Virus record (IMG/VR): IMGVR_UViG_3300011888_000003
Length of the DNA stretch: 64,000 bases
Origin: an uncultured virus (IMG/VR IMGVR_UViG_3300011888_000003)
Taxonomy: Duplodnaviria; Heunggongvirae; Uroviricota; Caudoviricetes
Reading direction: 5' to 3' (one strand)
Position 1 is the first letter of the stretch. The number at the start of each line of letters is the position of its first letter. The position numbers and the translations under genes were made by a program. Shown here piece after piece: positions 1 to 64,000 of this stretch. The notes beneath the pieces are model-generated. The model was not told the DNA's origin. It saw nothing but the letters and a program-made list of their open reading frames with translations, and searched no databases.

Positions 1-12
1 GAATCCTGCATA

Positions 13-495
13 TTAGAGGGGAGAAGAGGTGGGGAGGGAGGTGAAGGAGTGGAGGGCGCGAGGGATATTGTCATAAAGAAGGGTGATGCTTTTGGTTTCT
101 ACTGTGCTGTGTAGGGTGTTTGTTTGACTGATGAAGAAGAGAAGGTGGTCTTTGTCTTTGACGGGAATGAGCTCACTTTTATTAAGGTACTGGACGCGTA
201 GTGTAGAGTCAGAGGAGTTAGTGATGAGGGCGCGTAGTTCATATTGAGTGGATACGGGGGATTGCTGTTGGAATCGTTTTAGGTTTTTGACGAGGTAGTC
301 GGTGATGATGTCTTGGTTGGTCGGTGAGAAGTAGCAGAAGGCACGGTGGCGAGGCGAGCGTTCATGAAAATGTCGGGTGAGTTGAATGACAAAGACGTGA
401 GGTTCTTTGTCGATGAGTGTGTCTTTGGAGTAGAGGACAAGATAGAGTTGATTGAAGATAGGGCTGTGTACGAATTGTCCTGGTGTGAGTTCCAT
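13..495 (-). CDS. hypothetical phage protein (160 aa)
   Basis: ORF with upstream AGGAG RBS, in tandem with neighbouring minus-strand genes. Confidence 0.7.
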   Translation of the reverse strand: MELTPGQFVHSPIFNQLYLVLYSKDTLIDKEPHVFVIQLTRHFHERSPRHRAFCYFSPTNQDIITDYLVKNLKRFQQQSPVSTQYELRALITNSSDSTLRVQYLNKSELIPVKDKDHLLFFISQTNTLHSTVETKSITLLYDNIPRALHSFTSLPTSSPL

Positions 496-509
496 GGGAG
501 TCTCCTTTC

Positions 510-992
510 TTAGAAGGGTTCTTGGATGGGAGTATAAGGGTCGAGTGTCTGTTTATTGACTTTGCGATAGAGTTGAAGGATGTTGTAGCGGGCGGGGCCA
601 AACTCCAGTTCAGAAAGCAGTAGCTTCTTACTATCAAGGATAGCTTCAAGTTCTGCCAAGCTCTTTATCTCGACGAGTCTATGATACATGGGATAGAAGG
701 TCGCGATTTTGTTGTACATGGCTCGAACGGAACTGAGGAGGTCTTTGCTTTGTTTGTCATTGAATGTATTATCTAAGAGACGGAAAATGACGTCATCGAG
801 TTCAGGAAGACAGTGGAGCGGGAAACCTGAATACGTATATTCATGGTGTAATAAGTAGGACTTGAGTGGGGTGAGAACGATACAGAGTGGCGTCGTGCCA
901 TCTTCTGGTTTAAGACTCATGTTCGTTGAATCGACGGAGAACAAGAGGCCTTCGCGACGCGGATGATAATAAAACTTTCCTTTTGTAATCAT
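510..992 (-). CDS. hypothetical phage protein (160 aa), C-terminus IQEPF
   Basis: ORF with AAAGGAG RBS. Confidence 0.75.
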   Translation of the reverse strand: MITKGKFYYHPRREGLLFSVDSTNMSLKPEDGTTPLCIVLTPLKSYLLHHEYTYSGFPLHCLPELDDVIFRLLDNTFNDKQSKDLLSSVRAMYNKIATFYPMYHRLVEIKSLAELEAILDSKKLLLSELEFGPARYNILQLYRKVNKQTLDPYTPIQEPF

Positions 993-1087
993 AGTTATCT
1001 CCTTTCAACAGGGGAGCCATAGTGGATGTGTCAGGTTTTTTAAAAGAACTCCATAGGGAGGCCATCGCGGATGTGTCTCGGCTAAAT

Positions 1088-1168
1088 TAAAAAAACGCCC
1101 TCCGATGCAGTCCAGGTACGAGGAGAGGGGTAGGCTCCTACAATACCTGAACTACACCGAAGGGCGTA
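1088..1168 (-). ncRNA. putative long-hairpin small RNA or extended terminator with C-rich loop
   Basis: Minus strand pairs ACGCCCUUCGG/UCGGAGGGCGU, UGUAGUUCAGGUA/UACCUGGACUGCA and AGGAG/CUCCU, then a U-run. Confidence 0.45.
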
Positions 1169-1200
1169 TATGTCCCTAAGGGTGAGTCAATGAATCAACA

Positions 1201-1230
1201 ATCAAGAAAGGAAGGCCGAAGGCCCTCCGC
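1201..1230 (-). promoter_or_regulatory. GAA-triloop hairpin element (putative phage RNAP promoter)
   Basis: ATCA-AGAAAG-GAAGGCC-GAA-GGCCCTCCGC. Confidence 0.6.
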
Positions 1231-1237
1231 ACTTGAC

Positions 1238-1828
1238 TTAGAACGGCTGGTTGTCGTCCCCTGCACCGATGATGCCTGGTACAGCTGGAGTCTCAACAGC
1301 CGGTGCAGGCGCTTGTACGCCCGCACTTTGTTGTTGCATTTGCTGGAACGCCAAGAACTGTTGGAACTGAGCCATGAGTTCAGGGGTCATACCAGCAGGC
1401 GCCACCTGTGCTTGCGCGACAGGTTGAGCCGGTGCTTGCGCCTCTGCCTGAGCAGACGCTTCACACAATTTGTGGACGTGACGAAGGATTTGCGCGCGGA
1501 TAGGACGTACGATAGAGAGGATGTCCGAATACTTCGTTTCCCCGTTCTCTTTGTACGAATCCTGTGGCACGACAAGACGTAACGAATGCCCGTCATCATT
1601 GCGGAAGACTGAGACATTGATACCGCCGACGACAGTATTCAAGAATACGTTCGCGACGACACCCTGTTTCTTCTGTGCTTCCGAGTGCGCGGCTGTTACC
1701 TTCATCGAGATGATACCGAGTTTCGCATTCGAGTCTTTGTCCGTGACGTCATCAAGACCTTTCGCGTCAGACAAATACCAAAGACGTCCAGTACCTTCTT
1801 GTTGCACGTTCGTGTTAATTTGTAGCAT
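1238..1828 (-). CDS. SpoVG/SSB-like nucleic-acid-binding protein
   Basis: Beta-rich core (LRLVVPQDSYKENGETKYSDI) reminiscent of SpoVG, a Q/A/P-rich linker and an SSB-like acidic tail DDNQPF; AGGAGG RBS. Confidence 0.55.
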   Translation of the reverse strand: MLQINTNVQQEGTGRLWYLSDAKGLDDVTDKDSNAKLGIISMKVTAAHSEAQKKQGVVANVFLNTVVGGINVSVFRNDDGHSLRLVVPQDSYKENGETKYSDILSIVRPIRAQILRHVHKLCEASAQAEAQAPAQPVAQAQVAPAGMTPELMAQFQQFLAFQQMQQQSAGVQAPAPAVETPAVPGIIGAGDDNQPF

Positions 1829-1913
1829 GTGAATTCCTCCTTTTAATGTCGCGTGGACAATATGGTTTGCCTAAGACGATGTTGAACCCTGAGTGGGCGA
1901 ACATGGTCGCTGA

Positions 1914-1978
1914 TACACCTTGCCTCATCAGACCTACGGAAGGCACCCGTAGATGACGCCCAAATGGACGTTTCGGCT
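1914..1978 (-). ncRNA. type II hammerhead ribozyme
   Basis: GCC-GAAA-CGUCC(auuu)GGGCG-UC^-AUCUACGG(gugccuu)CCGUAGGU-CUGAUGA-GGC; loop I can pair with downstream AAGGUG (pseudoknot); predicted cut between 1955 and 1954. Confidence 0.9.
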
Positions 1979-1993
1979 TGTAGAACAAAAAGA

Positions 1994-2080
1994 ATCAAAA
2001 AAAGAAGGCCGAAGGCCCTGCGCTCTTAAGGTTTTCAAGAACGCTTTTAATCATTAAAAGAAGGCCGAAGGCCCTGCGCT
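1994..2080 (-). promoter_or_regulatory. two tandem GAA-triloop hairpin elements
   Basis: ATCA-AAAAAA-GAAGGCC-GAA-GGCCCTGCGC (1994-2023) and ATCA-TTAAAA-GAAGGCC-GAA-GGCCCTGCGC (2050-2079). Confidence 0.6.
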
Positions 2081-2087
2081 TTTGGGT

Positions 2088-2294
2088 TTAAAGGGTCAGA
2101 TAGATGAATCCGACAACGAACGCGGTCATGCCTATAGAGAGGATGACGCACTCGTAGCAGTTGGTGAACGCATAACTACGTTTGACTTTATCCTTGGAAT
2201 GACGGACACGGATATATTTAAGGGTCGCGCGGAACGTCAAGGAATAGAAGAACAACAAGAAGAGAATCAAGACGGCAATGAGTACTGGAATCAT
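2088..2294 (-). CDS. small membrane protein (2 predicted TM segments)
   Basis: Two hydrophobic stretches; GGAGG RBS. Confidence 0.7.
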   Translation of the reverse strand: MIPVLIAVLILFLLFFYSLTFRATLKYIRVRHSKDKVKRSYAFTNCYECVILSIGMTAFVVGFIYLTL

Positions 2295-2303
2295 GAGTAC
2301 CTC

Positions 2304-2492
2304 CTATTGTAGGTGGAATGCTTGATAGAATAGGTAAAAGGCGAGACCGAAGAATATCATGTAACCGATGAAGTGGTCGTCGAGCCGGTTCTCCTTGTAA
2401 GATAGATATAAGAGTCCGAGACCGATGAGGAATGAGATGAAGCCGACGAAGCAGATGACGAATGCGAATTCACTGGCTGTACCTTCAAACAT
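2304..2492 (-). CDS. small membrane protein (2 predicted TM segments)
   Basis: Two hydrophobic stretches; AGGAGG RBS. Confidence 0.7.
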   Translation of the reverse strand: MFEGTASEFAFVICFVGFISFLIGLGLLYLSYKENRLDDHFIGYMIFFGLAFYLFYQAFHLQ

Positions 2493-2538
2493 GAGAATAC
2501 CTCCTAAAAGGGAGAGGGCAGGGCGACCCTCTCATGTA

Positions 2539-3123
2539 TTATGCTGTCGTTTCCGCGACAGGTGCTTCAGGTGCTGGTGTTTGCTTTGCGTCCTGTTGAC
2601 TCTTGAGGAGCTTGACGATTTCAGAGAACGATGCTTGTTGCTCTTGGAGCTGGACTTGCGTCTGTGCGAACTGCTGTTCAAGTTTGTTGAGACGCTCATC
2701 TTCGATTTCTTGTCCACCAAGGAGTTCCTTCGGTAACTGGATGTTGATGACTGGCTGAAGCTCTTCTTGTTTACGTGGGTCGACAGGTGCGCCACCGAGC
2801 ATGCGACGAGCTTTCTCCAGGATAGAACCATCATGGTACGCGGCTTCACGTTTCTCGAAGACATCGATTTGTTTATCGACGACTTTCTTCTCGCGATGGA
2901 GTCCTACCATTTCGACAGCTTTTGCATGGACGTCTGGGACTTCGAGTCCGAGCTTCTCATAGAGACCGTTGATGAGCAAAGCGTTCTCCATGTTGCTGAC
3001 GTCACTTTCGTTTTTGTGCTCCATGAACTTGTTGCCGGATACCGGAAGCATGCCTCCGAGTTTAGAACCGACTGAACGACTGCGTGGGTTATTATATTCC
3101 TCAATAAAACGTTGTGCTGACAT
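2539..3123 (-). CDS. hypothetical protein with Q/E-rich coiled coil
   Basis: 194-aa ORF with GAGGAAG RBS. Confidence 0.75.
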   Translation of the reverse strand: MSAQRFIEEYNNPRSRSVGSKLGGMLPVSGNKFMEHKNESDVSNMENALLINGLYEKLGLEVPDVHAKAVEMVGLHREKKVVDKQIDVFEKREAAYHDGSILEKARRMLGGAPVDPRKQEELQPVINIQLPKELLGGQEIEDERLNKLEQQFAQTQVQLQEQQASFSEIVKLLKSQQDAKQTPAPEAPVAETTA

Positions 3124-3154
3124 ATGAATCTTCCTCTCTAAAATAGATTGATGC

Positions 3155-3184
3155 CCTAAAAAAAGAAGGCCGAAGGCCCTCCGC
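3155..3184 (-). promoter_or_regulatory. GAA-triloop hairpin element
   Basis: CCTA-AAAAAA-GAAGGCC-GAA-GGCCCTCCGC. Confidence 0.55.
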
Positions 3185-3203
3185 CTTTAGGGGTTGACTG
3201 ATG

Positions 3204-3566
3204 TTAGACGCTAACGACTTGTTTGATACCACCGAAGCGATATCCTTGTGTACCATCTTTACGGACGTGACCATACGGCACATGGTTCAATACATCGATG
3301 ACTTCATAGTAGAGCATGCCGTCCTCTGCTTGGATAGTGGCGACGATGCTCGTATCCATGAACGGATTGACGATGGCGAACGCGTCTCCGTTCTTTAAGT
3401 CAAGGACTTGGTCGGAGGCAAGACAGAGGTCTGCTAGGATTTCATATTGCGACAGGTTCATGTCTTCAATCTTCTGGAGTGGTTTCTCAGGGATGATGAA
3501 CTTGGCGTTCATTCCGCTGACGATGACTTTGTCTTCGAACGTGTGTGCTTGAGTAGTTGGATGCAT
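3204..3566 (-). CDS. hypothetical protein
   Basis: ORF; start moved to the ATG (MHPTT) following the GAATGGAG RBS. Confidence 0.7.
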   Translation of the reverse strand: MHPTTQAHTFEDKVIVSGMNAKFIIPEKPLQKIEDMNLSQYEILADLCLASDQVLDLKNGDAFAIVNPFMDTSIVATIQAEDGMLYYEVIDVLNHVPYGHVRKDGTQGYRFGGIKQVVSV

Positions 3567-3599
3567 GATTGATTTCTCCATTCGTATTTAGATTTAGGA

Positions 3600-4130
3600 T
3601 TAGTATTGTAATGAGCTTTGTGGAACGGGATTGTCGAGGTTCTTCTGGACATATTCCTTCCACGGGAAGACGTAACCAGGTTTCTTCTTCCAGATGAGGT
3701 GCTGATAGGAATCGGTCTGTACACCGTCCCATAACCAGAGGATGGCGTCGCTCTCTCGAATCAGGATGAGGTTGCGATTATCGAGGAGCTTCTTCATCGG
3801 CTTATCTTCGTCGCGTTCCTGCATGTAGGTCACTTGCTTGGCATGTTCCAGTTGTTCACGGACATGTACCCAATCGGCGCCTTGCTTCTTACCGAAACCA
3901 GGGAAGGGAAGGATGAGGTGAATCTGCTTCTCATAGCCGTTGTGATAGAGCCACTTCATGGCACGGCAATCCCAATGGTCGGCGCAACCAATCAAGAAGG
4001 TATGCCCTTCTTTTGCTAAGACTTTCAATTGTTTGATTTGCCAATCGAAGATGTCGTCGAGATAAGGACTCTTCCGATTGTAGTAGAGATGATGGGGACG
4101 CATACGCATACCGATGATACCTATCTTCAT
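3600..4130 (-). CDS. SLOG-superfamily (YspA/DUF1273-like) protein
   Basis: MKIGIIGMR..P, FLIGCADHWD, LILPFPG and RNLILIRESDAILWLWDG follow the YspA-like pattern. Confidence 0.65.
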   Translation of the reverse strand: MKIGIIGMRMRPHHLYYNRKSPYLDDIFDWQIKQLKVLAKEGHTFLIGCADHWDCRAMKWLYHNGYEKQIHLILPFPGFGKKQGADWVHVREQLEHAKQVTYMQERDEDKPMKKLLDNRNLILIRESDAILWLWDGVQTDSYQHLIWKKKPGYVFPWKEYVQKNLDNPVPQSSLQY

Positions 4131-4444
4131 GAACCTGCACCTACCTTTTCTTCCCATGAGATAAGAAGATGAGAGGGATGCGTTTGATGGACAGTGAACC
4201 CACGATATGTCAATTGCTCCATGATAGCTTCATCGTAAGCATGAATGTTTGAGAAAAGGAATTCATAGTCAGAGAATGAGACATGATGAGAGTATAAGCC
4301 TCGTGCGGCACGTGGCATGCAATCTGCTATCATTTCTTCGGCGACATTGATGATTCTAGTATTGAGTACGGCGTCTTCATGTTGGTTCTGAAGATTCCGT
4401 TCGTTTGCCATGAAACGAAAGATTTCTGCTTCTGTAGACATCAT
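4127..4444 (-). CDS. hypothetical protein
   Basis: ORF; start placed after the GAATGGAG RBS. Confidence 0.7.
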   Translation of the reverse strand: MMSTEAEIFRFMANERNLQNQHEDAVLNTRIINVAEEMIADCMPRAARGLYSHHVSFSDYEFLFSNIHAYDEAIMEQLTYRGFTVHQTHPSHLLISWEEKVGAGS

Positions 4445-4471
4445 AGGTATCTCTCCATTCATATGAAATTT

Positions 4472-4501
4472 ATCAAGAGAAGAAGGCCGAAGGCCCTCCG
4501 C
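4472..4501 (-). promoter_or_regulatory. GAA-triloop hairpin element
   Basis: ATCA-AGAGAA-GAAGGCC-GAA-GGCCCTCCGC. Confidence 0.6.
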
Positions 4502-4503
4502 TC

Positions 4504-4794
4504 TTAATGTTTAACGACATAGATGACGCGATATGGTGCGACATCCTTGAAGTGGTGGTAGCCGAAATAGCATTGGTAACCGCATGAGTAGAAGAACAAT
4601 GAAAGGGCGAGCTCCTCTGCTGACGTGAGCTCTAGTTTAGTGACGCTTCTCGTGATGCGTGTATCATGTTGGAAGAATAAGGCGTCACGCATGTCACTTA
4701 AGATGTCTTCGATTAAGTCTTGGATGCTTGTGTTGAATTGGTTCAGTAAAGGGATAGAGTTCTCTGGTGTGAGAGAAAGCAATTTTTCGTTCAT
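4504..4794 (-). CDS. hypothetical protein
   Basis: 96-aa ORF with GAACGGAG RBS, flanked by two hairpin elements. Confidence 0.7.
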   Translation of the reverse strand: MNEKLLSLTPENSIPLLNQFNTSIQDLIEDILSDMRDALFFQHDTRITRSVTKLELTSAEELALSLFFYSCGYQCYFGYHHFKDVAPYRVIYVVKH

Positions 4795-4824
4795 AGGTAT
4801 CGCTCCGTTCGTGTTGGATTTAAA

Positions 4825-4854
4825 ATCAAGAAAAGGAGGCCGAAGGCCCTGCGC
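4825..4854 (-). promoter_or_regulatory. GAA-triloop hairpin element
   Basis: ATCA-AGAAAA-GGAGGCC-GAA-GGCCCTGCGC. Confidence 0.6.
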
Positions 4855-4856
4855 TC

Positions 4857-5153
4857 TTAAGATTGAAATTGTGCGTAATACTCTTCTTCCAGGCGTGCGA
4901 GTTCCATTGGGGATAAGACTTCAATATCAGGAAGCAAAGGCGTGAACGGGCAATTGGCGCGATATGCTAAGTGTTTCTCACAAGCCCGTGCCCGTGTGAG
5001 TAGACTGTCGAGTTTCCCACTAGGCCGAAGGCTAACGATGTCTTTATCTTTGGCGACGATTTTATTGACACATCCATTGACGAACAAAGCTTCCTGGACG
5101 AATGCTTCTGCGTAATCTGTTGGATTCTGTAATATCTCTTGATAACCGTACAT
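4857..5153 (-). CDS. hypothetical protein
   Basis: 98-aa ORF with AGGAGG RBS. Confidence 0.7.
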   Translation of the reverse strand: MYGYQEILQNPTDYAEAFVQEALFVNGCVNKIVAKDKDIVSLRPSGKLDSLLTRARACEKHLAYRANCPFTPLLPDIEVLSPMELARLEEEYYAQFQS

Positions 5154-5210
5154 GTTAACTCCTCCTTTTTAGTAGACTGACGAGACCGCTCTTAAGCTGA
5201 AGGCAAGAAG

Positions 5211-5262
5211 AAGGATATGTCCTCTTATCACTTGATATGTCAGCCAGTGGATATGTGTCCAC
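5211..5262 (-). repeat. three tandem GA-CAUA-UC mini-hairpin/palindrome motifs
   Basis: AGGATATGTCCT, TGATATGTCA and GTGGATATGTGTCCAC; related copies near 1023, 1069, 1165, 7017, 7035 and 8011. Confidence 0.55.
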
Positions 5263-5266
5263 TTAT

Positions 5267-5292
5267 AAAAAAAAGAGAGCCCGAAGGCCCTC
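5267..5292 (-). terminator. intrinsic terminator related to the hairpin element
   Basis: Minus strand GAGGGCC-UUC-GGGCUCUC followed by an 8-U run, immediately after a stop codon. Confidence 0.55.
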
Positions 5293-5623
5293 AAGGACGA
5301 TGCTGGTCAAAATGTTCTGCTAGGTCGACAATTTGTCGTTGCTCATGCAAGAGTAAGCGCTCTGTGTCTTCATAGAACTCGAAGATACGAGTGACGGCGT
5401 AATCATAGTCAGCGCCGGTATATCCGACGAGGTCAGCAATCCGTTCCGCCGTATAATACCGAATGTCTTTGCTATGCTCTCCGATGAAGTGGAAGCTAGA
5501 GACTGTAATGAACTCCTTTGTCTCAGGATGGTCCTTGTGGGCATATTGTTCAGTGAAGACCGCATTCATGGCAAGAGCTAGACGATGTGTAATGCCATTG
5601 TTTGAAAGTGGATGTGTCGGCAT
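5291..5623 (-). CDS. hypothetical protein
   Basis: 110-aa ORF with AGGAGG RBS. Confidence 0.7.
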   Translation of the reverse strand: MPTHPLSNNGITHRLALAMNAVFTEQYAHKDHPETKEFITVSSFHFIGEHSKDIRYYTAERIADLVGYTGADYDYAVTRIFEFYEDTERLLLHEQRQIVDLAEHFDQHRP

Positions 5624-5665
5624 GATGTGTCCTCCTTTAAATAAAAAAAGAGAGGCCGGAGCCCC

Positions 5666-5938
5666 TCACTGACTGAACTTAGCGTGCGTAATCATCATGT
5701 TGATATCTTTGCCTTCGAACTGATACGGGATATCGAAACCATAAGGAATCGGGTAGAACGTCGTGCCGTCGACAGAGACTTCATACATGCGTTGTCCTTC
5801 ATTGTTGAAGTGCGTCATGCGAGCTTCCTTGATGCCTTCATACAGGACACCGTCACGATAGATATCCATGTATGCTTTTGTTTCCGTTTCATGATGTAAA
5901 GGTTTGATAGTAGTAGTAGGTTGGATAATAGTGTTCAT
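5666..5938 (-). CDS. hypothetical protein
   Basis: 90-aa ORF, GGAGG RBS, start overlaps the upstream stop. Confidence 0.7.
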   Translation of the reverse strand: MNTIIQPTTTIKPLHHETETKAYMDIYRDGVLYEGIKEARMTHFNNEGQRMYEVSVDGTTFYPIPYGFDIPYQFEGKDINMMITHAKFSQ

Positions 5939-6210
5939 GCTGTTGCCTCCTCTAAAATGTCGAATGAAATGATGCGTTTGCTTTCAATACATGATTCATT
6001 GTATTCCGCGACGGCCTCGTCAAGAGACTTATAGCGTGTATCGACGTTTCCTGCAATTGAACGACGACTGAGGACACGCTTCTCGAAATCGAAGTCGTTG
6101 ATGCATGAGATATTGTTATTAACGAATACCCCCCGTTGTCCGTTTTTAAGCAAAACAGCAACGAGAGGACGGTCGACGATAATACTATAGTGCATATCAA
6201 AGTATCTCAT
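5935..6210 (-). CDS. hypothetical protein
   Basis: 91-aa ORF, translationally coupled to its neighbours. Confidence 0.7.
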   Translation of the reverse strand: MRYFDMHYSIIVDRPLVAVLLKNGQRGVFVNNNISCINDFDFEKRVLSRRSIAGNVDTRYKSLDEAVAEYNESCIESKRIISFDILEEATA

Positions 6211-6386
6211 TACATCGTCCCCGTTTCTTTTAAGATAGCATGCGTGCGAAGACGACTTGCCTTCGCTTGTTCGATGAGGCGTTCGCGTTCTTGACGGTCA
6301 CGTTCCGCAATCGTGATACCTGCGACTACCATAGAGAAGGCGTATAATAACCAAGCTTTACCGATAAATGTTAATGTACGTTTCAT
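6210..6386 (-). CDS. small membrane-anchored protein
   Basis: MKRTLTFIGKAWLLYAFSMVVAG hydrophobic segment; GAATGGAG RBS. Confidence 0.6.
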   Translation of the reverse strand: MKRTLTFIGKAWLLYAFSMVVAGITIAERDRQERERLIEQAKASRLRTHAILKETGTM

Positions 6387-6417
6387 GAGTTTCTCTCCAT
6401 TCGTATAAGGTTTTAGT

Positions 6418-6600
6418 TTAGAAGGTGATATTAACGACAAAGACTAAGATGCTGACAGTACAGAAGAAGATGACGCCCGCGCCGAGCATATCACGTTTCT
6501 CTTTGAAGAAATACATGGTAAAGCCACTCCCTACGACTACGATGAGTAGAAGTAGGAAGTAGAAGAAACAATAGGTCATGAAATCGATTAACGTCCACAT
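6418..6600 (-). CDS. small membrane protein (2 predicted TM segments)
   Basis: Hydrophobic 60-aa ORF with AAGGAG RBS. Confidence 0.65.
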   Translation of the reverse strand: MWTLIDFMTYCFFYFLLLLIVVVGSGFTMYFFKEKRDMLGAGVIFFCTVSILVFVVNITF

Positions 6601-6932
6601 TTGCGACTCTCCTTTAGTTGGCGGTCAGCCACTTTGATTTCATCAGCAAGGGAAGGAGCAGTCGTCATGAGACGATACTCCAATTGAACTTGTGATGCGG
6701 CACAACGTAACAATTCGCGTTCAATCCAGAAGACCTTTTGCTGATAGGCTACTTTGAGCTTTTGCTTGATGGACGCTGAACCGTCACGGTGCTTGATGAT
6801 ATGTGGCGTCTTCGCTTCGAGGATGATGCCCGTACGCACCTGTTTGTGTTCCGGTGCCTGATGCTCCGCTTCATCATAGCGGAAAGGCTTATCCATATTT
6901 GCTTCACGTTCGATTTGTTGATGTACTGACAT
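6588..6932 (-). CDS. hypothetical protein
   Basis: ORF; start placed after the GAATGGAG RBS. Confidence 0.7.
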   Translation of the reverse strand: MSVHQQIEREANMDKPFRYDEAEHQAPEHKQVRTGIILEAKTPHIIKHRDGSASIKQKLKVAYQQKVFWIERELLRCAASQVQLEYRLMTTAPSLADEIKVADRQLKESRKCGR

Positions 6933-6961
6933 TTGAATCGCTCCATTCATATTAGATTATA

Positions 6962-6991
6962 ATCAGACAAAGAAGGCGGAACGCCCTGCGC
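6962..6991 (-). promoter_or_regulatory. GAA-triloop hairpin element (covariant stem)
   Basis: ATCA-GACAAA-GAAGGCG-GAA-CGCCCTGCGC. Confidence 0.6.
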
Positions 6992-7065
6992 CCTTATCTT
7001 TTAAGCCGAAGGCGCTGGATATGTCCGATGCCCTGAATATGTCAATGCATAAAAAAGAAACACGC

Positions 7066-7323
7066 TCATAGACGAATCGAGCGTGCCCCGTTGAATACCA
7101 ATACATGGTCATTGCAGTCGCCACCACAATCACAGTCGTGACCAAGAAGACCTTGTGTATCGAACCCAAGAGCCTGGAACCCTTGAGCAAGCGTCATACG
7201 CCCGTAGACTTTTTTAGCTAAACGATTCGAGAGAACGAACCGGTCTTTCTTCCCAATGCCTAAGTCAGAAAGCAAAGGGCGGATAGTACGTGCCAATGCT
7301 TTACGTGCAGATTTGTTTGTCAT
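7066..7323 (-). CDS. hypothetical protein with HDCDCGGDCNDH Cys/His cluster
   Basis: 85-aa ORF with AAGGAGG RBS. Confidence 0.7.
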   Translation of the reverse strand: MTNKSARKALARTIRPLLSDLGIGKKDRFVLSNRLAKKVYGRMTLAQGFQALGFDTQGLLGHDCDCGGDCNDHVLVFNGARSIRL

Positions 7324-7373
7324 GAGTAAGCCTCCTTGAATGTGTATGTAAATAAAAAAGAAAGACGCCCCGA

Positions 7374-7745
7374 TTAAAACGGGACGTCGTAAGAACCACG
7401 TTCATTATTTAAATCAGCCCCACGAAGGTGGGATTTCAAACGCATTGCGTCAATCCCCTCAAGAACAGGGAAAGAAGAATCGCCTGGGTCAACAGGCGTG
7501 AAACGAGCGCAAGATGCCAAGATATCGTATGTTGCGTCAATAGCTTGTGTCTGCGGTACGTCCCATGCATCAGCAGGATTCAGTAATTCCGCCATGTATT
7601 GCAGATAATAAGGCGTATTGCCCATTTCCTCTGCATGGAAGACGAAACTGTGTACGAAGACGCAATCCTCAGAGATAGCGCCGCGCTTGAGCAATTTGTT
7701 CATAGATAGAGCAAGACCGTGTAACATCTCAGTATTAGGTAACAT
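7374..7745 (-). CDS. hypothetical protein, C-terminus YDVPF
   Basis: ORF downstream of a hairpin element; exact start uncertain. Confidence 0.65.
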   Translation of the reverse strand: MLPNTEMLHGLALSMNKLLKRGAISEDCVFVHSFVFHAEEMGNTPYYLQYMAELLNPADAWDVPQTQAIDATYDILASCARFTPVDPGDSSFPVLEGIDAMRLKSHLRGADLNNERGSYDVPF

Positions 7746-7770
7746 TAGAACCATTCCCTTCGATATTAGA

Positions 7771-7799
7771 TTCACGTACAGGTGGCCAAGGGCCCTATG
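7771..7799 (-). promoter_or_regulatory. hairpin element variant (AAG loop)
   Basis: TTCA-CGTACA-GGTGGCC-AAG-GGCCCTATG. Confidence 0.45.
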
Positions 7800-8186
7800 A
7801 AGTTGTGTGTAACATTAAGTATTTGCTATGTGCCGGAGGTTGGGTAAGCCTCCGCGCTACATAACACCTACTATCTATGACCGGCACACCCCTGTGCGTC
7901 GCATAGAATACGAATCCCCTATCCGGTAGGACAGAAAGGAGACCTGATGTCGTGTTCCTACCAAGTAGGAATTACGACCGTCTTTTCACCAACCCCCATC
8001 AGGGTAAAGTTGGATATGTCCAAAGACGGAAGTGCTCATGCTCTGATGACGCAATCCCCCTACTGGACAGTAGGAAGAAAGCGAGAGCCTTCACCGATAC
8101 TCTGGTGCAATTCAATGAGGTGTGAAGGCTCTATCCCGAAGGAACAAGAGAGCGTCTGGGTGGAATTAGATTCCCCTCATTGAATC
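7800..8186 (-). ncRNA. putative large structured ncRNA (about 385 nt) with a 5' pseudoknot
   Basis: Two crossing perfect 11-bp helices (8175-8185/8110-8120 and 8122-8132/8084-8094) plus several more helices; no credible minus-strand CDS; begins at the predicted start site of a hairpin element. Confidence 0.7.
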
Positions 8187-8286
8187 AAAAGCAGAAGGCC
8201 GAAGGCCCTATGCTCTTTTGGTACTGATTCGCCTCCTCCAAGAAGAAGGAGACGATATCACAAACAGGTGGCGGAACGCCCTGCGC
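8184..8286 (-). promoter_or_regulatory. two GAA-triloop hairpin elements upstream of the ncRNA
   Basis: ATCA-AAAGCA-GAAGGCC-GAA-GGCCCTATGC (8184-8213) and ATCA-CAAACA-GGTGGCG-GAA-CGCCCTGCGC (8257-8286). Confidence 0.6.
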
Positions 8287-8294
8287 CCTTGCCC

Positions 8295-8531
8295 TTAAAA
8301 CGGTAAGCCGTTGTCTTCTGCTAAGACGAGAGGCTTACGCTTCAACTGTGCCGCAATGCGACGGTCATCGGCCTCGAACGCCAATCGTACCCGTGCCTCG
8401 GAAATCTCACGACGACGGTCGCTGTACATTCCCTGAAGCTGATGGGTCGACTGCTCCTCATACCAATGACAGGGATACGGTAGTACCAGTTTCAATTGTT
8501 GAATCAGTGTAGTGCGTGACATATTCGTCAC
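8295..8531 (-). CDS. hypothetical protein, C-terminus DNGLPF
   Basis: 78-aa ORF with AAGGAG RBS; GTG start or the downstream ATG. Confidence 0.65.
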   Translation of the reverse strand: MTNMSRTTLIQQLKLVLPYPCHWYEEQSTHQLQGMYSDRRREISEARVRLAFEADDRRIAAQLKRKPLVLAEDNGLPF

Positions 8532-8549
8532 TCCTTCCTATGTGTTTAT

Positions 8550-8579
8550 TTCCAACGAAGCGGGCGGAACGCCCTACGC
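8550..8579 (-). promoter_or_regulatory. GAA-triloop hairpin element
   Basis: TTCC-AACGAA-GCGGGCG-GAA-CGCCCTACGC. Confidence 0.5.
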
Positions 8580-8647
8580 TCTTGCAGTGTGAGAAACAAT
8601 AGCCGAAGGCCCACCTTAGATAGGCAGGCCGTTCGACAAAGCGTGGC

Positions 8648-9991
8648 TCAGTTTGTAACACCTGCACGCTGTTTAGCTGTAATCTCTGTCATGTTGACAG
8701 GATTGTAGTCATGAGAAGCAGGGAACTGTTTCTGCACGACTTCTTGCCCGATACGACGAGTAGCAAGTAATGACCATGGGCAGATGTTGACTTGTGCACC
8801 ACGGAGTTTCTTGTACAGACGTGTAGCGACATCTTCTTTGCCATGTGGCATGAAGCGGATGACGTTGTCAGCGCCTTGTACAGCGGCTTTGCGAAGCTCA
8901 TAAGCATTACCATTGACCTCGATGATAGCGTCAGCCATCGAGCGAATAGCAGAGCTCATACGAGCAGGAGAGAAGATGTTACGCGCCTTCTCTTCTTCGA
9001 GCGTATCGCAATACTTTTGGAAGTGCTGTTTGTTCGTGAAAAGAATCAATTTGACATTAGGATGCACCTTCTTGATTTCTTTCCAAACAAACGGAATCGC
9101 AAACACTTCTAAGCCATTGAACTCTCCGACATGGAACGTATCCACCCCACGTTGAATCATACCAAGCATCGTCATGTGAAGCGCATGTGCAACCTCTTTC
9201 ATGAAGACGCCTGTCTGATGATGGTGTGAGAGACGACCGCTGTTGAAGACCGAGCTGAGCTCAGTAGGTGCGGCGATGACGGCTACATTGTTCGCTTTAG
9301 CGACTGTGACAGGTTTAGAGACCTGTTTCACTTCCTCCTTCACCTCCACTGGAGTGTCTTGTTTGACGGGCTCCTTGACTTCTTCCTTGACTGATGCGAC
9401 CTCTTCTTTGATGACAGGATTCTTTGCATAAGAAGCAATCAAATCATCCATTGACTCTTCGCTTGAAGCACCAGGGATTTTGACTTTGTCGAGGATAGAC
9501 AACGGCTTCTTCTCAACGACAGGTGTTTCGACAGGTGCTTGTTTGCTAAGCTCTTGTGAAAGAGCGTTCACAGCACCAGCATCTTGCATGTCTTGCATGT
9601 TTGACTCAACATCTTCGTTGCGTTCTTCTTTCTCGATGACTTCATCTTCGTCTTCATCGTCTTCGTCTAACTCATCGTAGAAGTTTTTGACTTCCATCGT
9701 TTTCATAGACTCTTTGAGCTCATCGATGACGACTTTGTTGCGAGCTTCTTGCGAAAGCTCAGCTTCTTCTTCTGAATCAGCGTCCGACATGTCTTCTTCC
9801 ATCTGTGCAAAAGCAGACAAGTTCTCTGCTTCTTCGTTGACTTCAACTTCAGTGACTTCGACTTCAGTGACAGTAGTGACGACAGATTGTGCTTTGAACG
9901 TTTCAAACATCTCGTTCAACTTAGCAGTTGTTTCATTCACGAGGTTTACTTGTGCTTGCATCATTTCGATAGTTACTGTTACGTTTGTCAT
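8648..9991 (-). CDS. acidic low-complexity N-terminus fused to a divergent SLOG/YspA-like domain
   Basis: E/D-rich first half; C-terminal RGVDTFHVGEFNGLEVFA...IKKVHPNVKLILF...ADAIIEV resembles DUF1273. Confidence 0.55.
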   Translation of the reverse strand: MTNVTVTIEMMQAQVNLVNETTAKLNEMFETFKAQSVVTTVTEVEVTEVEVNEEAENLSAFAQMEEDMSDADSEEEAELSQEARNKVVIDELKESMKTMEVKNFYDELDEDDEDEDEVIEKEERNEDVESNMQDMQDAGAVNALSQELSKQAPVETPVVEKKPLSILDKVKIPGASSEESMDDLIASYAKNPVIKEEVASVKEEVKEPVKQDTPVEVKEEVKQVSKPVTVAKANNVAVIAAPTELSSVFNSGRLSHHHQTGVFMKEVAHALHMTMLGMIQRGVDTFHVGEFNGLEVFAIPFVWKEIKKVHPNVKLILFTNKQHFQKYCDTLEEEKARNIFSPARMSSAIRSMADAIIEVNGNAYELRKAAVQGADNVIRFMPHGKEDVATRLYKKLRGAQVNICPWSLLATRRIGQEVVQKQFPASHDYNPVNMTEITAKQRAGVTN

Positions 9992-10068
9992 GTTAATTTT
10001 CCCCTTTCAAAGGAAAGAGCCCCTACTTTGTAGGAGCCCTTGAGAGTATTTGTATTACTTATCGGGTA

Positions 10069-11910
10069 TTACTTGCAGAACATTGTTGTTCCATCACATG
10101 AGAAGACATCTACGTCTTCAACCATCTCATCAGATGTCATGAGAAGGTAACGGTTACCATCGTTAAGGAGGTATCCGTTCGTGCCACCATCTTCGACGAG
10201 GAATTCGAATTCAAGACCAAGGATGACATCTGCACCGTGATGAGCGACGAGTTCACGACCATCTTGGTTGAGCTCGAATGCATAGAACTGTTGTGATGCG
10301 ACAGCCTCCATGACTTCTTCCTCTTGACGTGCCTCTTCGAGCGTTGAAGAAGCAATTGCTTCTCCGTTGAGCAAGAAGTCTTTCAACTTGATAGAAACAC
10401 CATCTTTACCAATCTGTGTTTCGTTGTACTCTTGGATGACAGCCGTATAGAACATATCATCAGAGACAAGTGGGAACGTCGAAGCAGATTTCGCATCGAT
10501 TTTGACTGGGAAGAATCCAGCTTCGAACAAGAGACCCATCGCATCTCCTTGACGAACGATTTGAACGATGTCGCCTACTCCATGCTTCTTCACTTGTTTC
10601 TTCGTGAAGAGTTCAGCAAGTCCTTCCGCACGTGCTGTAGCTGAATCGTGCGTGAAGAAGACGAACTGTGCTTCCGTTGGAGCATGGTAAACGAACGGTG
10701 TATCACTTTCGTTTGCAAGCTCCATGAGTGCCATCTTGATGCCTTTCATGAAGACGTCCCAAAGAATCGAGAAGTTCTTTGAGTCTTTCGCACCATCGTA
10801 TTGTTTGATATACGTGGCAATCGTGATTTTGAGCAATGCGTTCTCTTCGCCATGAGACTGAGCGAATTCGACGAGACCTGCTTGTTTGTGCCCTTCGATA
10901 GCTTTCGCATAGTCCTCATTTGCGAGACCGAGCACATACTTGTCGTGGTCCGTCATCGTTTTGTTGAGGAGAGATTTCTTGTCTCCTGTTGACATGTAGT
11001 CCGCAGTCCACATCTCAAGACCAGTCGACCAAGCATAGCGGTCTTCTTCACGCATACCGCTTTTGATGAACGCCTCAGAGTTCATGAGGTTGCGTTCACC
11101 GAGTGCTTTGATGGCTTTCTTTTCGAACCCTTTGCGGAGTTCGTCAATCTTCTTGAACTCAGAGATAGCTTTTGAAATCCAAGAAGAGCCAATAACTGCG
11201 CCATCTTTCATTTCTTCTTCTGTCATACCAAGCTTCTCTTTGACAGTCGTCATTTCCTCGATGAGGTTTTGGTGAATACCGAAAGCGGCAGAGCTGAATC
11301 CAGCAATCTTGTAGACTTGACGTGCGAAGTCTGCTGATGCTTGGACAGAAGAGTTACGATGCGTAACATTAATACCTGACGTCATTTTCTGACGAGCCAA
11401 GTATTCTGGTTTAGCTTGTGATACTTTCAACTCTGTATCCATGATGCTTTCTTTCTCTTTGATGATAGCGACTTTCGCCTCTACATCAGCAAGAACGTTA
11501 CGGATTTTCCGTGACTGTTGAATTTCAACAATCAACGTTGAAGATACGAACGGGCCGAGTGTCACTGAGTACGTGTACTCGACCTTCTTCTTATCGACTG
11601 TCAATCCTTCCCACATGACGATAAGAGTGATGTCTTCTTTGACGACTGTTAAGCCTTTGTTGAACGGCTCCTCAATCAATTCATAGAACGCTTGAAGCTC
11701 TTTCTCTGACGATGCGTGAAGCATGACGAAGTCTGGACCGAACTTCGCCTTGAGTGAAGCGACAGCACGCTTCACGAGGATTGCGTCGACATCAGTCAAC
11801 TCAGATGCGTTGACTTGGAAGCTATCGACGGCAAATGCTTTGCCCATGATAGCTGTGAGCTTCTCCTCCGTTGTTAATTCTTTCTTCTTACTGTTTGTTT
11901 GTTCTGACAT
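10069..11910 (-). CDS. hypothetical 613-aa protein next to the RNA polymerase gene (possible accessory subunit)
   Basis: Long ORF with AAAGGAG RBS; function inferred from position only. Confidence 0.75.
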   Translation of the reverse strand: MSEQTNSKKKELTTEEKLTAIMGKAFAVDSFQVNASELTDVDAILVKRAVASLKAKFGPDFVMLHASSEKELQAFYELIEEPFNKGLTVVKEDITLIVMWEGLTVDKKKVEYTYSVTLGPFVSSTLIVEIQQSRKIRNVLADVEAKVAIIKEKESIMDTELKVSQAKPEYLARQKMTSGINVTHRNSSVQASADFARQVYKIAGFSSAAFGIHQNLIEEMTTVKEKLGMTEEEMKDGAVIGSSWISKAISEFKKIDELRKGFEKKAIKALGERNLMNSEAFIKSGMREEDRYAWSTGLEMWTADYMSTGDKKSLLNKTMTDHDKYVLGLANEDYAKAIEGHKQAGLVEFAQSHGEENALLKITIATYIKQYDGAKDSKNFSILWDVFMKGIKMALMELANESDTPFVYHAPTEAQFVFFTHDSATARAEGLAELFTKKQVKKHGVGDIVQIVRQGDAMGLLFEAGFFPVKIDAKSASTFPLVSDDMFYTAVIQEYNETQIGKDGVSIKLKDFLLNGEAIASSTLEEARQEEEVMEAVASQQFYAFELNQDGRELVAHHGADVILGLEFEFLVEDGGTNGYLLNDGNRYLLMTSDEMVEDVDVFSCDGTTMFCK

Positions 11911-11919
11911 AGTCGAGAA

Positions 11920-11957
11920 CTCCTTTCGTACCTCATCCAGTTTCTCTGGCTTGTTGG
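11920..11957 (-). promoter_or_regulatory. conserved 5'-leader motif, copy 1
   Basis: CCAACAAG-CCAG(agaaa)CUGG-AUGAGG-uacg-AAAGGAG. Confidence 0.6.
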
Positions 11958-11962
11958 CAATG

Positions 11963-12031
11963 CGACCTATCTCATCAGTATGGGGCTGGTCAATACCCCA
12001 CAGAGCCCCTCCGAAGAGGGACTTTCGAAAA
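11963..12031 (-). ncRNA. type II hammerhead ribozyme
   Basis: UUC-GAAA-GUCCCUC(uucg)GAGGGGC-UC^-UGUGGGG(uauugaccag)CCCCAUA-CUGAUGA-GA; loop UGACC can pair with downstream GGUCG; predicted cut between 12003 and 12002; stem II is short. Confidence 0.85.
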
Positions 12032-12050
12032 GTCCTTCCGAAGAAGGACC
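12027..12050 (-). terminator. hairpin/terminator directly after the RNAP gene
   Basis: GGUCCUUC-UUCG-GAAGGACU-UUUC. Confidence 0.55.
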
Positions 12051-12056
12051 AAGAGA

Positions 12057-14876
12057 TTAAACGAATAGACGTACAGGGAAGAAGTGCTCTGATTTTGCAT
12101 GATACAAGAGCTCTTCTGGTGTTGGGTTTGTTTCAAACACATCGACGATGTGGCTGAGTGGCTCATCAAATGCTCCACCGTGTTTCGCCTCATCAATCGC
12201 CCAACGGACGATACATACCAACCAGTTAGCGATGTCTTCATAGTTACCGTACTCAACAGCAAGCAGGTAACGTTGGTGCGTCATTTCGAGCTTTTCTTGT
12301 GCATTCTCAGAGACAGCGATATCCTCTGAAAGCACGATGATGTCACGTTGGATATCAAGTAAGATATCTTCAACGTTCATCAAGCGGTTCGTCCACTTAC
12401 CGATAGACGAGACTTTCGCTGTCGCAACGATGTGAGCCGCCGCCATACGGTTGAAGACGTAGTACACGAGCTTCGCACGTTCTTCGTCGAGAACGTCTGC
12501 TTTATCGAACTTCAGTGTCCACGTGCGTGAACCGTTGACAACTTCTTGTTCGACGTTAAGCTTGTTGGCTTCGATGAAATCACCAACAAGAGCAAAGACG
12601 TCTGGTGCTTCTTCAGGACGCGCCCATGGGCAACCTCCTTCAACTTCTCCGTTTTCATCTTTGAAGAAGTCGAGCATTTTAACTTTATTTTTGAAGCTGT
12701 TGACAACATACTGGTTGAAGATAACCAAGCAAGTGTCACCGTCAAAGTCAGCGCCAGACATCGCTTCTGTCGTCATATCGACAGAGTTGAACAAGACCAA
12801 CCCTTTGAAGAATCCAGCTTTCGCCGCTTCGACGTAATAGCGCATTGCTTCTTCGTTCGCAAGCGTATCAACAGCGAGAACTTTACGGACTTCCTCTTTC
12901 TTGAGGATTGGGTAACGGACAGCGAGGAAGTAACCACGACGCAAGTTCCCTTTGCTGTCGACGACAATCGCACAACCAGCAGGGATAGAATCAACGTACT
13001 TGACGACTGGTTCTTTCCCATCGAACAGTTCATCGACAACTCCTTGGATGGCTTTCACGACCATGAAGATATCGAAGCCCATGTGACGCATTTTAGCGTC
13101 CTTGACCAAGATGCCACCTTTCTTGATTTTCTCAAGTGGCTTCGTTAACAAGTTTTGAACTTTACGTTTGACTGCCATATCCTTGATGATTTCAGGATTC
13201 GTTGAGAGCAAATTCTTGATGTCGATTAAGACATCATCCATCATGACATTCTTGTCGATTTCTTCTTCTTCGACCTCGACTTCCACTTCTTCTGCGTCTG
13301 CATCTTCATCAGCAGAAGTATCGCCTTTCTCCATCTTGTCGTAGTAGTCTGACTCGACGTTGAGGAGTTTGAGTGCCATCTTGCCGTCAAACGGTGCAGA
13401 CTTGACGTAAGATGCTGTGAACATGTTGAGAAGCTTCATGTTCTTTTGTGGGACGTCCATCGCGAGCAATGCTTGCGTTGCGACGAGTGCCATATCCTCT
13501 TCCTCTTCCATCCGTGATGCTTGGACGATAGAGAGTTTGAACGACCCATCAAGAAGCGATGGGAGAAGGTCGAGCTTCATTGCTCCATCCATGAAGACCA
13601 TGTCCGCTCCAGTCATCTGACGGAGTTTGTACGTGCCGTAAGCGAACGGCTTAAGACCATTCGCACCACGAGCTTGTACGGACTGGCCTTCGTCTTTCAT
13701 GTTGCCTTCCTGTTTGAGGTAGTAAGCTACCTCTTCAGAGAAGAGGATACCGCCATCCGTCATGTTCTTGACGAATTCGATATCTTCTTCGATGAGTTTC
13801 GGCATTTCAGCGCGTTGAACGATGACTGCACGTTCTGTTACCGTACGCATCATATCACCAATCAAGATGATACGACGTTTCCGGCCGTTGAGCATTTTGT
13901 GCTTAGACTGCAACACAGTGACGTGTTCTTTCTTGCCAACACCATTCGTGTAGTCACCCTCACGGATGATTTCCATCTCACCGAACAATGCTTCCATTAC
14001 CGTTGAAAAGCGTGACCCTGAAGCCGCCATATCCAGACGTTTCGGGTCCTTATCGATTTTGAACTTCCACTTGCCATCTTGCTCTCCACCGTAGACAGAG
14101 AGTTCGAATGACGCATTGAACCGGCTGTATACAGCAGTGACACGAAGATTGTGGTCTTTAAGCTTCTGCTCAAGAGTCGGACGGTTCGCGCGAGCAAACT
14201 CATAGAATGCCGCTTCCCCTTTCCGAGTTTGGGCTGGTGACGCCGAATTTGGCGTATAGAGAATCAATTCTTGCCCGTTGTGAAGTGCAATACCATTCAA
14301 AATGAATTTTTGAACGATTTTGGCAAGTTCGAGCAATGACATCTTGAAGAGCTTCGCGTACTGCTTTGTGAGCATGAACGCGAGTTCTTCAACGACTGGC
14401 ACAACACGGAAGTTGAGTTGCTTCGTGTTGTCGAACGCTTTAACGACAGACGTTTCAATGACTTTGCGGTCATTGTTTTGACGCGTGTACATTTCGAAAT
14501 CGTTGAACTCACACAAGTCACGGACAAGATGGTTTTCCGAGTTGCGTTGAACGAGCGTGTTCGAAAGTAAACGAGAAGTCTTAACATCAACGAGTGAATG
14601 CATAACGCCCGCTTCATCTTTTTCGAATCCACGGATGTAGATGAACGGCGTTACGTTATCACGTAATACGTATCCATCTCCTTTAAGCGTCAACATTTTA
14701 CGAAGAGCCGCGACACGTTGTGCTTTCTCTCCTTCAATTAAGACTGTCTCGCCGTTAACGATAAATGCCAGCACATATTCGCGTGCTGACAAGTTGAATG
14801 ATGGTGCCTTTGGTCCGTGATGACGAACCTTAATCTCTGCGTTTACTGCCTTTTTGAAACTGTTTGATACTGCCAT
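12057..14876 (-). CDS. YonO-like / cellular-RdRP-like single-subunit two-barrel RNA polymerase (939 aa)
   Basis: Ordered motifs SPAQTRKG, TDGGILFSEE, SVQARG..GLKP, AVRYP, MSGADFDGD (12735-12749), IGKWTN and AIDEAKHG. Confidence 0.88.
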   Translation of the reverse strand: MAVSNSFKKAVNAEIKVRHHGPKAPSFNLSAREYVLAFIVNGETVLIEGEKAQRVAALRKMLTLKGDGYVLRDNVTPFIYIRGFEKDEAGVMHSLVDVKTSRLLSNTLVQRNSENHLVRDLCEFNDFEMYTRQNNDRKVIETSVVKAFDNTKQLNFRVVPVVEELAFMLTKQYAKLFKMSLLELAKIVQKFILNGIALHNGQELILYTPNSASPAQTRKGEAAFYEFARANRPTLEQKLKDHNLRVTAVYSRFNASFELSVYGGEQDGKWKFKIDKDPKRLDMAASGSRFSTVMEALFGEMEIIREGDYTNGVGKKEHVTVLQSKHKMLNGRKRRIILIGDMMRTVTERAVIVQRAEMPKLIEEDIEFVKNMTDGGILFSEEVAYYLKQEGNMKDEGQSVQARGANGLKPFAYGTYKLRQMTGADMVFMDGAMKLDLLPSLLDGSFKLSIVQASRMEEEEDMALVATQALLAMDVPQKNMKLLNMFTASYVKSAPFDGKMALKLLNVESDYYDKMEKGDTSADEDADAEEVEVEVEEEEIDKNVMMDDVLIDIKNLLSTNPEIIKDMAVKRKVQNLLTKPLEKIKKGGILVKDAKMRHMGFDIFMVVKAIQGVVDELFDGKEPVVKYVDSIPAGCAIVVDSKGNLRRGYFLAVRYPILKKEEVRKVLAVDTLANEEAMRYYVEAAKAGFFKGLVLFNSVDMTTEAMSGADFDGDTCLVIFNQYVVNSFKNKVKMLDFFKDENGEVEGGCPWARPEEAPDVFALVGDFIEANKLNVEQEVVNGSRTWTLKFDKADVLDEERAKLVYYVFNRMAAAHIVATAKVSSIGKWTNRLMNVEDILLDIQRDIIVLSEDIAVSENAQEKLEMTHQRYLLAVEYGNYEDIANWLVCIVRWAIDEAKHGGAFDEPLSHIVDVFETNPTPEELLYHAKSEHFFPVRLFV

Positions 14877-15001
14877 TCTAAATTACCCCTTTGCGTCAAG
14901 TGCGCCCACGATGTCGTAGTTTAAGGTCCTCGCCAAGACCACTTCTTCTATATGAAAAGCCCTCTTATACGAATGGGTACAAGAGAGCTTTATAAATAGA
15001 A

Positions 15002-15037
15002 GAATCCCCCTCAAGAAGAGAGGGATTTCTTTTTTTA
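15002..15037. terminator. possibly bidirectional terminator hairpin
   Basis: GAATCCCCCTC-AAGAA-GAGAGGGATTTC followed by a T-run. Confidence 0.45.
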
Positions 15038-15352
15038 GAAGATTGGCGCTTGTTCTGCCAATTTCTTAACTTTTACTGTGCGTGTTCGGAGTTTGTATGC
15101 AAGATTTTTCTCCCACGTGCAGAATTGATTTTCTAGGATTTCCGCACATTCATCTGCCATCCATTGACGGATTCTATCCTCTTGAAGAAGTGACATTGGT
15201 GTTACTTCGATAAGAAGAGTTAACAAATCCTCTGCTTCTTTGATTGTTGAATCACCATCAAGAAGCTGACCTGTGATTTCATGAAGCTTAGCAGAGAATG
15301 CTGGTTGACGAAGTACATAAGTGTGGAGTTCTGAAAAAGTGAAGTTTGACAT
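15035..15352 (-). CDS. hypothetical protein
   Basis: 105-aa ORF with AAAGGGG RBS. Confidence 0.7.
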   Translation of the reverse strand: MSNFTFSELHTYVLRQPAFSAKLHEITGQLLDGDSTIKEAEDLLTLLIEVTPMSLLQEDRIRQWMADECAEILENQFCTWEKNLAYKLRTRTVKVKKLAEQAPIF

Positions 15353-15360
15353 TGGGATTT

Positions 15361-15398
15361 TCCCCTTTCGCCCTCATCCGGTTTCTCCGGCTTATTGG
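15361..15398 (-). promoter_or_regulatory. conserved 5'-leader motif, copy 2
   Basis: CCAAUAAG-CCGG(agaaa)CCGG-AUGAGG-gcg-AAAGGGG. Confidence 0.6.
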
Positions 15399-15520
15399 AT
15401 GTTCTTATCTGGTAAGACCTCCCTATTGAAGCAATAGAGAAGCCTTATACAAATAAGAACCCCCTATATAGACCCCCCTTTATAGAGGGGCCTTATATAG
15501 AGGGCCTTTATATGGACCCC

Positions 15521-16096
15521 TTAATAGAGGACCATCTTTACAGGACAGCCCGAATACAGGCTGTTTAACGCAAACATGCAGTTATTTCGACCGTTCTCCT
15601 TGCACAAGATATACGTCATGATGCCTTGTGCCCGTGCCTGATTAATATCCATTTCTTTTACATTCAAGCCCATATGCTGTGCCATATGGTAAATCAACCG
15701 TGAGTTAGCATACACAGTTTTATATCCTTGCTCCTTGATGTGCTCTAAGAACTCGACTAACTGTGGGTGCACCTTAACGTACATGTCGTGTACATATTCC
15801 TTATTGTTCATGCTAATATCAAACGACAAGAAGGCCCCTTCTGCATGAGGCTTCTGAGGACCAGTGCCCTCCACCATGCGCTTGACGATTGCATGGTGCA
15901 TCTTATTGTTTAAGATGAATGCCTTGATTTCACTATAAGATACTTGGCATAGATGGCTTTTCTTACCCATGAGACGTGCCGCATCAGCCGCTCTACCCTT
16001 CTTAGCGAACGCATATACAGGGAAGGTTAAACCTTCAATTAGCGTTGGTAATACGAACTGAGTAGTAGTAGCAGTAGTAGTAGTGTTGTTTGTCAT
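15521..16096 (-). CDS. hypothetical protein with Thr-rich N-terminus
   Basis: ORF; start MTNNTTT placed after the AAAGGAG RBS. Confidence 0.75.
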   Translation of the reverse strand: MTNNTTTTATTTQFVLPTLIEGLTFPVYAFAKKGRAADAARLMGKKSHLCQVSYSEIKAFILNNKMHHAIVKRMVEGTGPQKPHAEGAFLSFDISMNNKEYVHDMYVKVHPQLVEFLEHIKEQGYKTVYANSRLIYHMAQHMGLNVKEMDINQARAQGIMTYILCKENGRNNCMFALNSLYSGCPVKMVLY

Positions 16097-16105
16097 GATA
16101 GTAAT

Positions 16106-16141
16106 CTCCTTTGTCCTCATCCAGTATCCCTGGCTTATTGG
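16106..16141 (-). promoter_or_regulatory. conserved 5'-leader motif, copy 3
   Basis: CCAAUAAG-CCAG(ggaua)CUGG-AUGAGG-ac-AAAGGAG. Confidence 0.6.
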
Positions 16142-16181
16142 TATACATATAGGCCCCCATATAGAGGGCCATATATATGAA

Positions 16182-16661
16182 TCAATAGAATTCAGTAGCT
16201 AGTGCAAGGTGCATGTTATACCACTCCACTGCACTAGGGATTTGTTGCATGTACCGCGCCATGCAACCTTTGATATAGTCTTGATACTTAGGATTATATA
16301 AATCCTTAGTCAAGCCACCGTGCAATTCAATCACCAATACTGGTACATCGAAACGTACCATGGCATTAGCAATACGGATGCTAACACCAAAGTCTCCTGA
16401 TGTAGCACCACTACCACATACAGTAGTCTGTGGTGTTACATTGTCGTTCATTTTCTTATCACGCTTATTGTTAGCCGTGATATCCAATCTGACCATGGTA
16501 TCCACACCATTGTGCATACCTGTGAACAGGACAATATCTGTGCCTTGTTCCTTGTCCATCTTGCTTCCTTTCGGAGTCTGGACACAATCGTATCCATACT
16601 CCTGCATTGCCTCGAAGAACATATCTTCAAGGATTTGACCTGCCTGCTTTACCTCTTCCAC
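16182..16661 (-). CDS. PD-(D/E)XK-like nuclease-fold protein
   Basis: GQILEDMF...MDKEQGTDIVL...RLDIT pattern. Confidence 0.45.
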   Translation of the reverse strand: MEEVKQAGQILEDMFFEAMQEYGYDCVQTPKGSKMDKEQGTDIVLFTGMHNGVDTMVRLDITANNKRDKKMNDNVTPQTTVCGSGATSGDFGVSIRIANAMVRFDVPVLVIELHGGLTKDLYNPKYQDYIKGCMARYMQQIPSAVEWYNMHLALATEFY

Positions 16662-17156
16662 TTGGAAGTCATCCTTTCTGGTATATGATTAGGGGGTGGG
16701 CGTCGAAAGATTCTCCGCACATACACCTATACCATTACCATGCCGCTGAGAATTTTGAAGCATTTCTCCCCTATAAAGGTTTTTCTCGACCATCGTCCCG
16801 CTCTTCTTCTCATTCGGGTCAAATCTCTTGCTCCTCTCTCTCCCCCTGCCACTACCAGCACCGCCCCCCTTCAAAAAGAGACCCCCACCCTTTATCTCTT
16901 TTTTGCAAATTCTCAAAAATAAAATAATAAAAAATTACCCATTCTCTAGAAAAATGAGAACAAAACACCCTAAAAGGGGAACATATGTACGTATTATGAA
17001 AGGGAAGAACCCTTAATCTGCAAATGCTTTCATGAATATGTGTGATAATGCGTCAATCAGGAAAAGAACTATTGGTGTTTGTGTAATAAAGCTGATAGGA
17101 TAAGGATAAAGATATCCAGATACAGCCATCTTAAGACTTGTAAAGGAGTGAAGGTG

Positions 17157-17336
17157 ATGGGAATGCACATCAAGTTGGAAGTCTCAGGAGAGCGTCGGTG
17201 CATGTCGTGTGACGCGCATATACGGGACAATCATCGCTTTTATCTATTGAAGGATACCAAACATCATGTCGTGCTGTGCGGGCGCTGTAGTGAAGCGTTA
17301 GAGAGCAAGATGAAGAAGCAAGAGGTGGTGAAGTAA
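17157..17336 (+). CDS. small zinc-finger protein
   Basis: CMSC...CGRC; start placed after AAGGAGTGAAGGTG. Confidence 0.65.
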   Translation: MGMHIKLEVSGERRCMSCDAHIRDNHRFYLLKDTKHHVVLCGRCSEALESKMKKQEVVK

Positions 17337-17623
17337 TGGAAACCTTGCTTGATAACGCAATTGATATGCGATATCAAAAGAATCCAGAGGGGACGGACGG
17401 GGTCCTCGTCTATATCAGCCGAATCGATGTCGGCGGGATGATTCGCGATTTGAATGAACTATTCTTTAATTATGAACACGTACATTATGAGTTTTTCGAT
17501 ATTGAGATGGTCGGATGGAGAAAGCATAAGGCAGAGGGTCATGTCTATTTTATTTATTATATTGAGTTCCAGCGTATGCGATATACGAAGCAAAAACGAA
17601 GAGAATTGAGCAAGACGTCCTGA
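17336..17623 (+). CDS. hypothetical protein
   Basis: 95-aa ORF coupled to the upstream gene. Confidence 0.65.
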   Translation: METLLDNAIDMRYQKNPEGTDGVLVYISRIDVGGMIRDLNELFFNYEHVHYEFFDIEMVGWRKHKAEGHVYFIYYIEFQRMRYTKQKRRELSKTS

Positions 17624-17814
17624 TGCATCCTGTATTGATAGCATTATCGTTCATATGGTTCGTCAGCACCTATTATTGTTATGAAAAGACCCTGGATTTA
17701 GTGCGAATGGAGACATCATTCGCTGTATTCGTCAGTTTCATCCATACATGGCTGGTTTGGGCGGGAATCAGCTGTTGTTTTTATCTTTATCTCAATTACG
17801 TATTCATTACATAG
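17623..17814 (+). CDS. small membrane protein
   Basis: Two hydrophobic stretches; coupled start. Confidence 0.6.
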   Translation: MHPVLIALSFIWFVSTYYCYEKTLDLVRMETSFAVFVSFIHTWLVWAGISCCFYLYLNYVFIT

Positions 17815-17823
17815 GGGGATACT

Positions 17824-17985
17824 ATGAATGTCATCATCGGGGCGATTGTCTTAGGGGTATTGCTGTATGTGTTCTTCTATATCCTAGGGAATGCCATAGA
17901 GGATAGCTTCTATGCAATATATGTCGCGTACTTATTTGTTCTCGGAATCTTTATTATCTATACGGTGGACTTCATCTTCCTGTAG
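17824..17985 (+). CDS. small membrane protein (53 aa, below the ORF-track cutoff)
   Basis: Translated by hand: MNVIIGAIVLGVLLYVFF...VDFIFL*; GGGGGA RBS. Confidence 0.6.
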   Translation: MNVIIGAIVLGVLLYVFFYILGNAIEDSFYAIYVAYLFVLGIFIIYTVDFIFL

Positions 17986-18384
17986 GGAAGCATATAAAAA
18001 GTAGACGGTCGGCCGCACATACTATTGTATGGGGAGGCATCAGCCTCCTGTATCCTTATCTTCTAACTCTATAGGGGGGAAGACTATAAGGAGATAATAG
18101 AGAGAGACCTTATAAAGAAAGTATCAGCACTTCATACAAGAGGATAGTAACCAAGCGAAGCATCAGGCATCTAACCCGACGTTTCGCTTTTTTGCTGTAC
18201 CGTGTGCTACTTGAAATCTTCAAGGCAAATGGTTACATTTCCGGTAATCCTTATATGCCTCCACACGCTTTTAGGGCAAAGGTTGGTTAGAAGGTCTGGA
18301 AAAATGCAAATGATTAACTGGTGCCGACAGCCTCGTGTGTTGTTGCGCTCTAAATAAGTCAGGAAAAGAAAGAGGGAAAGACGT

Positions 18385-19089
18385 ATGGCAGAACAAGAGA
18401 AACGCAAGGAAGAGCTTTCACTGCTCGCTCCACGTGCTTATATGAATGTACAGAAAGAAGAACTTCCTTCCTCATGGAAATTGAGTGAGCAAGGAATTGA
18501 AGCGATTAAGTTCGGGGTTGCGATGAACAAGACGAAACATGGCATGTATGCGTCCATCCCAATGTTGTGTAAGGCAGAGGAATGCCAATATGCAGATATA
18601 TGTCCTATCCTTGACCAAGGATACAATCCAAAAGGAGAACGCTGTCCACTTGAAATCTCATTGATTCTGACGAACTTTGATAACTATAAGAAAGAGTTCG
18701 AGACGAAAGATGATGATATCGTAGACATGAGCTTCATCAAGGACTTGATTGACTGTGATATCCAACTCATGCGTGCTGAGAACAAGATGGCATTAGAAGG
18801 AGACTTCGTGCAAGATAACGTCGTCGGTATGGGGGAAGACGGAGAACCTATCGTCCAGAAACAAATCTCGAAGGCTTCTGACTATAAGGAACGTATCATG
18901 ACGAAGAAACACAAGATTCTAGAATTGATGCATAGTACCCGTAAGGATAAAGCCGGTAGCAAGCTCACGATGACGATGGACCCATCGAGTTATGCGGCAA
19001 GTCTCTTAAAAGAGAAGGAATCCGCACCAGGTCAAGTCATTGATGCTGACTACCTAGAGAGTATCATGATTGAAGATGAGGACGAATGA
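18385..19089 (+). CDS. Cys-rich protein, candidate terminase small subunit
   Basis: KHGMYAS followed by C-x4-C-x5-C...C and a helical C-terminus; first large gene of the packaging cluster (positional inference). Confidence 0.45.
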   Translation: MAEQEKRKEELSLLAPRAYMNVQKEELPSSWKLSEQGIEAIKFGVAMNKTKHGMYASIPMLCKAEECQYADICPILDQGYNPKGERCPLEISLILTNFDNYKKEFETKDDDIVDMSFIKDLIDCDIQLMRAENKMALEGDFVQDNVVGMGEDGEPIVQKQISKASDYKERIMTKKHKILELMHSTRKDKAGSKLTMTMDPSSYAASLLKEKESAPGQVIDADYLESIMIEDEDE

Positions 19090-20096
19090 GTCATCATGCC
19101 TTGAATGGACAATCCTTATTGATTGATATGCTTGGGATGAACCCGATGTCTCAACATATGCAAGAATACTCTTCTTACAAAGGAACGGTATCGGGGGGTT
19201 ACTGGAACCACAAACTACTTGAATCGACCAACATCGAAGTACAGCGACAACAAAAAGGTGGCCGAAGGCCCTTCGCCTTTCAAGTGTCCGAAAAACAATA
19301 TGTCAAAGCCCTTGAAGGGTTAAGAAAGAATGACAATGGGTTTATCAAACAACGCGCGATTGATGTTAAGAGCCACATCAGCAACATGTCTGGTAGAAAC
19401 AAGATATCAGCTCTTGCCGGTATCGGGCTTAAGATGGGGATTACGCACAGCATGATGGATGATGATGAAGATGGTGTTGTCTCTACTCTCGTGACTTCTG
19501 GTATCTATGCAGGAGCAGTCGGAGGCGCGGCACTCGTCGGAAGAGAGATGTTGAAGAAAGTCGAGATGCGGTCGAAGAAAATTCCACTATGGGAAAAACA
19601 AGTCAAACAGTTTGAGATGCAGTTGAAGGTAGAAGCCTTGAAAAAACAACAGCATCGTAATGCTGTCCCTAAAGGAGACTTCAAGCAAGAAGAACGTATC
19701 GAACGATTGGAACAAAAAGAGGCAAGGCGAACAAAAGAGACCCCAACGGACCGTCTCCATCGATTAAAGAACTCTTCTTCTGGTGAGTTAGGGAATCTAT
19801 TGTCGCACGAAGAACGTGTCGTAAGGACGAACAAACGTATCATGAAAGGAGGCAAGATTGCATTAGGGACGATTGCTGTAGGAGGCGCTCTTTCTGCCCT
19901 GCATGGCATCAAGCATAAAATGGATGTCAATGACATGAAGGAAGCACAAGAGAAAAACCTAGAGCGCAAACAACAGGAGCGCAAGAATAAACAACAAGAC
20001 TTGAGCTACAATAACCCGTCGTTTGGCAACATCGTCTTTGATATGTTTGAAGAACGGACGGCTCATTACCGAATGGGCGACGAAAAGTTTAAGTGA
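19086..20096 (+). CDS. hypothetical protein with Gly/Ala hydrophobic segments (possible virion protein)
   Basis: 336-aa ORF. Confidence 0.7.
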   Translation: MSHHALNGQSLLIDMLGMNPMSQHMQEYSSYKGTVSGGYWNHKLLESTNIEVQRQQKGGRRPFAFQVSEKQYVKALEGLRKNDNGFIKQRAIDVKSHISNMSGRNKISALAGIGLKMGITHSMMDDDEDGVVSTLVTSGIYAGAVGGAALVGREMLKKVEMRSKKIPLWEKQVKQFEMQLKVEALKKQQHRNAVPKGDFKQEERIERLEQKEARRTKETPTDRLHRLKNSSSGELGNLLSHEERVVRTNKRIMKGGKIALGTIAVGGALSALHGIKHKMDVNDMKEAQEKNLERKQQERKNKQQDLSYNNPSFGNIVFDMFEERTAHYRMGDEKFK

Positions 20097-20108
20097 GGAG
20101 AATAACAA

Positions 20109-20675
20109 ATGGCAAAAATGCGATTTAATCGAAGAAGTCCAGTCATCAACATGGATGGTTCAGCAGAACGGACCATTAGTCGGAAACAGGGCGCTATCAA
20201 CATGTTTAAGAAACAAAAGAAGACGGGTTCAGGGGCAGACCTCTTAAAACGTCGAAAATACCAAAAACGTGGGTTCAATGAAGGTATCCATGCGGCGGCA
20301 CTTTCTCATGACATGAAATCAAACTTCCATGGAGCAGGGGGCTGGAGTGAAGTCGGTAAGACAGCTATTCGTGGTGCCGCTGTCGGTGGTCTTGCAGGAG
20401 GTTCCATTGAAGCCATGCAAGGTGGAGATTTCTGGGATGGAGCAAAAACCGGTGCATTCATGGGAGGTACGGGCATGGCGGGAATGAAAATCGCCAAACA
20501 ATCGACAGGTGCTCGTAAATACCTCGGTGAAGAAGGTATCTTAAGCAATTATAAAGGCATGAAAGAAGAGTACGGCGTCGGGGTCAAAGCTTTGATGACG
20601 AACCAACGTCATGTGAAGAATGCGACGAACTGGGTCACAGGCAATACGAAGAAAAAGAAGAGAGAGCAAGGGTGA
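20109..20675 (+). CDS. basic Gly-rich (glycine-zipper-like) protein
   Basis: GAAVGGLAGG and GAFMGGTGMAG segments; GAGGAG RBS. Confidence 0.7.
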   Translation: MAKMRFNRRSPVINMDGSAERTISRKQGAINMFKKQKKTGSGADLLKRRKYQKRGFNEGIHAAALSHDMKSNFHGAGGWSEVGKTAIRGAAVGGLAGGSIEAMQGGDFWDGAKTGAFMGGTGMAGMKIAKQSTGARKYLGEEGILSNYKGMKEEYGVGVKALMTNQRHVKNATNWVTGNTKKKKREQG

Positions 20676-20681
20676 TGAAAC

Positions 20682-21131
20682 ATGGCAAAGAATAAACTCG
20701 TCGAAGCCCTAGGGACTGCTGGAAAACGAATTCATTCAAAACCATATCGTATCCATGAAGCAATGAACTCGAAGAACAAGGTACGAAACACCGCTTCGGA
20801 GATTTTTCTGAAGAATGATAAACAAGGAGCACGTATCGGGAACCTTTATACAGGGAAACAAGTCCGTTGGTTACCGATGATGGCTATCGGAGGTGCGGCG
20901 GCGACCGTTGCCCTCGGAACAGACATGTCTGGACGGTCTGGTTTTGATTCTGCTAACTTCGGAGCAAAGACAGGGCTTCTTGATGTACAAACAGCACTGA
21001 AGACCCGACAAGGGACTTTGGAATCTGGCGAATCCCCGATGATGTTATCAGATGGTAGCTCTAAGGGAAGTAATACACTCGGTGCTAGTGGCGATATCGT
21101 ACTTGGTCTACATAATAAGCGTAAAGGGTGA
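20682..21131 (+). CDS. hypothetical Gly-rich protein
   Basis: 149-aa ORF. Confidence 0.7.
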   Translation: MAKNKLVEALGTAGKRIHSKPYRIHEAMNSKNKVRNTASEIFLKNDKQGARIGNLYTGKQVRWLPMMAIGGAAATVALGTDMSGRSGFDSANFGAKTGLLDVQTALKTRQGTLESGESPMMLSDGSSKGSNTLGASGDIVLGLHNKRKG

Positions 21132-21137
21132 TAAACT

Positions 21138-21590
21138 ATGAGTCAGAACAAACAAGGATTCATCTCAAGTAGCTTCAAGGCGGCGCATGGCGGGCTTAAG
21201 AGTATGGGGTATGTCGGGGTCGGGATGACCGCTCTTGACTTCAAGAGTAACCTCGACCAAGGTCAAGGTGCAGGAACCGCTCTCGTCAAGTCAGCGGCAA
21301 GCTACGCGGCCTGGACGATGGCTTCTCCTTTGATGTGGGCCTACACGGGAGCAACGACAGGATATGAACTTGCGAACTCTGCGTACACGTGGCGTCGTCA
21401 GCAAGCAGAGAACTGGAACCAAACACTTCGTCCCGACTACAGCGTCGGTGGAAACTATCAGGACACAGCCGCCGCACAGACGATGCGACAAGCGGCAGTC
21501 CAAGCGATTCAAGGTTCTCGCTTGAATGCACGTTCTGCTTTAGGTGGAGAAGCACGTATTTTCCACAATAATACACCACGTCAATGGTAA
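21138..21590 (+). CDS. hypothetical Gly/Ala-rich protein
   Basis: 150-aa ORF. Confidence 0.7.
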   Translation: MSQNKQGFISSSFKAAHGGLKSMGYVGVGMTALDFKSNLDQGQGAGTALVKSAASYAAWTMASPLMWAYTGATTGYELANSAYTWRRQQAENWNQTLRPDYSVGGNYQDTAAAQTMRQAAVQAIQGSRLNARSALGGEARIFHNNTPRQW

Positions 21591-21624
21591 GGTATTGACA
21601 GACAGGAAATAAAAGGTTTTATTC

Positions 21625-21655
21625 AGGGCGGAAAGAAAATTTTCCGCTCTTTTTC
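21625..21655 (+). terminator. intrinsic terminator
   Basis: AGGGCGGAAA-GAAAA-TTTTCCGCTCT followed by a T-run. Confidence 0.55.
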
Positions 21656-21691
21656 GCGTCGATAAAGAGAAAGGCAGTTGAATGAATCATT

Positions 21692-24600
21692 ATGAATGAT
21701 TTTGCATCAGAAATCGAACAGATTGTACGAGACCCTGTTAAGTTTGCACGACACCATCTAGGAGGAGATATCCCTCGTTGGTATCAAGAAGAAATCCTTC
21801 GTCATCCGCATCATCGAAAAGTTTTACGATGTGGACGACGTATCGGTAAATGTATCGCTGGTACTCAGCGTATCATGGACCCATTAACAGGAAAGTACAT
21901 TGCAATCGAAGAATTGTATCAAGCACAAGGAACGGAAGGGGCAAACCCTAATCTTTTGACATTAAATGAAAAATACAAGCTAGAAAACTCCAATGCCTTC
22001 TTCATTGAAGATAATGGAGTGAAAGATGTCTTCAAGGTACGAACAAAGCATGGAGCAGAAGTCATCTTGACAGGGAATCACCCTGTCTTGACGATTGACG
22101 GATGGGTCGAGGTCGACCTCCTTGAAATCGGACAGAACATTGCTGTTCCACGCCATATCGATTACCAAGGAAACATCACGAAAGACATGTTCGTCAAAGG
22201 GATGAAAGCGCAAGACCGTGCCCGCATCCTTGGATACTTGGTAGCTGGAGGACGAGACATTCAAGATAAATTGTATGTCGAAGGACGATTCCCTGAAGTC
22301 ATGCAGAAAATGGATGAGTTGTTACAAGAATACGATGGCTCATTGACGAAGATGGCGAATCGAAAACAAAGTTATCGTCTCAGAATCGCCCATCATGAAG
22401 CAGAGTTCATGCGTATTGCCTCAGATGCACGAGAAGGACGTTTTCCGAAGGAAGTATACCAATACGATGCAGAAGTCTTACCGTACTTCTTAGGGGCATT
22501 GTACGACATCGCAGGATGGGATTATGCAAAACGTATCACGGAAATCGGATACGGGACGCCAAATCACCAATTCGCCAAGGATTTGAAGCATTTACTGCTT
22601 CGGCTCGGAATTAAGGCGAATATCTTGAAAAAACGCATCAATGACAGTGATTATTACCATGTCATGATTTATTACCGTGAACACGTCATGTGTTTCATCA
22701 GTTTGATGCGAAAATATGAATGTACGAGCAAGTCTTATGAACATACCTATAACCATGCACTCGGGATGCAATCGAGTGGATATGTTTTACCGAAAGACAT
22801 ATGGCCACATATTGAGAAAGAACGACGCGAAAAGAAAATGACAAAAAAAGATGTAAGTGGTTCAAAGACAGAACGTCTTCGTATGAACAGCGGTGTGAGT
22901 TATCAGAAAGCTCGCAATTATGCACATAATTTACAGTCAGCCTTCTTACTCGACTTGGTGCAGAGTGATGTGCTATGGGAAGAAGTCGTTGCCATCGAGC
23001 CACTCGGTCCACAACAGACCTATGATGTGTTCGTACCCGAAACACATAACTTGGTCGTAGAAGACATACTCGTTCATAACACATGGACGATGACGGCACA
23101 CATGCTGTGGGTTGCGTATACGTGTAATGGTGGACGAGAAACGCTTAAAGGGGCGACATGCCTCGTTGCGACACCATATGACTCACAGGCACGAGAAATC
23201 TTCGACCAATTGAAGAACTTCATCGAAAACAATGAAGCATTACGAGCTTCAGTCGCTCATATCCGGCAATCCCCATATGAAATCGTATTTAAGAATAAAT
23301 CGCGTATCAAACTCTTCACCGCTGGTACTCGTTCTGGTTCTGAAGGTGGTAGCCTTCGGGGTCAAAAAGCGAGCTGGCTCTACATGGATAAACTTTTGTC
23401 CCTTATGTTGGTGACAGCATAAGCAAATCGGGTGAAATCAGGGAAACCTAAACAATGGAGGAATACACATGCATCAATCAGACAAAGTATATCGGCAAAA
23501 TCTTCAACACTTATCGGAAATCGTCGGTCAATCCATTGTCGACATGGTGCGAAGTGCTCCTTTGCATGGCAATCCTGAGGAATGTCCTGTTCCAGCAACA
23601 GGATGGTCCGCAACGACTATCTCGAAAGAGAGTAGAGAACAAGCGTTCTCGAAGCGCCCGACAACTCTTGTGATGATGAAAATGAAAATGCGTCAATCCG
23701 TTGGTAATTATAAACGAGGCGGTCAGTATTATTTCATCGGAGAAGGAACAAGCTGGGATGATATCACGTTCTATCAGTGGAAAGCATATGAACTGATTCC
23801 TGTCGTCTTGACGATTACAGGAGAGAGCGTGGATAGTCTTAAAGCTTATACGGATTTGAAGTATGTGCCACAAGAAGACTTTATCGTCTATCGGACGATA
23901 GAGATGATGCATACGGCTTATCAAGAGTTGATGATATAGTCTCATCCCCAGTGAAAGCTGGGAGTAAGGGTCGCGCCTTACGGAAGGTAAATGGAAGTAG
24001 ATTACCTCGGTGATAAAGACTTTGAAGCGATTTTTGCGATTACATTTGAGGACCCTGAAGGTATCGGTGTCATGGTTGCCTCGACACCAACCGGACGACG
24101 AGGAACCTTCTATAAGATATGTACAGAAGATAAGTTCTCTCAAAATGATAAGGTCGCTCCTATCAAGACAAGGGACGGCATTCATTACGATATTCGAAAC
24201 TATGACCGCTCGACAGCGGAAGGATGGAAAGAATTCCACTATCCGACGATGGTCAACCCGAAGTGGGACTCGAAGATGGAAAAGACCCTTCGAGGCATGT
24301 ATACGAACTCGGCTTATGAGCACGAAGTTTTAGCAGATTTTGGTACAGAGGATGCAGGGGTATTCAACAAAGACTACATTGACGAAGCTGGTTCAAGTGG
24401 TTATGGTTACTCTAGTCAACGGACAGATGATGCGCCGATAGCCATCGGGGTCGATTGGGATATAGAGTTGACATGTCTTATTTCAACTGGTTAAGCTCCT
24501 AAAAAGGAGTGATTCCATTGAAAAAATATCAAAATGAACAACTATTAAGAGAGTGTTATGAGAAACACAAGAGCATGGTAGAAGTTGCGAAAGAATTGGA

Positions 24601-26462
24601 AGCAAATGAGAAAACAATTGCGATATGGATGAAGAAATTCAATATTCAGAACGTAGGAACTCAAGGCGCCCGAAAAAACAACTTTAATCATGATTACTTC
24701 AAAGAAATTGACACAGAAGAAAAAGCATATTGGTTAGGCTTCATTATGGCTGATGGATGTGTTTATAAAGGTAGTAAAGGAACATCCTACCGTCTTCAAA
24801 TCAATTTGAAATCAACTGACATTGAACACTTAAATAAGTTTCAACAATCAATTGGTTCTTCTTACAAAATTCAAGTCAAGAAAATCAAACAACATGAAGC
24901 GTGTTTACTGAAAGTAAACTCAACTATCATGTGTAAGGATTTAATGAAATGGAATGTAATTCCTTCAAAAAGCTTGATTTGTGAAATGCCGATTCTTAAA
25001 AAAGAATTAAAGAAGCATTTCATACGCGGTTACTTTGATGGAGATGGTTCTCTTGACCTTCATAAAAAGAAGGACCCAAGAGCACGAATTGTAGGTGGAG
25101 AAACGATGCTTCAACAGATAAAAGATTTTCTGGATGAAGAAGGAATGCAATCGAAAGTAGCGGCGCCGACAAAAAACAAATCGACGTACACTTTAGAAAT
25201 TCCTGTTGGAAAAGAATCAATGAAGTTCATGTCATGGTTGTATGAAGATAGCAGTATCTCTCTTGATAGAAAAGTTCAACGATATGAGACATATAATGTC
25301 CCCTTCAGGAGTAATCCTGTCGACAAAATACAGGTGAATTGCGGGGAATCCCTTAGAGCCTTCACTACCAACCATGTTCAGGGATGAATGTGGGGCAAAC
25401 GGTAATGCGTTTGAGATGGTAAAAACGTGAATGGATTGGGTAATCGCGCATGCAAGCCTCTAGAACAGAGGAAGCTTCAACGACTATCCCTTAACTGGAA
25501 GATGGAAGAGTCTTCAATAGGAGTAGGGCCACAGTAGTGGTAGGTGAGAATCCTTTAAACCGAAGTGCCTGTCTCCATTCAGAAGAATGGATGATGATAT
25601 AGTCTAGCCCCTATTAAATACCAGGAAACTGGGGGTATAAACGAAAAGTGGTGCCGCGACTCAAATCATTGTCACAAAATGGGATAGACTGGATGAACGA
25701 CGAAAAGATGAAGATGACATCATGAACGAAGTATTACCTGATTTCGGGCGATTCAAGGTCATCAATCGAGTCGAGATTCCACGAGGCGAATATACATATG
25801 ATATCGCGGTCAAAAAGTTACAAGAACTCGACCGTCTCTATAATCCTTTTGCGATTTATGTCGACAAAGGAGCCGGAGACTATCAATCCGAAGTCTTGCG
25901 AAAGACGATAGGAGATAAGGTCCGAGCGGTTGCTTTCGGAAGCACGGAACTTGTGCGAGACCCGATTAGTCGAAGCGTCGATAAGAAGCCACTCAAAGCC
26001 TTCATGGTCAGCGTGGCGACTCTCTTACTCGACCGTGGACAACTTCGTATTCCATCGAAAGACATTGATGAATTACTAGGTAAACAGATGACGGACTATC
26101 AAATCAAGCGTATCGCACCGAAGACTGGTGAACCGACTTTTTCGAGTGAGAACGAACACGCACTCGATGCCTTCGTCTTAACGTTGTATGCCTTCAATAC
26201 AGAATTTCCAGAACTTGCACGTGCCATGCAAAATAAAGATGTGGCACGGACGTTCACGAGCGTCAAGCGTGAGTTCGTCGACCCACTGAAGTCTGTTTTC
26301 ACAGATGGATTCCGAGATAAGAAGGAATTAGTGGATGATTGGGATGAGCCTACACCAAAACCGTTAAAACGGGTAGGACTTGGTACAAACAAACGAAACA
26401 AGAATGACGATTGGGGAAGTCGGGGAACAAGAGGTTCTTTCAAAGGAAGAACTCATTTTTAA
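21692..26462 (+). CDS. terL: terminase large subunit; exons 21692-23389, 23994-24461 and 25644-26462; about 584 aa after RNA and protein splicing
   Basis: Splicing restores Walker A (CGRRIGK|T), Walker B (WLYMD|EVDY) and the nuclease motif (GVDWD|KSGAATQ); also VASTPTG and EHALDA. Confidence 0.93.
21851..23080 (+). mobile_element. intein (410 aa) with LAGLIDADG-type endonuclease region, in the TerL Walker A motif
   Basis: Starts C-IAGTQRI, block B TGNHPVL, ends TYDVFVPETHNLVVEDILVHN followed by Thr; internal LGYLVAGG and FLGALYDIAG. Confidence 0.93.
23390..23993 (+). mobile_element. group I intron 1 in terL
   Basis: P1 with U.G at the splice site (GGAU|A...UGUCC); core strings AAATCAGGGAA, GCAATCCTGAG, CAACGACTAT and GATATAGTCT; P8 CAACTCTTG/CAAGAGTTG; terminal G. 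Confidence 0.9.
23469..23939 (+). CDS. intron-1-encoded ORF of unknown function
   Basis: GGAGG RBS before the ATG at 23469; frame stays open through the ribozyme core and the L8 insert; no homing-endonuclease motif seen. Confidence 0.45.
   Translation: MHQSDKVYRQNLQHLSEIVGQSIVDMVRSAPLHGNPEECPVPATGWSATTISKESREQAFSKRPTTLVMMKMKMRQSVGNYKRGGQYYFIGEGTSWDDITFYQWKAYELIPVVLTITGESVDSLKAYTDLKYVPQEDFIVYRTIEMMHTAYQELMI
24462..25643 (+). mobile_element. group I intron 2 in terL
   Basis: P1 GGGAU|AU/AUGUCUU with U.G; core strings GAATTGCGGGGAA, TAATCGCGCA, CAACGACTATCCC and GATATAGTCT; terminal G at 25643 restores the frame. Confidence 0.9.
24509..25387 (+). CDS. LAGLIDADG homing endonuclease with N-terminal HTH (intron 2)
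   Basis: AYWLGFIMADG and FIRGYFDGDGS motifs. Confidence 0.9.
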   Translation: MIPLKKYQNEQLLRECYEKHKSMVEVAKELEANEKTIAIWMKKFNIQNVGTQGARKNNFNHDYFKEIDTEEKAYWLGFIMADGCVYKGSKGTSYRLQINLKSTDIEHLNKFQQSIGSSYKIQVKKIKQHEACLLKVNSTIMCKDLMKWNVIPSKSLICEMPILKKELKKHFIRGYFDGDGSLDLHKKKDPRARIVGGETMLQQIKDFLDEEGMQSKVAAPTKNKSTYTLEIPVGKESMKFMSWLYEDSSISLDRKVQRYETYNVPFRSNPVDKIQVNCGESLRAFTTNHVQG

Positions 26463-26578
26463 GGATGTGAAGGGGAAACCCTTTCATCATATATCCCTCC
26501 CTCTCCCTTTTTAGTGTAGCTCCGATGGCCTCCTCCCCTGCCTAGGGGCTACTTTTTCATTATAAAGGAGGAATTACG

Positions 26579-26884
26579 ATGGAGAAAAAAGTAACGCGTC
26601 ACGGGGAACAACGGATACGTGAACGGATTGGTGTATCAAAAAAAGGTGCAGAACGACAATCAGAGCTCGCACTCGAACGAGGCATCTCGCATGGAGAAAT
26701 GAAAGGACGATTACATAAATGGGTGACAAGTGTCGCGATGAACGAAGCGAAAACGCGTGGAAAATATCATATCTACAATAACAAGTTGTTCATCTATAAA
26801 AGTAATGTCCTGATTACAGTCATTCCCGTTCCTTCAAATCTACACAAAGCAGTAGCGGAACAAACGAAAAAGAAGAAGGTTTGA
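26579..26884 (+). CDS. small basic hypothetical protein
   Basis: VTRHGEQRIRERIG N-terminus; AAGGAGG RBS. Confidence 0.75.
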   Translation: MEKKVTRHGEQRIRERIGVSKKGAERQSELALERGISHGEMKGRLHKWVTSVAMNEAKTRGKYHIYNNKLFIYKSNVLITVIPVPSNLHKAVAEQTKKKKV

Positions 26885-26888
26885 TGAT

Positions 26889-28202
26889 ATGGCAGAGATG
26901 TACGATGAATTGAATCAAAATCCAGGGATTGATACGGAACAAGAACGCGCCCGCATCAACTATAAACCGATTGAACAATTAACGGAAAAAGAACGAAAAG
27001 TCATCATTGAGACGAAAACGACGCCAGATGAGTCAGAAATCATCATTCGGGACGATTATCCGATTAGTGACCTCTCTGACCAGCTCGATGAACTCTATGA
27101 GAACATTCAAGAGCTAAAAACCATCATCGAGGCACAAATCCGCGACATCAAGATTGATTTGACGAAGGAATACCCTGAAGCAGTCACCGTCGCAACACTT
27201 CTTGGCATCAAACCACCAATCCTGACAGCTGATGTCTACAAAGGATTGTTACTTCAAGAACAAAGCCCAGAGGCAGAGTATTTGATGGATATCTGGGAAA
27301 GCGAAGCAGAAGACGTCGGCGGGACACTTGCGATGGAATACTATGAAGACGTCCTTGAGATTGAGAAGGATTTCAATCTGAGCTTAGAGTTCATCAACGA
27401 GACCATCTTCCATGATACGAATATCGACTATGAGGTCGGTGTGAGTCAAAGCAAAGTGTTGAGTGAGGCCGAACGTGTCTTGTATGAAGAACGCAAAAAG
27501 CTAAAAGAACAAGAAGAGAAACTTGAAGAAGAGATACGAACGGCGACTATCTACCGAGACCCGAAGCGTTTAGCTGAATTAAAGGATGATTCGCGTAAGC
27601 TAAAGCAGTTATTGACGGCACTCGAACTTCAAGAAACGATTGAAGAAGAAGGATATGAGACGATATCGGGCAAAATGGGCTATCAGTATATGAACATTCG
27701 GACAATGAAGCGAAATCTATCCAAAGAACTCTATGCTGAAGGTACATATTTGAAGAAAATGTTCCCTTATCACGAAAATGAGCAAGAATTGAAGGATTCG
27801 ATGCAAAAAGCTAAAGGATTGCTAAAAGTATCGGTTGATAAGCAAAACACCGACAAGCAAAAGAAAAAAGAAGTGATTCGTCAGCATTTGTCCATTGATA
27901 AGCGAAAACGTGTCCAAAACAACGTCCTCGACCACATCGACATGACGAAATCCTGGTCTTCGCAATGGAAGCAATTACTCTTAGAACAGGATGAAGCAGA
28001 CGAAGAACAAGAGATGTTCTTTGAATCCTTGGCTGTTGGCATGAAAGAGACGTTTGATAAACGTTACCAGATGATGCAAGAGTATTATACGGTCAGTCTT
28101 GAAGAGGGCTTGAACCGCAATGATAAAATCAAGGGCGTTTTCCAAAAGGAAAAGGCACGAGAAGGATACAAACAAGTCAAAAACCTGATTGATAACTTAT
28201 GA
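26889..28202 (+). CDS. acidic coiled-coil protein
   Basis: 437-aa E/K/L-rich ORF. Confidence 0.75.
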   Translation: MAEMYDELNQNPGIDTEQERARINYKPIEQLTEKERKVIIETKTTPDESEIIIRDDYPISDLSDQLDELYENIQELKTIIEAQIRDIKIDLTKEYPEAVTVATLLGIKPPILTADVYKGLLLQEQSPEAEYLMDIWESEAEDVGGTLAMEYYEDVLEIEKDFNLSLEFINETIFHDTNIDYEVGVSQSKVLSEAERVLYEERKKLKEQEEKLEEEIRTATIYRDPKRLAELKDDSRKLKQLLTALELQETIEEEGYETISGKMGYQYMNIRTMKRNLSKELYAEGTYLKKMFPYHENEQELKDSMQKAKGLLKVSVDKQNTDKQKKKEVIRQHLSIDKRKRVQNNVLDHIDMTKSWSSQWKQLLLEQDEADEEQEMFFESLAVGMKETFDKRYQMMQEYYTVSLEEGLNRNDKIKGVFQKEKAREGYKQVKNLIDNL

Positions 28203-28232
28203 CCTATCACATTATGAAAAGAGGAACTACAT

Positions 28233-29123
28233 ATGAAGAAGAAAGCACTTGAGAAAGCAGTTAGCGCATTCAAAACAACGCTCAGTTTGACAGAGGAAAA
28301 AACACGTTCGCTCGAACACTTCTATCGTATTCGTAATGAAAACAAAATCAAAGGTAAGAAAGTTCATACATATGTCTTCGATGCACCTGTCTTCAAAGAG
28401 CAAGGGTTGATTCTCGTCCCTATTAATGACTTACATGCAGGGCATAAAGAATGCAATATCGAGCTTTTTGATGAATACATCAATTATATCCTGGAAACAC
28501 CGAACGCTGTCACTATCTTGAATGGTGATTTGGCAGAAACAGCGACAAAAGTATCCGTTGGGAAAGGAATGTTTGAAGAAAGCTTTAGTTTTCCCGAACA
28601 AATGAAGTTTTTAGAAGAAAAGCTAAAACCACTCGCGGAAGCAGGTAAAATCCTTGGATGTGGACCAGGGAACCATGAAGAACGGATTGCTAATATGATT
28701 GGCATCAATCCAATGGAGATGCTTGCTGAAAAGTTAGAAGTTCCATATTTCGGGTATCAAGGGTTCTTCCGTCTGACAGTTGGCAAACAAATGTATAAAA
28801 TCATGGCATTCCATGGAGCAGGTGGCGGAGCAACGACAGGTTCTAAAGCCAATAGTGCTGAGAAGATGAATAAAGTCTTAGCAAATGCCGACCTTTATAT
28901 CTCTGGGCACACGCATGGTCGCCAATCTCATACAGACCTTATCTTCACGATGGATGATGCGACTGATATGCTTCTCCCACATAAGCGGACCTATGTCGTC
29001 GGCGGAAGCTTCATCGAATACTGGGGAAGCTATCCAGAAATGAAAGGACTCTCTCCTGCACTCACTGGTCTTGTTCGTTGTGAACTACGAGCAGATTGTA
29101 AGGATATTCGAGTCGATATTTAA
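28233..29123 (+). CDS. calcineurin-like metallophosphoesterase
   Basis: DLH, NGD, GNHE, FHG and GHTH motifs in order. Confidence 0.85.
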   Translation: MKKKALEKAVSAFKTTLSLTEEKTRSLEHFYRIRNENKIKGKKVHTYVFDAPVFKEQGLILVPINDLHAGHKECNIELFDEYINYILETPNAVTILNGDLAETATKVSVGKGMFEESFSFPEQMKFLEEKLKPLAEAGKILGCGPGNHEERIANMIGINPMEMLAEKLEVPYFGYQGFFRLTVGKQMYKIMAFHGAGGGATTGSKANSAEKMNKVLANADLYISGHTHGRQSHTDLIFTMDDATDMLLPHKRTYVVGGSFIEYWGSYPEMKGLSPALTGLVRCELRADCKDIRVDI

Positions 29124-29142
29124 AGAATAGGAGTAGTCGTAG

Positions 29143-31236
29143 ATGAATCCAATAAACATGTTTAAAATGAAAAATCTACTTCCTAAACGTCAAAAGGTAG
29201 AAGAGGCTGGCGCGGCGCGAGACCCGAAAAAAACGGGTATCAAGGCGGTCAGTCTTCCACTGACGTCAGGAGGTTCAGGGGCAGGCTTTGAAGAAAGCCC
29301 GATTGACCTAGAGCAGGTGTCCCGTGCCTATCATTCTGATTCCTATATCCGTCGTGCAGTCGACCGTGTTAGCGCGGGCATGTTCAAATCAGGGTGGGAA
29401 CTAAAATCAGGGAACGATGCCGCGACAGAATATGTCTGGATGCGACTTAAACTGATGGCAGAAGCAACGGAAATCCCGACAGACGAATTATTGCGTCAAA
29501 TCGGTCGAGATTACATCCTTTTCGGTAATGCTTACGTCTTAAAGGTGCGAGCGAAGAAATCCGTACAGGTACCAGGCGTACAAGCCATCGGGTATACGAA
29601 TAAACAGCCGATTGCCGGTTATTTCCCTTTACCACCGACTACCGTCACCATCTCTCGGGATGAGAACGGGAACGTCGATGCATATCAACAGTCTGCTGGT
29701 GGTGGGTCCGGTGTCGAATATGCGAAAACAGAAGTCGTACATATCCCATATCAAAAACCAACAGGTCGTGCTTACGGCGTACCTTATATCCATAACGTCT
29801 TGCAAGACGTTCTCTTACTTCGTCAAATCGAAGATAATGTCTATCGTTTGATTTACAAACATTTGTTCCCAAAACAAGTATTAACGGTTGGTCTTCCAAA
29901 GGATACCTTTGAAGCAACGGAAGAAGAGATTGAAACGGCGCGTGAAGAGATGCGACTCATGTCAACGGATTCGATTCTCGTCGTACCGGAACGTTATAAG
30001 TTAGAAGCAGTCGGAGGAGACTCTTCTGTACTCGATGTATCGAACTATCTGAAGTATTTCCGTCAACGGGTTTTTACAGGGCTTGCGGTCAGTGATTCTG
30101 TCATGGGTGTCGGGGATACCGCCAATAAATCAACATCAGACAACATGTCTTCTGATTTGAATGATGTTGTCAAAGACTTTCAAGAGAATTTTGCGATTAT
30201 CGTCCAACAAAAAATCATCAATGAATTGTTATTCGAGGGTGGATTTGACCCGACACTCAATCCTGAAGATGAAGTCATCTTTAGTTTCACGGAAATCGAA
30301 CAATCAGCGAAGATTGCACGGGAAAACCATGCGATTCAGTTGTTTACACAAAATGCCATCACGTTTGAAGAAATGCGTATGGAGATGAACCGTGACATCA
30401 CAGTCGATGAAGGACGCCTCTTCTTCCAGATGATTACGGCGACACAAGCACAGCAAAATGTAGATTCAGAAACACAGGCGGCGATGAACCAGACAGACAA
30501 TCAGAATCAGCCAGAGAATCAAAATGGGAAACAATCTTCTCCGAATACGAAGAAACGGGAAAACGGCAAAAAATCAGGAATTTCCGAGTCTTTGGAAAAA
30601 GTTGAAGAAAGTAGCTTGACGAAGAAACCACAAGTGGTTAACTTAACGAGTGAGTTAGGTGTTGACCAATTAGAAAAGTCGTTGTCGAAACACTGGGAGT
30701 CGTTACGAAGCGACTTGACTTCAGAAGACGTCACTGAAAAACAAATCGTCTTTGGAACGAAGATGCTCACAGAAAGTATCGAACCTCGGGCAATCCGACT
30801 TGTCAAAGAAGCAATGGAAAAAGGAAGAAGTCAATCTACGAATGTCGAGAGACACAGTGCGATGGCAGTAGAAGCAGATGCATACATAGTTAAACGCATG
30901 AAACAAGCAAATGCACGACTGTTCAAGAATCTAGAGGAACGACTCCGGTCGTCGGAAACCAAGGAAGAGCGTTCTCGAATCTTTACTTCATTCCAGTATC
31001 GTATTGCATTGATTAGCAAATCGGAATTGTTCACGGCTTATAACATTGGTCTTTGTCTAGCCGCAAGAGAATCAGGTCTTACATCAGTCACGTGGAAAGC
31101 AAATGAAACAGCTTGCGCGCTATGCAAGGATACGAAACAGATTTCCCTGACCGAAAAGGATTGGATGAACCTTGTACCACCACACCATCCTGGTTGTGAG
31201 TGCACAATCGAATCAGAAGTAGGAGGTCAACTATGA
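29143..31236 (+). CDS. portal protein with C-terminal Mu gpF-like head-morphogenesis domain
   Basis: DYILFGNAYV, EVVHI...YGVPYI and position after terL; C-terminal W...CALC...PPHHPGCEC. Confidence 0.85.
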   Translation: MNPINMFKMKNLLPKRQKVEEAGAARDPKKTGIKAVSLPLTSGGSGAGFEESPIDLEQVSRAYHSDSYIRRAVDRVSAGMFKSGWELKSGNDAATEYVWMRLKLMAEATEIPTDELLRQIGRDYILFGNAYVLKVRAKKSVQVPGVQAIGYTNKQPIAGYFPLPPTTVTISRDENGNVDAYQQSAGGGSGVEYAKTEVVHIPYQKPTGRAYGVPYIHNVLQDVLLLRQIEDNVYRLIYKHLFPKQVLTVGLPKDTFEATEEEIETAREEMRLMSTDSILVVPERYKLEAVGGDSSVLDVSNYLKYFRQRVFTGLAVSDSVMGVGDTANKSTSDNMSSDLNDVVKDFQENFAIIVQQKIINELLFEGGFDPTLNPEDEVIFSFTEIEQSAKIARENHAIQLFTQNAITFEEMRMEMNRDITVDEGRLFFQMITATQAQQNVDSETQAAMNQTDNQNQPENQNGKQSSPNTKKRENGKKSGISESLEKVEESSLTKKPQVVNLTSELGVDQLEKSLSKHWESLRSDLTSEDVTEKQIVFGTKMLTESIEPRAIRLVKEAMEKGRSQSTNVERHSAMAVEADAYIVKRMKQANARLFKNLEERLRSSETKEERSRIFTSFQYRIALISKSELFTAYNIGLCLAARESGLTSVTWKANETACALCKDTKQISLTEKDWMNLVPPHHPGCECTIESEVGGQL

Positions 31237-32645
31237 ATATCTTGAAGTTTAACGGGCTCGATATCGACCCGTCGAAGATTCATGAGTCGACACAAGTCTC
31301 CTTGTCTTTTGAAAAGCCACAAATCCAAATGAAAGAAGCGTTCGGTGACGAGCGTTTCCTTCTTCCTCGGATTGAAGCGATTCATGCAGGGGCAACACGC
31401 AACGATACCGTCTACCTTCGGGAAAAATTACGGGGCGATGCGGAAATCAAATCAGGCGTGTACTCATGGTTACACCCATATGCAAAACCTATCATCTACA
31501 ACCATGACGTGAATACGAAAGCAACAGGTCGCGTGCATACGGCGGCATTTGCTGAGTATACACAAGCAGGACGTCCAGGTATTATCGTGGTACCGAAAAT
31601 CACTGACCCTGAAGCCATCGATGGCATCCTAGGGGAACGATTACTGACGGTATCGATTGGGGCAGAGACGGATTCCGTCATCTGTTCAGAATGTGGTACG
31701 GACATCGTAAACGAAGGGTTCTGTGGACATATGAAGGGTGAGAACTATAGCGGACGGCCAGTCCAATGGATTGCCGGAAACCTTTGGTTCGATGAACTCT
31801 CGTGGGTGAACGTCCCAGCAGATAGCGATGCGATGATTGTCGATTCACAAAGCAGTGTCATGATGGCACACAGCACAGAATCTAAAGGCATCATCACATT
31901 AGGCAAAAAACAAATGACAAAAGAATCATTGGTGGGCATCGAGAAACATTCAGAAGATGACATCATTCTCATGGAAGGAGAACTTGCAATGACGGAAGAA
32001 CAAATCAAGGCATTACAAGAAGAGCTCGAAGCACTCAAAGCTGAGCAAGCAACAGTCAAAGAAGAACTCGAAACAGTGAAAACAGAATTAGAGACTTCAA
32101 AAGAATTGGCAGAAACGTTAAAAAATGAAAAAGATGCGTTGACAGAAGCTAATGAAAAGGTTTTGGTAGAAAAGGAAGAGTTAGTTAACTCTACTACTGA
32201 ACTCCAGGCAAAACTCGACGAGTCGACACAAGCTATCTCGGAGAAAGAGGAAGCTCTTACGGCTCTTGAAGAAGAGAAGACTTCTCTTACAGCGGAACTT
32301 CAAGAAGCAAAAGATTCTATCTCTCAACTTGAGACAGTCACTGAATCGCTTTCATCTGAACTGTCAGAATCACAAAAAGACCATTTCGCGACATTACGTC
32401 TTGCGATTGGTAAAGAAAGTACATATGAAGAAGCATTGAAGAAGACAGAAACACGGGAATCAGCTTCGATTAAAGACGCTATCTCGGACATGAAAGAAGA
32501 CCTTGCAAAAGGTGATGTTCAGTCATTGGGTCAACTTCGTCAATCAGTAAAACCTGGAGTACAAGAACAAAAACAAATCAAAGAAGAGACACTTACAGCA
32601 GAACAAGCACTTAAAGGTTTGTTCGGCGGAAGTATTTCTAAGTAA
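31233..32645 (+). CDS. prohead protease / scaffold
   Basis: YNHD, TVSIG, CSECG...CGH and ELSWVNVPAD, then a long coiled coil; AGGAGG RBS. Confidence 0.8.
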   Translation: MNILKFNGLDIDPSKIHESTQVSLSFEKPQIQMKEAFGDERFLLPRIEAIHAGATRNDTVYLREKLRGDAEIKSGVYSWLHPYAKPIIYNHDVNTKATGRVHTAAFAEYTQAGRPGIIVVPKITDPEAIDGILGERLLTVSIGAETDSVICSECGTDIVNEGFCGHMKGENYSGRPVQWIAGNLWFDELSWVNVPADSDAMIVDSQSSVMMAHSTESKGIITLGKKQMTKESLVGIEKHSEDDIILMEGELAMTEEQIKALQEELEALKAEQATVKEELETVKTELETSKELAETLKNEKDALTEANEKVLVEKEELVNSTTELQAKLDESTQAISEKEEALTALEEEKTSLTAELQEAKDSISQLETVTESLSSELSESQKDHFATLRLAIGKESTYEEALKKTETRESASIKDAISDMKEDLAKGDVQSLGQLRQSVKPGVQEQKQIKEETLTAEQALKGLFGGSISK

Positions 32646-32662
32646 TCTGAGGAGGATATAAA

Positions 32663-33910
32663 ATGGGTCTTTTTCCAAACGTAAATGATTCATATCAGTT
32701 CGGCGGTAAAACGCATACTGGACTGGTCGTTTCAGAAGGTAACGCACCTGCTGAACAATTCAAAGTAGCGAAAGACAACAACGTTCGTAAACACCAAGAT
32801 GGTTCGGTCATCGCACCTGAGTTTACATATGTGTTCGGTCCAGAAGGTAACCAAACAGTTCTTATCGCAAAAGGTAAAATCGTAGAAGCAGTCGCAACTG
32901 AACTTGACCGTGAGTCAGGTCACAAACATACAGCTATCCGTGTTGCAGATGAGAACTCTACTAAAGTAATCGGTGTCAACCATCACAACGTCTATGAGCA
33001 ACGTCGTGACAAAATGGAAGGCAACCTTCCAACAGTCATCCGTCGTGCTTACATCGAAGTTCCACTCTTCGAGCACGCTGTTCCTGCAACAGCTGAAGCT
33101 TTTGCTAAAGCAATGCACTTTGGTGCGGCTTATGGTCTTAAAGACGGTCTTCAACCTGGTGACCGCGTCAAAGTTGGTAAGAACGGTAACTTCGTCAAGG
33201 CAGTTCTTGATGGCGATACTCCAGACTCACCATTCGCTATCGTTGGTCAAGTTCTTGCAGTAGAACGCGAATTGCCACCAGCTGGATTCCTCCAGTACTT
33301 CCTCGACCTCCGCAACCCAGAGCTCGAAGAAATGATTAAAGCAATGTCTCACGCACCACGCCCAGCAAACGGTGAATACCCAATGGGTTACCCGTACACA
33401 GCTAAAGGTTGGAAACCAGAATTCGAGAAAAACCTCGTTGAAGGTTCACTCCTTGGTTCTGATAAAGGGATTCCTTTCCTCACTGACGGATTCTTCCGTG
33501 CGAAGAAAGTTCTCACTGGCGTAGACATCAAAGACATCTATGATGCAACAGCTAACAACGATGGTACAGTCGAAGCGGTTCGTCCTTCTGGCGACGTTGA
33601 GTTCGACAAAGCTACTGGTAAAGTCACAGTCGGTGCAAAAGGTGGAGCACTTTTCATCAAACTCCGTCACGCTATCGACAAAACAGAAGCAAACGCTGTC
33701 GTCGTTAAAATCGATGGTGAAGCGGTTAGTGCAAAAGACGTTCACGTCGACATCCAAAACAACACAGTTGTTGTCTATCTTGATGATGCAGTCACAGCTA
33801 CAGCTGTCACAATGGACATCAAAGCTATCGTAGACCCAGTCGCTGGTATCCCAACATCTTGGGACCATGCAGGTTCGGTCGGTGCAGTTCGTATTCAACT
33901 TCTCGGTTAA
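32663..33910 (+). CDS. head structural / decoration protein
   Basis: Lies between protease and capsid genes; strongly biased codon usage. Confidence 0.6.
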   Translation: MGLFPNVNDSYQFGGKTHTGLVVSEGNAPAEQFKVAKDNNVRKHQDGSVIAPEFTYVFGPEGNQTVLIAKGKIVEAVATELDRESGHKHTAIRVADENSTKVIGVNHHNVYEQRRDKMEGNLPTVIRRAYIEVPLFEHAVPATAEAFAKAMHFGAAYGLKDGLQPGDRVKVGKNGNFVKAVLDGDTPDSPFAIVGQVLAVERELPPAGFLQYFLDLRNPELEEMIKAMSHAPRPANGEYPMGYPYTAKGWKPEFEKNLVEGSLLGSDKGIPFLTDGFFRAKKVLTGVDIKDIYDATANNDGTVEAVRPSGDVEFDKATGKVTVGAKGGALFIKLRHAIDKTEANAVVVKIDGEAVSAKDVHVDIQNNTVVVYLDDAVTATAVTMDIKAIVDPVAGIPTSWDHAGSVGAVRIQLLG

Positions 33911-33916
33911 TCAAGT

Positions 33917-33943
33917 GCGGGGAGGCAACTCCCCTTGCTTTTA
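33917..33943 (+). terminator. intrinsic terminator
   Basis: GCGGGGAG-GCAA-CTCCCCTTGC-TTTT. Confidence 0.6.
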
Positions 33944-34019
33944 ATGTAAGACATCTATAACACATATCTAGTACTTACTTAAGAAAATCGCAACAGTATA
34001 TATTAGGAGGACCTACATA

Positions 34020-35138
34020 ATGGAAGATAAACAACTTAAACTTGTCGAAAATTACTCAAATATGATGAAATTCGGTAAGACAAAAGAAAACCGTGTATCG
34101 GTACACGAAGCATTAACAACAGCAGATGCAAACATCTTGCTCCCGAAAGTTATCTCGACAGTCATCCTTGAAGCGGCAGAGCCACTTTACTTGGCTTCAC
34201 AATTCTTCAAAGAAGTTCAACTCTCTGAAGGTCGTTCAATGGAGTTCATCCACTTCGGCGCTATCCGTGCATTCAAAATCGCGGAAGGTCAAGAGTATCC
34301 AAATCAATCGCTCGACTTCACTCGTGAAGGCGCTGGCTCGGTTGACGTCCGTATCCACAAATACGGTTTGAAAGTCCAAATCACAGACGAAATGATTTCT
34401 GACTCTCAATGGGACGTCATCGGTCTTCACCTCCAAGCGGCTGGTCGCGCAATGGCTCGTTTGAAAGAAGAAAACATCTTCCGTGAGTTCTCTACACACG
34501 GTCACGTCGTCTTCGATGCAAAAGAATACGCTCCTGGCGATGAAGGGTATCCAAAAGGTCGCGGTTTCGACGGCGAACTCAACGGTACACTCACTGCTGA
34601 CGACTTAATCGACATGGCAGTATCAATCATGTCTGCTGGTTTCACACCAACTGACATCATCATGCACCCACTTTGCTGGGCACTCTTCGCGAAGAACGAA
34701 GCACTTCAAGGTTCTTCAGTCGCGGCATTTGGTCAAGGTCAAGATGGACGTGACCCAAGTGCATTCGGTACTTCGAACGCACTTGGACTCAACATCATCT
34801 TCTCTCCATATGCACCATTTAACCATGCAGAGAAAACATTCGACTTCTACATCGTCGACCGTAACAACGTTGGTGTCATTCTTACGAAAGAACCAATCTC
34901 AACTGAGCAGTTCGATGACCCACTCCGTGACATCCAAACGCTTAAAGTCAAAGAACGTTATGGTGTTGGTATCTTAAACGGTGGTCTTGGTATCGCGGTT
35001 GCCCGCAACGTACGATTCCTCAAAACATGGCCTGCTCCAGACCGTTCGTTCGAGGACATGAAGCTTCCTAGCGACATGCAACCAAAACTCGCTGACGGTT
35101 CTGCTAACCCAGCAGTCAAGAAACACGACGAAATCTAA
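34020..35138 (+). CDS. major capsid protein (HK97-like)
   Basis: LLPKVIS, IAEGQEYP, KYGLKVQITDEMISDS, IIMHP and ERYGVG pattern; position in cluster. Confidence 0.88.
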   Translation: MEDKQLKLVENYSNMMKFGKTKENRVSVHEALTTADANILLPKVISTVILEAAEPLYLASQFFKEVQLSEGRSMEFIHFGAIRAFKIAEGQEYPNQSLDFTREGAGSVDVRIHKYGLKVQITDEMISDSQWDVIGLHLQAAGRAMARLKEENIFREFSTHGHVVFDAKEYAPGDEGYPKGRGFDGELNGTLTADDLIDMAVSIMSAGFTPTDIIMHPLCWALFAKNEALQGSSVAAFGQGQDGRDPSAFGTSNALGLNIIFSPYAPFNHAEKTFDFYIVDRNNVGVILTKEPISTEQFDDPLRDIQTLKVKERYGVGILNGGLGIAVARNVRFLKTWPAPDRSFEDMKLPSDMQPKLADGSANPAVKKHDEI

Positions 35139-35206
35139 TAGCTAAACCCCTATAGGGACCCTTCTTATCGGGGTCCCTTATTTTCATATCCAGGAGGAAA
35201 CTAATC

Positions 35207-35620
35207 ATGAAATACATCGAAGTAATGGTATCAGCTTATTATCGTGGAGAAGCATTCGAAGACGTTAAGTCAAACACACAATTCGAACTCCCTGAAGCAC
35301 AAATAAAAATCTATGCTATCCCGACGACATCTGACCTTTCAGGTATTGCGTCTCTTATCCGTAAAAATCAACTCGTTCTCGTCTCAGGAGAGCTTCCGAA
35401 AGAAGAGAAGAAGGAAGTCAAGGAAGTAGCGAAAGAAGAACCAAAAGAGGAAACGAAGCAAGAAGTAAAAGAAGAAAAAACAGTCGAAGCAGAAGTTCCT
35501 GCTGAAGAAGTAAAGCTTGAAGACCTCGACATGGCGGCACTCAAAGCACTCGCTGATGAAAAAGGCGTTCAGTATAAAGGAAACATCTCTAAAGCGGCAC
35601 TCTTGAAAAAATTGAAGTGA
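35207..35620 (+). CDS. protein with C-terminal Rho-N/HeH-like helical motif
   Basis: LKALADEKGV...KAALLKKL after an E/K-rich linker. Confidence 0.6.
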   Translation: MKYIEVMVSAYYRGEAFEDVKSNTQFELPEAQIKIYAIPTTSDLSGIASLIRKNQLVLVSGELPKEEKKEVKEVAKEEPKEETKQEVKEEKTVEAEVPAEEVKLEDLDMAALKALADEKGVQYKGNISKAALLKKLK

Positions 35621-35630
35621 GGTGGCATGA

Positions 35631-37217
35631 ATGCCCATCAATAATTATTTGATTACGATGACGAACCCTGCACCGAACGAGATGGGTGTTCCAATCGAAC
35701 GCATCATGACTGTCACTTTCCAAAAGAATATGATGGCAAGTACGTTGACGGCTTCGACTATCAAACTTCGCAAGGTCAATGGTGACCTCATTCCGACAAA
35801 GCTCAGTTATGATAATGTCAAAAAAATATTGTCGATTGAACCAGCATCGACATTAGAGCCGACGACACAATATCAATTGGAAATCGTCGGGGGACTCAAC
35901 GGAATTCAAAGTGTCATCGAAGAAACGATGGGAACTTCTCGCTTCTATGAGTTCTATACCGTAGAACAAGAGATTGCCGCTCCTGTCGCAAGCGTAAAGG
36001 CAGAGGCTGTCAACGGATTCATCAATGCCTCATGGGAAGCTATCAGCATCATTGGCTCCTATGAGTATGAAGTCAAGTTGTCTCGCTCCAGCTCACCGCT
36101 CAATGCTAGTCTATGGCCCGACCAAGGACCTTATGTATCCAGCTCCTTGAGTATCAACATTCCGAAAAAACTAGAGGCTGGGACATATTATGTTCATGTT
36201 CGTACGAAGAAGGGCGAATTGCGCTCAGAATGGACGACACAGAGCGTTGCAGTCAAGGAAGAACCTGTGGAGCAAGGCACGCCTGAAGGCTCACCAGGAG
36301 GCTCTAGTGGTGATTTAGACCTCTATTTAAAAGTCATCGAGACGTTCCCGAAAGATAAAGCGTTCAACGTGCTTCCTGAGAAGGTCGGTGTCCTGTTCTC
36401 AGAAGAACTGGACTTAACGAAATATAGTGATTGGTTACGGGTCGAAGAAGTGACAGGGCAGGAGATGGCTTCCTTCATGGGCGTGTCCGCTTCTGTCGTC
36501 TCTGGGGTCATCGAACAAGTGCGTGACGGGATGAGTACCTCGAAGGTGTTGACGTTCGTACCTGACGTACCGTTTGAGAAGGATAAAGAATATCGTATCG
36601 TCGTCAAAGATGCGATGACGCTTCCTTCAGAAGATAAGACGATGGAAGTCGAAGGTAGTCTTGTCATCATCAGTGGCGAAGCCAAGAAGTTAAAAACAGA
36701 ACATATCGTCTCATTCCGTTCAAAGTTCACGCATTTCTATATCACAGTGCCTGAGGTCAAGGCAGAGCTTCAATATTTCGGGCAATTCGTCGATGAAGAT
36801 GTCCTTGCGATGTTGATTGCCTCGAATAGTCGTGCGGCATATGAAATCGCATCAGGATTAAAGAACTTTGATGCGTCGTTGTTCACGGAGACGAGTTATC
36901 CCTTCTATATGCATGAATACGTCAAGTATAAGACGTCTTATGATGTCGCTATCAGCTCGATGGTCGAGTTATCGATGGGAACAGATAAGACGATTCAGCT
37001 TGCGGACATGTCGGTCGGGGAACGTGGTCGTCAATCATTCGTTCTTCAATCCCTTATCAATGAACTCAAGGCAAAGATTAAGCCATGGGAAGACTTGATG
37101 CATGGGAAGACGGCGCGTGGATATGCATCGATGGGCAGTGCCATTTATGCAGAGACGGGTTCACCGTACCCAGACTTCTTCGAGGGTCGGGCAGAATATC
37201 CAGAGCTAGGGAAGTGA
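35631..37217 (+). CDS. Ig-like (Big_5/FN3) domain virion protein, possible head-tail adaptor
   Basis: TNPAPNEMGVP...VTFQK...LEPTTQYQLEI and GTYYVHVR. Confidence 0.65.
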   Translation: MPINNYLITMTNPAPNEMGVPIERIMTVTFQKNMMASTLTASTIKLRKVNGDLIPTKLSYDNVKKILSIEPASTLEPTTQYQLEIVGGLNGIQSVIEETMGTSRFYEFYTVEQEIAAPVASVKAEAVNGFINASWEAISIIGSYEYEVKLSRSSSPLNASLWPDQGPYVSSSLSINIPKKLEAGTYYVHVRTKKGELRSEWTTQSVAVKEEPVEQGTPEGSPGGSSGDLDLYLKVIETFPKDKAFNVLPEKVGVLFSEELDLTKYSDWLRVEEVTGQEMASFMGVSASVVSGVIEQVRDGMSTSKVLTFVPDVPFEKDKEYRIVVKDAMTLPSEDKTMEVEGSLVIISGEAKKLKTEHIVSFRSKFTHFYITVPEVKAELQYFGQFVDEDVLAMLIASNSRAAYEIASGLKNFDASLFTETSYPFYMHEYVKYKTSYDVAISSMVELSMGTDKTIQLADMSVGERGRQSFVLQSLINELKAKIKPWEDLMHGKTARGYASMGSAIYAETGSPYPDFFEGRAEYPELGK

Positions 37218-37221
37218 TTGA

Positions 37222-37752
37222 ATGAAACCATTAAAAGAAGAATTCGAAGAGATTCTACAGCGTTATGGATATCCGATATTGCTCGTTCGTCAACAGAAAG
37301 AAGTCAGATGTTCGTGTTATGACGAAAAGACACAATCTGTAGACCGTGAGTGCCCAATGTGCTTCGGTCTAGGTTTTGTCCCTCTTGTCGAGAAGCATAC
37401 TGTCAGAGAGGTCGATATGACGGTTCCTCAGACGATGCCACTGTTGGCACAAAGTCAAAACTTCGGGGAAATCGCCGTGCCGACAAGAAGCTATTTCTTC
37501 TTACCGGAAACCAAAGTCTCAGAACAAGATTTGATTCTTGATGTGGGTTGGGTTGGAGAGATTCCTGTCATGAAGAAAGGGAAGATATGGGAGGTTTCTC
37601 ATGTCGACCCTGCTCGTTTTGAAAAAGGAGAACTCATCTTCAAGAAAGTCTATGTGAAGGCAGAACCTGTGGAAATGAAGATTCGAGGATTCCATATCCG
37701 ACAAGTCGAAGGCATTTTAAGTTATGAATTGATAGGAGAGAAAAAAGGATGA
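37222..37752 (+). CDS. putative head-closure / neck protein
   Basis: CSC...CPMCFGLG; position in cluster. Confidence 0.55.
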   Translation: MKPLKEEFEEILQRYGYPILLVRQQKEVRCSCYDEKTQSVDRECPMCFGLGFVPLVEKHTVREVDMTVPQTMPLLAQSQNFGEIAVPTRSYFFLPETKVSEQDLILDVGWVGEIPVMKKGKIWEVSHVDPARFEKGELIFKKVYVKAEPVEMKIRGFHIRQVEGILSYELIGEKKG

Positions 37753-39293
37753 AATATAGTCAAGTTCGTCCTTTCTTGATGGAGGAAGACCCAAAAGGAA
37801 AAGTCCTGCTCGTAGGTACAGCCTACGACGGGATTCCTCGTCAAGGGTTTCGTATCAAGGAAGGTCATGCACCAGAAGATATATTAGGAGAGTGTGAACT
37901 GGCTGAAGCGTATACGACCTGTTTACGTGGTGGTCTCACAGCAAACGACGTTTTCATTTACCGATTGAATGGTGTCCGAGGCGAGATGACTCTGATTGAT
38001 ACCGTCATGAACCGTGAAATCCTTCGTATCTTCTCGATTGGAGCAGGAGATAGTGATGAAGACATCGAGGTGTTGGTGACACAACAAGGATTGTTCATTC
38101 AACACCCGACAGAAGACGATATCGTCAGCAAGTCTTTTTTGTTTGAAGAATATCTGACGACGAAAGAACTGGCGGACGCCATCAAACGTGCGGCAGACTT
38201 CGGAATGATAGAAGTGGATGTACAACTGTTACATAACCAAATGCTTGCGACCTGCCGATTCCAAGAACAAAGTCATCCTTTTCACCAAGCAGATAAGGAG
38301 GACTTCGTCGTTCGAACAGAAGAAACAGATGAGGTGGCATTCTCTCAATGGTATGAAGAGATGATGCGACAAGAGATGTTGAATGAAGAAGGAGAAGTCG
38401 GAGAGGTATACAGCGTTCCAGCAGAGGCGATTGTACTGGTCAGCATTCATCCTGAAGAACGTCCCGCGATTCTCGATATCTTAGGTGAATTCTGCGCATT
38501 GAAGACACAAGAAAATGAACTGTTTACTCTTGGTGTCGTCAACACGGCAGAAGTGCCAGGGATGCAAGAGATGGAAGAGACTGACATCGATGAAGAAGGA
38601 AACCCGATTGATGATGAAGGACTTCCGTTCATCTTCGACCCATATGAAGAACGTTCTGCTTTCTTTGATACTCTCGATGCTTTAGCACAACGAGAAAAGA
38701 ACGAGAACTATAAATACCTCCATGTATTAGTAGGAACACATGAAGGAGACGAAGGAAACATTGGCGTACATTCGGCGTATGCGACGATGTATGTCCAAAA
38801 TGATTGGCACAAAAGTGCAACAAATAAAGAATTAGTCGGTATTGGTAACCTTTTCTACGATTTGAAGAAAAAAGAACTTGTGCGACTTGAATCAAGTGGT
38901 TATATATGTATTGTGCCTTCAGTACGTAGACGAGCTGTCGCGAAGAAAAGCCAACACTTCTATACATATGAGTCACCTCGATATGAGGTGCAACCGCATC
39001 TTCTACGTTTGTCTCACGAAATAAGTCGTATCGTTGTCGGACAGATGGAGCGATTCATCGGAGAGCCTAACACGGTAGACATTAAAGTTTCAGAGGCCAA
39101 CTTGAATCAAATACTAGCAGATTATGTGAAAGCAGATATTATCCGAGACTTTGATTTATCCATCGAGCGGACAGACATTGACAAGGTAGAGGTCAAGCTC
39201 AATCTATCGGTGTTCGGTTCCGTCGAGAAAGTCCTGCTTCAGCATGAAGTGAAGTATCAACAACAGGAGGTCTTTAGATGGATGGACGTTTAA
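37749..39293 (+). CDS. tail-sheath-like protein (divergent paralog)
   Basis: VLLVGTAYDG N-terminus; FIGEPN and SATNKEL echo motifs in the 39922 sheath. Confidence 0.55.
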   Translation: MKYSQVRPFLMEEDPKGKVLLVGTAYDGIPRQGFRIKEGHAPEDILGECELAEAYTTCLRGGLTANDVFIYRLNGVRGEMTLIDTVMNREILRIFSIGAGDSDEDIEVLVTQQGLFIQHPTEDDIVSKSFLFEEYLTTKELADAIKRAADFGMIEVDVQLLHNQMLATCRFQEQSHPFHQADKEDFVVRTEETDEVAFSQWYEEMMRQEMLNEEGEVGEVYSVPAEAIVLVSIHPEERPAILDILGEFCALKTQENELFTLGVVNTAEVPGMQEMEETDIDEEGNPIDDEGLPFIFDPYEERSAFFDTLDALAQREKNENYKYLHVLVGTHEGDEGNIGVHSAYATMYVQNDWHKSATNKELVGIGNLFYDLKKKELVRLESSGYICIVPSVRRRAVAKKSQHFYTYESPRYEVQPHLLRLSHEISRIVVGQMERFIGEPNTVDIKVSEANLNQILADYVKADIIRDFDLSIERTDIDKVEVKLNLSVFGSVEKVLLQHEVKYQQQEVFRWMDV

Positions 39294-39901
39294 TGTCCGA
39301 AGAAAACGCATTGGATTATGAAGGATTTACGGATTTACTCTATCGTTTGTTCTCGAACGCATGGGGTGATGGATGGGGGACGTTCACGGAAGAGTTTCCG
39401 ACGACGACCACTCCAAGTGATGTCGCTTACCCTATCATCACTTATTCAATTGTAGAGATGCAACCTGCCATGATTGGAAAGAATGTACGAGAGATTAAAC
39501 CACGTATTCGGTCATATAACAATGCCGTGGTCAACGGAAAATCAGAAGATGTCGTAAAAGTACTCGCACAACGGCTCGACTATGTTATTGAGTTTCGTAT
39601 CTGGGAGGAGAACAACAAGAAGCTGGAAGAGTTGAGTAAACGATTCCGCGACTTCATGAAATCCTATACTGGTTACATCATGAAAAAAGGTACACCTGTT
39701 CTTATTTTTCAAAGAATGGAACGGAAGGAAGCGAGCGTAGGTGATAATGGCGTCTCTCAAAGTCACTATTACCTCGTTCGCCTCGAAGAAGTCACGATAG
39801 CACCATCTATGAGTCTATCCAAAGTGACACAACAAGTCGACTATGATTTGACCGTCAATGAATTAAGTTCAGGCACGCTCAAGGATTTCGACACCCCTTA
39901 A
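39278..39901 (+). CDS. putative tail terminator / neck protein
   Basis: YPIITY...IKPRIR; located just before the sheath gene. Confidence 0.5.
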   Translation: MDGRLMSEENALDYEGFTDLLYRLFSNAWGDGWGTFTEEFPTTTTPSDVAYPIITYSIVEMQPAMIGKNVREIKPRIRSYNNAVVNGKSEDVVKVLAQRLDYVIEFRIWEENNKKLEELSKRFRDFMKSYTGYIMKKGTPVLIFQRMERKEASVGDNGVSQSHYYLVRLEEVTIAPSMSLSKVTQQVDYDLTVNELSSGTLKDFDTP

Positions 39902-39921
39902 AAATCAAGGAGGAATAATAA

Positions 39922-41502
39922 ATGGCAAAGTATCCAAACCTTCCAGGAACATCTGTCAATCTTGCTGACGGTGGTCTGGTCATCAACCAAGCAGGTAACG
40001 GTCCTCGTTTGATGATTGTAGCTCCTTCACTCGTTGCTACAGCACCTGACGAGCCAACACTCATCCGTCAAGAAACGGAACTTGCACAATTTGGTTATGG
40101 TGGACTTTATGTAAACGGGGAAGTCAACCCGATTGCCGCTGAATTCCGCTTGGCACAACAATCAGGTGTTTCAAACATCTATGTGCTTGCACTCAAAGGC
40201 GCGACAGATAAAGAGAAATTCATCAACTTGCACTCTCATTTCTTTGGCACACTCGTTGACTTTGAAGTCGACCACGTCGTTCTTGCTGGCCCTTCTATCG
40301 AAGACCAAGCAACGGTTGCGGCAACAGACTTCGAAGACCCAGAAGACAAGTTAGCTTTCCCTTCACTTCCTGGTATTGCAAAATACGGTGAAGTTTTAAA
40401 AGGTAGCTTGGCTGTTCAATTGCCGTTGACGATTACTACGACGACAAACGATAAACTCACTATCGTCGACAAATCGACTGGTGCAGTTGATAAAGTCATC
40501 ACACTCTCACCAAAAACATACGACGGTACAGAAGGCAAGACTATCGCAACACTTGCGGCAGACTTATCAACTCAACTTGCTACAGCAGTCCCTGGACTTA
40601 AAGCAGTCGCAGTGGAAGGTCGTATCTTAATCGTTGGTAAAACGAAGTTTGCATTGAAAGAAACGACAGCTCTTGCAACAGCGCTTCAATTGACACCAGG
40701 AGATGCTGTTAAAGAAGAAAGTACAGTCGGCGAAATCGTCGTAGGTCAATTCGCTAAATTGCTTGCGGCTTATGCTGAAGCACAATCACTTGGCAACAAC
40801 GCTACGATTGCATACATCGGGACTCCTGAAATGCAAACTGGTGTTTCTCTCGCAAATGTACGTGAACATGCGAAGAAAATCATGGAACTGAACACGAAGT
40901 ATTCTGGATTCTTACAAATTGTAGGACAAGAAGTCACAATGATTCTCCCTGGTGGGACATCACACTACTTGAATGGTGCAACTCTATACGCCGCCCTCGT
41001 CATGAGTCTTGCTCCACAGTCTGCTCCGACATCAAAACAATTGTTTGGTTCAGTTGGTCTTCGTTACCAATATGGTGCAAGTCAGCGTAATGCGCTTACT
41101 GGTCATCGTGTTGTCACGTTCTACGTCAAGAACGGTCAAGTCCTTGTAACGGATGGTATCACGTCTGCACCACAAATCTTCATCGGTAACAAATGGGTCG
41201 ATTCTGACTACACACGTCTGTCGACAGTTCGTATCACGAACTTCATCGCACAAGAAATTCGCGATGTTTGTGAAACATTCATCGGGGAACCGAACGAAAT
41301 GCCACAATACAACGCAATGAATGCTTCTATCAAAGGAGCACTTGAGCGAGCAGTGAGTTCTCGTATCATCCGTGATGCGAAGTTCTCTATCATCCCAGGT
41401 CGTGACCTCGGTTCGGCAGTCGTTAAACTTCGCGTCTTGCCACAATTCGAAACACGTTCTATCGACATCAACATCGCACTTTCTACACCAGACACTTTCT
41501 AA
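39922..41502 (+). CDS. contractile tail sheath protein
   Basis: YPNLPG start; C-terminal LSTVRITNFI...FIGEPN...LPQFETRSI. Confidence 0.85.
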   Translation: MAKYPNLPGTSVNLADGGLVINQAGNGPRLMIVAPSLVATAPDEPTLIRQETELAQFGYGGLYVNGEVNPIAAEFRLAQQSGVSNIYVLALKGATDKEKFINLHSHFFGTLVDFEVDHVVLAGPSIEDQATVAATDFEDPEDKLAFPSLPGIAKYGEVLKGSLAVQLPLTITTTTNDKLTIVDKSTGAVDKVITLSPKTYDGTEGKTIATLAADLSTQLATAVPGLKAVAVEGRILIVGKTKFALKETTALATALQLTPGDAVKEESTVGEIVVGQFAKLLAAYAEAQSLGNNATIAYIGTPEMQTGVSLANVREHAKKIMELNTKYSGFLQIVGQEVTMILPGGTSHYLNGATLYAALVMSLAPQSAPTSKQLFGSVGLRYQYGASQRNALTGHRVVTFYVKNGQVLVTDGITSAPQIFIGNKWVDSDYTRLSTVRITNFIAQEIRDVCETFIGEPNEMPQYNAMNASIKGALERAVSSRIIRDAKFSIIPGRDLGSAVVKLRVLPQFETRSIDINIALSTPDTF

Positions 41503-41563
41503 AAGACGCGGGGGCTAGACCCCCCTTCTTATATAAGCAACCTTTTGAAGGAGGAAAATGATA

Positions 41564-42145
41564 ATGGCAGTTAGCTCATATCAAAAAACGTACACAGCCT
41601 TCGGTGGTGCAGACATCACTGCAACATTCGGTGGTATCGTAATTGGGGAACTTCAGGCGATTACATACTCTGTAACTCGTGAGAAAGCACCTGTATACGT
41701 ACTCGGCGACCCGAACCCGAAATCGTTTGCCCGTGGTAAACGTGGTATTGCGGGAAGTTTAGTTTTCACAGTGTTCGACCGTGATGCTCTTCATAGCATG
41801 AAGACAAAAGCGAACGTCTTCCGCCATGGTCTTAATACGACTGGTAAAGAAGTTCAAACAATGGAAGAAATGTTTGAAAACCAAACAGAAGCTTCTATCA
41901 TCGAAGGATGGAAGAAAGCACAAAAACCAAAATATTCTGATGAGATTCCTCCATTCGACATCACTATCAACTTCTTGAACGAATATGGTCAAGCGGCGGT
42001 TATGACGATTTATGGCGTTGAAATCTTGAACGAAGGCATGGGGATGTCAGTCGATGATATCACGACTGAAAAAGCATGTACATTCGTCGCTCGTGACATT
42101 GCAGATATGGAAGCAATGGAATCTGAGCCAAATAAAAACTGGTAA
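41564..42145 (+). CDS. tail tube protein
   Basis: Follows the sheath; RGKRGIAGSLVF and DEIPPFDITI. Confidence 0.75.
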   Translation: MAVSSYQKTYTAFGGADITATFGGIVIGELQAITYSVTREKAPVYVLGDPNPKSFARGKRGIAGSLVFTVFDRDALHSMKTKANVFRHGLNTTGKEVQTMEEMFENQTEASIIEGWKKAQKPKYSDEIPPFDITINFLNEYGQAAVMTIYGVEILNEGMGMSVDDITTEKACTFVARDIADMEAMESEPNKNW

Positions 42146-42193
42146 GAACGGGAGGGGAGGAAACTCCCCTCTTTTTTAATAGGAGGAATACGT

Positions 42194-42703
42194 ATGGAAC
42201 CAAGTATGCAAAACAGTATTTATAAAAACACTTATACATCTTTTGCTGGAACAGATATCATCGCTACATTCACACCTAAAGGTGGGTTGCCTGTTCCGTT
42301 TGGTGAACTTGCGACCATTAGTTATTCGATTTATCGCCCGATGACACAAGTCTATACAATGGGACGCGTCAATCCGTCTGGGTTTGTGAGAGGACAACGA
42401 ACCATTGCAGGCAGTCTTATCTTCACTATCTTTGACCGACATGCACTCTACAATGCAATCAAACAAGGATTTCAGTTGAAGGACGCCGCTTGCATGATGC
42501 TTAAGGGAGATGAATTACCACCCTTTGACATCAATATTGATTTCTTGAATGAATATGGTCAAGCCGCTACCATGACGATTCATGATATTCGTCTCATCTC
42601 AGAAGGTCAGACGATGTCGATTGAAGACCGTATCACAGAAAATACGATGCAATACATTGCCAATGATATCACCTTGATGTCTCCAGGCTCTGATGCATTT
42701 TAA
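42194..42703 (+). CDS. tail-tube paralog
   Basis: Shares TYTxFxGxDI, RGxRxIAGSLxFTxFDR and PPFDIxIxFLNEYGQAA with the preceding gene. Confidence 0.75.
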   Translation: MEPSMQNSIYKNTYTSFAGTDIIATFTPKGGLPVPFGELATISYSIYRPMTQVYTMGRVNPSGFVRGQRTIAGSLIFTIFDRHALYNAIKQGFQLKDAACMMLKGDELPPFDINIDFLNEYGQAATMTIHDIRLISEGQTMSIEDRITENTMQYIANDITLMSPGSDAF

Positions 42704-42715
42704 GGAGGTTCTCTA

Positions 42716-43489
42716 ATGGCAGAAGAAGCTTTACCATCTTATTATAATGAAATGCTATCTTTTTCAAAAGAATATTTTTCAGGCGCGCGGGTTCAGATTT
42801 ATTTTGGCGATACGTTCATCGAAGAAATCACGTCGCTCGAATATAGCTTAAATGAGAACGTTGCCCCGATTTATGGGTTTGCTTCCCATACTTTCGATAA
42901 GATGGCACGGGGAACACGTATCGTCCAAGGAAGCTTTACCATCAACTTTACGGAGTCAGGGTATTTACAAACGGTACTCGACAGGTTAAGTAATAAGATG
43001 ACATCTGTTACAGGAAAGGCAAACGGTATCGTTCAACCCGTACTCGCACAATATACGGATGGTTTTCGTGGCGCAAACATCGAAGAACTGATGTTATTAG
43101 AAGGGACTTCCTTCGATGATGCGATGCAAGCATATGAAGATGCGATGTGGAACATTGGCGACAAGGCGAAAGACCTGACGAACAAGAAGGATACTACATA
43201 CTTTTATCCGATGAATGCCAATGATGTAGTCACGCCTTACTATAGTGAAATGCGTGACAATGGATTCAATATTTTCATCGACTTCGGGAAAAACATTGAT
43301 TTAGGGAGAATCACATGCTTGAACGAAGGTCAATATGCTGGAAATAATGACGTTAAAACATCACAGACGATACTGAATGTACAACTAACAGGTGTCTCAA
43401 AACGAATGGGCGCAAACAATGAACCTGTGCAGGAAGTCTATACATTCCTTGCAAAAGACATTGATGGCCCAGCAAACTATAAATATTAA
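42716..43489 (+). CDS. tail-tube-like / baseplate-proximal protein
   Basis: YFSGA and RGTRIVQGSFTINF resemble the tube paralogs. Confidence 0.6.
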   Translation: MAEEALPSYYNEMLSFSKEYFSGARVQIYFGDTFIEEITSLEYSLNENVAPIYGFASHTFDKMARGTRIVQGSFTINFTESGYLQTVLDRLSNKMTSVTGKANGIVQPVLAQYTDGFRGANIEELMLLEGTSFDDAMQAYEDAMWNIGDKAKDLTNKKDTTYFYPMNANDVVTPYYSEMRDNGFNIFIDFGKNIDLGRITCLNEGQYAGNNDVKTSQTILNVQLTGVSKRMGANNEPVQEVYTFLAKDIDGPANYKY

Positions 43490-43506
43490 AACGGGAGGCA
43501 ACACAC

Positions 43507-43962
43507 ATGGCACCACGTAAGAAACAACCAACAGAACAAGTAGAAATGTCAGTCGAAGAATTAGAAGGCGAAACGGTAGAACTCGAAGGACAAGAAGTAG
43601 ACCCTGACCAGTTCGAAGATGAAATCGACGGCGATGAGGAATTACTTCCGAATGGTCCGACACATAACCAGGTTGAAGACTGGAAAGGTCGTTTCAACGG
43701 AAAAGTATTCTTGACGCAAGTCGGTGGACAACCATATGTCTTCCGCCCGATTCGTCGAAATGAATATAAAGCTGTCATGAAAGTACGCTCGGATGACCGA
43801 TACTATACGGAAGAAAAGATTTGCGCGACATGCGTCATCTTCCCAGAGAACTTCCAGCAAACAGCAATGGCACATGGACTCGCAGGAACACCAACAGTAT
43901 TAGCTGAAATGATTCTCGAACAATCAGGATTCAACCCGAACATCGAATCGATTCAATTATAA
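43507..43962 (+). CDS. putative tail assembly chaperone
   Basis: YVFRPIRRNEY...CVIFP...ILEQSGF; position in cluster. Confidence 0.55.
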   Translation: MAPRKKQPTEQVEMSVEELEGETVELEGQEVDPDQFEDEIDGDEELLPNGPTHNQVEDWKGRFNGKVFLTQVGGQPYVFRPIRRNEYKAVMKVRSDDRYYTEEKICATCVIFPENFQQTAMAHGLAGTPTVLAEMILEQSGFNPNIESIQL

Positions 43963-44019
43963 GAACAAGAAGGGGAGGAGGCAGACGCCCCTCTCTTTTT
44001 TCATGAAGGAGGAATACAT

Positions 44020-44604
44020 ATGAAAGAGTTAGAGTATGAGATGGAAGAATACGAAGAAGAATCCGTGGATTATGAGCTATTGATGGAATTAAAGAAAAAG
44101 TATTTTGATATCTATCAAACAGAGATAGGCGGTGTCGTCTTCACCTATCGTTCCATTGGTTTCTCTGAATATGATGCCATTCGGACGACGATTCCTGAAA
44201 ACGAGGAACGAGAAGAAGCCGTCTGTCGGGCGGCCGTCCTTGACCCCGTCATTGATGATGAAGGCTGGAGTGAACATATGTTTGGTATGATTCCTCAAAT
44301 CCTTGCATTGAAAATTCTTCAAGATTCATTGTTGACGCAAAACATGTCACCTGAAGTCAAACGTTATCGCTTGCAACAGGAATTGATGATGGAGAGTAGT
44401 GTTGAGCATCAACTTGCGCTTCTCATCAAGGAAGTGTTCCCTGAATATACATTCGAAGAAATCTTATCATGGAGTCTTCGGAAGATGTGCCGATTTGAAG
44501 CGTATGCAAAATGGACGATGAAGAATCTACGTGGCATGGAAATGGAAGAAGGAGACCCGTTAGAGAGACAGCTTGAGATTGAGAAAATGAAAGCAGAACA
44601 ATAA
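44020..44604 (+). CDS. putative tail assembly chaperone (paralog)
   Basis: FTYRSIGFSEY...AVLDP...ILQDS parallels the preceding gene. Confidence 0.5.
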   Translation: MKELEYEMEEYEEESVDYELLMELKKKYFDIYQTEIGGVVFTYRSIGFSEYDAIRTTIPENEEREEAVCRAAVLDPVIDDEGWSEHMFGMIPQILALKILQDSLLTQNMSPEVKRYRLQQELMMESSVEHQLALLIKEVFPEYTFEEILSWSLRKMCRFEAYAKWTMKNLRGMEMEEGDPLERQLEIEKMKAEQ

Positions 44605-44617
44605 GGAGGACGCTTAG

Positions 44618-47600
44618 ATGGCGGATATGCGAGATTTCCAAAGAGAACAACAAAAACAAGAACAAAGCAGTCACCTGAGTGGGCTTATCAAGGTATCCGC
44701 CGTCGGTGCTATCGGGTATGGAGCCGTAAAATATCGCCATACGATAGCGGCGCCTCTTGTTCGACGTGCGATGGAGAGTAAAACACTTGGAAGAACAGGA
44801 AACATCTTGTCAGATGCTTTCGGGCGTGGTGAGACATTCATCAATGCGCTGGGAACAAAACCAGGGTTCAACTCTTTTGTTCGAAATGCGATGGACCCAT
44901 CAGACTTCGAACGACGCACACGGATTGCATACCGTGCCCAACAAGCGGCGCGTAATCAAGAAGGACAACTAAAGAACGCTCCACGTTTAGCACGTCGTAC
45001 AATGGAGCACATCAGCTCAGAGAAAAGCTTGCACCATGAAGCCATTAAGATGGCACGTGTCCAGTACGGAAAGCAAGCCGTCAAAGAGAACAAAGCACTT
45101 GAACCGTATCTCGGACAAGGTCTTGAACGGATGCTTATTGATGATGGCATGTTCAGCCGGAGAACGACACAACAAGGTGTCGTTCGATTCCTCGATAAAT
45201 ATTCAGGAGAGAAAGCGAAGAAGACAAGCAACTTCCACCTCGATTTCTCTGGTCAACCTGAAGGAGCGAAAGAAAGCTTCGTCGATGAATTGTTCAACAC
45301 GCTTCATCAAACGACATCCCGTATCGGGCGGAAGTATGATAAAGAGACGGGTGGATTAATACTTAACAAGGCGATGTCTGACGAAGAGAAAAAGTTCGTC
45401 AGAGACCGTATTGAAGTATTAGGAAAGCTAGAGTTCAATGCATTGATGAAGTCAACGACGACAGAAGCCAATGCGAGTTTCATGAACAACTCGATGGCAT
45501 TGCAAGGCTTTGATGTCTTACGCGGAAAAGACTTTGCCAATGGTGCGAACAAAGAACTCTACAATCAATTGATGCCGATTGACCGTTCGAACGGGAAACG
45601 TAAACGTCTCGACTTCTTGCAAGAAATCCGAAGAAATGCGGAACGTTACGGTGAAAGTCCTGACATCGTCAATGAAATGGTCATCGACGGGTCATGGTAC
45701 ATCAATCGGAAGACGAACAAAATCATCGATGGTTCGAACGTTGAAAGACGGGCAGACAAAGGTGTCGAATTCTTACGCAACAACTTCCAAGTGCCCTTCT
45801 TGAACTTCAACCCAATTGACTTGATTCAGTACAGTTCCATCAAGGCAAGTAAGGATGCGCCACTATTCCGAGTCTTCAAAGAAGGACAGACGATGGCGTT
45901 TGCGAACAAGCAAATCTTTGACATGGAATCAAAGACCTTTAGCAATGCTTATGAGACAGCCGACAGCAATATGCTCAAACGTAATAGCAATGCGGCGGTC
46001 ACTCCACTTGCAAAAGACTATGCTTATTCAGGGAATGCCTCATATGACATCGATACACTCGTCGACAATTTAAACAAAGTAAAAGGCGACATCACAAAGC
46101 TTGATGTTAATACAGGAAAAATCGAAGACAACTTGATTCTAGTATCGAATGAGTTCGGTGTGCCAAAACGATTCACAGAATCGATGGCAGGGGTGACACA
46201 ACATGATGGCGAAATTGGATTGCTTCGTGCCATATGGGGTGGACGACAAGAGAATGAATCGATTGGTGGACGTATCAAACGTGGTCTAACGAAAGGGAAT
46301 AATCCCGATTACGGTCCAAACCTACTTGATGCCTTAAAAGGAAAGCAAAGCGTTCTCGAAGTAGAAGAAACCTATAATCGGATGACAAGCCTATTGTCTC
46401 GTGGAACACGAGGCATGAGTCATGATGCACATTACTTCTGGGGCGAAGAACTGAATAAGTCGATGAATAAAGCCTACGGAATAGACATCGACTTTGCACG
46501 GATGGGTGCATCAGAAGAATATACGATTGATGTGGCGCAACAATTATCAAATGTCATTGCTGGTCGTAAGAAGATGCCAGAAGAAGACATGGCACTAATT
46601 GGTGGGGCTCAACGGAAAGTACTCGATATCTTTGAGAACTATAACAAAGAACAAGCATTGTTCATGCGTCAACAAACGACGGCACCTGACAAGTCGCTTA
46701 TCTCAAGTGAGTTCATCAATATCGCATCCGTTGGATATGACCGTTTGATTCCACAAACGGAAGACTTGCGCAAGTCCATTGAACAATTGAGTCTCGCAAG
46801 CTATCGAAGAGCAACTGGTAAGACGATAGAAGAGACGATGAATGAAGGACTTAAGAACGGAATGGTGCGGGCGCCAGAAATTCAAGAGACGTTAGACCTC
46901 CAGAACTTGACACGTCTTGAATCATTTGGCTCAAGAATCAAGAATGAAGACATCGATGTCTCGACAGAAGGACTAAAGGAATTCAAGTCAACCTTCAATC
47001 AAGGGACAGCCTATGAATCCATGATGGGAAGCATGAAACGAAAAGACCCTGCCTTCGGTCCAGGTCCAGGGGATGAAATCGTCGAGCACTATGGTAAGGA
47101 TGTCCACTTCCAGATGATTAAGCGTCACCGTGGCATGCTAGAGACCATCAACCAAGGGATAGAAGACTTTGCTGGTGAGAACGGGTCGTATGCAGAAAAA
47201 GCATATGGTGTCGCTCATGGTGTAGGGGATTACTTTGGACATCTATTTGCTTCGAACAAAAAGATGGAGAACGTCACAGCAGGGACGATGGTCCCGTGGT
47301 TCTTCGCTTCTCGTCTCGATGATGCGATGGCTCAACTGGGTCTTGGTCTAGGAAACAATCTCCGTGGTTCTGCGATGAGTATCATCATGAACCAATGGGC
47401 ACGACGTATCGTACTCCCATATGTCGCCTATCAACAAGCGATGTATTTCGATGGATTGACGGGAGATACAATCAGCGACACAGCGGCTGACGGATACGTG
47501 AACATGCAGATGGACACGGCGAAGGTCAAAGAAAAGCTTGGTATCAATGACATTGGTCGTTCATGGAGTCGAGTGTTTGCTGGAACAGACCAGATGGCAG

Positions 47601-50600
47601 AATGGATTCCATCCAAACTATTGAATGTCGCAACCGGTGGAGCACTCACGGACTTCCGTAGTCCTGAAGAATTACAAGAGTACTATGAATCGGGCGAAGA
47701 TGCGATTCGCAAAGGGCGCTACTGGAGTATCGGCTCGACGACTCCTTGGTTCGGTGGCAAGATAGAACGCTGGCAACCCAACTGGTATCGCCGCATGAAA
47801 TCCGATTACAAGTTCAGTGAGAATGGACTTGGTTCAGAATCGGAATACTTTGCTAACAGTTGGATGCCGACGCTGACCCACCCACTTGCACCACTGCGTC
47901 ACTTCATTTTTGACCGTTATCACTATGAAAACAAGTTGAAAGACGAACGTCCATTCGCTGTTACAGGTGGATTCGCCGAGCTCGACAACATTCCGTTGTT
48001 CGGACCATTGATTGATGACACGGTCGGTCGTCTCATCAAACCACGTCTCGTTGACCCAAGGCTAGAGAAGTCACACCGTGAATACTTAGAAGCATACAAT
48101 GAGCGTCTTGCTTCGGCTTATATGGGTGCTAATAGTGGGGCGATATTGGAAGGTATGCCTTCAGGTGGCATCAATCGAATCGATGATGCGGTCAACGTCG
48201 ACCTCGGAGAAGCAGGTGGCATCGAAAGCCCGATGTATGAAGGAGATATCTATAGCTCTGGAGCGCTCTCAGAAGGCGTCGTAGGCGCTTCTGGCTCTGG
48301 TGGGGGCGTAGGTACTGGTAGTGGTGCAGGAGGCTCAGGAGGACGTACTACGGTCAATGACGTGTCTCGAAACGATTTAGCAAGCTTGAATGCATCGATA
48401 TCGGCGACAACGTCTCCGACAAGTCGAGGTATTAGTAGTGTGGATGGTATGCGTGACCCGAACGTCCTCTATGATTTAGACAATGCCATCTTCAAGGATA
48501 GCTTGACGAACCTACAATATGGTTCGTACCGAGACGTCTTCTACAATGCATCGGAGATTGCCGGTATCTTTGGTTTCGCGACGAAAGCAACGAGTGGGTT
48601 CGAAGAGGGTGGACGAGGTGCGACGTTACAAGATTCGAGTCTTATGGGGTCTTATAACAAAGCATTCTGGGACATGGAACTTGGTGGACTCGGTGGAGAT
48701 ATCTCCGAGATTGCCCGTCGTTACCTTGCTCGTGACCCGAACAAGAACTATTACAACCCGATTCGGAACAATATGCCTGAATTCATGCCTGGGGCAGAGT
48801 ACTTTACGGACTTCAAGCATGGGGACCCGTACTCGAAAATCAGTGCTGGTTTGATGCGACTTCCTGGTGAGGCATATGAAAAGTTGTATTCGGTCAAGAA
48901 GGATGAATACGGGAACTACTCGGCGCTCGACCGCTTACGGATTCTGGGTGACGTCGCGCCGTACTCTGACCAGTACCGAATGGCAAAAAAACAAGTGTCT
49001 CTTTTAAACAGTAATGGACTGTTGTCTGAAGAAGACAATGAAGAATATAAAACGATTCGAGAACAGGTCAAACAAAAGAAAGAAAAGAAACATTTCTATG
49101 ACCGGAAGTTCAACAAGGCTGACCTTGATAAAGAGACAGTCACGGTCACGAAAGTACTCGATGCGAACACGTTCGTTACAAAAGAGTACGGTGAAGACAA
49201 TCCAATTAAGCTCGCTGGTGTCCAAGTCAAAAACAGTGACCAAGAAACGGTCGACTTCATTCGTCAGTTTATCTATGAAGGGGCACGGGTCAAGGTCGGA
49301 CTTGATGCCGACCCGCTCTTCCGTGAACGCGACGACTTGATGAATACGATGCGTGCCGTCGTCTACACGAATCACAATGAAGAAGGCAATCCATTCTACT
49401 TAACGAACAAGGGCGCCAACTTGAACTTCATGCTCGCGAACCGTCCTGAGACGAAAGATAAGGTCACGATACGTGATGACGGGACAGCGGTCGCAACAGC
49501 GGCACTCTATACGAAAGAACAAATCACAGTAGGTCGAATGTACGATACCGTTGTCCGTGATATCTTACCGCAACTTCCGATTGCTGGAGTATTCGCGGAT
49601 AAGTTCTTACAAGTTCGTTCTCCTGTCGAATCATATCGCCGAGAACTCTACGGAAAGTCATGGCGTGACTGGGCAAGCCCATGGTCTGGCTGGATTGAGC
49701 CGATGGTTGACACCATTGCTTCTCGTAACCCGATTATCGCCGCCGCCGAAGGATATGGTATCGGATATATGTTCGGTCGAAATCGTTCCGGTGGGATGAT
49801 TGGTCTTGGTCTTGGTGCAGTGACTGGTCTTCTTGCGACGGCTCGCACCGTCAAAGAGATTGGAAGCGATATCGTTGGTAGTGATACAGCATCAGTACCT
49901 GGTCGCCGTCAAAAAGAACGAGAGATGGATGAATACTTCGATAAGCTCAAATACGTCAAGTTCAAAGGACTCTATGAGAGAGCGGCTGACATGGCCCTTG
50001 AACAAGAAGGATTCGATGTACGGGGTTATATCGAAGAACAAGATGAACGAGGTAAATCAAATAAGGGATTAAAGAAATATATCCAAGAACAGAAAAAGAG
50101 GTTGTCGATTCAGAAGAAAAGTGGTTATGGTGACATAGAAGTCCTTCGAGCAGAGCTTCGAGGGCATAATGAAACCTTAAAAGAAATCAATGATACCCGA
50201 CCTCAACAAAAAGTCGGACCGCTTGCGGCGCTTGCTCTTCGTTATAAACAAGAATATGAAGCGACGATTTACGCGGCAGATGAGAACATCAATTTCCAAA
50301 ACATCTATCGTGCACTTCCGGCAAAAGACCGTGAGTATTTCACGAAGTTTTTAGAAGCAGGACCAGAAGAACGAGAAGAGATTCTACGACTCGTTCCACA
50401 GTATCAACGTGCCATCTATCAAAAGTCATGGGGACTTGAACCAGACAAAAAAGAAACGCTCGTCCAGTACTTCAAGAAACATCCTCTTCCAAAAAGCAAC
50501 TGGGAAGGATGGCAAGCAAGTAAAAGTCTTGATAGCGTCCGTGTCAAAGTCATGCAGAACGAAGGCATGGAGCTGACGGAAGCGAACTATTGGGATGATG

Positions 50601-50836
50601 ACGAGGCACGTGCGATGCAATCAAATGCGAAAGCCATCCCAATCAATGGTGGGGGCTCGCTCGATATCGACCGGCTCCAGAAAGTACTCAAAGGAGCAGG
50701 ACTAAAGGACGTCCAAGTCTCCATGAGTACGATTCAAGGAGATGGCGGCATCAAAGCTCAAATGGATATCCAACTAGATAGAACGAAAGAAGTATTAGAG
50801 GGTATGACGAGCAATTGGCAAAACTTATTCAGTTAA
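44618..50836 (+). CDS. giant virion protein (2072 aa), tape-measure/ejection-type, with an SNase-like OB segment
   Basis: Follows the chaperones; hydrophobic Gly-rich segments; VTKVLDANTF...IKLAGVQ near 49145-49225. Confidence 0.6.
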   Translation: MADMRDFQREQQKQEQSSHLSGLIKVSAVGAIGYGAVKYRHTIAAPLVRRAMESKTLGRTGNILSDAFGRGETFINALGTKPGFNSFVRNAMDPSDFERRTRIAYRAQQAARNQEGQLKNAPRLARRTMEHISSEKSLHHEAIKMARVQYGKQAVKENKALEPYLGQGLERMLIDDGMFSRRTTQQGVVRFLDKYSGEKAKKTSNFHLDFSGQPEGAKESFVDELFNTLHQTTSRIGRKYDKETGGLILNKAMSDEEKKFVRDRIEVLGKLEFNALMKSTTTEANASFMNNSMALQGFDVLRGKDFANGANKELYNQLMPIDRSNGKRKRLDFLQEIRRNAERYGESPDIVNEMVIDGSWYINRKTNKIIDGSNVERRADKGVEFLRNNFQVPFLNFNPIDLIQYSSIKASKDAPLFRVFKEGQTMAFANKQIFDMESKTFSNAYETADSNMLKRNSNAAVTPLAKDYAYSGNASYDIDTLVDNLNKVKGDITKLDVNTGKIEDNLILVSNEFGVPKRFTESMAGVTQHDGEIGLLRAIWGGRQENESIGGRIKRGLTKGNNPDYGPNLLDALKGKQSVLEVEETYNRMTSLLSRGTRGMSHDAHYFWGEELNKSMNKAYGIDIDFARMGASEEYTIDVAQQLSNVIAGRKKMPEEDMALIGGAQRKVLDIFENYNKEQALFMRQQTTAPDKSLISSEFINIASVGYDRLIPQTEDLRKSIEQLSLASYRRATGKTIEETMNEGLKNGMVRAPEIQETLDLQNLTRLESFGSRIKNEDIDVSTEGLKEFKSTFNQGTAYESMMGSMKRKDPAFGPGPGDEIVEHYGKDVHFQMIKRHRGMLETINQGIEDFAGENGSYAEKAYGVAHGVGDYFGHLFASNKKMENVTAGTMVPWFFASRLDDAMAQLGLGLGNNLRGSAMSIIMNQWARRIVLPYVAYQQAMYFDGLTGDTISDTAADGYVNMQMDTAKVKEKLGINDIGRSWSRVFAGTDQMAEWIPSKLLNVATGGALTDFRSPEELQEYYESGEDAIRKGRYWSIGSTTPWFGGKIERWQPNWYRRMKSDYKFSENGLGSESEYFANSWMPTLTHPLAPLRHFIFDRYHYENKLKDERPFAVTGGFAELDNIPLFGPLIDDTVGRLIKPRLVDPRLEKSHREYLEAYNERLASAYMGANSGAILEGMPSGGINRIDDAVNVDLGEAGGIESPMYEGDIYSSGALSEGVVGASGSGGGVGTGSGAGGSGGRTTVNDVSRNDLASLNASISATTSPTSRGISSVDGMRDPNVLYDLDNAIFKDSLTNLQYGSYRDVFYNASEIAGIFGFATKATSGFEEGGRGATLQDSSLMGSYNKAFWDMELGGLGGDISEIARRYLARDPNKNYYNPIRNNMPEFMPGAEYFTDFKHGDPYSKISAGLMRLPGEAYEKLYSVKKDEYGNYSALDRLRILGDVAPYSDQYRMAKKQVSLLNSNGLLSEEDNEEYKTIREQVKQKKEKKHFYDRKFNKADLDKETVTVTKVLDANTFVTKEYGEDNPIKLAGVQVKNSDQETVDFIRQFIYEGARVKVGLDADPLFRERDDLMNTMRAVVYTNHNEEGNPFYLTNKGANLNFMLANRPETKDKVTIRDDGTAVATAALYTKEQITVGRMYDTVVRDILPQLPIAGVFADKFLQVRSPVESYRRELYGKSWRDWASPWSGWIEPMVDTIASRNPIIAAAEGYGIGYMFGRNRSGGMIGLGLGAVTGLLATARTVKEIGSDIVGSDTASVPGRRQKEREMDEYFDKLKYVKFKGLYERAADMALEQEGFDVRGYIEEQDERGKSNKGLKKYIQEQKKRLSIQKKSGYGDIEVLRAELRGHNETLKEINDTRPQQKVGPLAALALRYKQEYEATIYAADENINFQNIYRALPAKDREYFTKFLEAGPEEREEILRLVPQYQRAIYQKSWGLEPDKKETLVQYFKKHPLPKSNWEGWQASKSLDSVRVKVMQNEGMELTEANYWDDDEARAMQSNAKAIPINGGGSLDIDRLQKVLKGAGLKDVQVSMSTIQGDGGIKAQMDIQLDRTKEVLEGMTSNWQNLFS

Positions 50837-50838
50837 GC

Positions 50839-50868
50839 AGGGAGGGGGGGTTTCCTCCTCCTCTTTTT
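50839..50868 (+). terminator. intrinsic terminator
   Basis: G-rich/C-rich stem followed by TTTTT. Confidence 0.5.
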
Positions 50869-50890
50869 ATTCAAATTGGAGGAATTCATT

Positions 50891-53800
50891 ATGGCGAAAC
50901 GACAAGACTTAGAACGCATCAATCTCGATGCCTCAAGAAGTCATCAGCTGTTTGGTATCGGAAAGAACTCAAACCACTTCGGTGCAGATGAAGAATACAT
51001 TACACAAACAGATAAAATCCTTGAGCTTATCAATGCAGATGAATCGACACCTGCTGAGAGAAAGGCATGGGCTTCGATGGGTGCGTTCCAAGGTGACCGT
51101 TTCTCAAGCGGTCAAGGTACGTATGAAGCCTTGATGGGTATCAACAATGCATCAAAGATTGCCGTCTGGGACATGGAGACCATCGGGACACCGGATTTCA
51201 TGCGAGAAAATGACCTGGCACGAGGCAAGAAGAACGTGGCAGACTTTTTCAGCGTGACGGAGATTGCGATGAAGACAGTAAACGGTAAAGGAAAGACGAC
51301 GAAAGCAAGCCAAGAACTTTCGATGCTCATCCGTCCTTCGAAATCTGCTCTTGAAAAACTAGAAGAAACGGTCGCACAACTCGATAGAGTCGGTTGGATT
51401 GGATTATCGGAAGACATGCGCCGAACACTTTCTGATATTACACAATATGGGAAAGGAGCACAGATTCGAAAAGAAGGCGATATCACCTATCTTGATGGAC
51501 ATGGTACGAAGTTCAAGGAAGTTGCTCTAGGAAGCAAGAATGGACGAGCACAGATTGAGCATGCGATGAATACTCTTCGACAAGCGACACCGATTGAGAA
51601 AGCGTTGATGATGATAAATGAAGTCGTTGACGAAAAGACAGTCTTAGCAGGGCATAACGTCCATGGATTTGACCAACGCGGAATGCTCGATGTCCTGAGC
51701 GCAACAAAACAACATTTCAAAGATAGCCCGACACAATACAAAGCCATCGACCGATTGCATCAAAACATGCAACGGGCACAACTGGATACACTCGAATTCT
51801 TCCGTACATATTATGAAACACCATTGCGTGACTTTGGTGGGAACATGACGCTAGGAAACTTGTATCGAAACTTATCAGGGAAGAAAAGTGAGAATGCCCA
51901 CTTTGCGTTAGCCGACATCAACATGAACATCTCGTTGCTTCAAAAAGCATTGAAGGATGGGAAGAACACACGTGCTGTTCAAGCATTGAAGCGTTTATCG
52001 AAGAACACAGTCAATGTCGGACAAGTCTATTATTCAGAGCGGGGTATCGGGGGCGACGGCAAATACGATGGGATTTACGATAAGAACGAACAAGGGAAGT
52101 TCATTCGTGCGCGTGATTTTCGTAGTGCCGCCATCAATAAGAACAATCAATATGAAGTCGTCTCTGAAATCCAGAAGATGCAAATCGATGGAACGGACAA
52201 GTATGGTATTACATTACTAAATAAAGATACAGGATATTATCACCAGATTGTACGAGACCGTTTTGATGACATTGCGAACATCTTCCAAAAGAACATGACG
52301 CTTGAAAGCAATATACCAAAAGCACAACGGGAGCAACGGAGCGCGACGACAGCAAAAGACCGTGCACGCCGTGAATACTTAAAACTATTCGACGTAGCGG
52401 AATCAAAAGGAGTCGAACGACTCAAGAAGAACTATGCTTTCCTCGATGCGTATGATTCAGCCATCGACCAGATGCGTGAAGGCGGCAGTGCGATAAGCAA
52501 TGATACACATCAACTTGCCTTGAAGAACGCATTAGGTGTTATCAACAAAGGTGTCGATGAACAGTATCAAGTTGGTGAGAACTATGGGAACAATGTCGTT
52601 AACATGCGAGGACGTCTCGATGCGGAACGTGCCATCTGGGAACAAGCGATTGACCGTATTGAAAAAGAAGATTTCCATTACACGTTCACGAAAGATGGTA
52701 AAAACGAACGTCACGTTGATAAGAAAAAACAAACGTTAGCCCTTTCCAAGATTCAAGAACAATTAGAAAGCATGGGAACTGGAGAACGAGAGCAATATGC
52801 GACACCTGGTCGTCGTGTGATGACGATGACGATTGCCGGACAAGTCCGTAATTTTGATTTAAGTGACCGTACCGCCTTCATCTCTTCGATGTCGAACGTT
52901 CTGAAGAAGAAAGGAAACTTGAATGAAGCTCGTAGCATTCTGATGGAAGTCATCACGAAAGCTGAACAAGAAGGTATGATTTCTGCCAACCAGCGAAAAG
53001 CTTATCTGAAAATGGCAGAAGCCCGATTCTTAAAGAACCAAGGTCTTCAACCGAACGAATTGACACGTATCTCAAAAGCGCTCTATGAATCAACACGAAA
53101 CGGTGTCTTGAGTCCACGTGTATTACGTGGAAAGAATGCTGTCCCAAGTGAAGTGATTCAAGGAGAACACGGGACATATCTTCGTCCGATTCAACAAATC
53201 ATGCAAAATGAATACATTGAAGGGACTCCGATTACGAAATCACCGATTGGCTCCGTCGCACATGAATTGACGACGACAGGGGTAACGGGACAACACGGGA
53301 AACTCTTTGCAGAAGATGTCATCCGTAGTGCGATTGAACAAAGCAAAGGATATACGAAATATAATATCAGCGAACAAATCTTCTTGAATGCACCAAAGAA
53401 TGTCAAAGAACGACTCAAGGAGCATGAAGCAGGAGTCAAGATGGCGCTCGAACGTTCAGGATTGGTGAACCTACCTAAGATGAACTTATCCTTACCGAAT
53501 GGCACAGGGAAAGAAAGCAATACGATTGAAAGCAAGGTCATTGCTCTTGCGAATCAATATGGTCAAAACTTTGGTGTTCGTGTCGACTTCGATAAAAAGA
53601 CGAACAAGATGTTTATGTTCTTAACCGACAAGACAAAAGCAGAGAGCATGATGGGAATGAGTTTTGATGAGGCGCGTGCTTCAAGAAGCGTCGCACATTT
53701 CGAGATTCCGATGATGCGACCTGATGGAACGATTGAGATGAGTGGACAACAATTCGTCGGTCGATTGAGCTCTCGTGTTGGAAGTGGGAATAACTTAAAA

Positions 53801-56800
53801 GTCACGAACGTCTCCGATGAGTTCTTTGAAGAGATGAAACGGCATGCGAATTACTTGAATCAAAGTGTTGAAGAAGGAATCAAGGCAGGGACACCATTGA
53901 CGGCTGGAGATATCCATGCCCGCATCAATGGGAAGATTCGTTCGATTCGTGAAGGGTTGATTACGAACCACAGTCGTTTCGAAGCAAACCCTGAAAAAGA
54001 ATACCGTCGAAAATCTCGTCTTGCGAACCATAACCGTGCGACACAAATTGATGTCACAGGAATGGCAGAACCTTGGTTCGCTGACAATCAACATAAGTTC
54101 AAAGAAGGACGCATCGAAAAGATTCAGCAACGAATGAAAGAAGAAGGCATCAGTTTCTTTGATGCGATGAACCGTGTCGAGCAAGGAACCTTCCATCGTG
54201 AGATTGACGGGTATTACAATGAACACTATCTTGCAGGAACAGGTGCGAAAATCAGTCAACACGGTCTATCGGACTCACAAGCACTCCGAGGTATTCGTTC
54301 GACAGTCGATAACCGTGACTACTTTGCTTTTGGTGGACTCAACCCGACTGCCCGTGAGAACTTGAACAAGGCGATGAACTATCGTGCACTCGCGGACACC
54401 GATGATGAAATCGGGGCATACAAGAATCGCTTGATTCAACACACAGGAGATAGTCGTGTTGCTCACCGTGCTTTGACGGGTCTATCGATGACGGAACTCG
54501 GAAAAGAAATCAAGGGCAATGAAATCAGTCACTTGAATGTGCGGACAGCACTATCAAACGAGCTCCAAGTGAGTTCGATGGTGAAGGGTGCTATTTCAAA
54601 CGTCGAAAATGATATCAAATCCCTTGAAGCAAAAGCCAACTTAACAGATGGTGAAAAAGTCAGATTGCAAAGCTTGCATACGATTCGAAAAGAATTACAA
54701 AATGCATCACAAATGTCGATTCATGATGGGATGATTATCGCCGCGAAATCATTGCAAGATTCCTTTGCGGTTAAGCAACAGACGTCCGTCGACATCGGTG
54801 TTCAGAATCGCCTTGACCCTCGCTTGAAAGCTTTGATGGAAGAAGCAGGATTCTTCACGGAACAAGGACTAGCAAAAGCAGGAGNNNNNNNNNNTAGGAA
54901 AGGAAATCACGTTCAATCAATTGGAGCAAGCAGGGCTCATTCAAAAGACACAAGGTGGATATCGTCTGACAGTCGGAGAGCTTGTAAAGATGAATAACGG
55001 AGAGCTGTTCACACAACGAACAGGAGAGTTCAAGAACTGGCACAAAGACTTTTCCATCACAGGATTTGATGCAGATAGTGGCAAAGCCATCATTGATATC
55101 AATGACAAAGCAGGGCAAGGAAACAAGTTCATTCTCATGAGTGGTGGACGTCATACGGCGCACTTCGTTTCCGATGGTGCACTTGAATACATGCTTGGTG
55201 ACTCTGAAGTCAAAGCCATCGTCCCTGAAGTCGAGATGAAGAAGAAAATGGGTGGTACGTATATTGCCGGTGTCGTCAATGCCCATGTGTCTGAAATCAC
55301 ACGACAATTGACAGGAGAAGTCGAAGCGAGTGATGCCATCAAGCAGTTGGCTCAAAAACATAAGTATACGATTGGGGATTTAAGCCAAGCAGGACTTCAT
55401 GATGCTATCCTCGAAGAAGCAATGGCGCCAGGACTCAAAAAACTTGGAGTGGCAGGAGCATATCGCTTTGATGGTGGTAGCCTCATCCTTAATAAAGAGT
55501 GGAGCAAAGGGTTCGGCGAAGGAACCGATATCTTATCAAACATTGAAGGATTCGAAAATGCCGTCACCGCTGTATCTGGTTTCCAACGTACATCGAAGAA
55601 TGGTACGTATGAAGTCATCAATGAAGGGTTCGGGAAACATGATATCTACACGTACGAATCGACAGGTGAGAAAACCCGTGTGGGCAAGAAAGAATTGAAT
55701 GTTCTTCGAAGTATCTATGGTGATAGAAAGAGTGCGATTCCTGAAAAGATTGTCGGGGGAGCAGACTTCACGCACTGGTTCGAACAAGACATGAAGGCAA
55801 GTCAACTTCATGCAGAAGAAACCGGTTCGATGATGAAAAGCTACTTTGACATGATAGAAAAAGGAGGACCAGGGAAAGGAGATGTTGTTCTTGACTTCTC
55901 TGGAGAGACGGTTGGTAACGACGTCAATAATGTATTCAAGAAGAATGGTGTGAAATATGTCGATGGTGATGTCGTCCATAATACACGAAAAGCGATTACC
56001 GCTCGTGATATGGTCATGCTCGGGGAAGACTATGCTGGAAGTATCATCAACTATAAAGGTTCAAACATTTTGATGAATGGTGAGGAACGTAGAATTCAGG
56101 ATATCGCTAAAAAAGGGACATACTTGAAGCTTCCTGAAATCTTCGGAGAAGACCGATTCGTACCGATGATTGATACGTCTCACTTGTCACGGATGGATGA
56201 ATCGGAGGCAATGCTTCTTGAAGTCCAAAAGAAACAATTGCGTCTCTACGGAGAACTTGAAAAGTTCCGTAACCTTGGAAAAGGAACAGGAACAGAAGAA
56301 GAGCTCCTCGCAATCCGTGATAAGCTCGTAGGTAAAATCGAGACCAGTGTCACAGAACTAGAGAAGACGACAGGGCAGTTCATGAGTGAAGCACGTGATG
56401 GCGGAGCACTCAAAAAATTGACATCGGCGAAAGTCAGTAACTCTGGTCAGTTCCGAGTGCAGACCATCAATCCGTTCGAGAACAACAGCATGGTCGATGG
56501 AGAATGGAAAAACACAGGACCATACAAAGAAGGCACGATGTATATGTCTCGTGAACGTGTCAAAGAATTGATTCATGGAAATGAAAAAAATGTTGCAAAA
56601 GTCATTCTTTCTGAAGCAGAAATCGAAGACCATTATACTCGGATGACAGAATATGCTTATGACAATTTTGATGATGAGATGCTCCAAAAGCATAAAAAGA
56701 ATCTTATTGGCATGGCAGAAAAACATTCAGGTGAAACTTTGATTGATAAAGCACTGGATAAGATGACCCTTGGTCAAGGGGATGAGGGGCTTTATGGGAA

Positions 56801-58535
56801 CGTACTTCGTAACCCGACCATCTCCGACTCGACGATGCAAGCTCAAAAAATCATGATTGACCCGACGATGGCTTCGGATGACCGACGGGCTCTCGTATCC
56901 GTCGGAACATTGAAACTGATGGCCGCCGATACCGATGGTGACGTTATCAATGCCATGTTGAACCATTACAAATCAGGTGAAGCGCAGAAGTGGCATAACG
57001 TCATCAAGGAACGTCATAAGTACACAGCGCTTGATGCGATGGGGAAAACAAATGACATCATGAATGATTATCGAGAAGACCTCATCAATACATATGAAGC
57101 GAATGCAAAATATGCTGATGGAAACATGAATGTCTCTCGTGCTGAAATCGAGAAACAAGTCGACTTGATGATTCAAGACAATCAAGCAGGCAAACAGACG
57201 ACGGTACAAGCCCTCGTCCGAAATGGATTCGATAAAAAAACGGCACAGAACTTCTTAAGCAACAAGATGACTTTGGATGAAGACATCATGGCTGTCGAAT
57301 CCCGTCAAGGTAAAGGTGCTGTCGGACCGATTGATAACTTGCGTGAACGGATGCGTGAACTGCATACGATGACACAAGAAGCCCTTGTGGGCGGAGGCGT
57401 ACTCGATGCAGAAGAAGCACGACGCAATAGCTTCATCGTTCAAAAGTTCGGTTCTACTCTTTCCCAAGAACTTATCTCTTCCAAGAAATTGACGATTGAT
57501 AAGTATGCGGCAGAAGTCGAAGGAGAAGGAACGTATACGACGAAAGAAGAAATCCGAAGAGAAGCACAGGCTCGAATGAAAGCCCGTCATGAAAAAATCA
57601 GTGACATCCAAAACATGCTTCGCAATCCAAGTGCTCAGAACATTGATACCCTTCGGACAGAGCTTGATGCCCTTGGTATCTTCAGCAGTGGGACGGAGAT
57701 GTATCATGGAGAACGTGTCCAAAAGTCAGAGATTTTAGAGACAGGGTTAAAAGAACTCCGCATGATGCAAGAGTTGAATCAACGCCAAGGTGGATTAAGT
57801 GCCGATGCCTTGTCCATCAATGAATCGACAGGTATCAAAGATTCCAGTCGTATCCGTGAAGCAACGCTTGGAAACAACTTTATGCCGACATCAACGAACC
57901 GTGCGAGTTATGCTCATCTCTATGACAACGGTGAAGAAGTATTTGACCAGGCAAAAGAAAAATGGAACCAGAGCGTTTTGAATAAATACATGGACATTCA
58001 AGCGGCACGGGAAACCGTCAATGACCAGATATTGCGAGCAGACCAACAGCCGTTCCGTTCCATCAGTGAAATAGAACGACGTGGAGGTGGATTCATTTCA
58101 GGTGCGACGTCCGATGCACTCGGTTCAGCCAAGCGTGCGACAAGCACAGCGTTTGATGGTCTAAAGGTACAAAAGATTGCACCTGTCGCGGCTGTGTTCG
58201 GTGCGATATGGGGTGCAAGTGCGATGCTTCGTACGGCACCGACACCAGAAGGATTAGAAGAACAACAACGTGCGGCTCACGTAGAAGTTGCACCAGAGCA
58301 GATGTTGACTTCCCCTACAGCAAGGGTTACAACTAATCCAGAGAGTACGATGTTGCGAATCAGCGGGCGAGGCACAGGTGGTCTTGACCACAATGCACTT
58401 GCTGGTATCGTCAACTCTGAAATTCAACAGATGAAAGGTATGGCATTGGATATGAACGTTAATCTCAATGACAATACCGCAAAAATAACGAATAGCTGGA
58501 TACAGCAAAAACTGAATGAGTCATTGAATCAGTAA
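50891..58535 (+). CDS. putative virion single-chain two-barrel RNA polymerase with N-terminal DEDDh exonuclease (about 2,550 aa, one gene across an N gap)
   Basis: WDMET, GHNVHGFD and HFALAD; then beta-like and beta'-like motifs ending in RNPT...MAADTDGD (56928-56942); both reading frames are open up to the gap. Confidence 0.75.
54885..54894. other. assembly gap (10 N)
   Basis: Run of n characters; true length unknown. Confidence 1.
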
Positions 58536-58556
58536 GATTGGAACAGGAGGAACATT

Positions 58557-61500
58557 ATGAGCGCGACAGAAGCGTTGATTGTATCACTACAAAAACCTGC
58601 CGAGGATAAACCTTGGCGGGTGGTAATGTTAATCCAAGGAGAATTGTTGACGGCAACGAGCATCGGGGCTGGCGGGCAAACGCCTGCCGGTCCTCGTTTG
58701 CTTGAAGCCATTAATCACTTGGAACAACACATCAAAGGATACCCATTCGAATATGGCATGACGATGGTTGCTGACGGGACGAACCGCTTGCTTGCTGTGC
58801 GTTACATTGGCAAAGACATCGGTATGATGGAAGCAACGAAAAAGACCCTTCAATACATTAAGAAAAGTAAAGTCACACCACGAAACTTTAAAATTGATGA
58901 GAATGTCATGTTCTCTGAGACCTTCAATGCGCAAGACTTCATGGAGACGGAAGAAGAGCCTGCTATGATGATGATGATGGCAGTCGCTGAAGGACCAGAT
59001 GGCGGAGGGACACCAGAAGAGACAGAACCACAAGAAATGGAAGAAAACATTGGTTCTCCTGACCAATTCTTACTGTATGGAGAAGTGGCGAGGGTCGTCG
59101 ATGGTGATACCGCGACCATCAAGACTCTTGCCATGCATAAAAGTCTAAAAGGAAAAAAGATTGGAAAGTACTTAATGGATGTAAACGTCGAGTTCAATCT
59201 TCGTTTCATCGGTATTGATAGTCCTGAGACACGTAAGCAAGGGAATGCCGCCATCTATGCTGATAAACAAAACTCTGCACTTGCGGCACTCTGGGGCGTA
59301 ACGACAGATGTCGTGTATGATGTCGGAGAAGAAGCGAAACACACGACAGCGGCGATGATTACCCCTGGTACGGACAATGCTTATGTTCTCGTTGCATTAC
59401 AATACGATAAAGTAAAAAATGTACCGCTTCATGATAATGGAGACGGACAACGTCCTCTTGGTGTCTTGTATCATGTCAAACCAAACAAAAAAGACAAAGA
59501 TAAATACAAGACGACAAAAGAAGGACTCATCATCAATGTCGATGAATTCTTAAAGGCGATGTCAGAAGACAATGTCAAAGGAACGAACATCAATAAGACA
59601 TTGCTCGGAAAACGATACTCAAAAGACCCACGTCTTCCTTTATATCAACACGATACATACAACAACAATAAATCAACCGAACAAGGCATCGATGTCATCA
59701 CATGGGGTGATGAAGTCGGATATAAAGAGCCAAGTGATAGTTATTATAATGAGAAAGACCCGAAATCGACGACGACCGATGACATCTCAGAACAAGACAG
59801 CATCGATAAAGCAGAGACATTGTATGAGAACAAATATAAAGAACCAGTCTCGAATGCACTTGATTTCGTCTTGCCATATGATGACCGTCTTGCTGATGAG
59901 AACGGTATCTATTCTCGTAGCATCAAGTTGTCAAAAGATGAAGATGCACTCGAAGAACCGTTCAACTATGTGTATAAAGTGCGTATCGGAGATGTCTTGA
60001 TGACAGTCCCGCCGCTCTCGATTCAAATGTCACGTATTAGTCAGATTGAAAAGGTGAAGACACTTCGGACACAGACATCGATGATGAAGGGAGTCGGGAG
60101 TGCGAAGACGACGATTGAGCTGGAATTGTACTTCCACGGAATGGATGCCATCAACGGGAAAGAATGGGGTTCATATGAGATGGACGGAAAGACATATCCA
60201 TTCTACATGGACGGTCTTCGGACACTCATCGCTCAGTTCAAGAAAGCACCTTTCTTGCCGATTGACAATAAATACATCAATGAAAGTCTGAACATTCACA
60301 ATGTGGCATTGATGAACTTGACGGTACAGACAGTCCCTGATTTCCCACAATCGTTAAAAGCAGTCTTGACACTCGCGAAGTTCGAACCAGAAGCGTTCAT
60401 GATTGAGGAACCGAGTCTTTCGAACGTCATGAACTATCCATTGTTCCGTTGGTACTATCAGCAAGCACTTCGTAAGCCGGAAGACTATGAAATTCCGAAC
60501 CGGATGTATTTAGAAAAAATCGAAGAGTTGACGAACGAGTTTAATTTCTTCATTGCTGACGAATCGAAATTGAAATACCGAATGGATGCCATCAATGAAT
60601 TGTTCCGAATGGTTCGTCCTGAGGAGTATGAAAAACAAGTCAAAGAAAAAACGTCTGATAGTGGTCAATTGATTGAAGACGAGAACCGTGTCAAAAAAGT
60701 CCTGAAACAATATGACATCTATGAAGGATACCGAGAAGAAGACAAAAAGAAATTCAAAATCGGACCAGAATCCAAGGATGCGTGGGGACGAGAAGCTTAT
60801 CAAGAAATGTATGAAGGAAGCATGCCAGTCTTTAAAGGTTCGGGCGCGAACTCATCGTTCGTCTCAAAGAGTTATGTCTTCTACCAATACTTCCTCGATA
60901 ACTATTTCCTCGACAACCCGAAATTCAAGGAATACTGGGAAAAAGTAGAAGGGGCAAAAACGCCTGGGTTCTTCATCATTGCCTTCAATAACCAAGAGAA
61001 CGCAAAGAAAATTGATGCACGTGCGGCATTGATGCTTGAAGGAAAACATAAAAAACGTTCTGATGGTAGTGCTTATTTCGTCATTCCAGCAACAAAAGCA
61101 AACATCAAGATTCTTGAATCGATGAAAGGTGCACGAGAAATGGTTGAAGGAGACGTGCAGACGTATGCCGAGAAGTATACGCAACTCCAAGACATCGTCG
61201 ACTCGACCGAGCAATCAATTGCCATGGTGCCATATGACATTCCTGGATTGATTCCGACGTCCATCAATGTCATGTATGAGAATCAATTCTCTAGCATGCA
61301 GATGCAAATGCTTGATTCTCCGACACTTCAATACATGGGAGGGCAAGACCCTTACATCCAGTTAATCTTTGAAGGGGACCAAAACACGGTCATGGCAGTG
61401 AACGAGATGCTTCTTGTCATTGAACGCTACAATCGTCAATATCGTCAAGGTATCGTTGCTGGTTTCATGGATGTCACGAATCCCCTTCTGAAAATGTTTG

Positions 61501-64000
61501 GGGTCAAGACACTGATGCCAGAGAATGTCCAAATCAACACGGTTCCTGGCTTCCCTGACCGCTTCCAAATTGTCATGGCATTATGTGGCTTCGACCGCAC
61601 ACAGCGCCGTCAGGAACGCTTAGATGGCATCAGCGGGGCATATGACGACACACGACTTCAAGATAGACGTGTTAATAACTACAGTGAAGAAAAAGATTAT
61701 GCCATCATGGAATACCGGATGCGGGGCATGGAAGTTTATCCAGACCTAGAACTTCCGACATTCGAAGAATTGAATAAAGTCCTACCTTCACTCAAAGCAG
61801 GATTCGATACATACGAGAATCGAAGCGACCAAGTCTATGTCGACCCTGACTTCTATATCGGTTCACAAAAGACACTTCGTGACATGATTGCACAAGTCGT
61901 CAAGAAAGACAGTGAGTTCAAGGTCGTCGCCTATGACAACCGAGGATTGAAAACGACTTCAAAACTGAATGGTGTCGGATTCATCGACCCAGCAGAATCA
62001 AAGACGTTCGTCGATGCGTTCAATAGCCTAGACAAAGCCGTCGATTATGTACCTTCCGATTTCACATGGCAGAACGAAAAAGAGAAGGATTCGACGACGA
62101 GTGCGAAGTCAGAAGAGGATGCACTCGATAGTGTCGAACTTGAAGGAGACATCAAGGATTATGTAACCATCGGTGAAGATGGAAAAGCACCATATCAGAA
62201 ATTGCCAGGATATGAGAACTGGAAAAAGTTCAGTGGCAATAAAGGTAAGTCAAAAGAAGAGTATGAGAAATGGAAAAAGAATCCTGATAAAAACCCACGA
62301 GAAGAAGTCGTCTGGTTCGCCATCATGCAAAAAATGATTGAAAAGATTGGTAGAAAATATCTAGAAGGTATGGACGACGACTTCAAGATGATTGCGAATG
62401 GATTAGAAGGAAAACATAATCTACCTTCGGACATGACGAATGAAGACTGGTCTGACCGTTACCGTAAGAGTAATTGGCACAACGTCGGAGACATGATAAT
62501 GAAGATAACGGACGGGAACTACGGCGCTACGACATTTATGCCAGATGACATCTATGGAAAGAGTATGTATCTTTACTACAAAGGACTTGCGGAAGAAGAA
62601 GACGACTACGAGAATTGGAAGAAGATTCCGAAGTCGGACTTGTCTTACATTAAATCGAGCGCGGAGTTCAAAGCATCTCCAATGTGGGCGTATAACGGGA
62701 AACGAACGAGTTGGGGTAACATCAGTAAAAACTTGTTCAATAACTATTATGACGGCTCCATCGTGCCGTATGATGATGACCCATTAAAAGGAGTCGTCAA
62801 GATTCCGCTTCATCGTATGGGTGGTATCATCAAATCGATTGCAAAGTATCATTCACGTTGGACACCATTTGAAGGTGATGGTTCTGGTAAATTGACGGAC
62901 GGATGGCGCGCGGGACTCATGGGGTATCCTCTCGACATCGTCAAAGACAAAGCAGAAGCAGAGCGTTTGATGTATGACTGGAAATACAATCTTGAGAAAT
63001 CGATGGAATTGCTCGCTAAGTATTACAAACATGCGTTCTCTCAAAAAGAATTACGGTACAAGGCGTTTGCAAGTGAATGGATGGTTTGGCAATATGGACT
63101 ACCAAATCAAGACCGTGAAGATGACTTGTTGCCGATTGGGAAGAAATCGGATGCTTCTGAGGTCCTGATGCCGAATGCTTTGAAGCCTGCCATGGGTTAT
63201 CGTAATGTCATCATGCGAGAATGGCGGACGACGTATGCGGCCGTTGATAAAGAAGCACCAGCTGGTATCTTCGCTGGAGGGAAAGGGCCTGTCGTCCCTG
63301 CCGTGTTTGCGATGTATAACGGATTTGAAGGTAATACGATGGATGTCTTTACAGGAGATAAGGATGCCATCATCAAGAGTCTCGTCAATGACTTGTATTA
63401 TCCGATGGATGCATACAAAGTCAATGATGATAAGACGAAGATTGTCGCCGCTTACAAGAAAGAGAAGATGGCGTCCATAAAGGCAGAGACGAGAGCAAAA
63501 CTTGAGAAGAAAAGTCGTAACGAGGTCGATTTGATTTTCTACAACCATCTCTCTCAACTGAAGAATGTCATCGGTAAAGGAGACAATGAAAAGAAATTTG
63601 CGGCGAGTGTGTTCGCAAGTATCTTGACCGGTATCGGAGCGGTGTTACTCGCATTGTTCGGAACGGTCACATATGGACTCGGTTTCCTTGCGGCAGGTGC
63701 ACTTGGCATCGGAGCAGGAATGCTTAGTGATAGCGATAGTGATAAGATTGCGAACATGGCACCAAAAGCAAAAGAAATCATGGATGCCTACAATCAGATG
63801 GACGGGGCGAACGAAACGCTTCAGAACAACCGTCTCGTCAATCGGAATACACCGCAAGAGAATCACTTCAACATGTATAAAGACATGTTAGAGTATGACA
63901 TGCAAGGACGCATGGTCAGGGCGTTCCCGACCTTCCAGATGTTCATAGTCGACGAAGGAAAATGGATGGCGAACTATCGTATTTGGGACAACCTCTATGG
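58557..64000 (+). CDS. giant virion protein (over 1,800 aa, runs off the window) with thermonuclease-like and degenerate lytic-transglycosylase-like regions
   Basis: AGGAGG RBS; absent from the ORF track because it has no stop in the window; start and end are in the same frame; VARVVDGDT...RFIGIDSPE and AGLMGY...DWKYNL. Confidence 0.75.
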   Translation, partial: MSATEALIVSLQKPAEDKPWRVVMLIQGELLTATSIGAGGQTPAGPRLLEAINHLEQHIKGYPFEYGMTMVADGTNRLLAVRYIGKDIGMMEATKKTLQYIKKSKVTPRNFKIDENVMFSETFNAQDFMETEEEPAMMMMMAVAEGPDGGGTPEETEPQEMEENIGSPDQFLLYGEVARVVDGDTATIKTLAMHKSLKGKKIGKYLMDVNVEFNLRFIGIDSPETRKQGNAAIYADKQNSALAALWGVTTDVVYDVGEEAKHTTAAMITPGTDNAYVLVALQYDKVKNVPLHDNGDGQRPLGVLYHVKPNKKDKDKYKTTKEGLIINVDEFLKAMSEDNVKGTNINKTLLGKRYSKDPRLPLYQHDTYNNNKSTEQGIDVITWGDEVGYKEPSDSYYNEKDPKSTTTDDISEQDSIDKAETLYENKYKEPVSNALDFVLPYDDRLADENGIYSRSIKLSKDEDALEEPFNYVYKVRIGDVLMTVPPLSIQMSRISQIEKVKTLRTQTSMMKGVGSAKTTIELELYFHGMDAINGKEWGSYEMDGKTYPFYMDGLRTLIAQFKKAPFLPIDNKYINESLNIHNVALMNLTVQTVPDFPQSLKAVLTLAKFEPEAFMIEEPSLSNVMNYPLFRWYYQQALRKPEDYEIPNRMYLEKIEELTNEFNFFIADESKLKYRMDAINELFRMVRPEEYEKQVKEKTSDSGQLIEDENRVKKVLKQYDIYEGYREEDKKKFKIGPESKDAWGREAYQEMYEGSMPVFKGSGANSSFVSKSYVFYQYFLDNYFLDNPKFKEYWEKVEGAKTPGFFIIAFNNQENAKKIDARAALMLEGKHKKRSDGSAYFVIPATKANIKILESMKGAREMVEGDVQTYAEKYTQLQDIVDSTEQSIAMVPYDIPGLIPTSINVMYENQFSSMQMQMLDSPTLQYMGGQDPYIQLIFEGDQNTVMAVNEMLLVIERYNRQYRQGIVAGFMDVTNPLLKMFGVKTLMPENVQINTVPGFPDRFQIVMALCGFDRTQRRQERLDGISGAYDDTRLQDRRVNNYSEEKDYAIMEYRMRGMEVYPDLELPTFEELNKVLPSLKAGFDTYENRSDQVYVDPDFYIGSQKTLRDMIAQVVKKDSEFKVVAYDNRGLKTTSKLNGVGFIDPAESKTFVDAFNSLDKAVDYVPSDFTWQNEKEKDSTTSAKSEEDALDSVELEGDIKDYVTIGEDGKAPYQKLPGYENWKKFSGNKGKSKEEYEKWKKNPDKNPREEVVWFAIMQKMIEKIGRKYLEGMDDDFKMIANGLEGKHNLPSDMTNEDWSDRYRKSNWHNVGDMIMKITDGNYGATTFMPDDIYGKSMYLYYKGLAEEEDDYENWKKIPKSDLSYIKSSAEFKASPMWAYNGKRTSWGNISKNLFNNYYDGSIVPYDDDPLKGVVKIPLHRMGGIIKSIAKYHSRWTPFEGDGSGKLTDGWRAGLMGYPLDIVKDKAEAERLMYDWKYNLEKSMELLAKYYKHAFSQKELRYKAFASEWMVWQYGLPNQDREDDLLPIGKKSDASEVLMPNALKPAMGYRNVIMREWRTTYAAVDKEAPAGIFAGGKGPVVPAVFAMYNGFEGNTMDVFTGDKDAIIKSLVNDLYYPMDAYKVNDDKTKIVAAYKKEKMASIKAETRAKLEKKSRNEVDLIFYNHLSQLKNVIGKGDNEKKFAASVFASILTGIGAVLLALFGTVTYGLGFLAAGALGIGAGMLSDSDSDKIANMAPKAKEIMDAYNQMDGANETLQNNRLVNRNTPQENHFNMYKDMLEYDMQGRMVRAFPTFQMFIVDEGKWMANYRIWDNLY

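What the first reader, a model, noticed from the sequence alone, without database searches (positions are those of the whole stretch)
50891..58535. Hidden second RNA polymerase: single-chain beta+beta'-like enzyme with a fused DEDDh exonuclease in the tail module
Seen: motifs that match multisubunit RNAP, in the same order. Beta-like: FGGLNPTARENLNKAMNYRAL (cf. [21 protein letters not shown]), IHDGMIIAAKSL (cf. FEDSILVSERV), GNKFILMSGGRH...VKAIVP...KKMGGTYI (cf. GDKMAGRHGNKG...VDIVLNP...SRMNIGQI) and TRVGKKELNVLRSIYG (cf. QRFGEMEVWALEAYG). Beta'-like: GGALKKLTSAKVSNSG (cf. GRFRQNLLGKRVDYSG) and NVLRNPTISDSTMQA...MAADTDGD (cf. LLNRAPTLHRLGIQA...YNADFDGD). The N-terminus has all three DnaQ-type exonuclease motifs. 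The comparator motifs are recalled E. coli RpoB/RpoC sequences. Inference: the gene sits among giant virion genes, so the enzyme is probably packaged and injected, as virion RNAPs are in N4, crAss-like and jumbo phages. An automated pipeline would probably call it two hypothetical proteins.
Basis: partly seen in the sequence, partly recalled or inferred. Interest (0 to 1): 0.93.

Follow-up and report, generated by a model that had tools for sequence, protein, structure and literature searches.

The report
Tail giant carrying polymerase and exonuclease
A roughly 2,545-residue protein in the tape-measure position of a jumbo contractile-tailed phage keeps the catalytic residues of cell-type RNA polymerases plus a trimming exonuclease, so the phage probably injects its own transcription enzyme, a strategy shown so far in only a few other phages.

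Summary
Window 50891-58535 is one gene, broken only by 10 N (54885-54894). All 8 long homologues found are single chains of 2466-2545 aa.

Across 41 aligned sequences R-x-P and DxDGD are invariant (41/41). K-x7-R (37/37), an acidic residue (37/37) and the five DEDDh exonuclease residues (35/35) are also invariant.

The beta'-like half is supported by three routes:
- Pfam RNA_pol_Rpb1_2 hits 7 of 20 members (best E 2.8e-5, just under the cut-off).
- PHROG 2987 hits 8 of 20.
- Profile-profile against beta' gives E 1.6e-5 and 1.4e-4, with controls at 0.17-0.5.

The beta-like half is only weakly supported (E 0.004-0.03).

The phage belongs to the Bacillus 0305phi8-36 group. The gene lies in the tape-measure slot, just upstream of the hub gene. 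It shares only its C-terminal ~150 aa with 0305phi8-36 gp146, the 'hypothetical tape measure'.

The closest precedent is the tape-measure-fused virion RNA polymerase of Thermus phage P23-45, with no detectable sequence relation. I rate it a new variant of a known kind. The fused exonuclease and the closeness to canonical beta/beta' are the new elements.

The parts
50891..58535 (+). Whole gene, about 2545 codons counting ~2 at the gap; single chain
   Evidence: GGAGG at 50878-50882, 8 nt before the ATG
54885..54894 (.). Run of 10 N that causes the apparent frame change; not a real stop or frameshift as far as homologues show
51152..52060 (+). DEDDh (DnaQ-like) 3'-5' exonuclease domain, residues ~88-390; catalytic D94, E96, D261, H337, D342
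52061..54250 (+). Residues ~391-1120: conserved region with no recognisable family; further invariant residues D393, H451, R455, D490, R494
54251..55877 (+). Beta-like half, residues ~1121-1660: invariant E1156/K1160/N1163/Y1164 block, acidic D/E1279, K1410-x7-R1418, G1596/K1598/E1599 block; spans the N gap
   Evidence: weak profile support, E 0.004-0.03
56385..57887 (+). Beta'-like half, residues ~1830-2330: switch-2-like block (1846-1856), R1971-x-P1973, D2011-x-D-G-D2015, then conserved blocks 2135-2149 and 2189-2197
56928..56942 (+). DxDGD metal-binding motif (residues 2011-2015)
   Evidence: 41/41
58095..58532 (+). C-terminal module, residues ~2400-2545: best-conserved part of the family; moderately hydrophobic segment at 2426-2444 (58173-58229); the only part resembling 0305phi8-36 gp146
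44618..50836 (+). Upstream giant (2072 aa), homologue of 0305phi8-36 gp145, a virion protein by mass spectrometry in that record
58557..63998 (+). Downstream giant (more than 1814 aa, runs off the window), homologue of gp147: baseplate hub with cell-wall-degrading domains
12057..14876 (-). The 'first' polymerase: 939-aa YonO-like single-chain RNA polymerase candidate (R-Y-P and ADFDGD invariant in 9 of 9 homologues)

Best explanation
The gene encodes one ~2545-residue multidomain protein of a 0305phi8-36-group jumbo myophage, sited in the tape-measure slot just upstream of the baseplate-hub gene.

It combines four parts:
1. An N-terminal DEDDh 3'-5' exonuclease.
2. About 730 residues of unknown role.
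3. A single-chain two-barrel nucleotide polymerase core in beta-then-beta' order. It keeps all eight residues that define the catalytic centre of cellular-type RNA polymerases.
4. A highly conserved C-terminal ~150-residue module, which probably anchors the protein in the tail or hub.

Most likely mechanism, inferred by analogy with Thermus phage P23-45 gp96: the protein is built into the virion and leaves through the contracted tail ahead of or with the DNA. It then transcribes the first phage genes independently of the host enzyme. The YonO-like polymerase (12057-14876) and/or the host enzyme take over later.

The exonuclease may trim nucleic acid for or after the polymerase, by preparing template, proofreading, or attacking host nucleic acid. 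Which of these applies is open.

Shown: gene integrity, motif conservation, exonuclease and beta' homology, synteny. Inferred: beta-type barrel, fold, activity, RNA rather than DNA product, packaging, timing.
For: Integrity. 8 of 8 long homologues are 2466-2545 aa. P0003 bridges the gap. KLEB27-3 gp034 (2434 aa) and WH1 gp095 (2515 aa) are single CDSs.

Catalytic set:
- D2011/D2013/D2015, R1971 and P1973 are 41/41.
- K1410 and R1418 are 37/37, spaced by 8 as K1065/K1073 of E. coli beta in the hhalign alignment.
- D/E1279 is 37/37.
- This is the eight-residue set of Ruprich-Robert & Thuriaux (PMC2919709, passages).

Beta' homology:
- Pfam PF00623 is the most recurrent family, 7 of 20 members at E<=1, best 2.8e-5 (24.9 bits against a cut-off of 25.3). 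All hits lie at the R-x-P to DxDGD site.
- A six-frame genome scan finds its only hit in KLEB27-3 (E 7e-5) and in WH1 (5.4e-4) inside this gene.
- PHROG 2987 'RNA polymerase beta subunit' hits 8 of 20 at the same site, while every other non-exonuclease family hits 1 member.
- hhalign of the family against 8 beta' cores gives E 1.6e-5, prob 79%, 132 columns running switch 2, R-x-P, DxDGD. The tool's own hhalign gives E 1.4e-4, prob 52%.
- Controls: reversed family 0.5, flanking giants 0.17-0.28.
- A YonO-like family scores worse against the same beta' profile (0.004, 23 columns).

Beta side. The best hit of the whole 2388-column profile is at the GDK..RH..KG / VDIVLNP / SRM block: E 0.0038 for the sub-alignment, 0.022 for the full profile, 0.16 for the reversed control.

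Exonuclease.

Tail context. Gene order is sheath, tube paralogues, two small ORFs, 2072-aa giant, target, hub giant. The same order occurs in WH1, KLEB27-3, 0305phi8-36 and IMG/VR locus L010. Labels are 'virion structural protein' in WH1 and 'structural protein' in KLEB27-3. The syntenic gp146 was found in virions by mass spectrometry, according to its record.

Precedent: P23-45 gp96 (PMC10770324, passages).
Against: - No structure could be predicted, so two double-psi barrels are not shown.
- The window's own protein and its 90% relative P0003 give no polymerase hit in Pfam or PHROGs. No Pfam hit reaches the curated cut-off.
- PF00562 (beta) gives nothing in 20 members or 5 genomes. The beta-side profile hits are not significant on their own.
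- There is no detectable similarity to the validated single-chain enzymes P23-45 gp96 or gp64 or phi14:2 gp66 (best E 0.12-0.32). The PDB profile search gives only phiKZ gp55 at E 0.52.
- The second basic residue is R, not K.
- 0305phi8-36 fills the same slot with a protein lacking any DxDxD, so a polymerase is not obligatory there.
- Virion presence of this family was not seen in any primary data here, only in deposited labels.
- Relatives KLEB27-3, WH1 and two complete IMG/VR genomes show no YonO-like gene (insensitive tests), so a two-polymerase cascade is not general.
Confidence: 0.7

Rival explanations
1. It is essentially a tail-lumen or tape-measure structural protein. The polymerase-like core is an inactive relic or has been re-used for another purpose such as nucleic-acid binding or channel formation, and only the exonuclease is an enzyme.
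For: The syntenic gene of 0305phi8-36 was assigned as tape measure on length-to-tail correlation (PMC2147016 passages). The family length is tightly conserved: 27 of 33 clusters are 2366-2564 aa. The C-terminal module is the best-conserved part and is the only part shared with gp146. No activity data exist.
Against: A relic would not keep all eight catalytic residues invariant over sequences only 22-25% identical. Conservation peaks coincide with the catalytic blocks. There are no tandem repeats.
Confidence: 0.12
2. It is a two-barrel DNA polymerase or primase-like enzyme (in the manner of archaeal PolD) with its own proofreading exonuclease, delivered to start or repair phage DNA rather than to transcribe it.
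For: DnaQ-type exonucleases are the classical partners of DNA polymerases. PHROG 192 is 'DNA polymerase exonuclease subunit', and NCBIfam weak hits are to Pol III epsilon. PolD shows that two-barrel enzymes can make DNA (passage in PMC10770324). I found no printed example of an exonuclease fused to a two-barrel RNA polymerase (search listing).
Against: The profile match extends through the switch-2-like block, which PMC2919709 ties to DNA-dependent RNA polymerases. All profile hits are to RNA polymerase beta' families.
Confidence: 0.1
3. It is an active virion RNA polymerase but is carried in the head as an ejection (cargo) protein, as in crAss-like and N4-like phages. It is not in the tail lumen and has no length-measuring role.
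For: crAss-like phi14:2 also encodes its polymerase gp66 among virion and tail genes. A largely globular, well-conserved 2545-residue protein is an odd ruler. The upstream gp145-like giant directly follows the chaperone-sized ORFs and could be the true ruler.
Against: It lies directly before the hub gene, and its C-terminal similarity to the gp146 tape-measure candidate is weak (E 0.001, prob 21%). P23-45 shows that a polymerase can travel with the tape measure.
Confidence: 0.2
4. The motif matches are chance similarities in a very long protein.
For: The window protein alone gives no polymerase hit. Single-sequence hhalign E-values are 0.03-0.15.
Against: The motifs are invariant in 37-41 sequences. 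The same site recurs in Pfam and PHROGs. Profile-profile E is 1.6e-5 against controls of 0.17-0.5.
Confidence: 0.02

Closest known systems
Thermus phage P23-45 gp96: tail tape measure protein with a fused virion two-barrel RNA polymerase (Chaban et al. 2024, PMC10770324; passages read)
   Same: Both are giant proteins in the tape-measure slot of a very long-tailed phage with a DxDGD two-barrel polymerase module. In both, a second YonO-type polymerase gene lies elsewhere in the genome. Both were first recognised through the DxDxD motif in a virion protein.
   Different: No detectable sequence relation (hhalign best E 0.32). In gp96 the polymerase is N-terminal (residues 327-1124), followed by peptidase and membrane segments; here it is central to C-terminal, behind an exonuclease. 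P23-45 is a siphovirus, this is a contractile-tailed jumbo phage. This family matches canonical beta' profiles, whereas gp96 is not hit by PF00623.
0305phi8-36 gp146, 'hypothetical tape measure protein' (2537 aa), and the same-sized BtI1/BwK1 genes (Hardies et al. 2007, PMC2147016; passages read)
   Same: Same slot between gp145-like and gp147-like giants, nearly the same length, and a similar C-terminal ~150 residues (hhalign E 0.001). The paper itself reports that only the last 60 residues align between orf146 and the BtI1/BwK1 gene.
   Different: gp146 has no DxDxD or R-x-P, no match to the family HMM and no Pfam hit. Whether BtI1/BwK1 belong to the present family was not tested.
NCgl1702-type beta::beta' fusion proteins of mobile elements (Iyer et al. 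2003, as cited and discussed in PMC2919709, passages)
   Same: Very large (2169 aa) fast-evolving single chain in beta-then-beta' order. It retains the two-barrel residues plus switch 2 and funnel, and little else is recognisable.
   Different: No sequence was available to compare. No exonuclease or tail context is reported for NCgl1702.
crAss-like phage phi14:2 gp66 virion RNA polymerase (Drobysheva et al. 2021; cited in PMC10770324; record NC_021806)
   Same: Single-chain two-barrel polymerase of ~2180 aa inside a giant virion protein encoded next to other giants.
   Different: Its motif is DFDID. It is of the QDE-1/YonO-like type. There is no similarity by hhalign (best E 0.12 at an unrelated site) and no exonuclease. 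It is a podovirus.
[quoted passage not shown]
   Same: Closest by profile. PHROG 2987 and the phage beta' subunits used in my beta' alignment match the DxDGD region. phiKZ gp55 is the only polymerase in the PDB hit list (E 0.52).
   Different: Those enzymes are split into 4-5 polypeptides and are not encoded in the tail module; this is one chain.
YonO / RdRP-like single-chain polymerases (Pfam PF05183), including 0305phi8-36 orf99
   Same: Single chain, with R-x-P and DxDGD.
   Different: PF05183 does not hit the target family. It hits the other gene of this window at 12057-14876 weakly (E 1.2e-4). The target keeps canonical K-x7-K/R spacing and a switch-2-like block.

Membership tests
Two-barrel (double-psi beta-barrel) RNA polymerases | DxDxD metal-binding triad in the beta'-type barrel | tested here: met
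   D2011, D2013, D2015 in 41/41 sequences
Two-barrel (double-psi beta-barrel) RNA polymerases | Invariant R-x-P 30-40 residues before the triad | tested here: met
   R1971, P1973 in 41/41; aligned to E. coli beta' N-R-A-P by hhalign
Two-barrel (double-psi beta-barrel) RNA polymerases | Two basic residues of the beta-type barrel | tested here: met
   K1410 and R1418 in 37/37, 8 apart, aligned to K1065/K1073 of E. coli beta. The second is R, not K. The alignment itself is weak (E 0.004-0.15).
Two-barrel (double-psi beta-barrel) RNA polymerases | Acidic residue of the beta-type subunit (E. coli ED, Rpb2 D837) | tested here: inconclusive
   D/E1279 is acidic in 37/37, but its alignment to the beta N-F-E-D block has E 0.33
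Two-barrel (double-psi beta-barrel) RNA polymerases | Profile similarity to the beta' barrel family | tested here: met
   hhalign E 1.6e-5 and 1.4e-4; PF00623 hits 7/20, best 24.9 bits, just under the 25.3 cut-off; PHROG 2987 hits 8/20
Two-barrel (double-psi beta-barrel) RNA polymerases | Profile similarity to the beta barrel family | tested here: inconclusive
   PF00562: none. hhalign top hit is at the right block: E 0.0038-0.028, reversed control 0.16-0.27
Two-barrel (double-psi beta-barrel) RNA polymerases | Two double-psi beta-barrel folds with the active site at their interface | not testable with these tools
DEDDh (DnaQ-like) 3'-5' exonucleases | Exo I D-x-E, Exo II D, Exo III H-x4-D | tested here: met
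   D94, E96, D261, H337, D342 in 35/35
DEDDh (DnaQ-like) 3'-5' exonucleases | Profile similarity | tested here: met
   PHROG 192 E 3.7e-8 for the window protein, best 5.5e-10 in the family. PDB exonucleases E 0.004-0.07. Pfam RNase_T 21.1 bits, under the cut-off of 24.
Tail tape measure proteins | Gene between tail chaperones and baseplate hub | tested here: met
   Directly upstream of the gp147-like hub gene and one gene removed from the chaperone-sized ORFs
Tail tape measure proteins | Length sets tail length; protein lies in the tail lumen | not testable with these tools
   No virion images or mutants. Length is conserved: 27/33 clusters are 2366-2564 aa.
P23-45 gp96-type tape-measure-fused virion polymerase | Sequence homology to gp96 and its architecture (N-terminal polymerase, then peptidase and membrane segments) | tested here: not met
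   hhalign best E 0.32. The domain order differs and there is no peptidase hit. It works like gp96 by inference only.
YonO / RdRP-like polymerases (PF05183) | Match to PF05183 | tested here: not met
   No hit in the window protein or in 20 members

The most novel reading that the evidence does not exclude
A conserved C-terminal 'tail-lumen anchor' carries exchangeable cargo. In this clade the cargo is a beta-beta'-type polymerase covalently joined to an active DEDDh exonuclease. This would be the first two-barrel polymerase with its own exonuclease, working together on the entering genome end, either by resecting DNA to expose a template or hairpin signal or by proofreading or trimming transcripts. 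In 0305phi8-36 the same anchor carries an unrelated body. The 12-13 copies of the conserved hairpin motif before the small early genes (1199-8615) would be this enzyme's signals.
Probability: 0.3. Interest if true: 0.82.

Novelty: new variant of a known kind. Interest (0 to 1): 0.62.

Why it matters
Virion-delivered cell-type RNA polymerases are known from phiKZ-like, crAss-like and P23-45-like phages. This family would add the 0305phi8-36 group of Bacillus jumbo myophages.

For that group, the comparative paper I read (Iyer et al. 2021, passages) lists only the YonO-like enzyme. The slot itself was published as a plain tape measure.

The family is closer to canonical beta/beta' than the other single-chain phage enzymes. 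It could therefore help link the cellular and viral branches of two-barrel polymerases.

An invariant exonuclease on the same chain is not described in the papers I searched. It offers a direct test of whether transcription start on injected DNA needs nucleic-acid trimming.

It also shows that 'tape measure' annotations by position can hide enzymes.

Tried and rejected
No fold search was therefore possible.

ESM Atlas gave no usable hit and no model.

Searches that found no polymerase signal:
- Pfam and PHROGs on the window protein alone: exonuclease only.
- NCBIfam: nothing relevant.
- PF00562 on members and genomes: nothing.
- hhalign of the family against single sequences of P23-45 gp96 (1-1300), gp64, phi14:2 gp66 and the window's YonO-like protein: only the DxDGD stretch or unrelated sites, E 0.06-0.32.
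- Family against the YonO-like family A3: E 0.13.
- Adding three more beta sequences did not improve the beta hit.

0305phi8-36 gp146 as an orthologue is rejected except for its C-terminus.

Searches for relatives:
- IMG/VR with the protein alone: none. With alignment A2: 7 loci.
- GTDB representative genomes: none.
- The window's assembly is not held, and the nearest record G001 lacks the region.

Search for a YonO-like gene in KLEB27-3, WH1, G002 and G003: none. These tests also missed or barely saw known cases, so they show little.

The early-region hairpin motif was not found in relatives (1 weak hit in 5 genomes). Rfam and tRNA scans were empty.

I did not try to recover the bases under the N run.


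Full report
WHAT IS THERE

The finding spans two overlapping ORFs in different frames, 50876..54997 and 54921..58535. The frame change coincides with the only N run of the window, 10 N at 54885-54894. Both frames are open up to the gap. A GGAGG lies 8 nt before the ATG at 50891.

A search for longer proteins found 8 homologues, all single chains of 2466-2545 aa. The closest, P0003 (90% identical, 2544 aa), aligns 1-1330 with the upstream part and 1333-2544 with the downstream part. About two residues are therefore hidden by the gap.

An exhaustive search of 1.84 billion representatives found 33 clusters. Of these, 27 are 2366-2564 aa. At least two of the six short ones are fragments of full-length cluster members. 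The gene is thus one chain of about 2545 codons. Residue numbers below count from the ATG, with two X at the gap.

WHOSE GENE IT IS

The window is a tailed-phage structural region with these genes:
- terminase (21692-23422), portal (29143-31236), major head protein (34020-35138)
- tail sheath (39922-41502) and three tube-like paralogues (41558-43489)

The head protein is 67-69% identical to those of Bacillus phages WH1, Edson and KLEB27-3 (217-234 kb) and 39% identical to that of 0305phi8-36. The target has single-CDS homologues in three of these phages:
- KLEB27-3 gp034, 2434 aa, 'structural protein'
- WH1 gp095, 2515 aa, 'virion structural protein'
- Edson

The gene order is the same in WH1, KLEB27-3, 0305phi8-36 and the IMG/VR locus L010: sheath, tube, two chaperone-sized ORFs, a ~2000-aa giant, the target, then a ~2300-aa giant.

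The flanking giants are homologous to 0305phi8-36 gp145 and gp147. Hardies et al. 2007 describe gp147 as a T4 gp27-like hub with cell-wall-degrading domains (PMC2147016, passages).

The middle gene of 0305phi8-36 is gp146: 2537 aa, 'hypothetical tape measure protein', a virion protein by mass spectrometry according to its record. It is not detectably related to the target:
- It has no HMM match, no BLAST match, no DxDxD or R-x-P and no Pfam hit.
- The exception is the C-terminal ~150 residues (hhalign E 0.001, probability 21%).

This agrees with the 2007 paper. It reports that a same-sized gene in the BtI1/BwK1 elements aligns with orf146 only over the last 60 residues.

THE EXONUCLEASE

Residues ~88-390 match several exonuclease families:
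- PHROG 192 'DNA polymerase exonuclease subunit': E 3.7e-8 for the window protein, best 5.5e-10 in the family, 6 of 20 members
- Pfam RNase_T: E 4.8e-4, 21.1 bits, under the cut-off of 24
- Solved DEDDh exonucleases with the family profile: E 0.004-0.07

The five catalytic residues D94, E96, D261, H337 and D342 are present in all 35 sequences that cover them.

THE POLYMERASE CORE

In my 41-row MAFFT alignment, with identities to the window down to ~22-25%, these columns are invariant or nearly so:
- R1971, P1973, D2011, D2013, G2014, D2015: 41/41
- K1410, R1418, E1156, K1160: 37/37
- D/E1279: acidic in 37/37

These correspond to the eight residues that Ruprich-Robert & Thuriaux list as common to all two-barrel polymerases. 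That set is three Asp, R and P of the beta' type, and one Asp and two Lys of the beta type (PMC2919709, passages). The one conservative change is K to R.

The family consensus before the beta' barrel (D-M-S-G-R-F) resembles the switch-2 block D-Y-S-G-R-S of E. coli beta', to which it is aligned. The same paper ties switch 2 to DNA-dependent enzymes.

Tests of homology, beta' side:
1. Pfam scan of 20 members. RNA_pol_Rpb1_2 (PF00623) is the most recurrent family, 7 of 20 at E<=1, best E 2.8e-5 and 24.9 bits against a cut-off of 25.3. Five of 19 reach E<=0.02, all at residues ~1877-1994, which is the R-x-P to DxDGD site.
2. Six-frame scan of whole genomes with PF00623. The only hit in KLEB27-3 (E 7e-5) and in WH1 (E 5.4e-4) lies inside this gene. 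There is none in 0305phi8-36. There is also none in P23-45 or phi14:2, whose divergent polymerases are experimentally proven, so the test is insensitive rather than permissive.
3. PHROG 2987 'RNA polymerase beta subunit' hits 8 of 20 members (best 1.6e-4) at the same site. Apart from the exonuclease family, every other family hits one member.
4. Profile-profile. The family against eight beta' cores (E. coli, a Staphylococcus-like record and six phage subunits) gives E 1.6e-5, probability 79%, over 132 columns running switch 2, R-x-P, DxDGD. The tool's own hhalign with seven of them gives E 1.4e-4, probability 52%.
5. Controls. The reversed family gives E 0.5, and the two flanking giants give 0.17 and 0.28. 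For scale, the window's YonO-like family reaches only E 0.004 over 23 columns against the same beta' profile.

Beta side. PF00562 finds nothing. Profile-profile against beta C-terminal regions puts the best hit of the whole 2388-column profile exactly on the G-D-K..R-H..K-G / V-D-I-V-L-N-P / S-R-M block. K1410 and R1418 fall on K1065 and K1073. The E-values are 0.0038 (sub-alignment), 0.022 (full) and 0.0067-0.028 (larger beta set), against 0.16-0.27 for the reversed control. Further collinear but insignificant hits align the family's L-N-x-R-A-A-Y-M and S-T-Y-D-G-M blocks with beta G-Q-N-M-R-V-A-F-M and N-F-E-D (E 0.33). The beta-like half is therefore plausible but not proven.

WHAT SPEAKS AGAINST

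- The window protein and P0003 alone give no polymerase hit.
- No Pfam hit passes the curated cut-off.
- There is no similarity to P23-45 gp96 or gp64 or to phi14:2 gp66.
- The PDB profile search lists only phiKZ gp55 at E 0.52.
The Atlas has no model.

HOW IT LIKELY WORKS

Shown:
- It is one chain.
- It has an exonuclease with an intact active site.
- It has a beta'-type barrel region with intact catalytic residues.
- A candidate beta-type region lies upstream, so the order is beta then beta'.
- The C-terminal module is the best-conserved part of the family, has a mildly hydrophobic segment, and is the only part shared with the gp146 tape-measure candidate.
- The gene lies directly before the hub gene.

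Inferred:
- The C-terminal module docks the protein in the tail or hub.
- The protein leaves the virion on tail contraction.
- The polymerase transcribes the first genes of the entering DNA.

The model for this is Thermus phage P23-45 (PMC10770324, passages). [quoted passage not shown] It transcribes pre-early genes, including that of a second, non-virion polymerase.

This window also holds a second polymerase candidate, a 939-aa YonO-like gene at 12057-14876(-). Its evidence is PF05183 at E 1.2e-4, under the cut-off, and R-Y-P plus A-D-F-D-G-D invariant in 9 of 9 homologues.

The role of the exonuclease is open. Template preparation at the genome end, transcript trimming or proofreading, and attack on host nucleic acid are all possible. 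An alternative is that the enzyme makes DNA, as the two-barrel PolD does.

COMPARISON WITH WHAT IS KNOWN

The arrangement works like P23-45 gp96, but the protein is not a member of that family. There is no sequence relation and the domain order differs.

By profile it is nearest to canonical and phiKZ-type beta' subunits. By architecture it is nearest to the NCgl1702-type beta::beta' fusions discussed in PMC2919709, which were not available to compare.

Literature coverage:
- Iyer et al. 2021 (PMC7824862, passages) list only the YonO-like enzyme for 0305phi8-36 among group 3 jumbo phages.
- The 'Two RNAPs' table of Chaban et al. (supplement file 8) has eight Bacillus-phage rows, all AR9/phiKZ-like. 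It has none for WH1, KLEB27-3 or 0305phi8-36. One of the ten supplement files (file 3) could not be searched.
- Full-text searches found no paper naming this family a polymerase, and none describing an exonuclease fused to a virion polymerase (listings).
- No paper on KLEB27-3 or WH1 is in the library, so their 'structural protein' labels could not be traced to data.

Earlier notes of this scan (unchecked AI notes) report polymerase-like modules in tape-measure-slot giants of several other phages. The theme therefore seems to recur. I did not test those claims.

VERDICT

- It is a new variant of a known kind. Interest is 0.62.

Noticed in passing
window 1199-8615 (12 copies) and 19258: A conserved ~41-nt motif among small minus-strand genes. 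On the coding strand it is a short GC hairpin (GGCC / 3-nt loop / GGCC, extendable) followed by a T-run, with conserved flanks. It lies just after one gene's stop and 15-35 nt before the next RBS and ATG. It looks like a terminator, or could be a hairpin-type signal for a phage polymerase. It was not found in five related genomes.
   Followed up: partly
window 12057-14876 (-): A 939-aa YonO-like single-chain RNA polymerase candidate. PF05183 gives E 1.2e-4 (under the cut-off) and phrog_8308 gives 3e-8. R-Y-P and A-D-F-D-G-D are invariant in 9 of 9 homologues. tblastn found no match in the phage collection.
   Followed up: partly
L003:32624-40237 (0305phi8-36 gp146) versus window 50891-58535: Same slot and nearly the same length, but unrelated bodies joined to a similar C-terminal ~150 residues. 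This suggests exchange of the cargo part on a conserved anchor.
   Followed up: partly
window 44618-50836 and 50891-58535: Both giants contain no cysteine at all (0.0%). The downstream giant has 0.1%.
   Followed up: no
window 63594-63660 (residues ~1680-1700 of the downstream giant): A strongly hydrophobic segment (Kyte-Doolittle up to 2.23 over 19 residues) in the hub/lysin giant, much stronger than the segment in the target.
   Followed up: no
window 41558-43489: Three consecutive paralogous ORFs (195, 169, 257 aa) all hit phrog_9206, which is labelled 'major head protein'. They correspond by position to the tail tube and tube paralogues of 0305phi8-36, so the PHROG label looks inherited from a mis-annotation.
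   Followed up: no
window 24509-25387 and 28233-29123: An endonuclease (phrog_4645, E 4e-60, with an HNH-like N-terminus) and a DNA repair exonuclease (phrog_7339, E 4e-40) are inserted between terminase and portal.
   Followed up: no
protein P0018: A family member is recorded as a hypothetical protein of a Bacillus stercoris assembly on a 223,644-base contig. A whole jumbo-phage-sized replicon was therefore assembled with a bacterial isolate.
   Followed up: no
window 50840-50862: A terminator-like hairpin plus T-run lies between the 2072-aa giant and the target gene.
   Followed up: no
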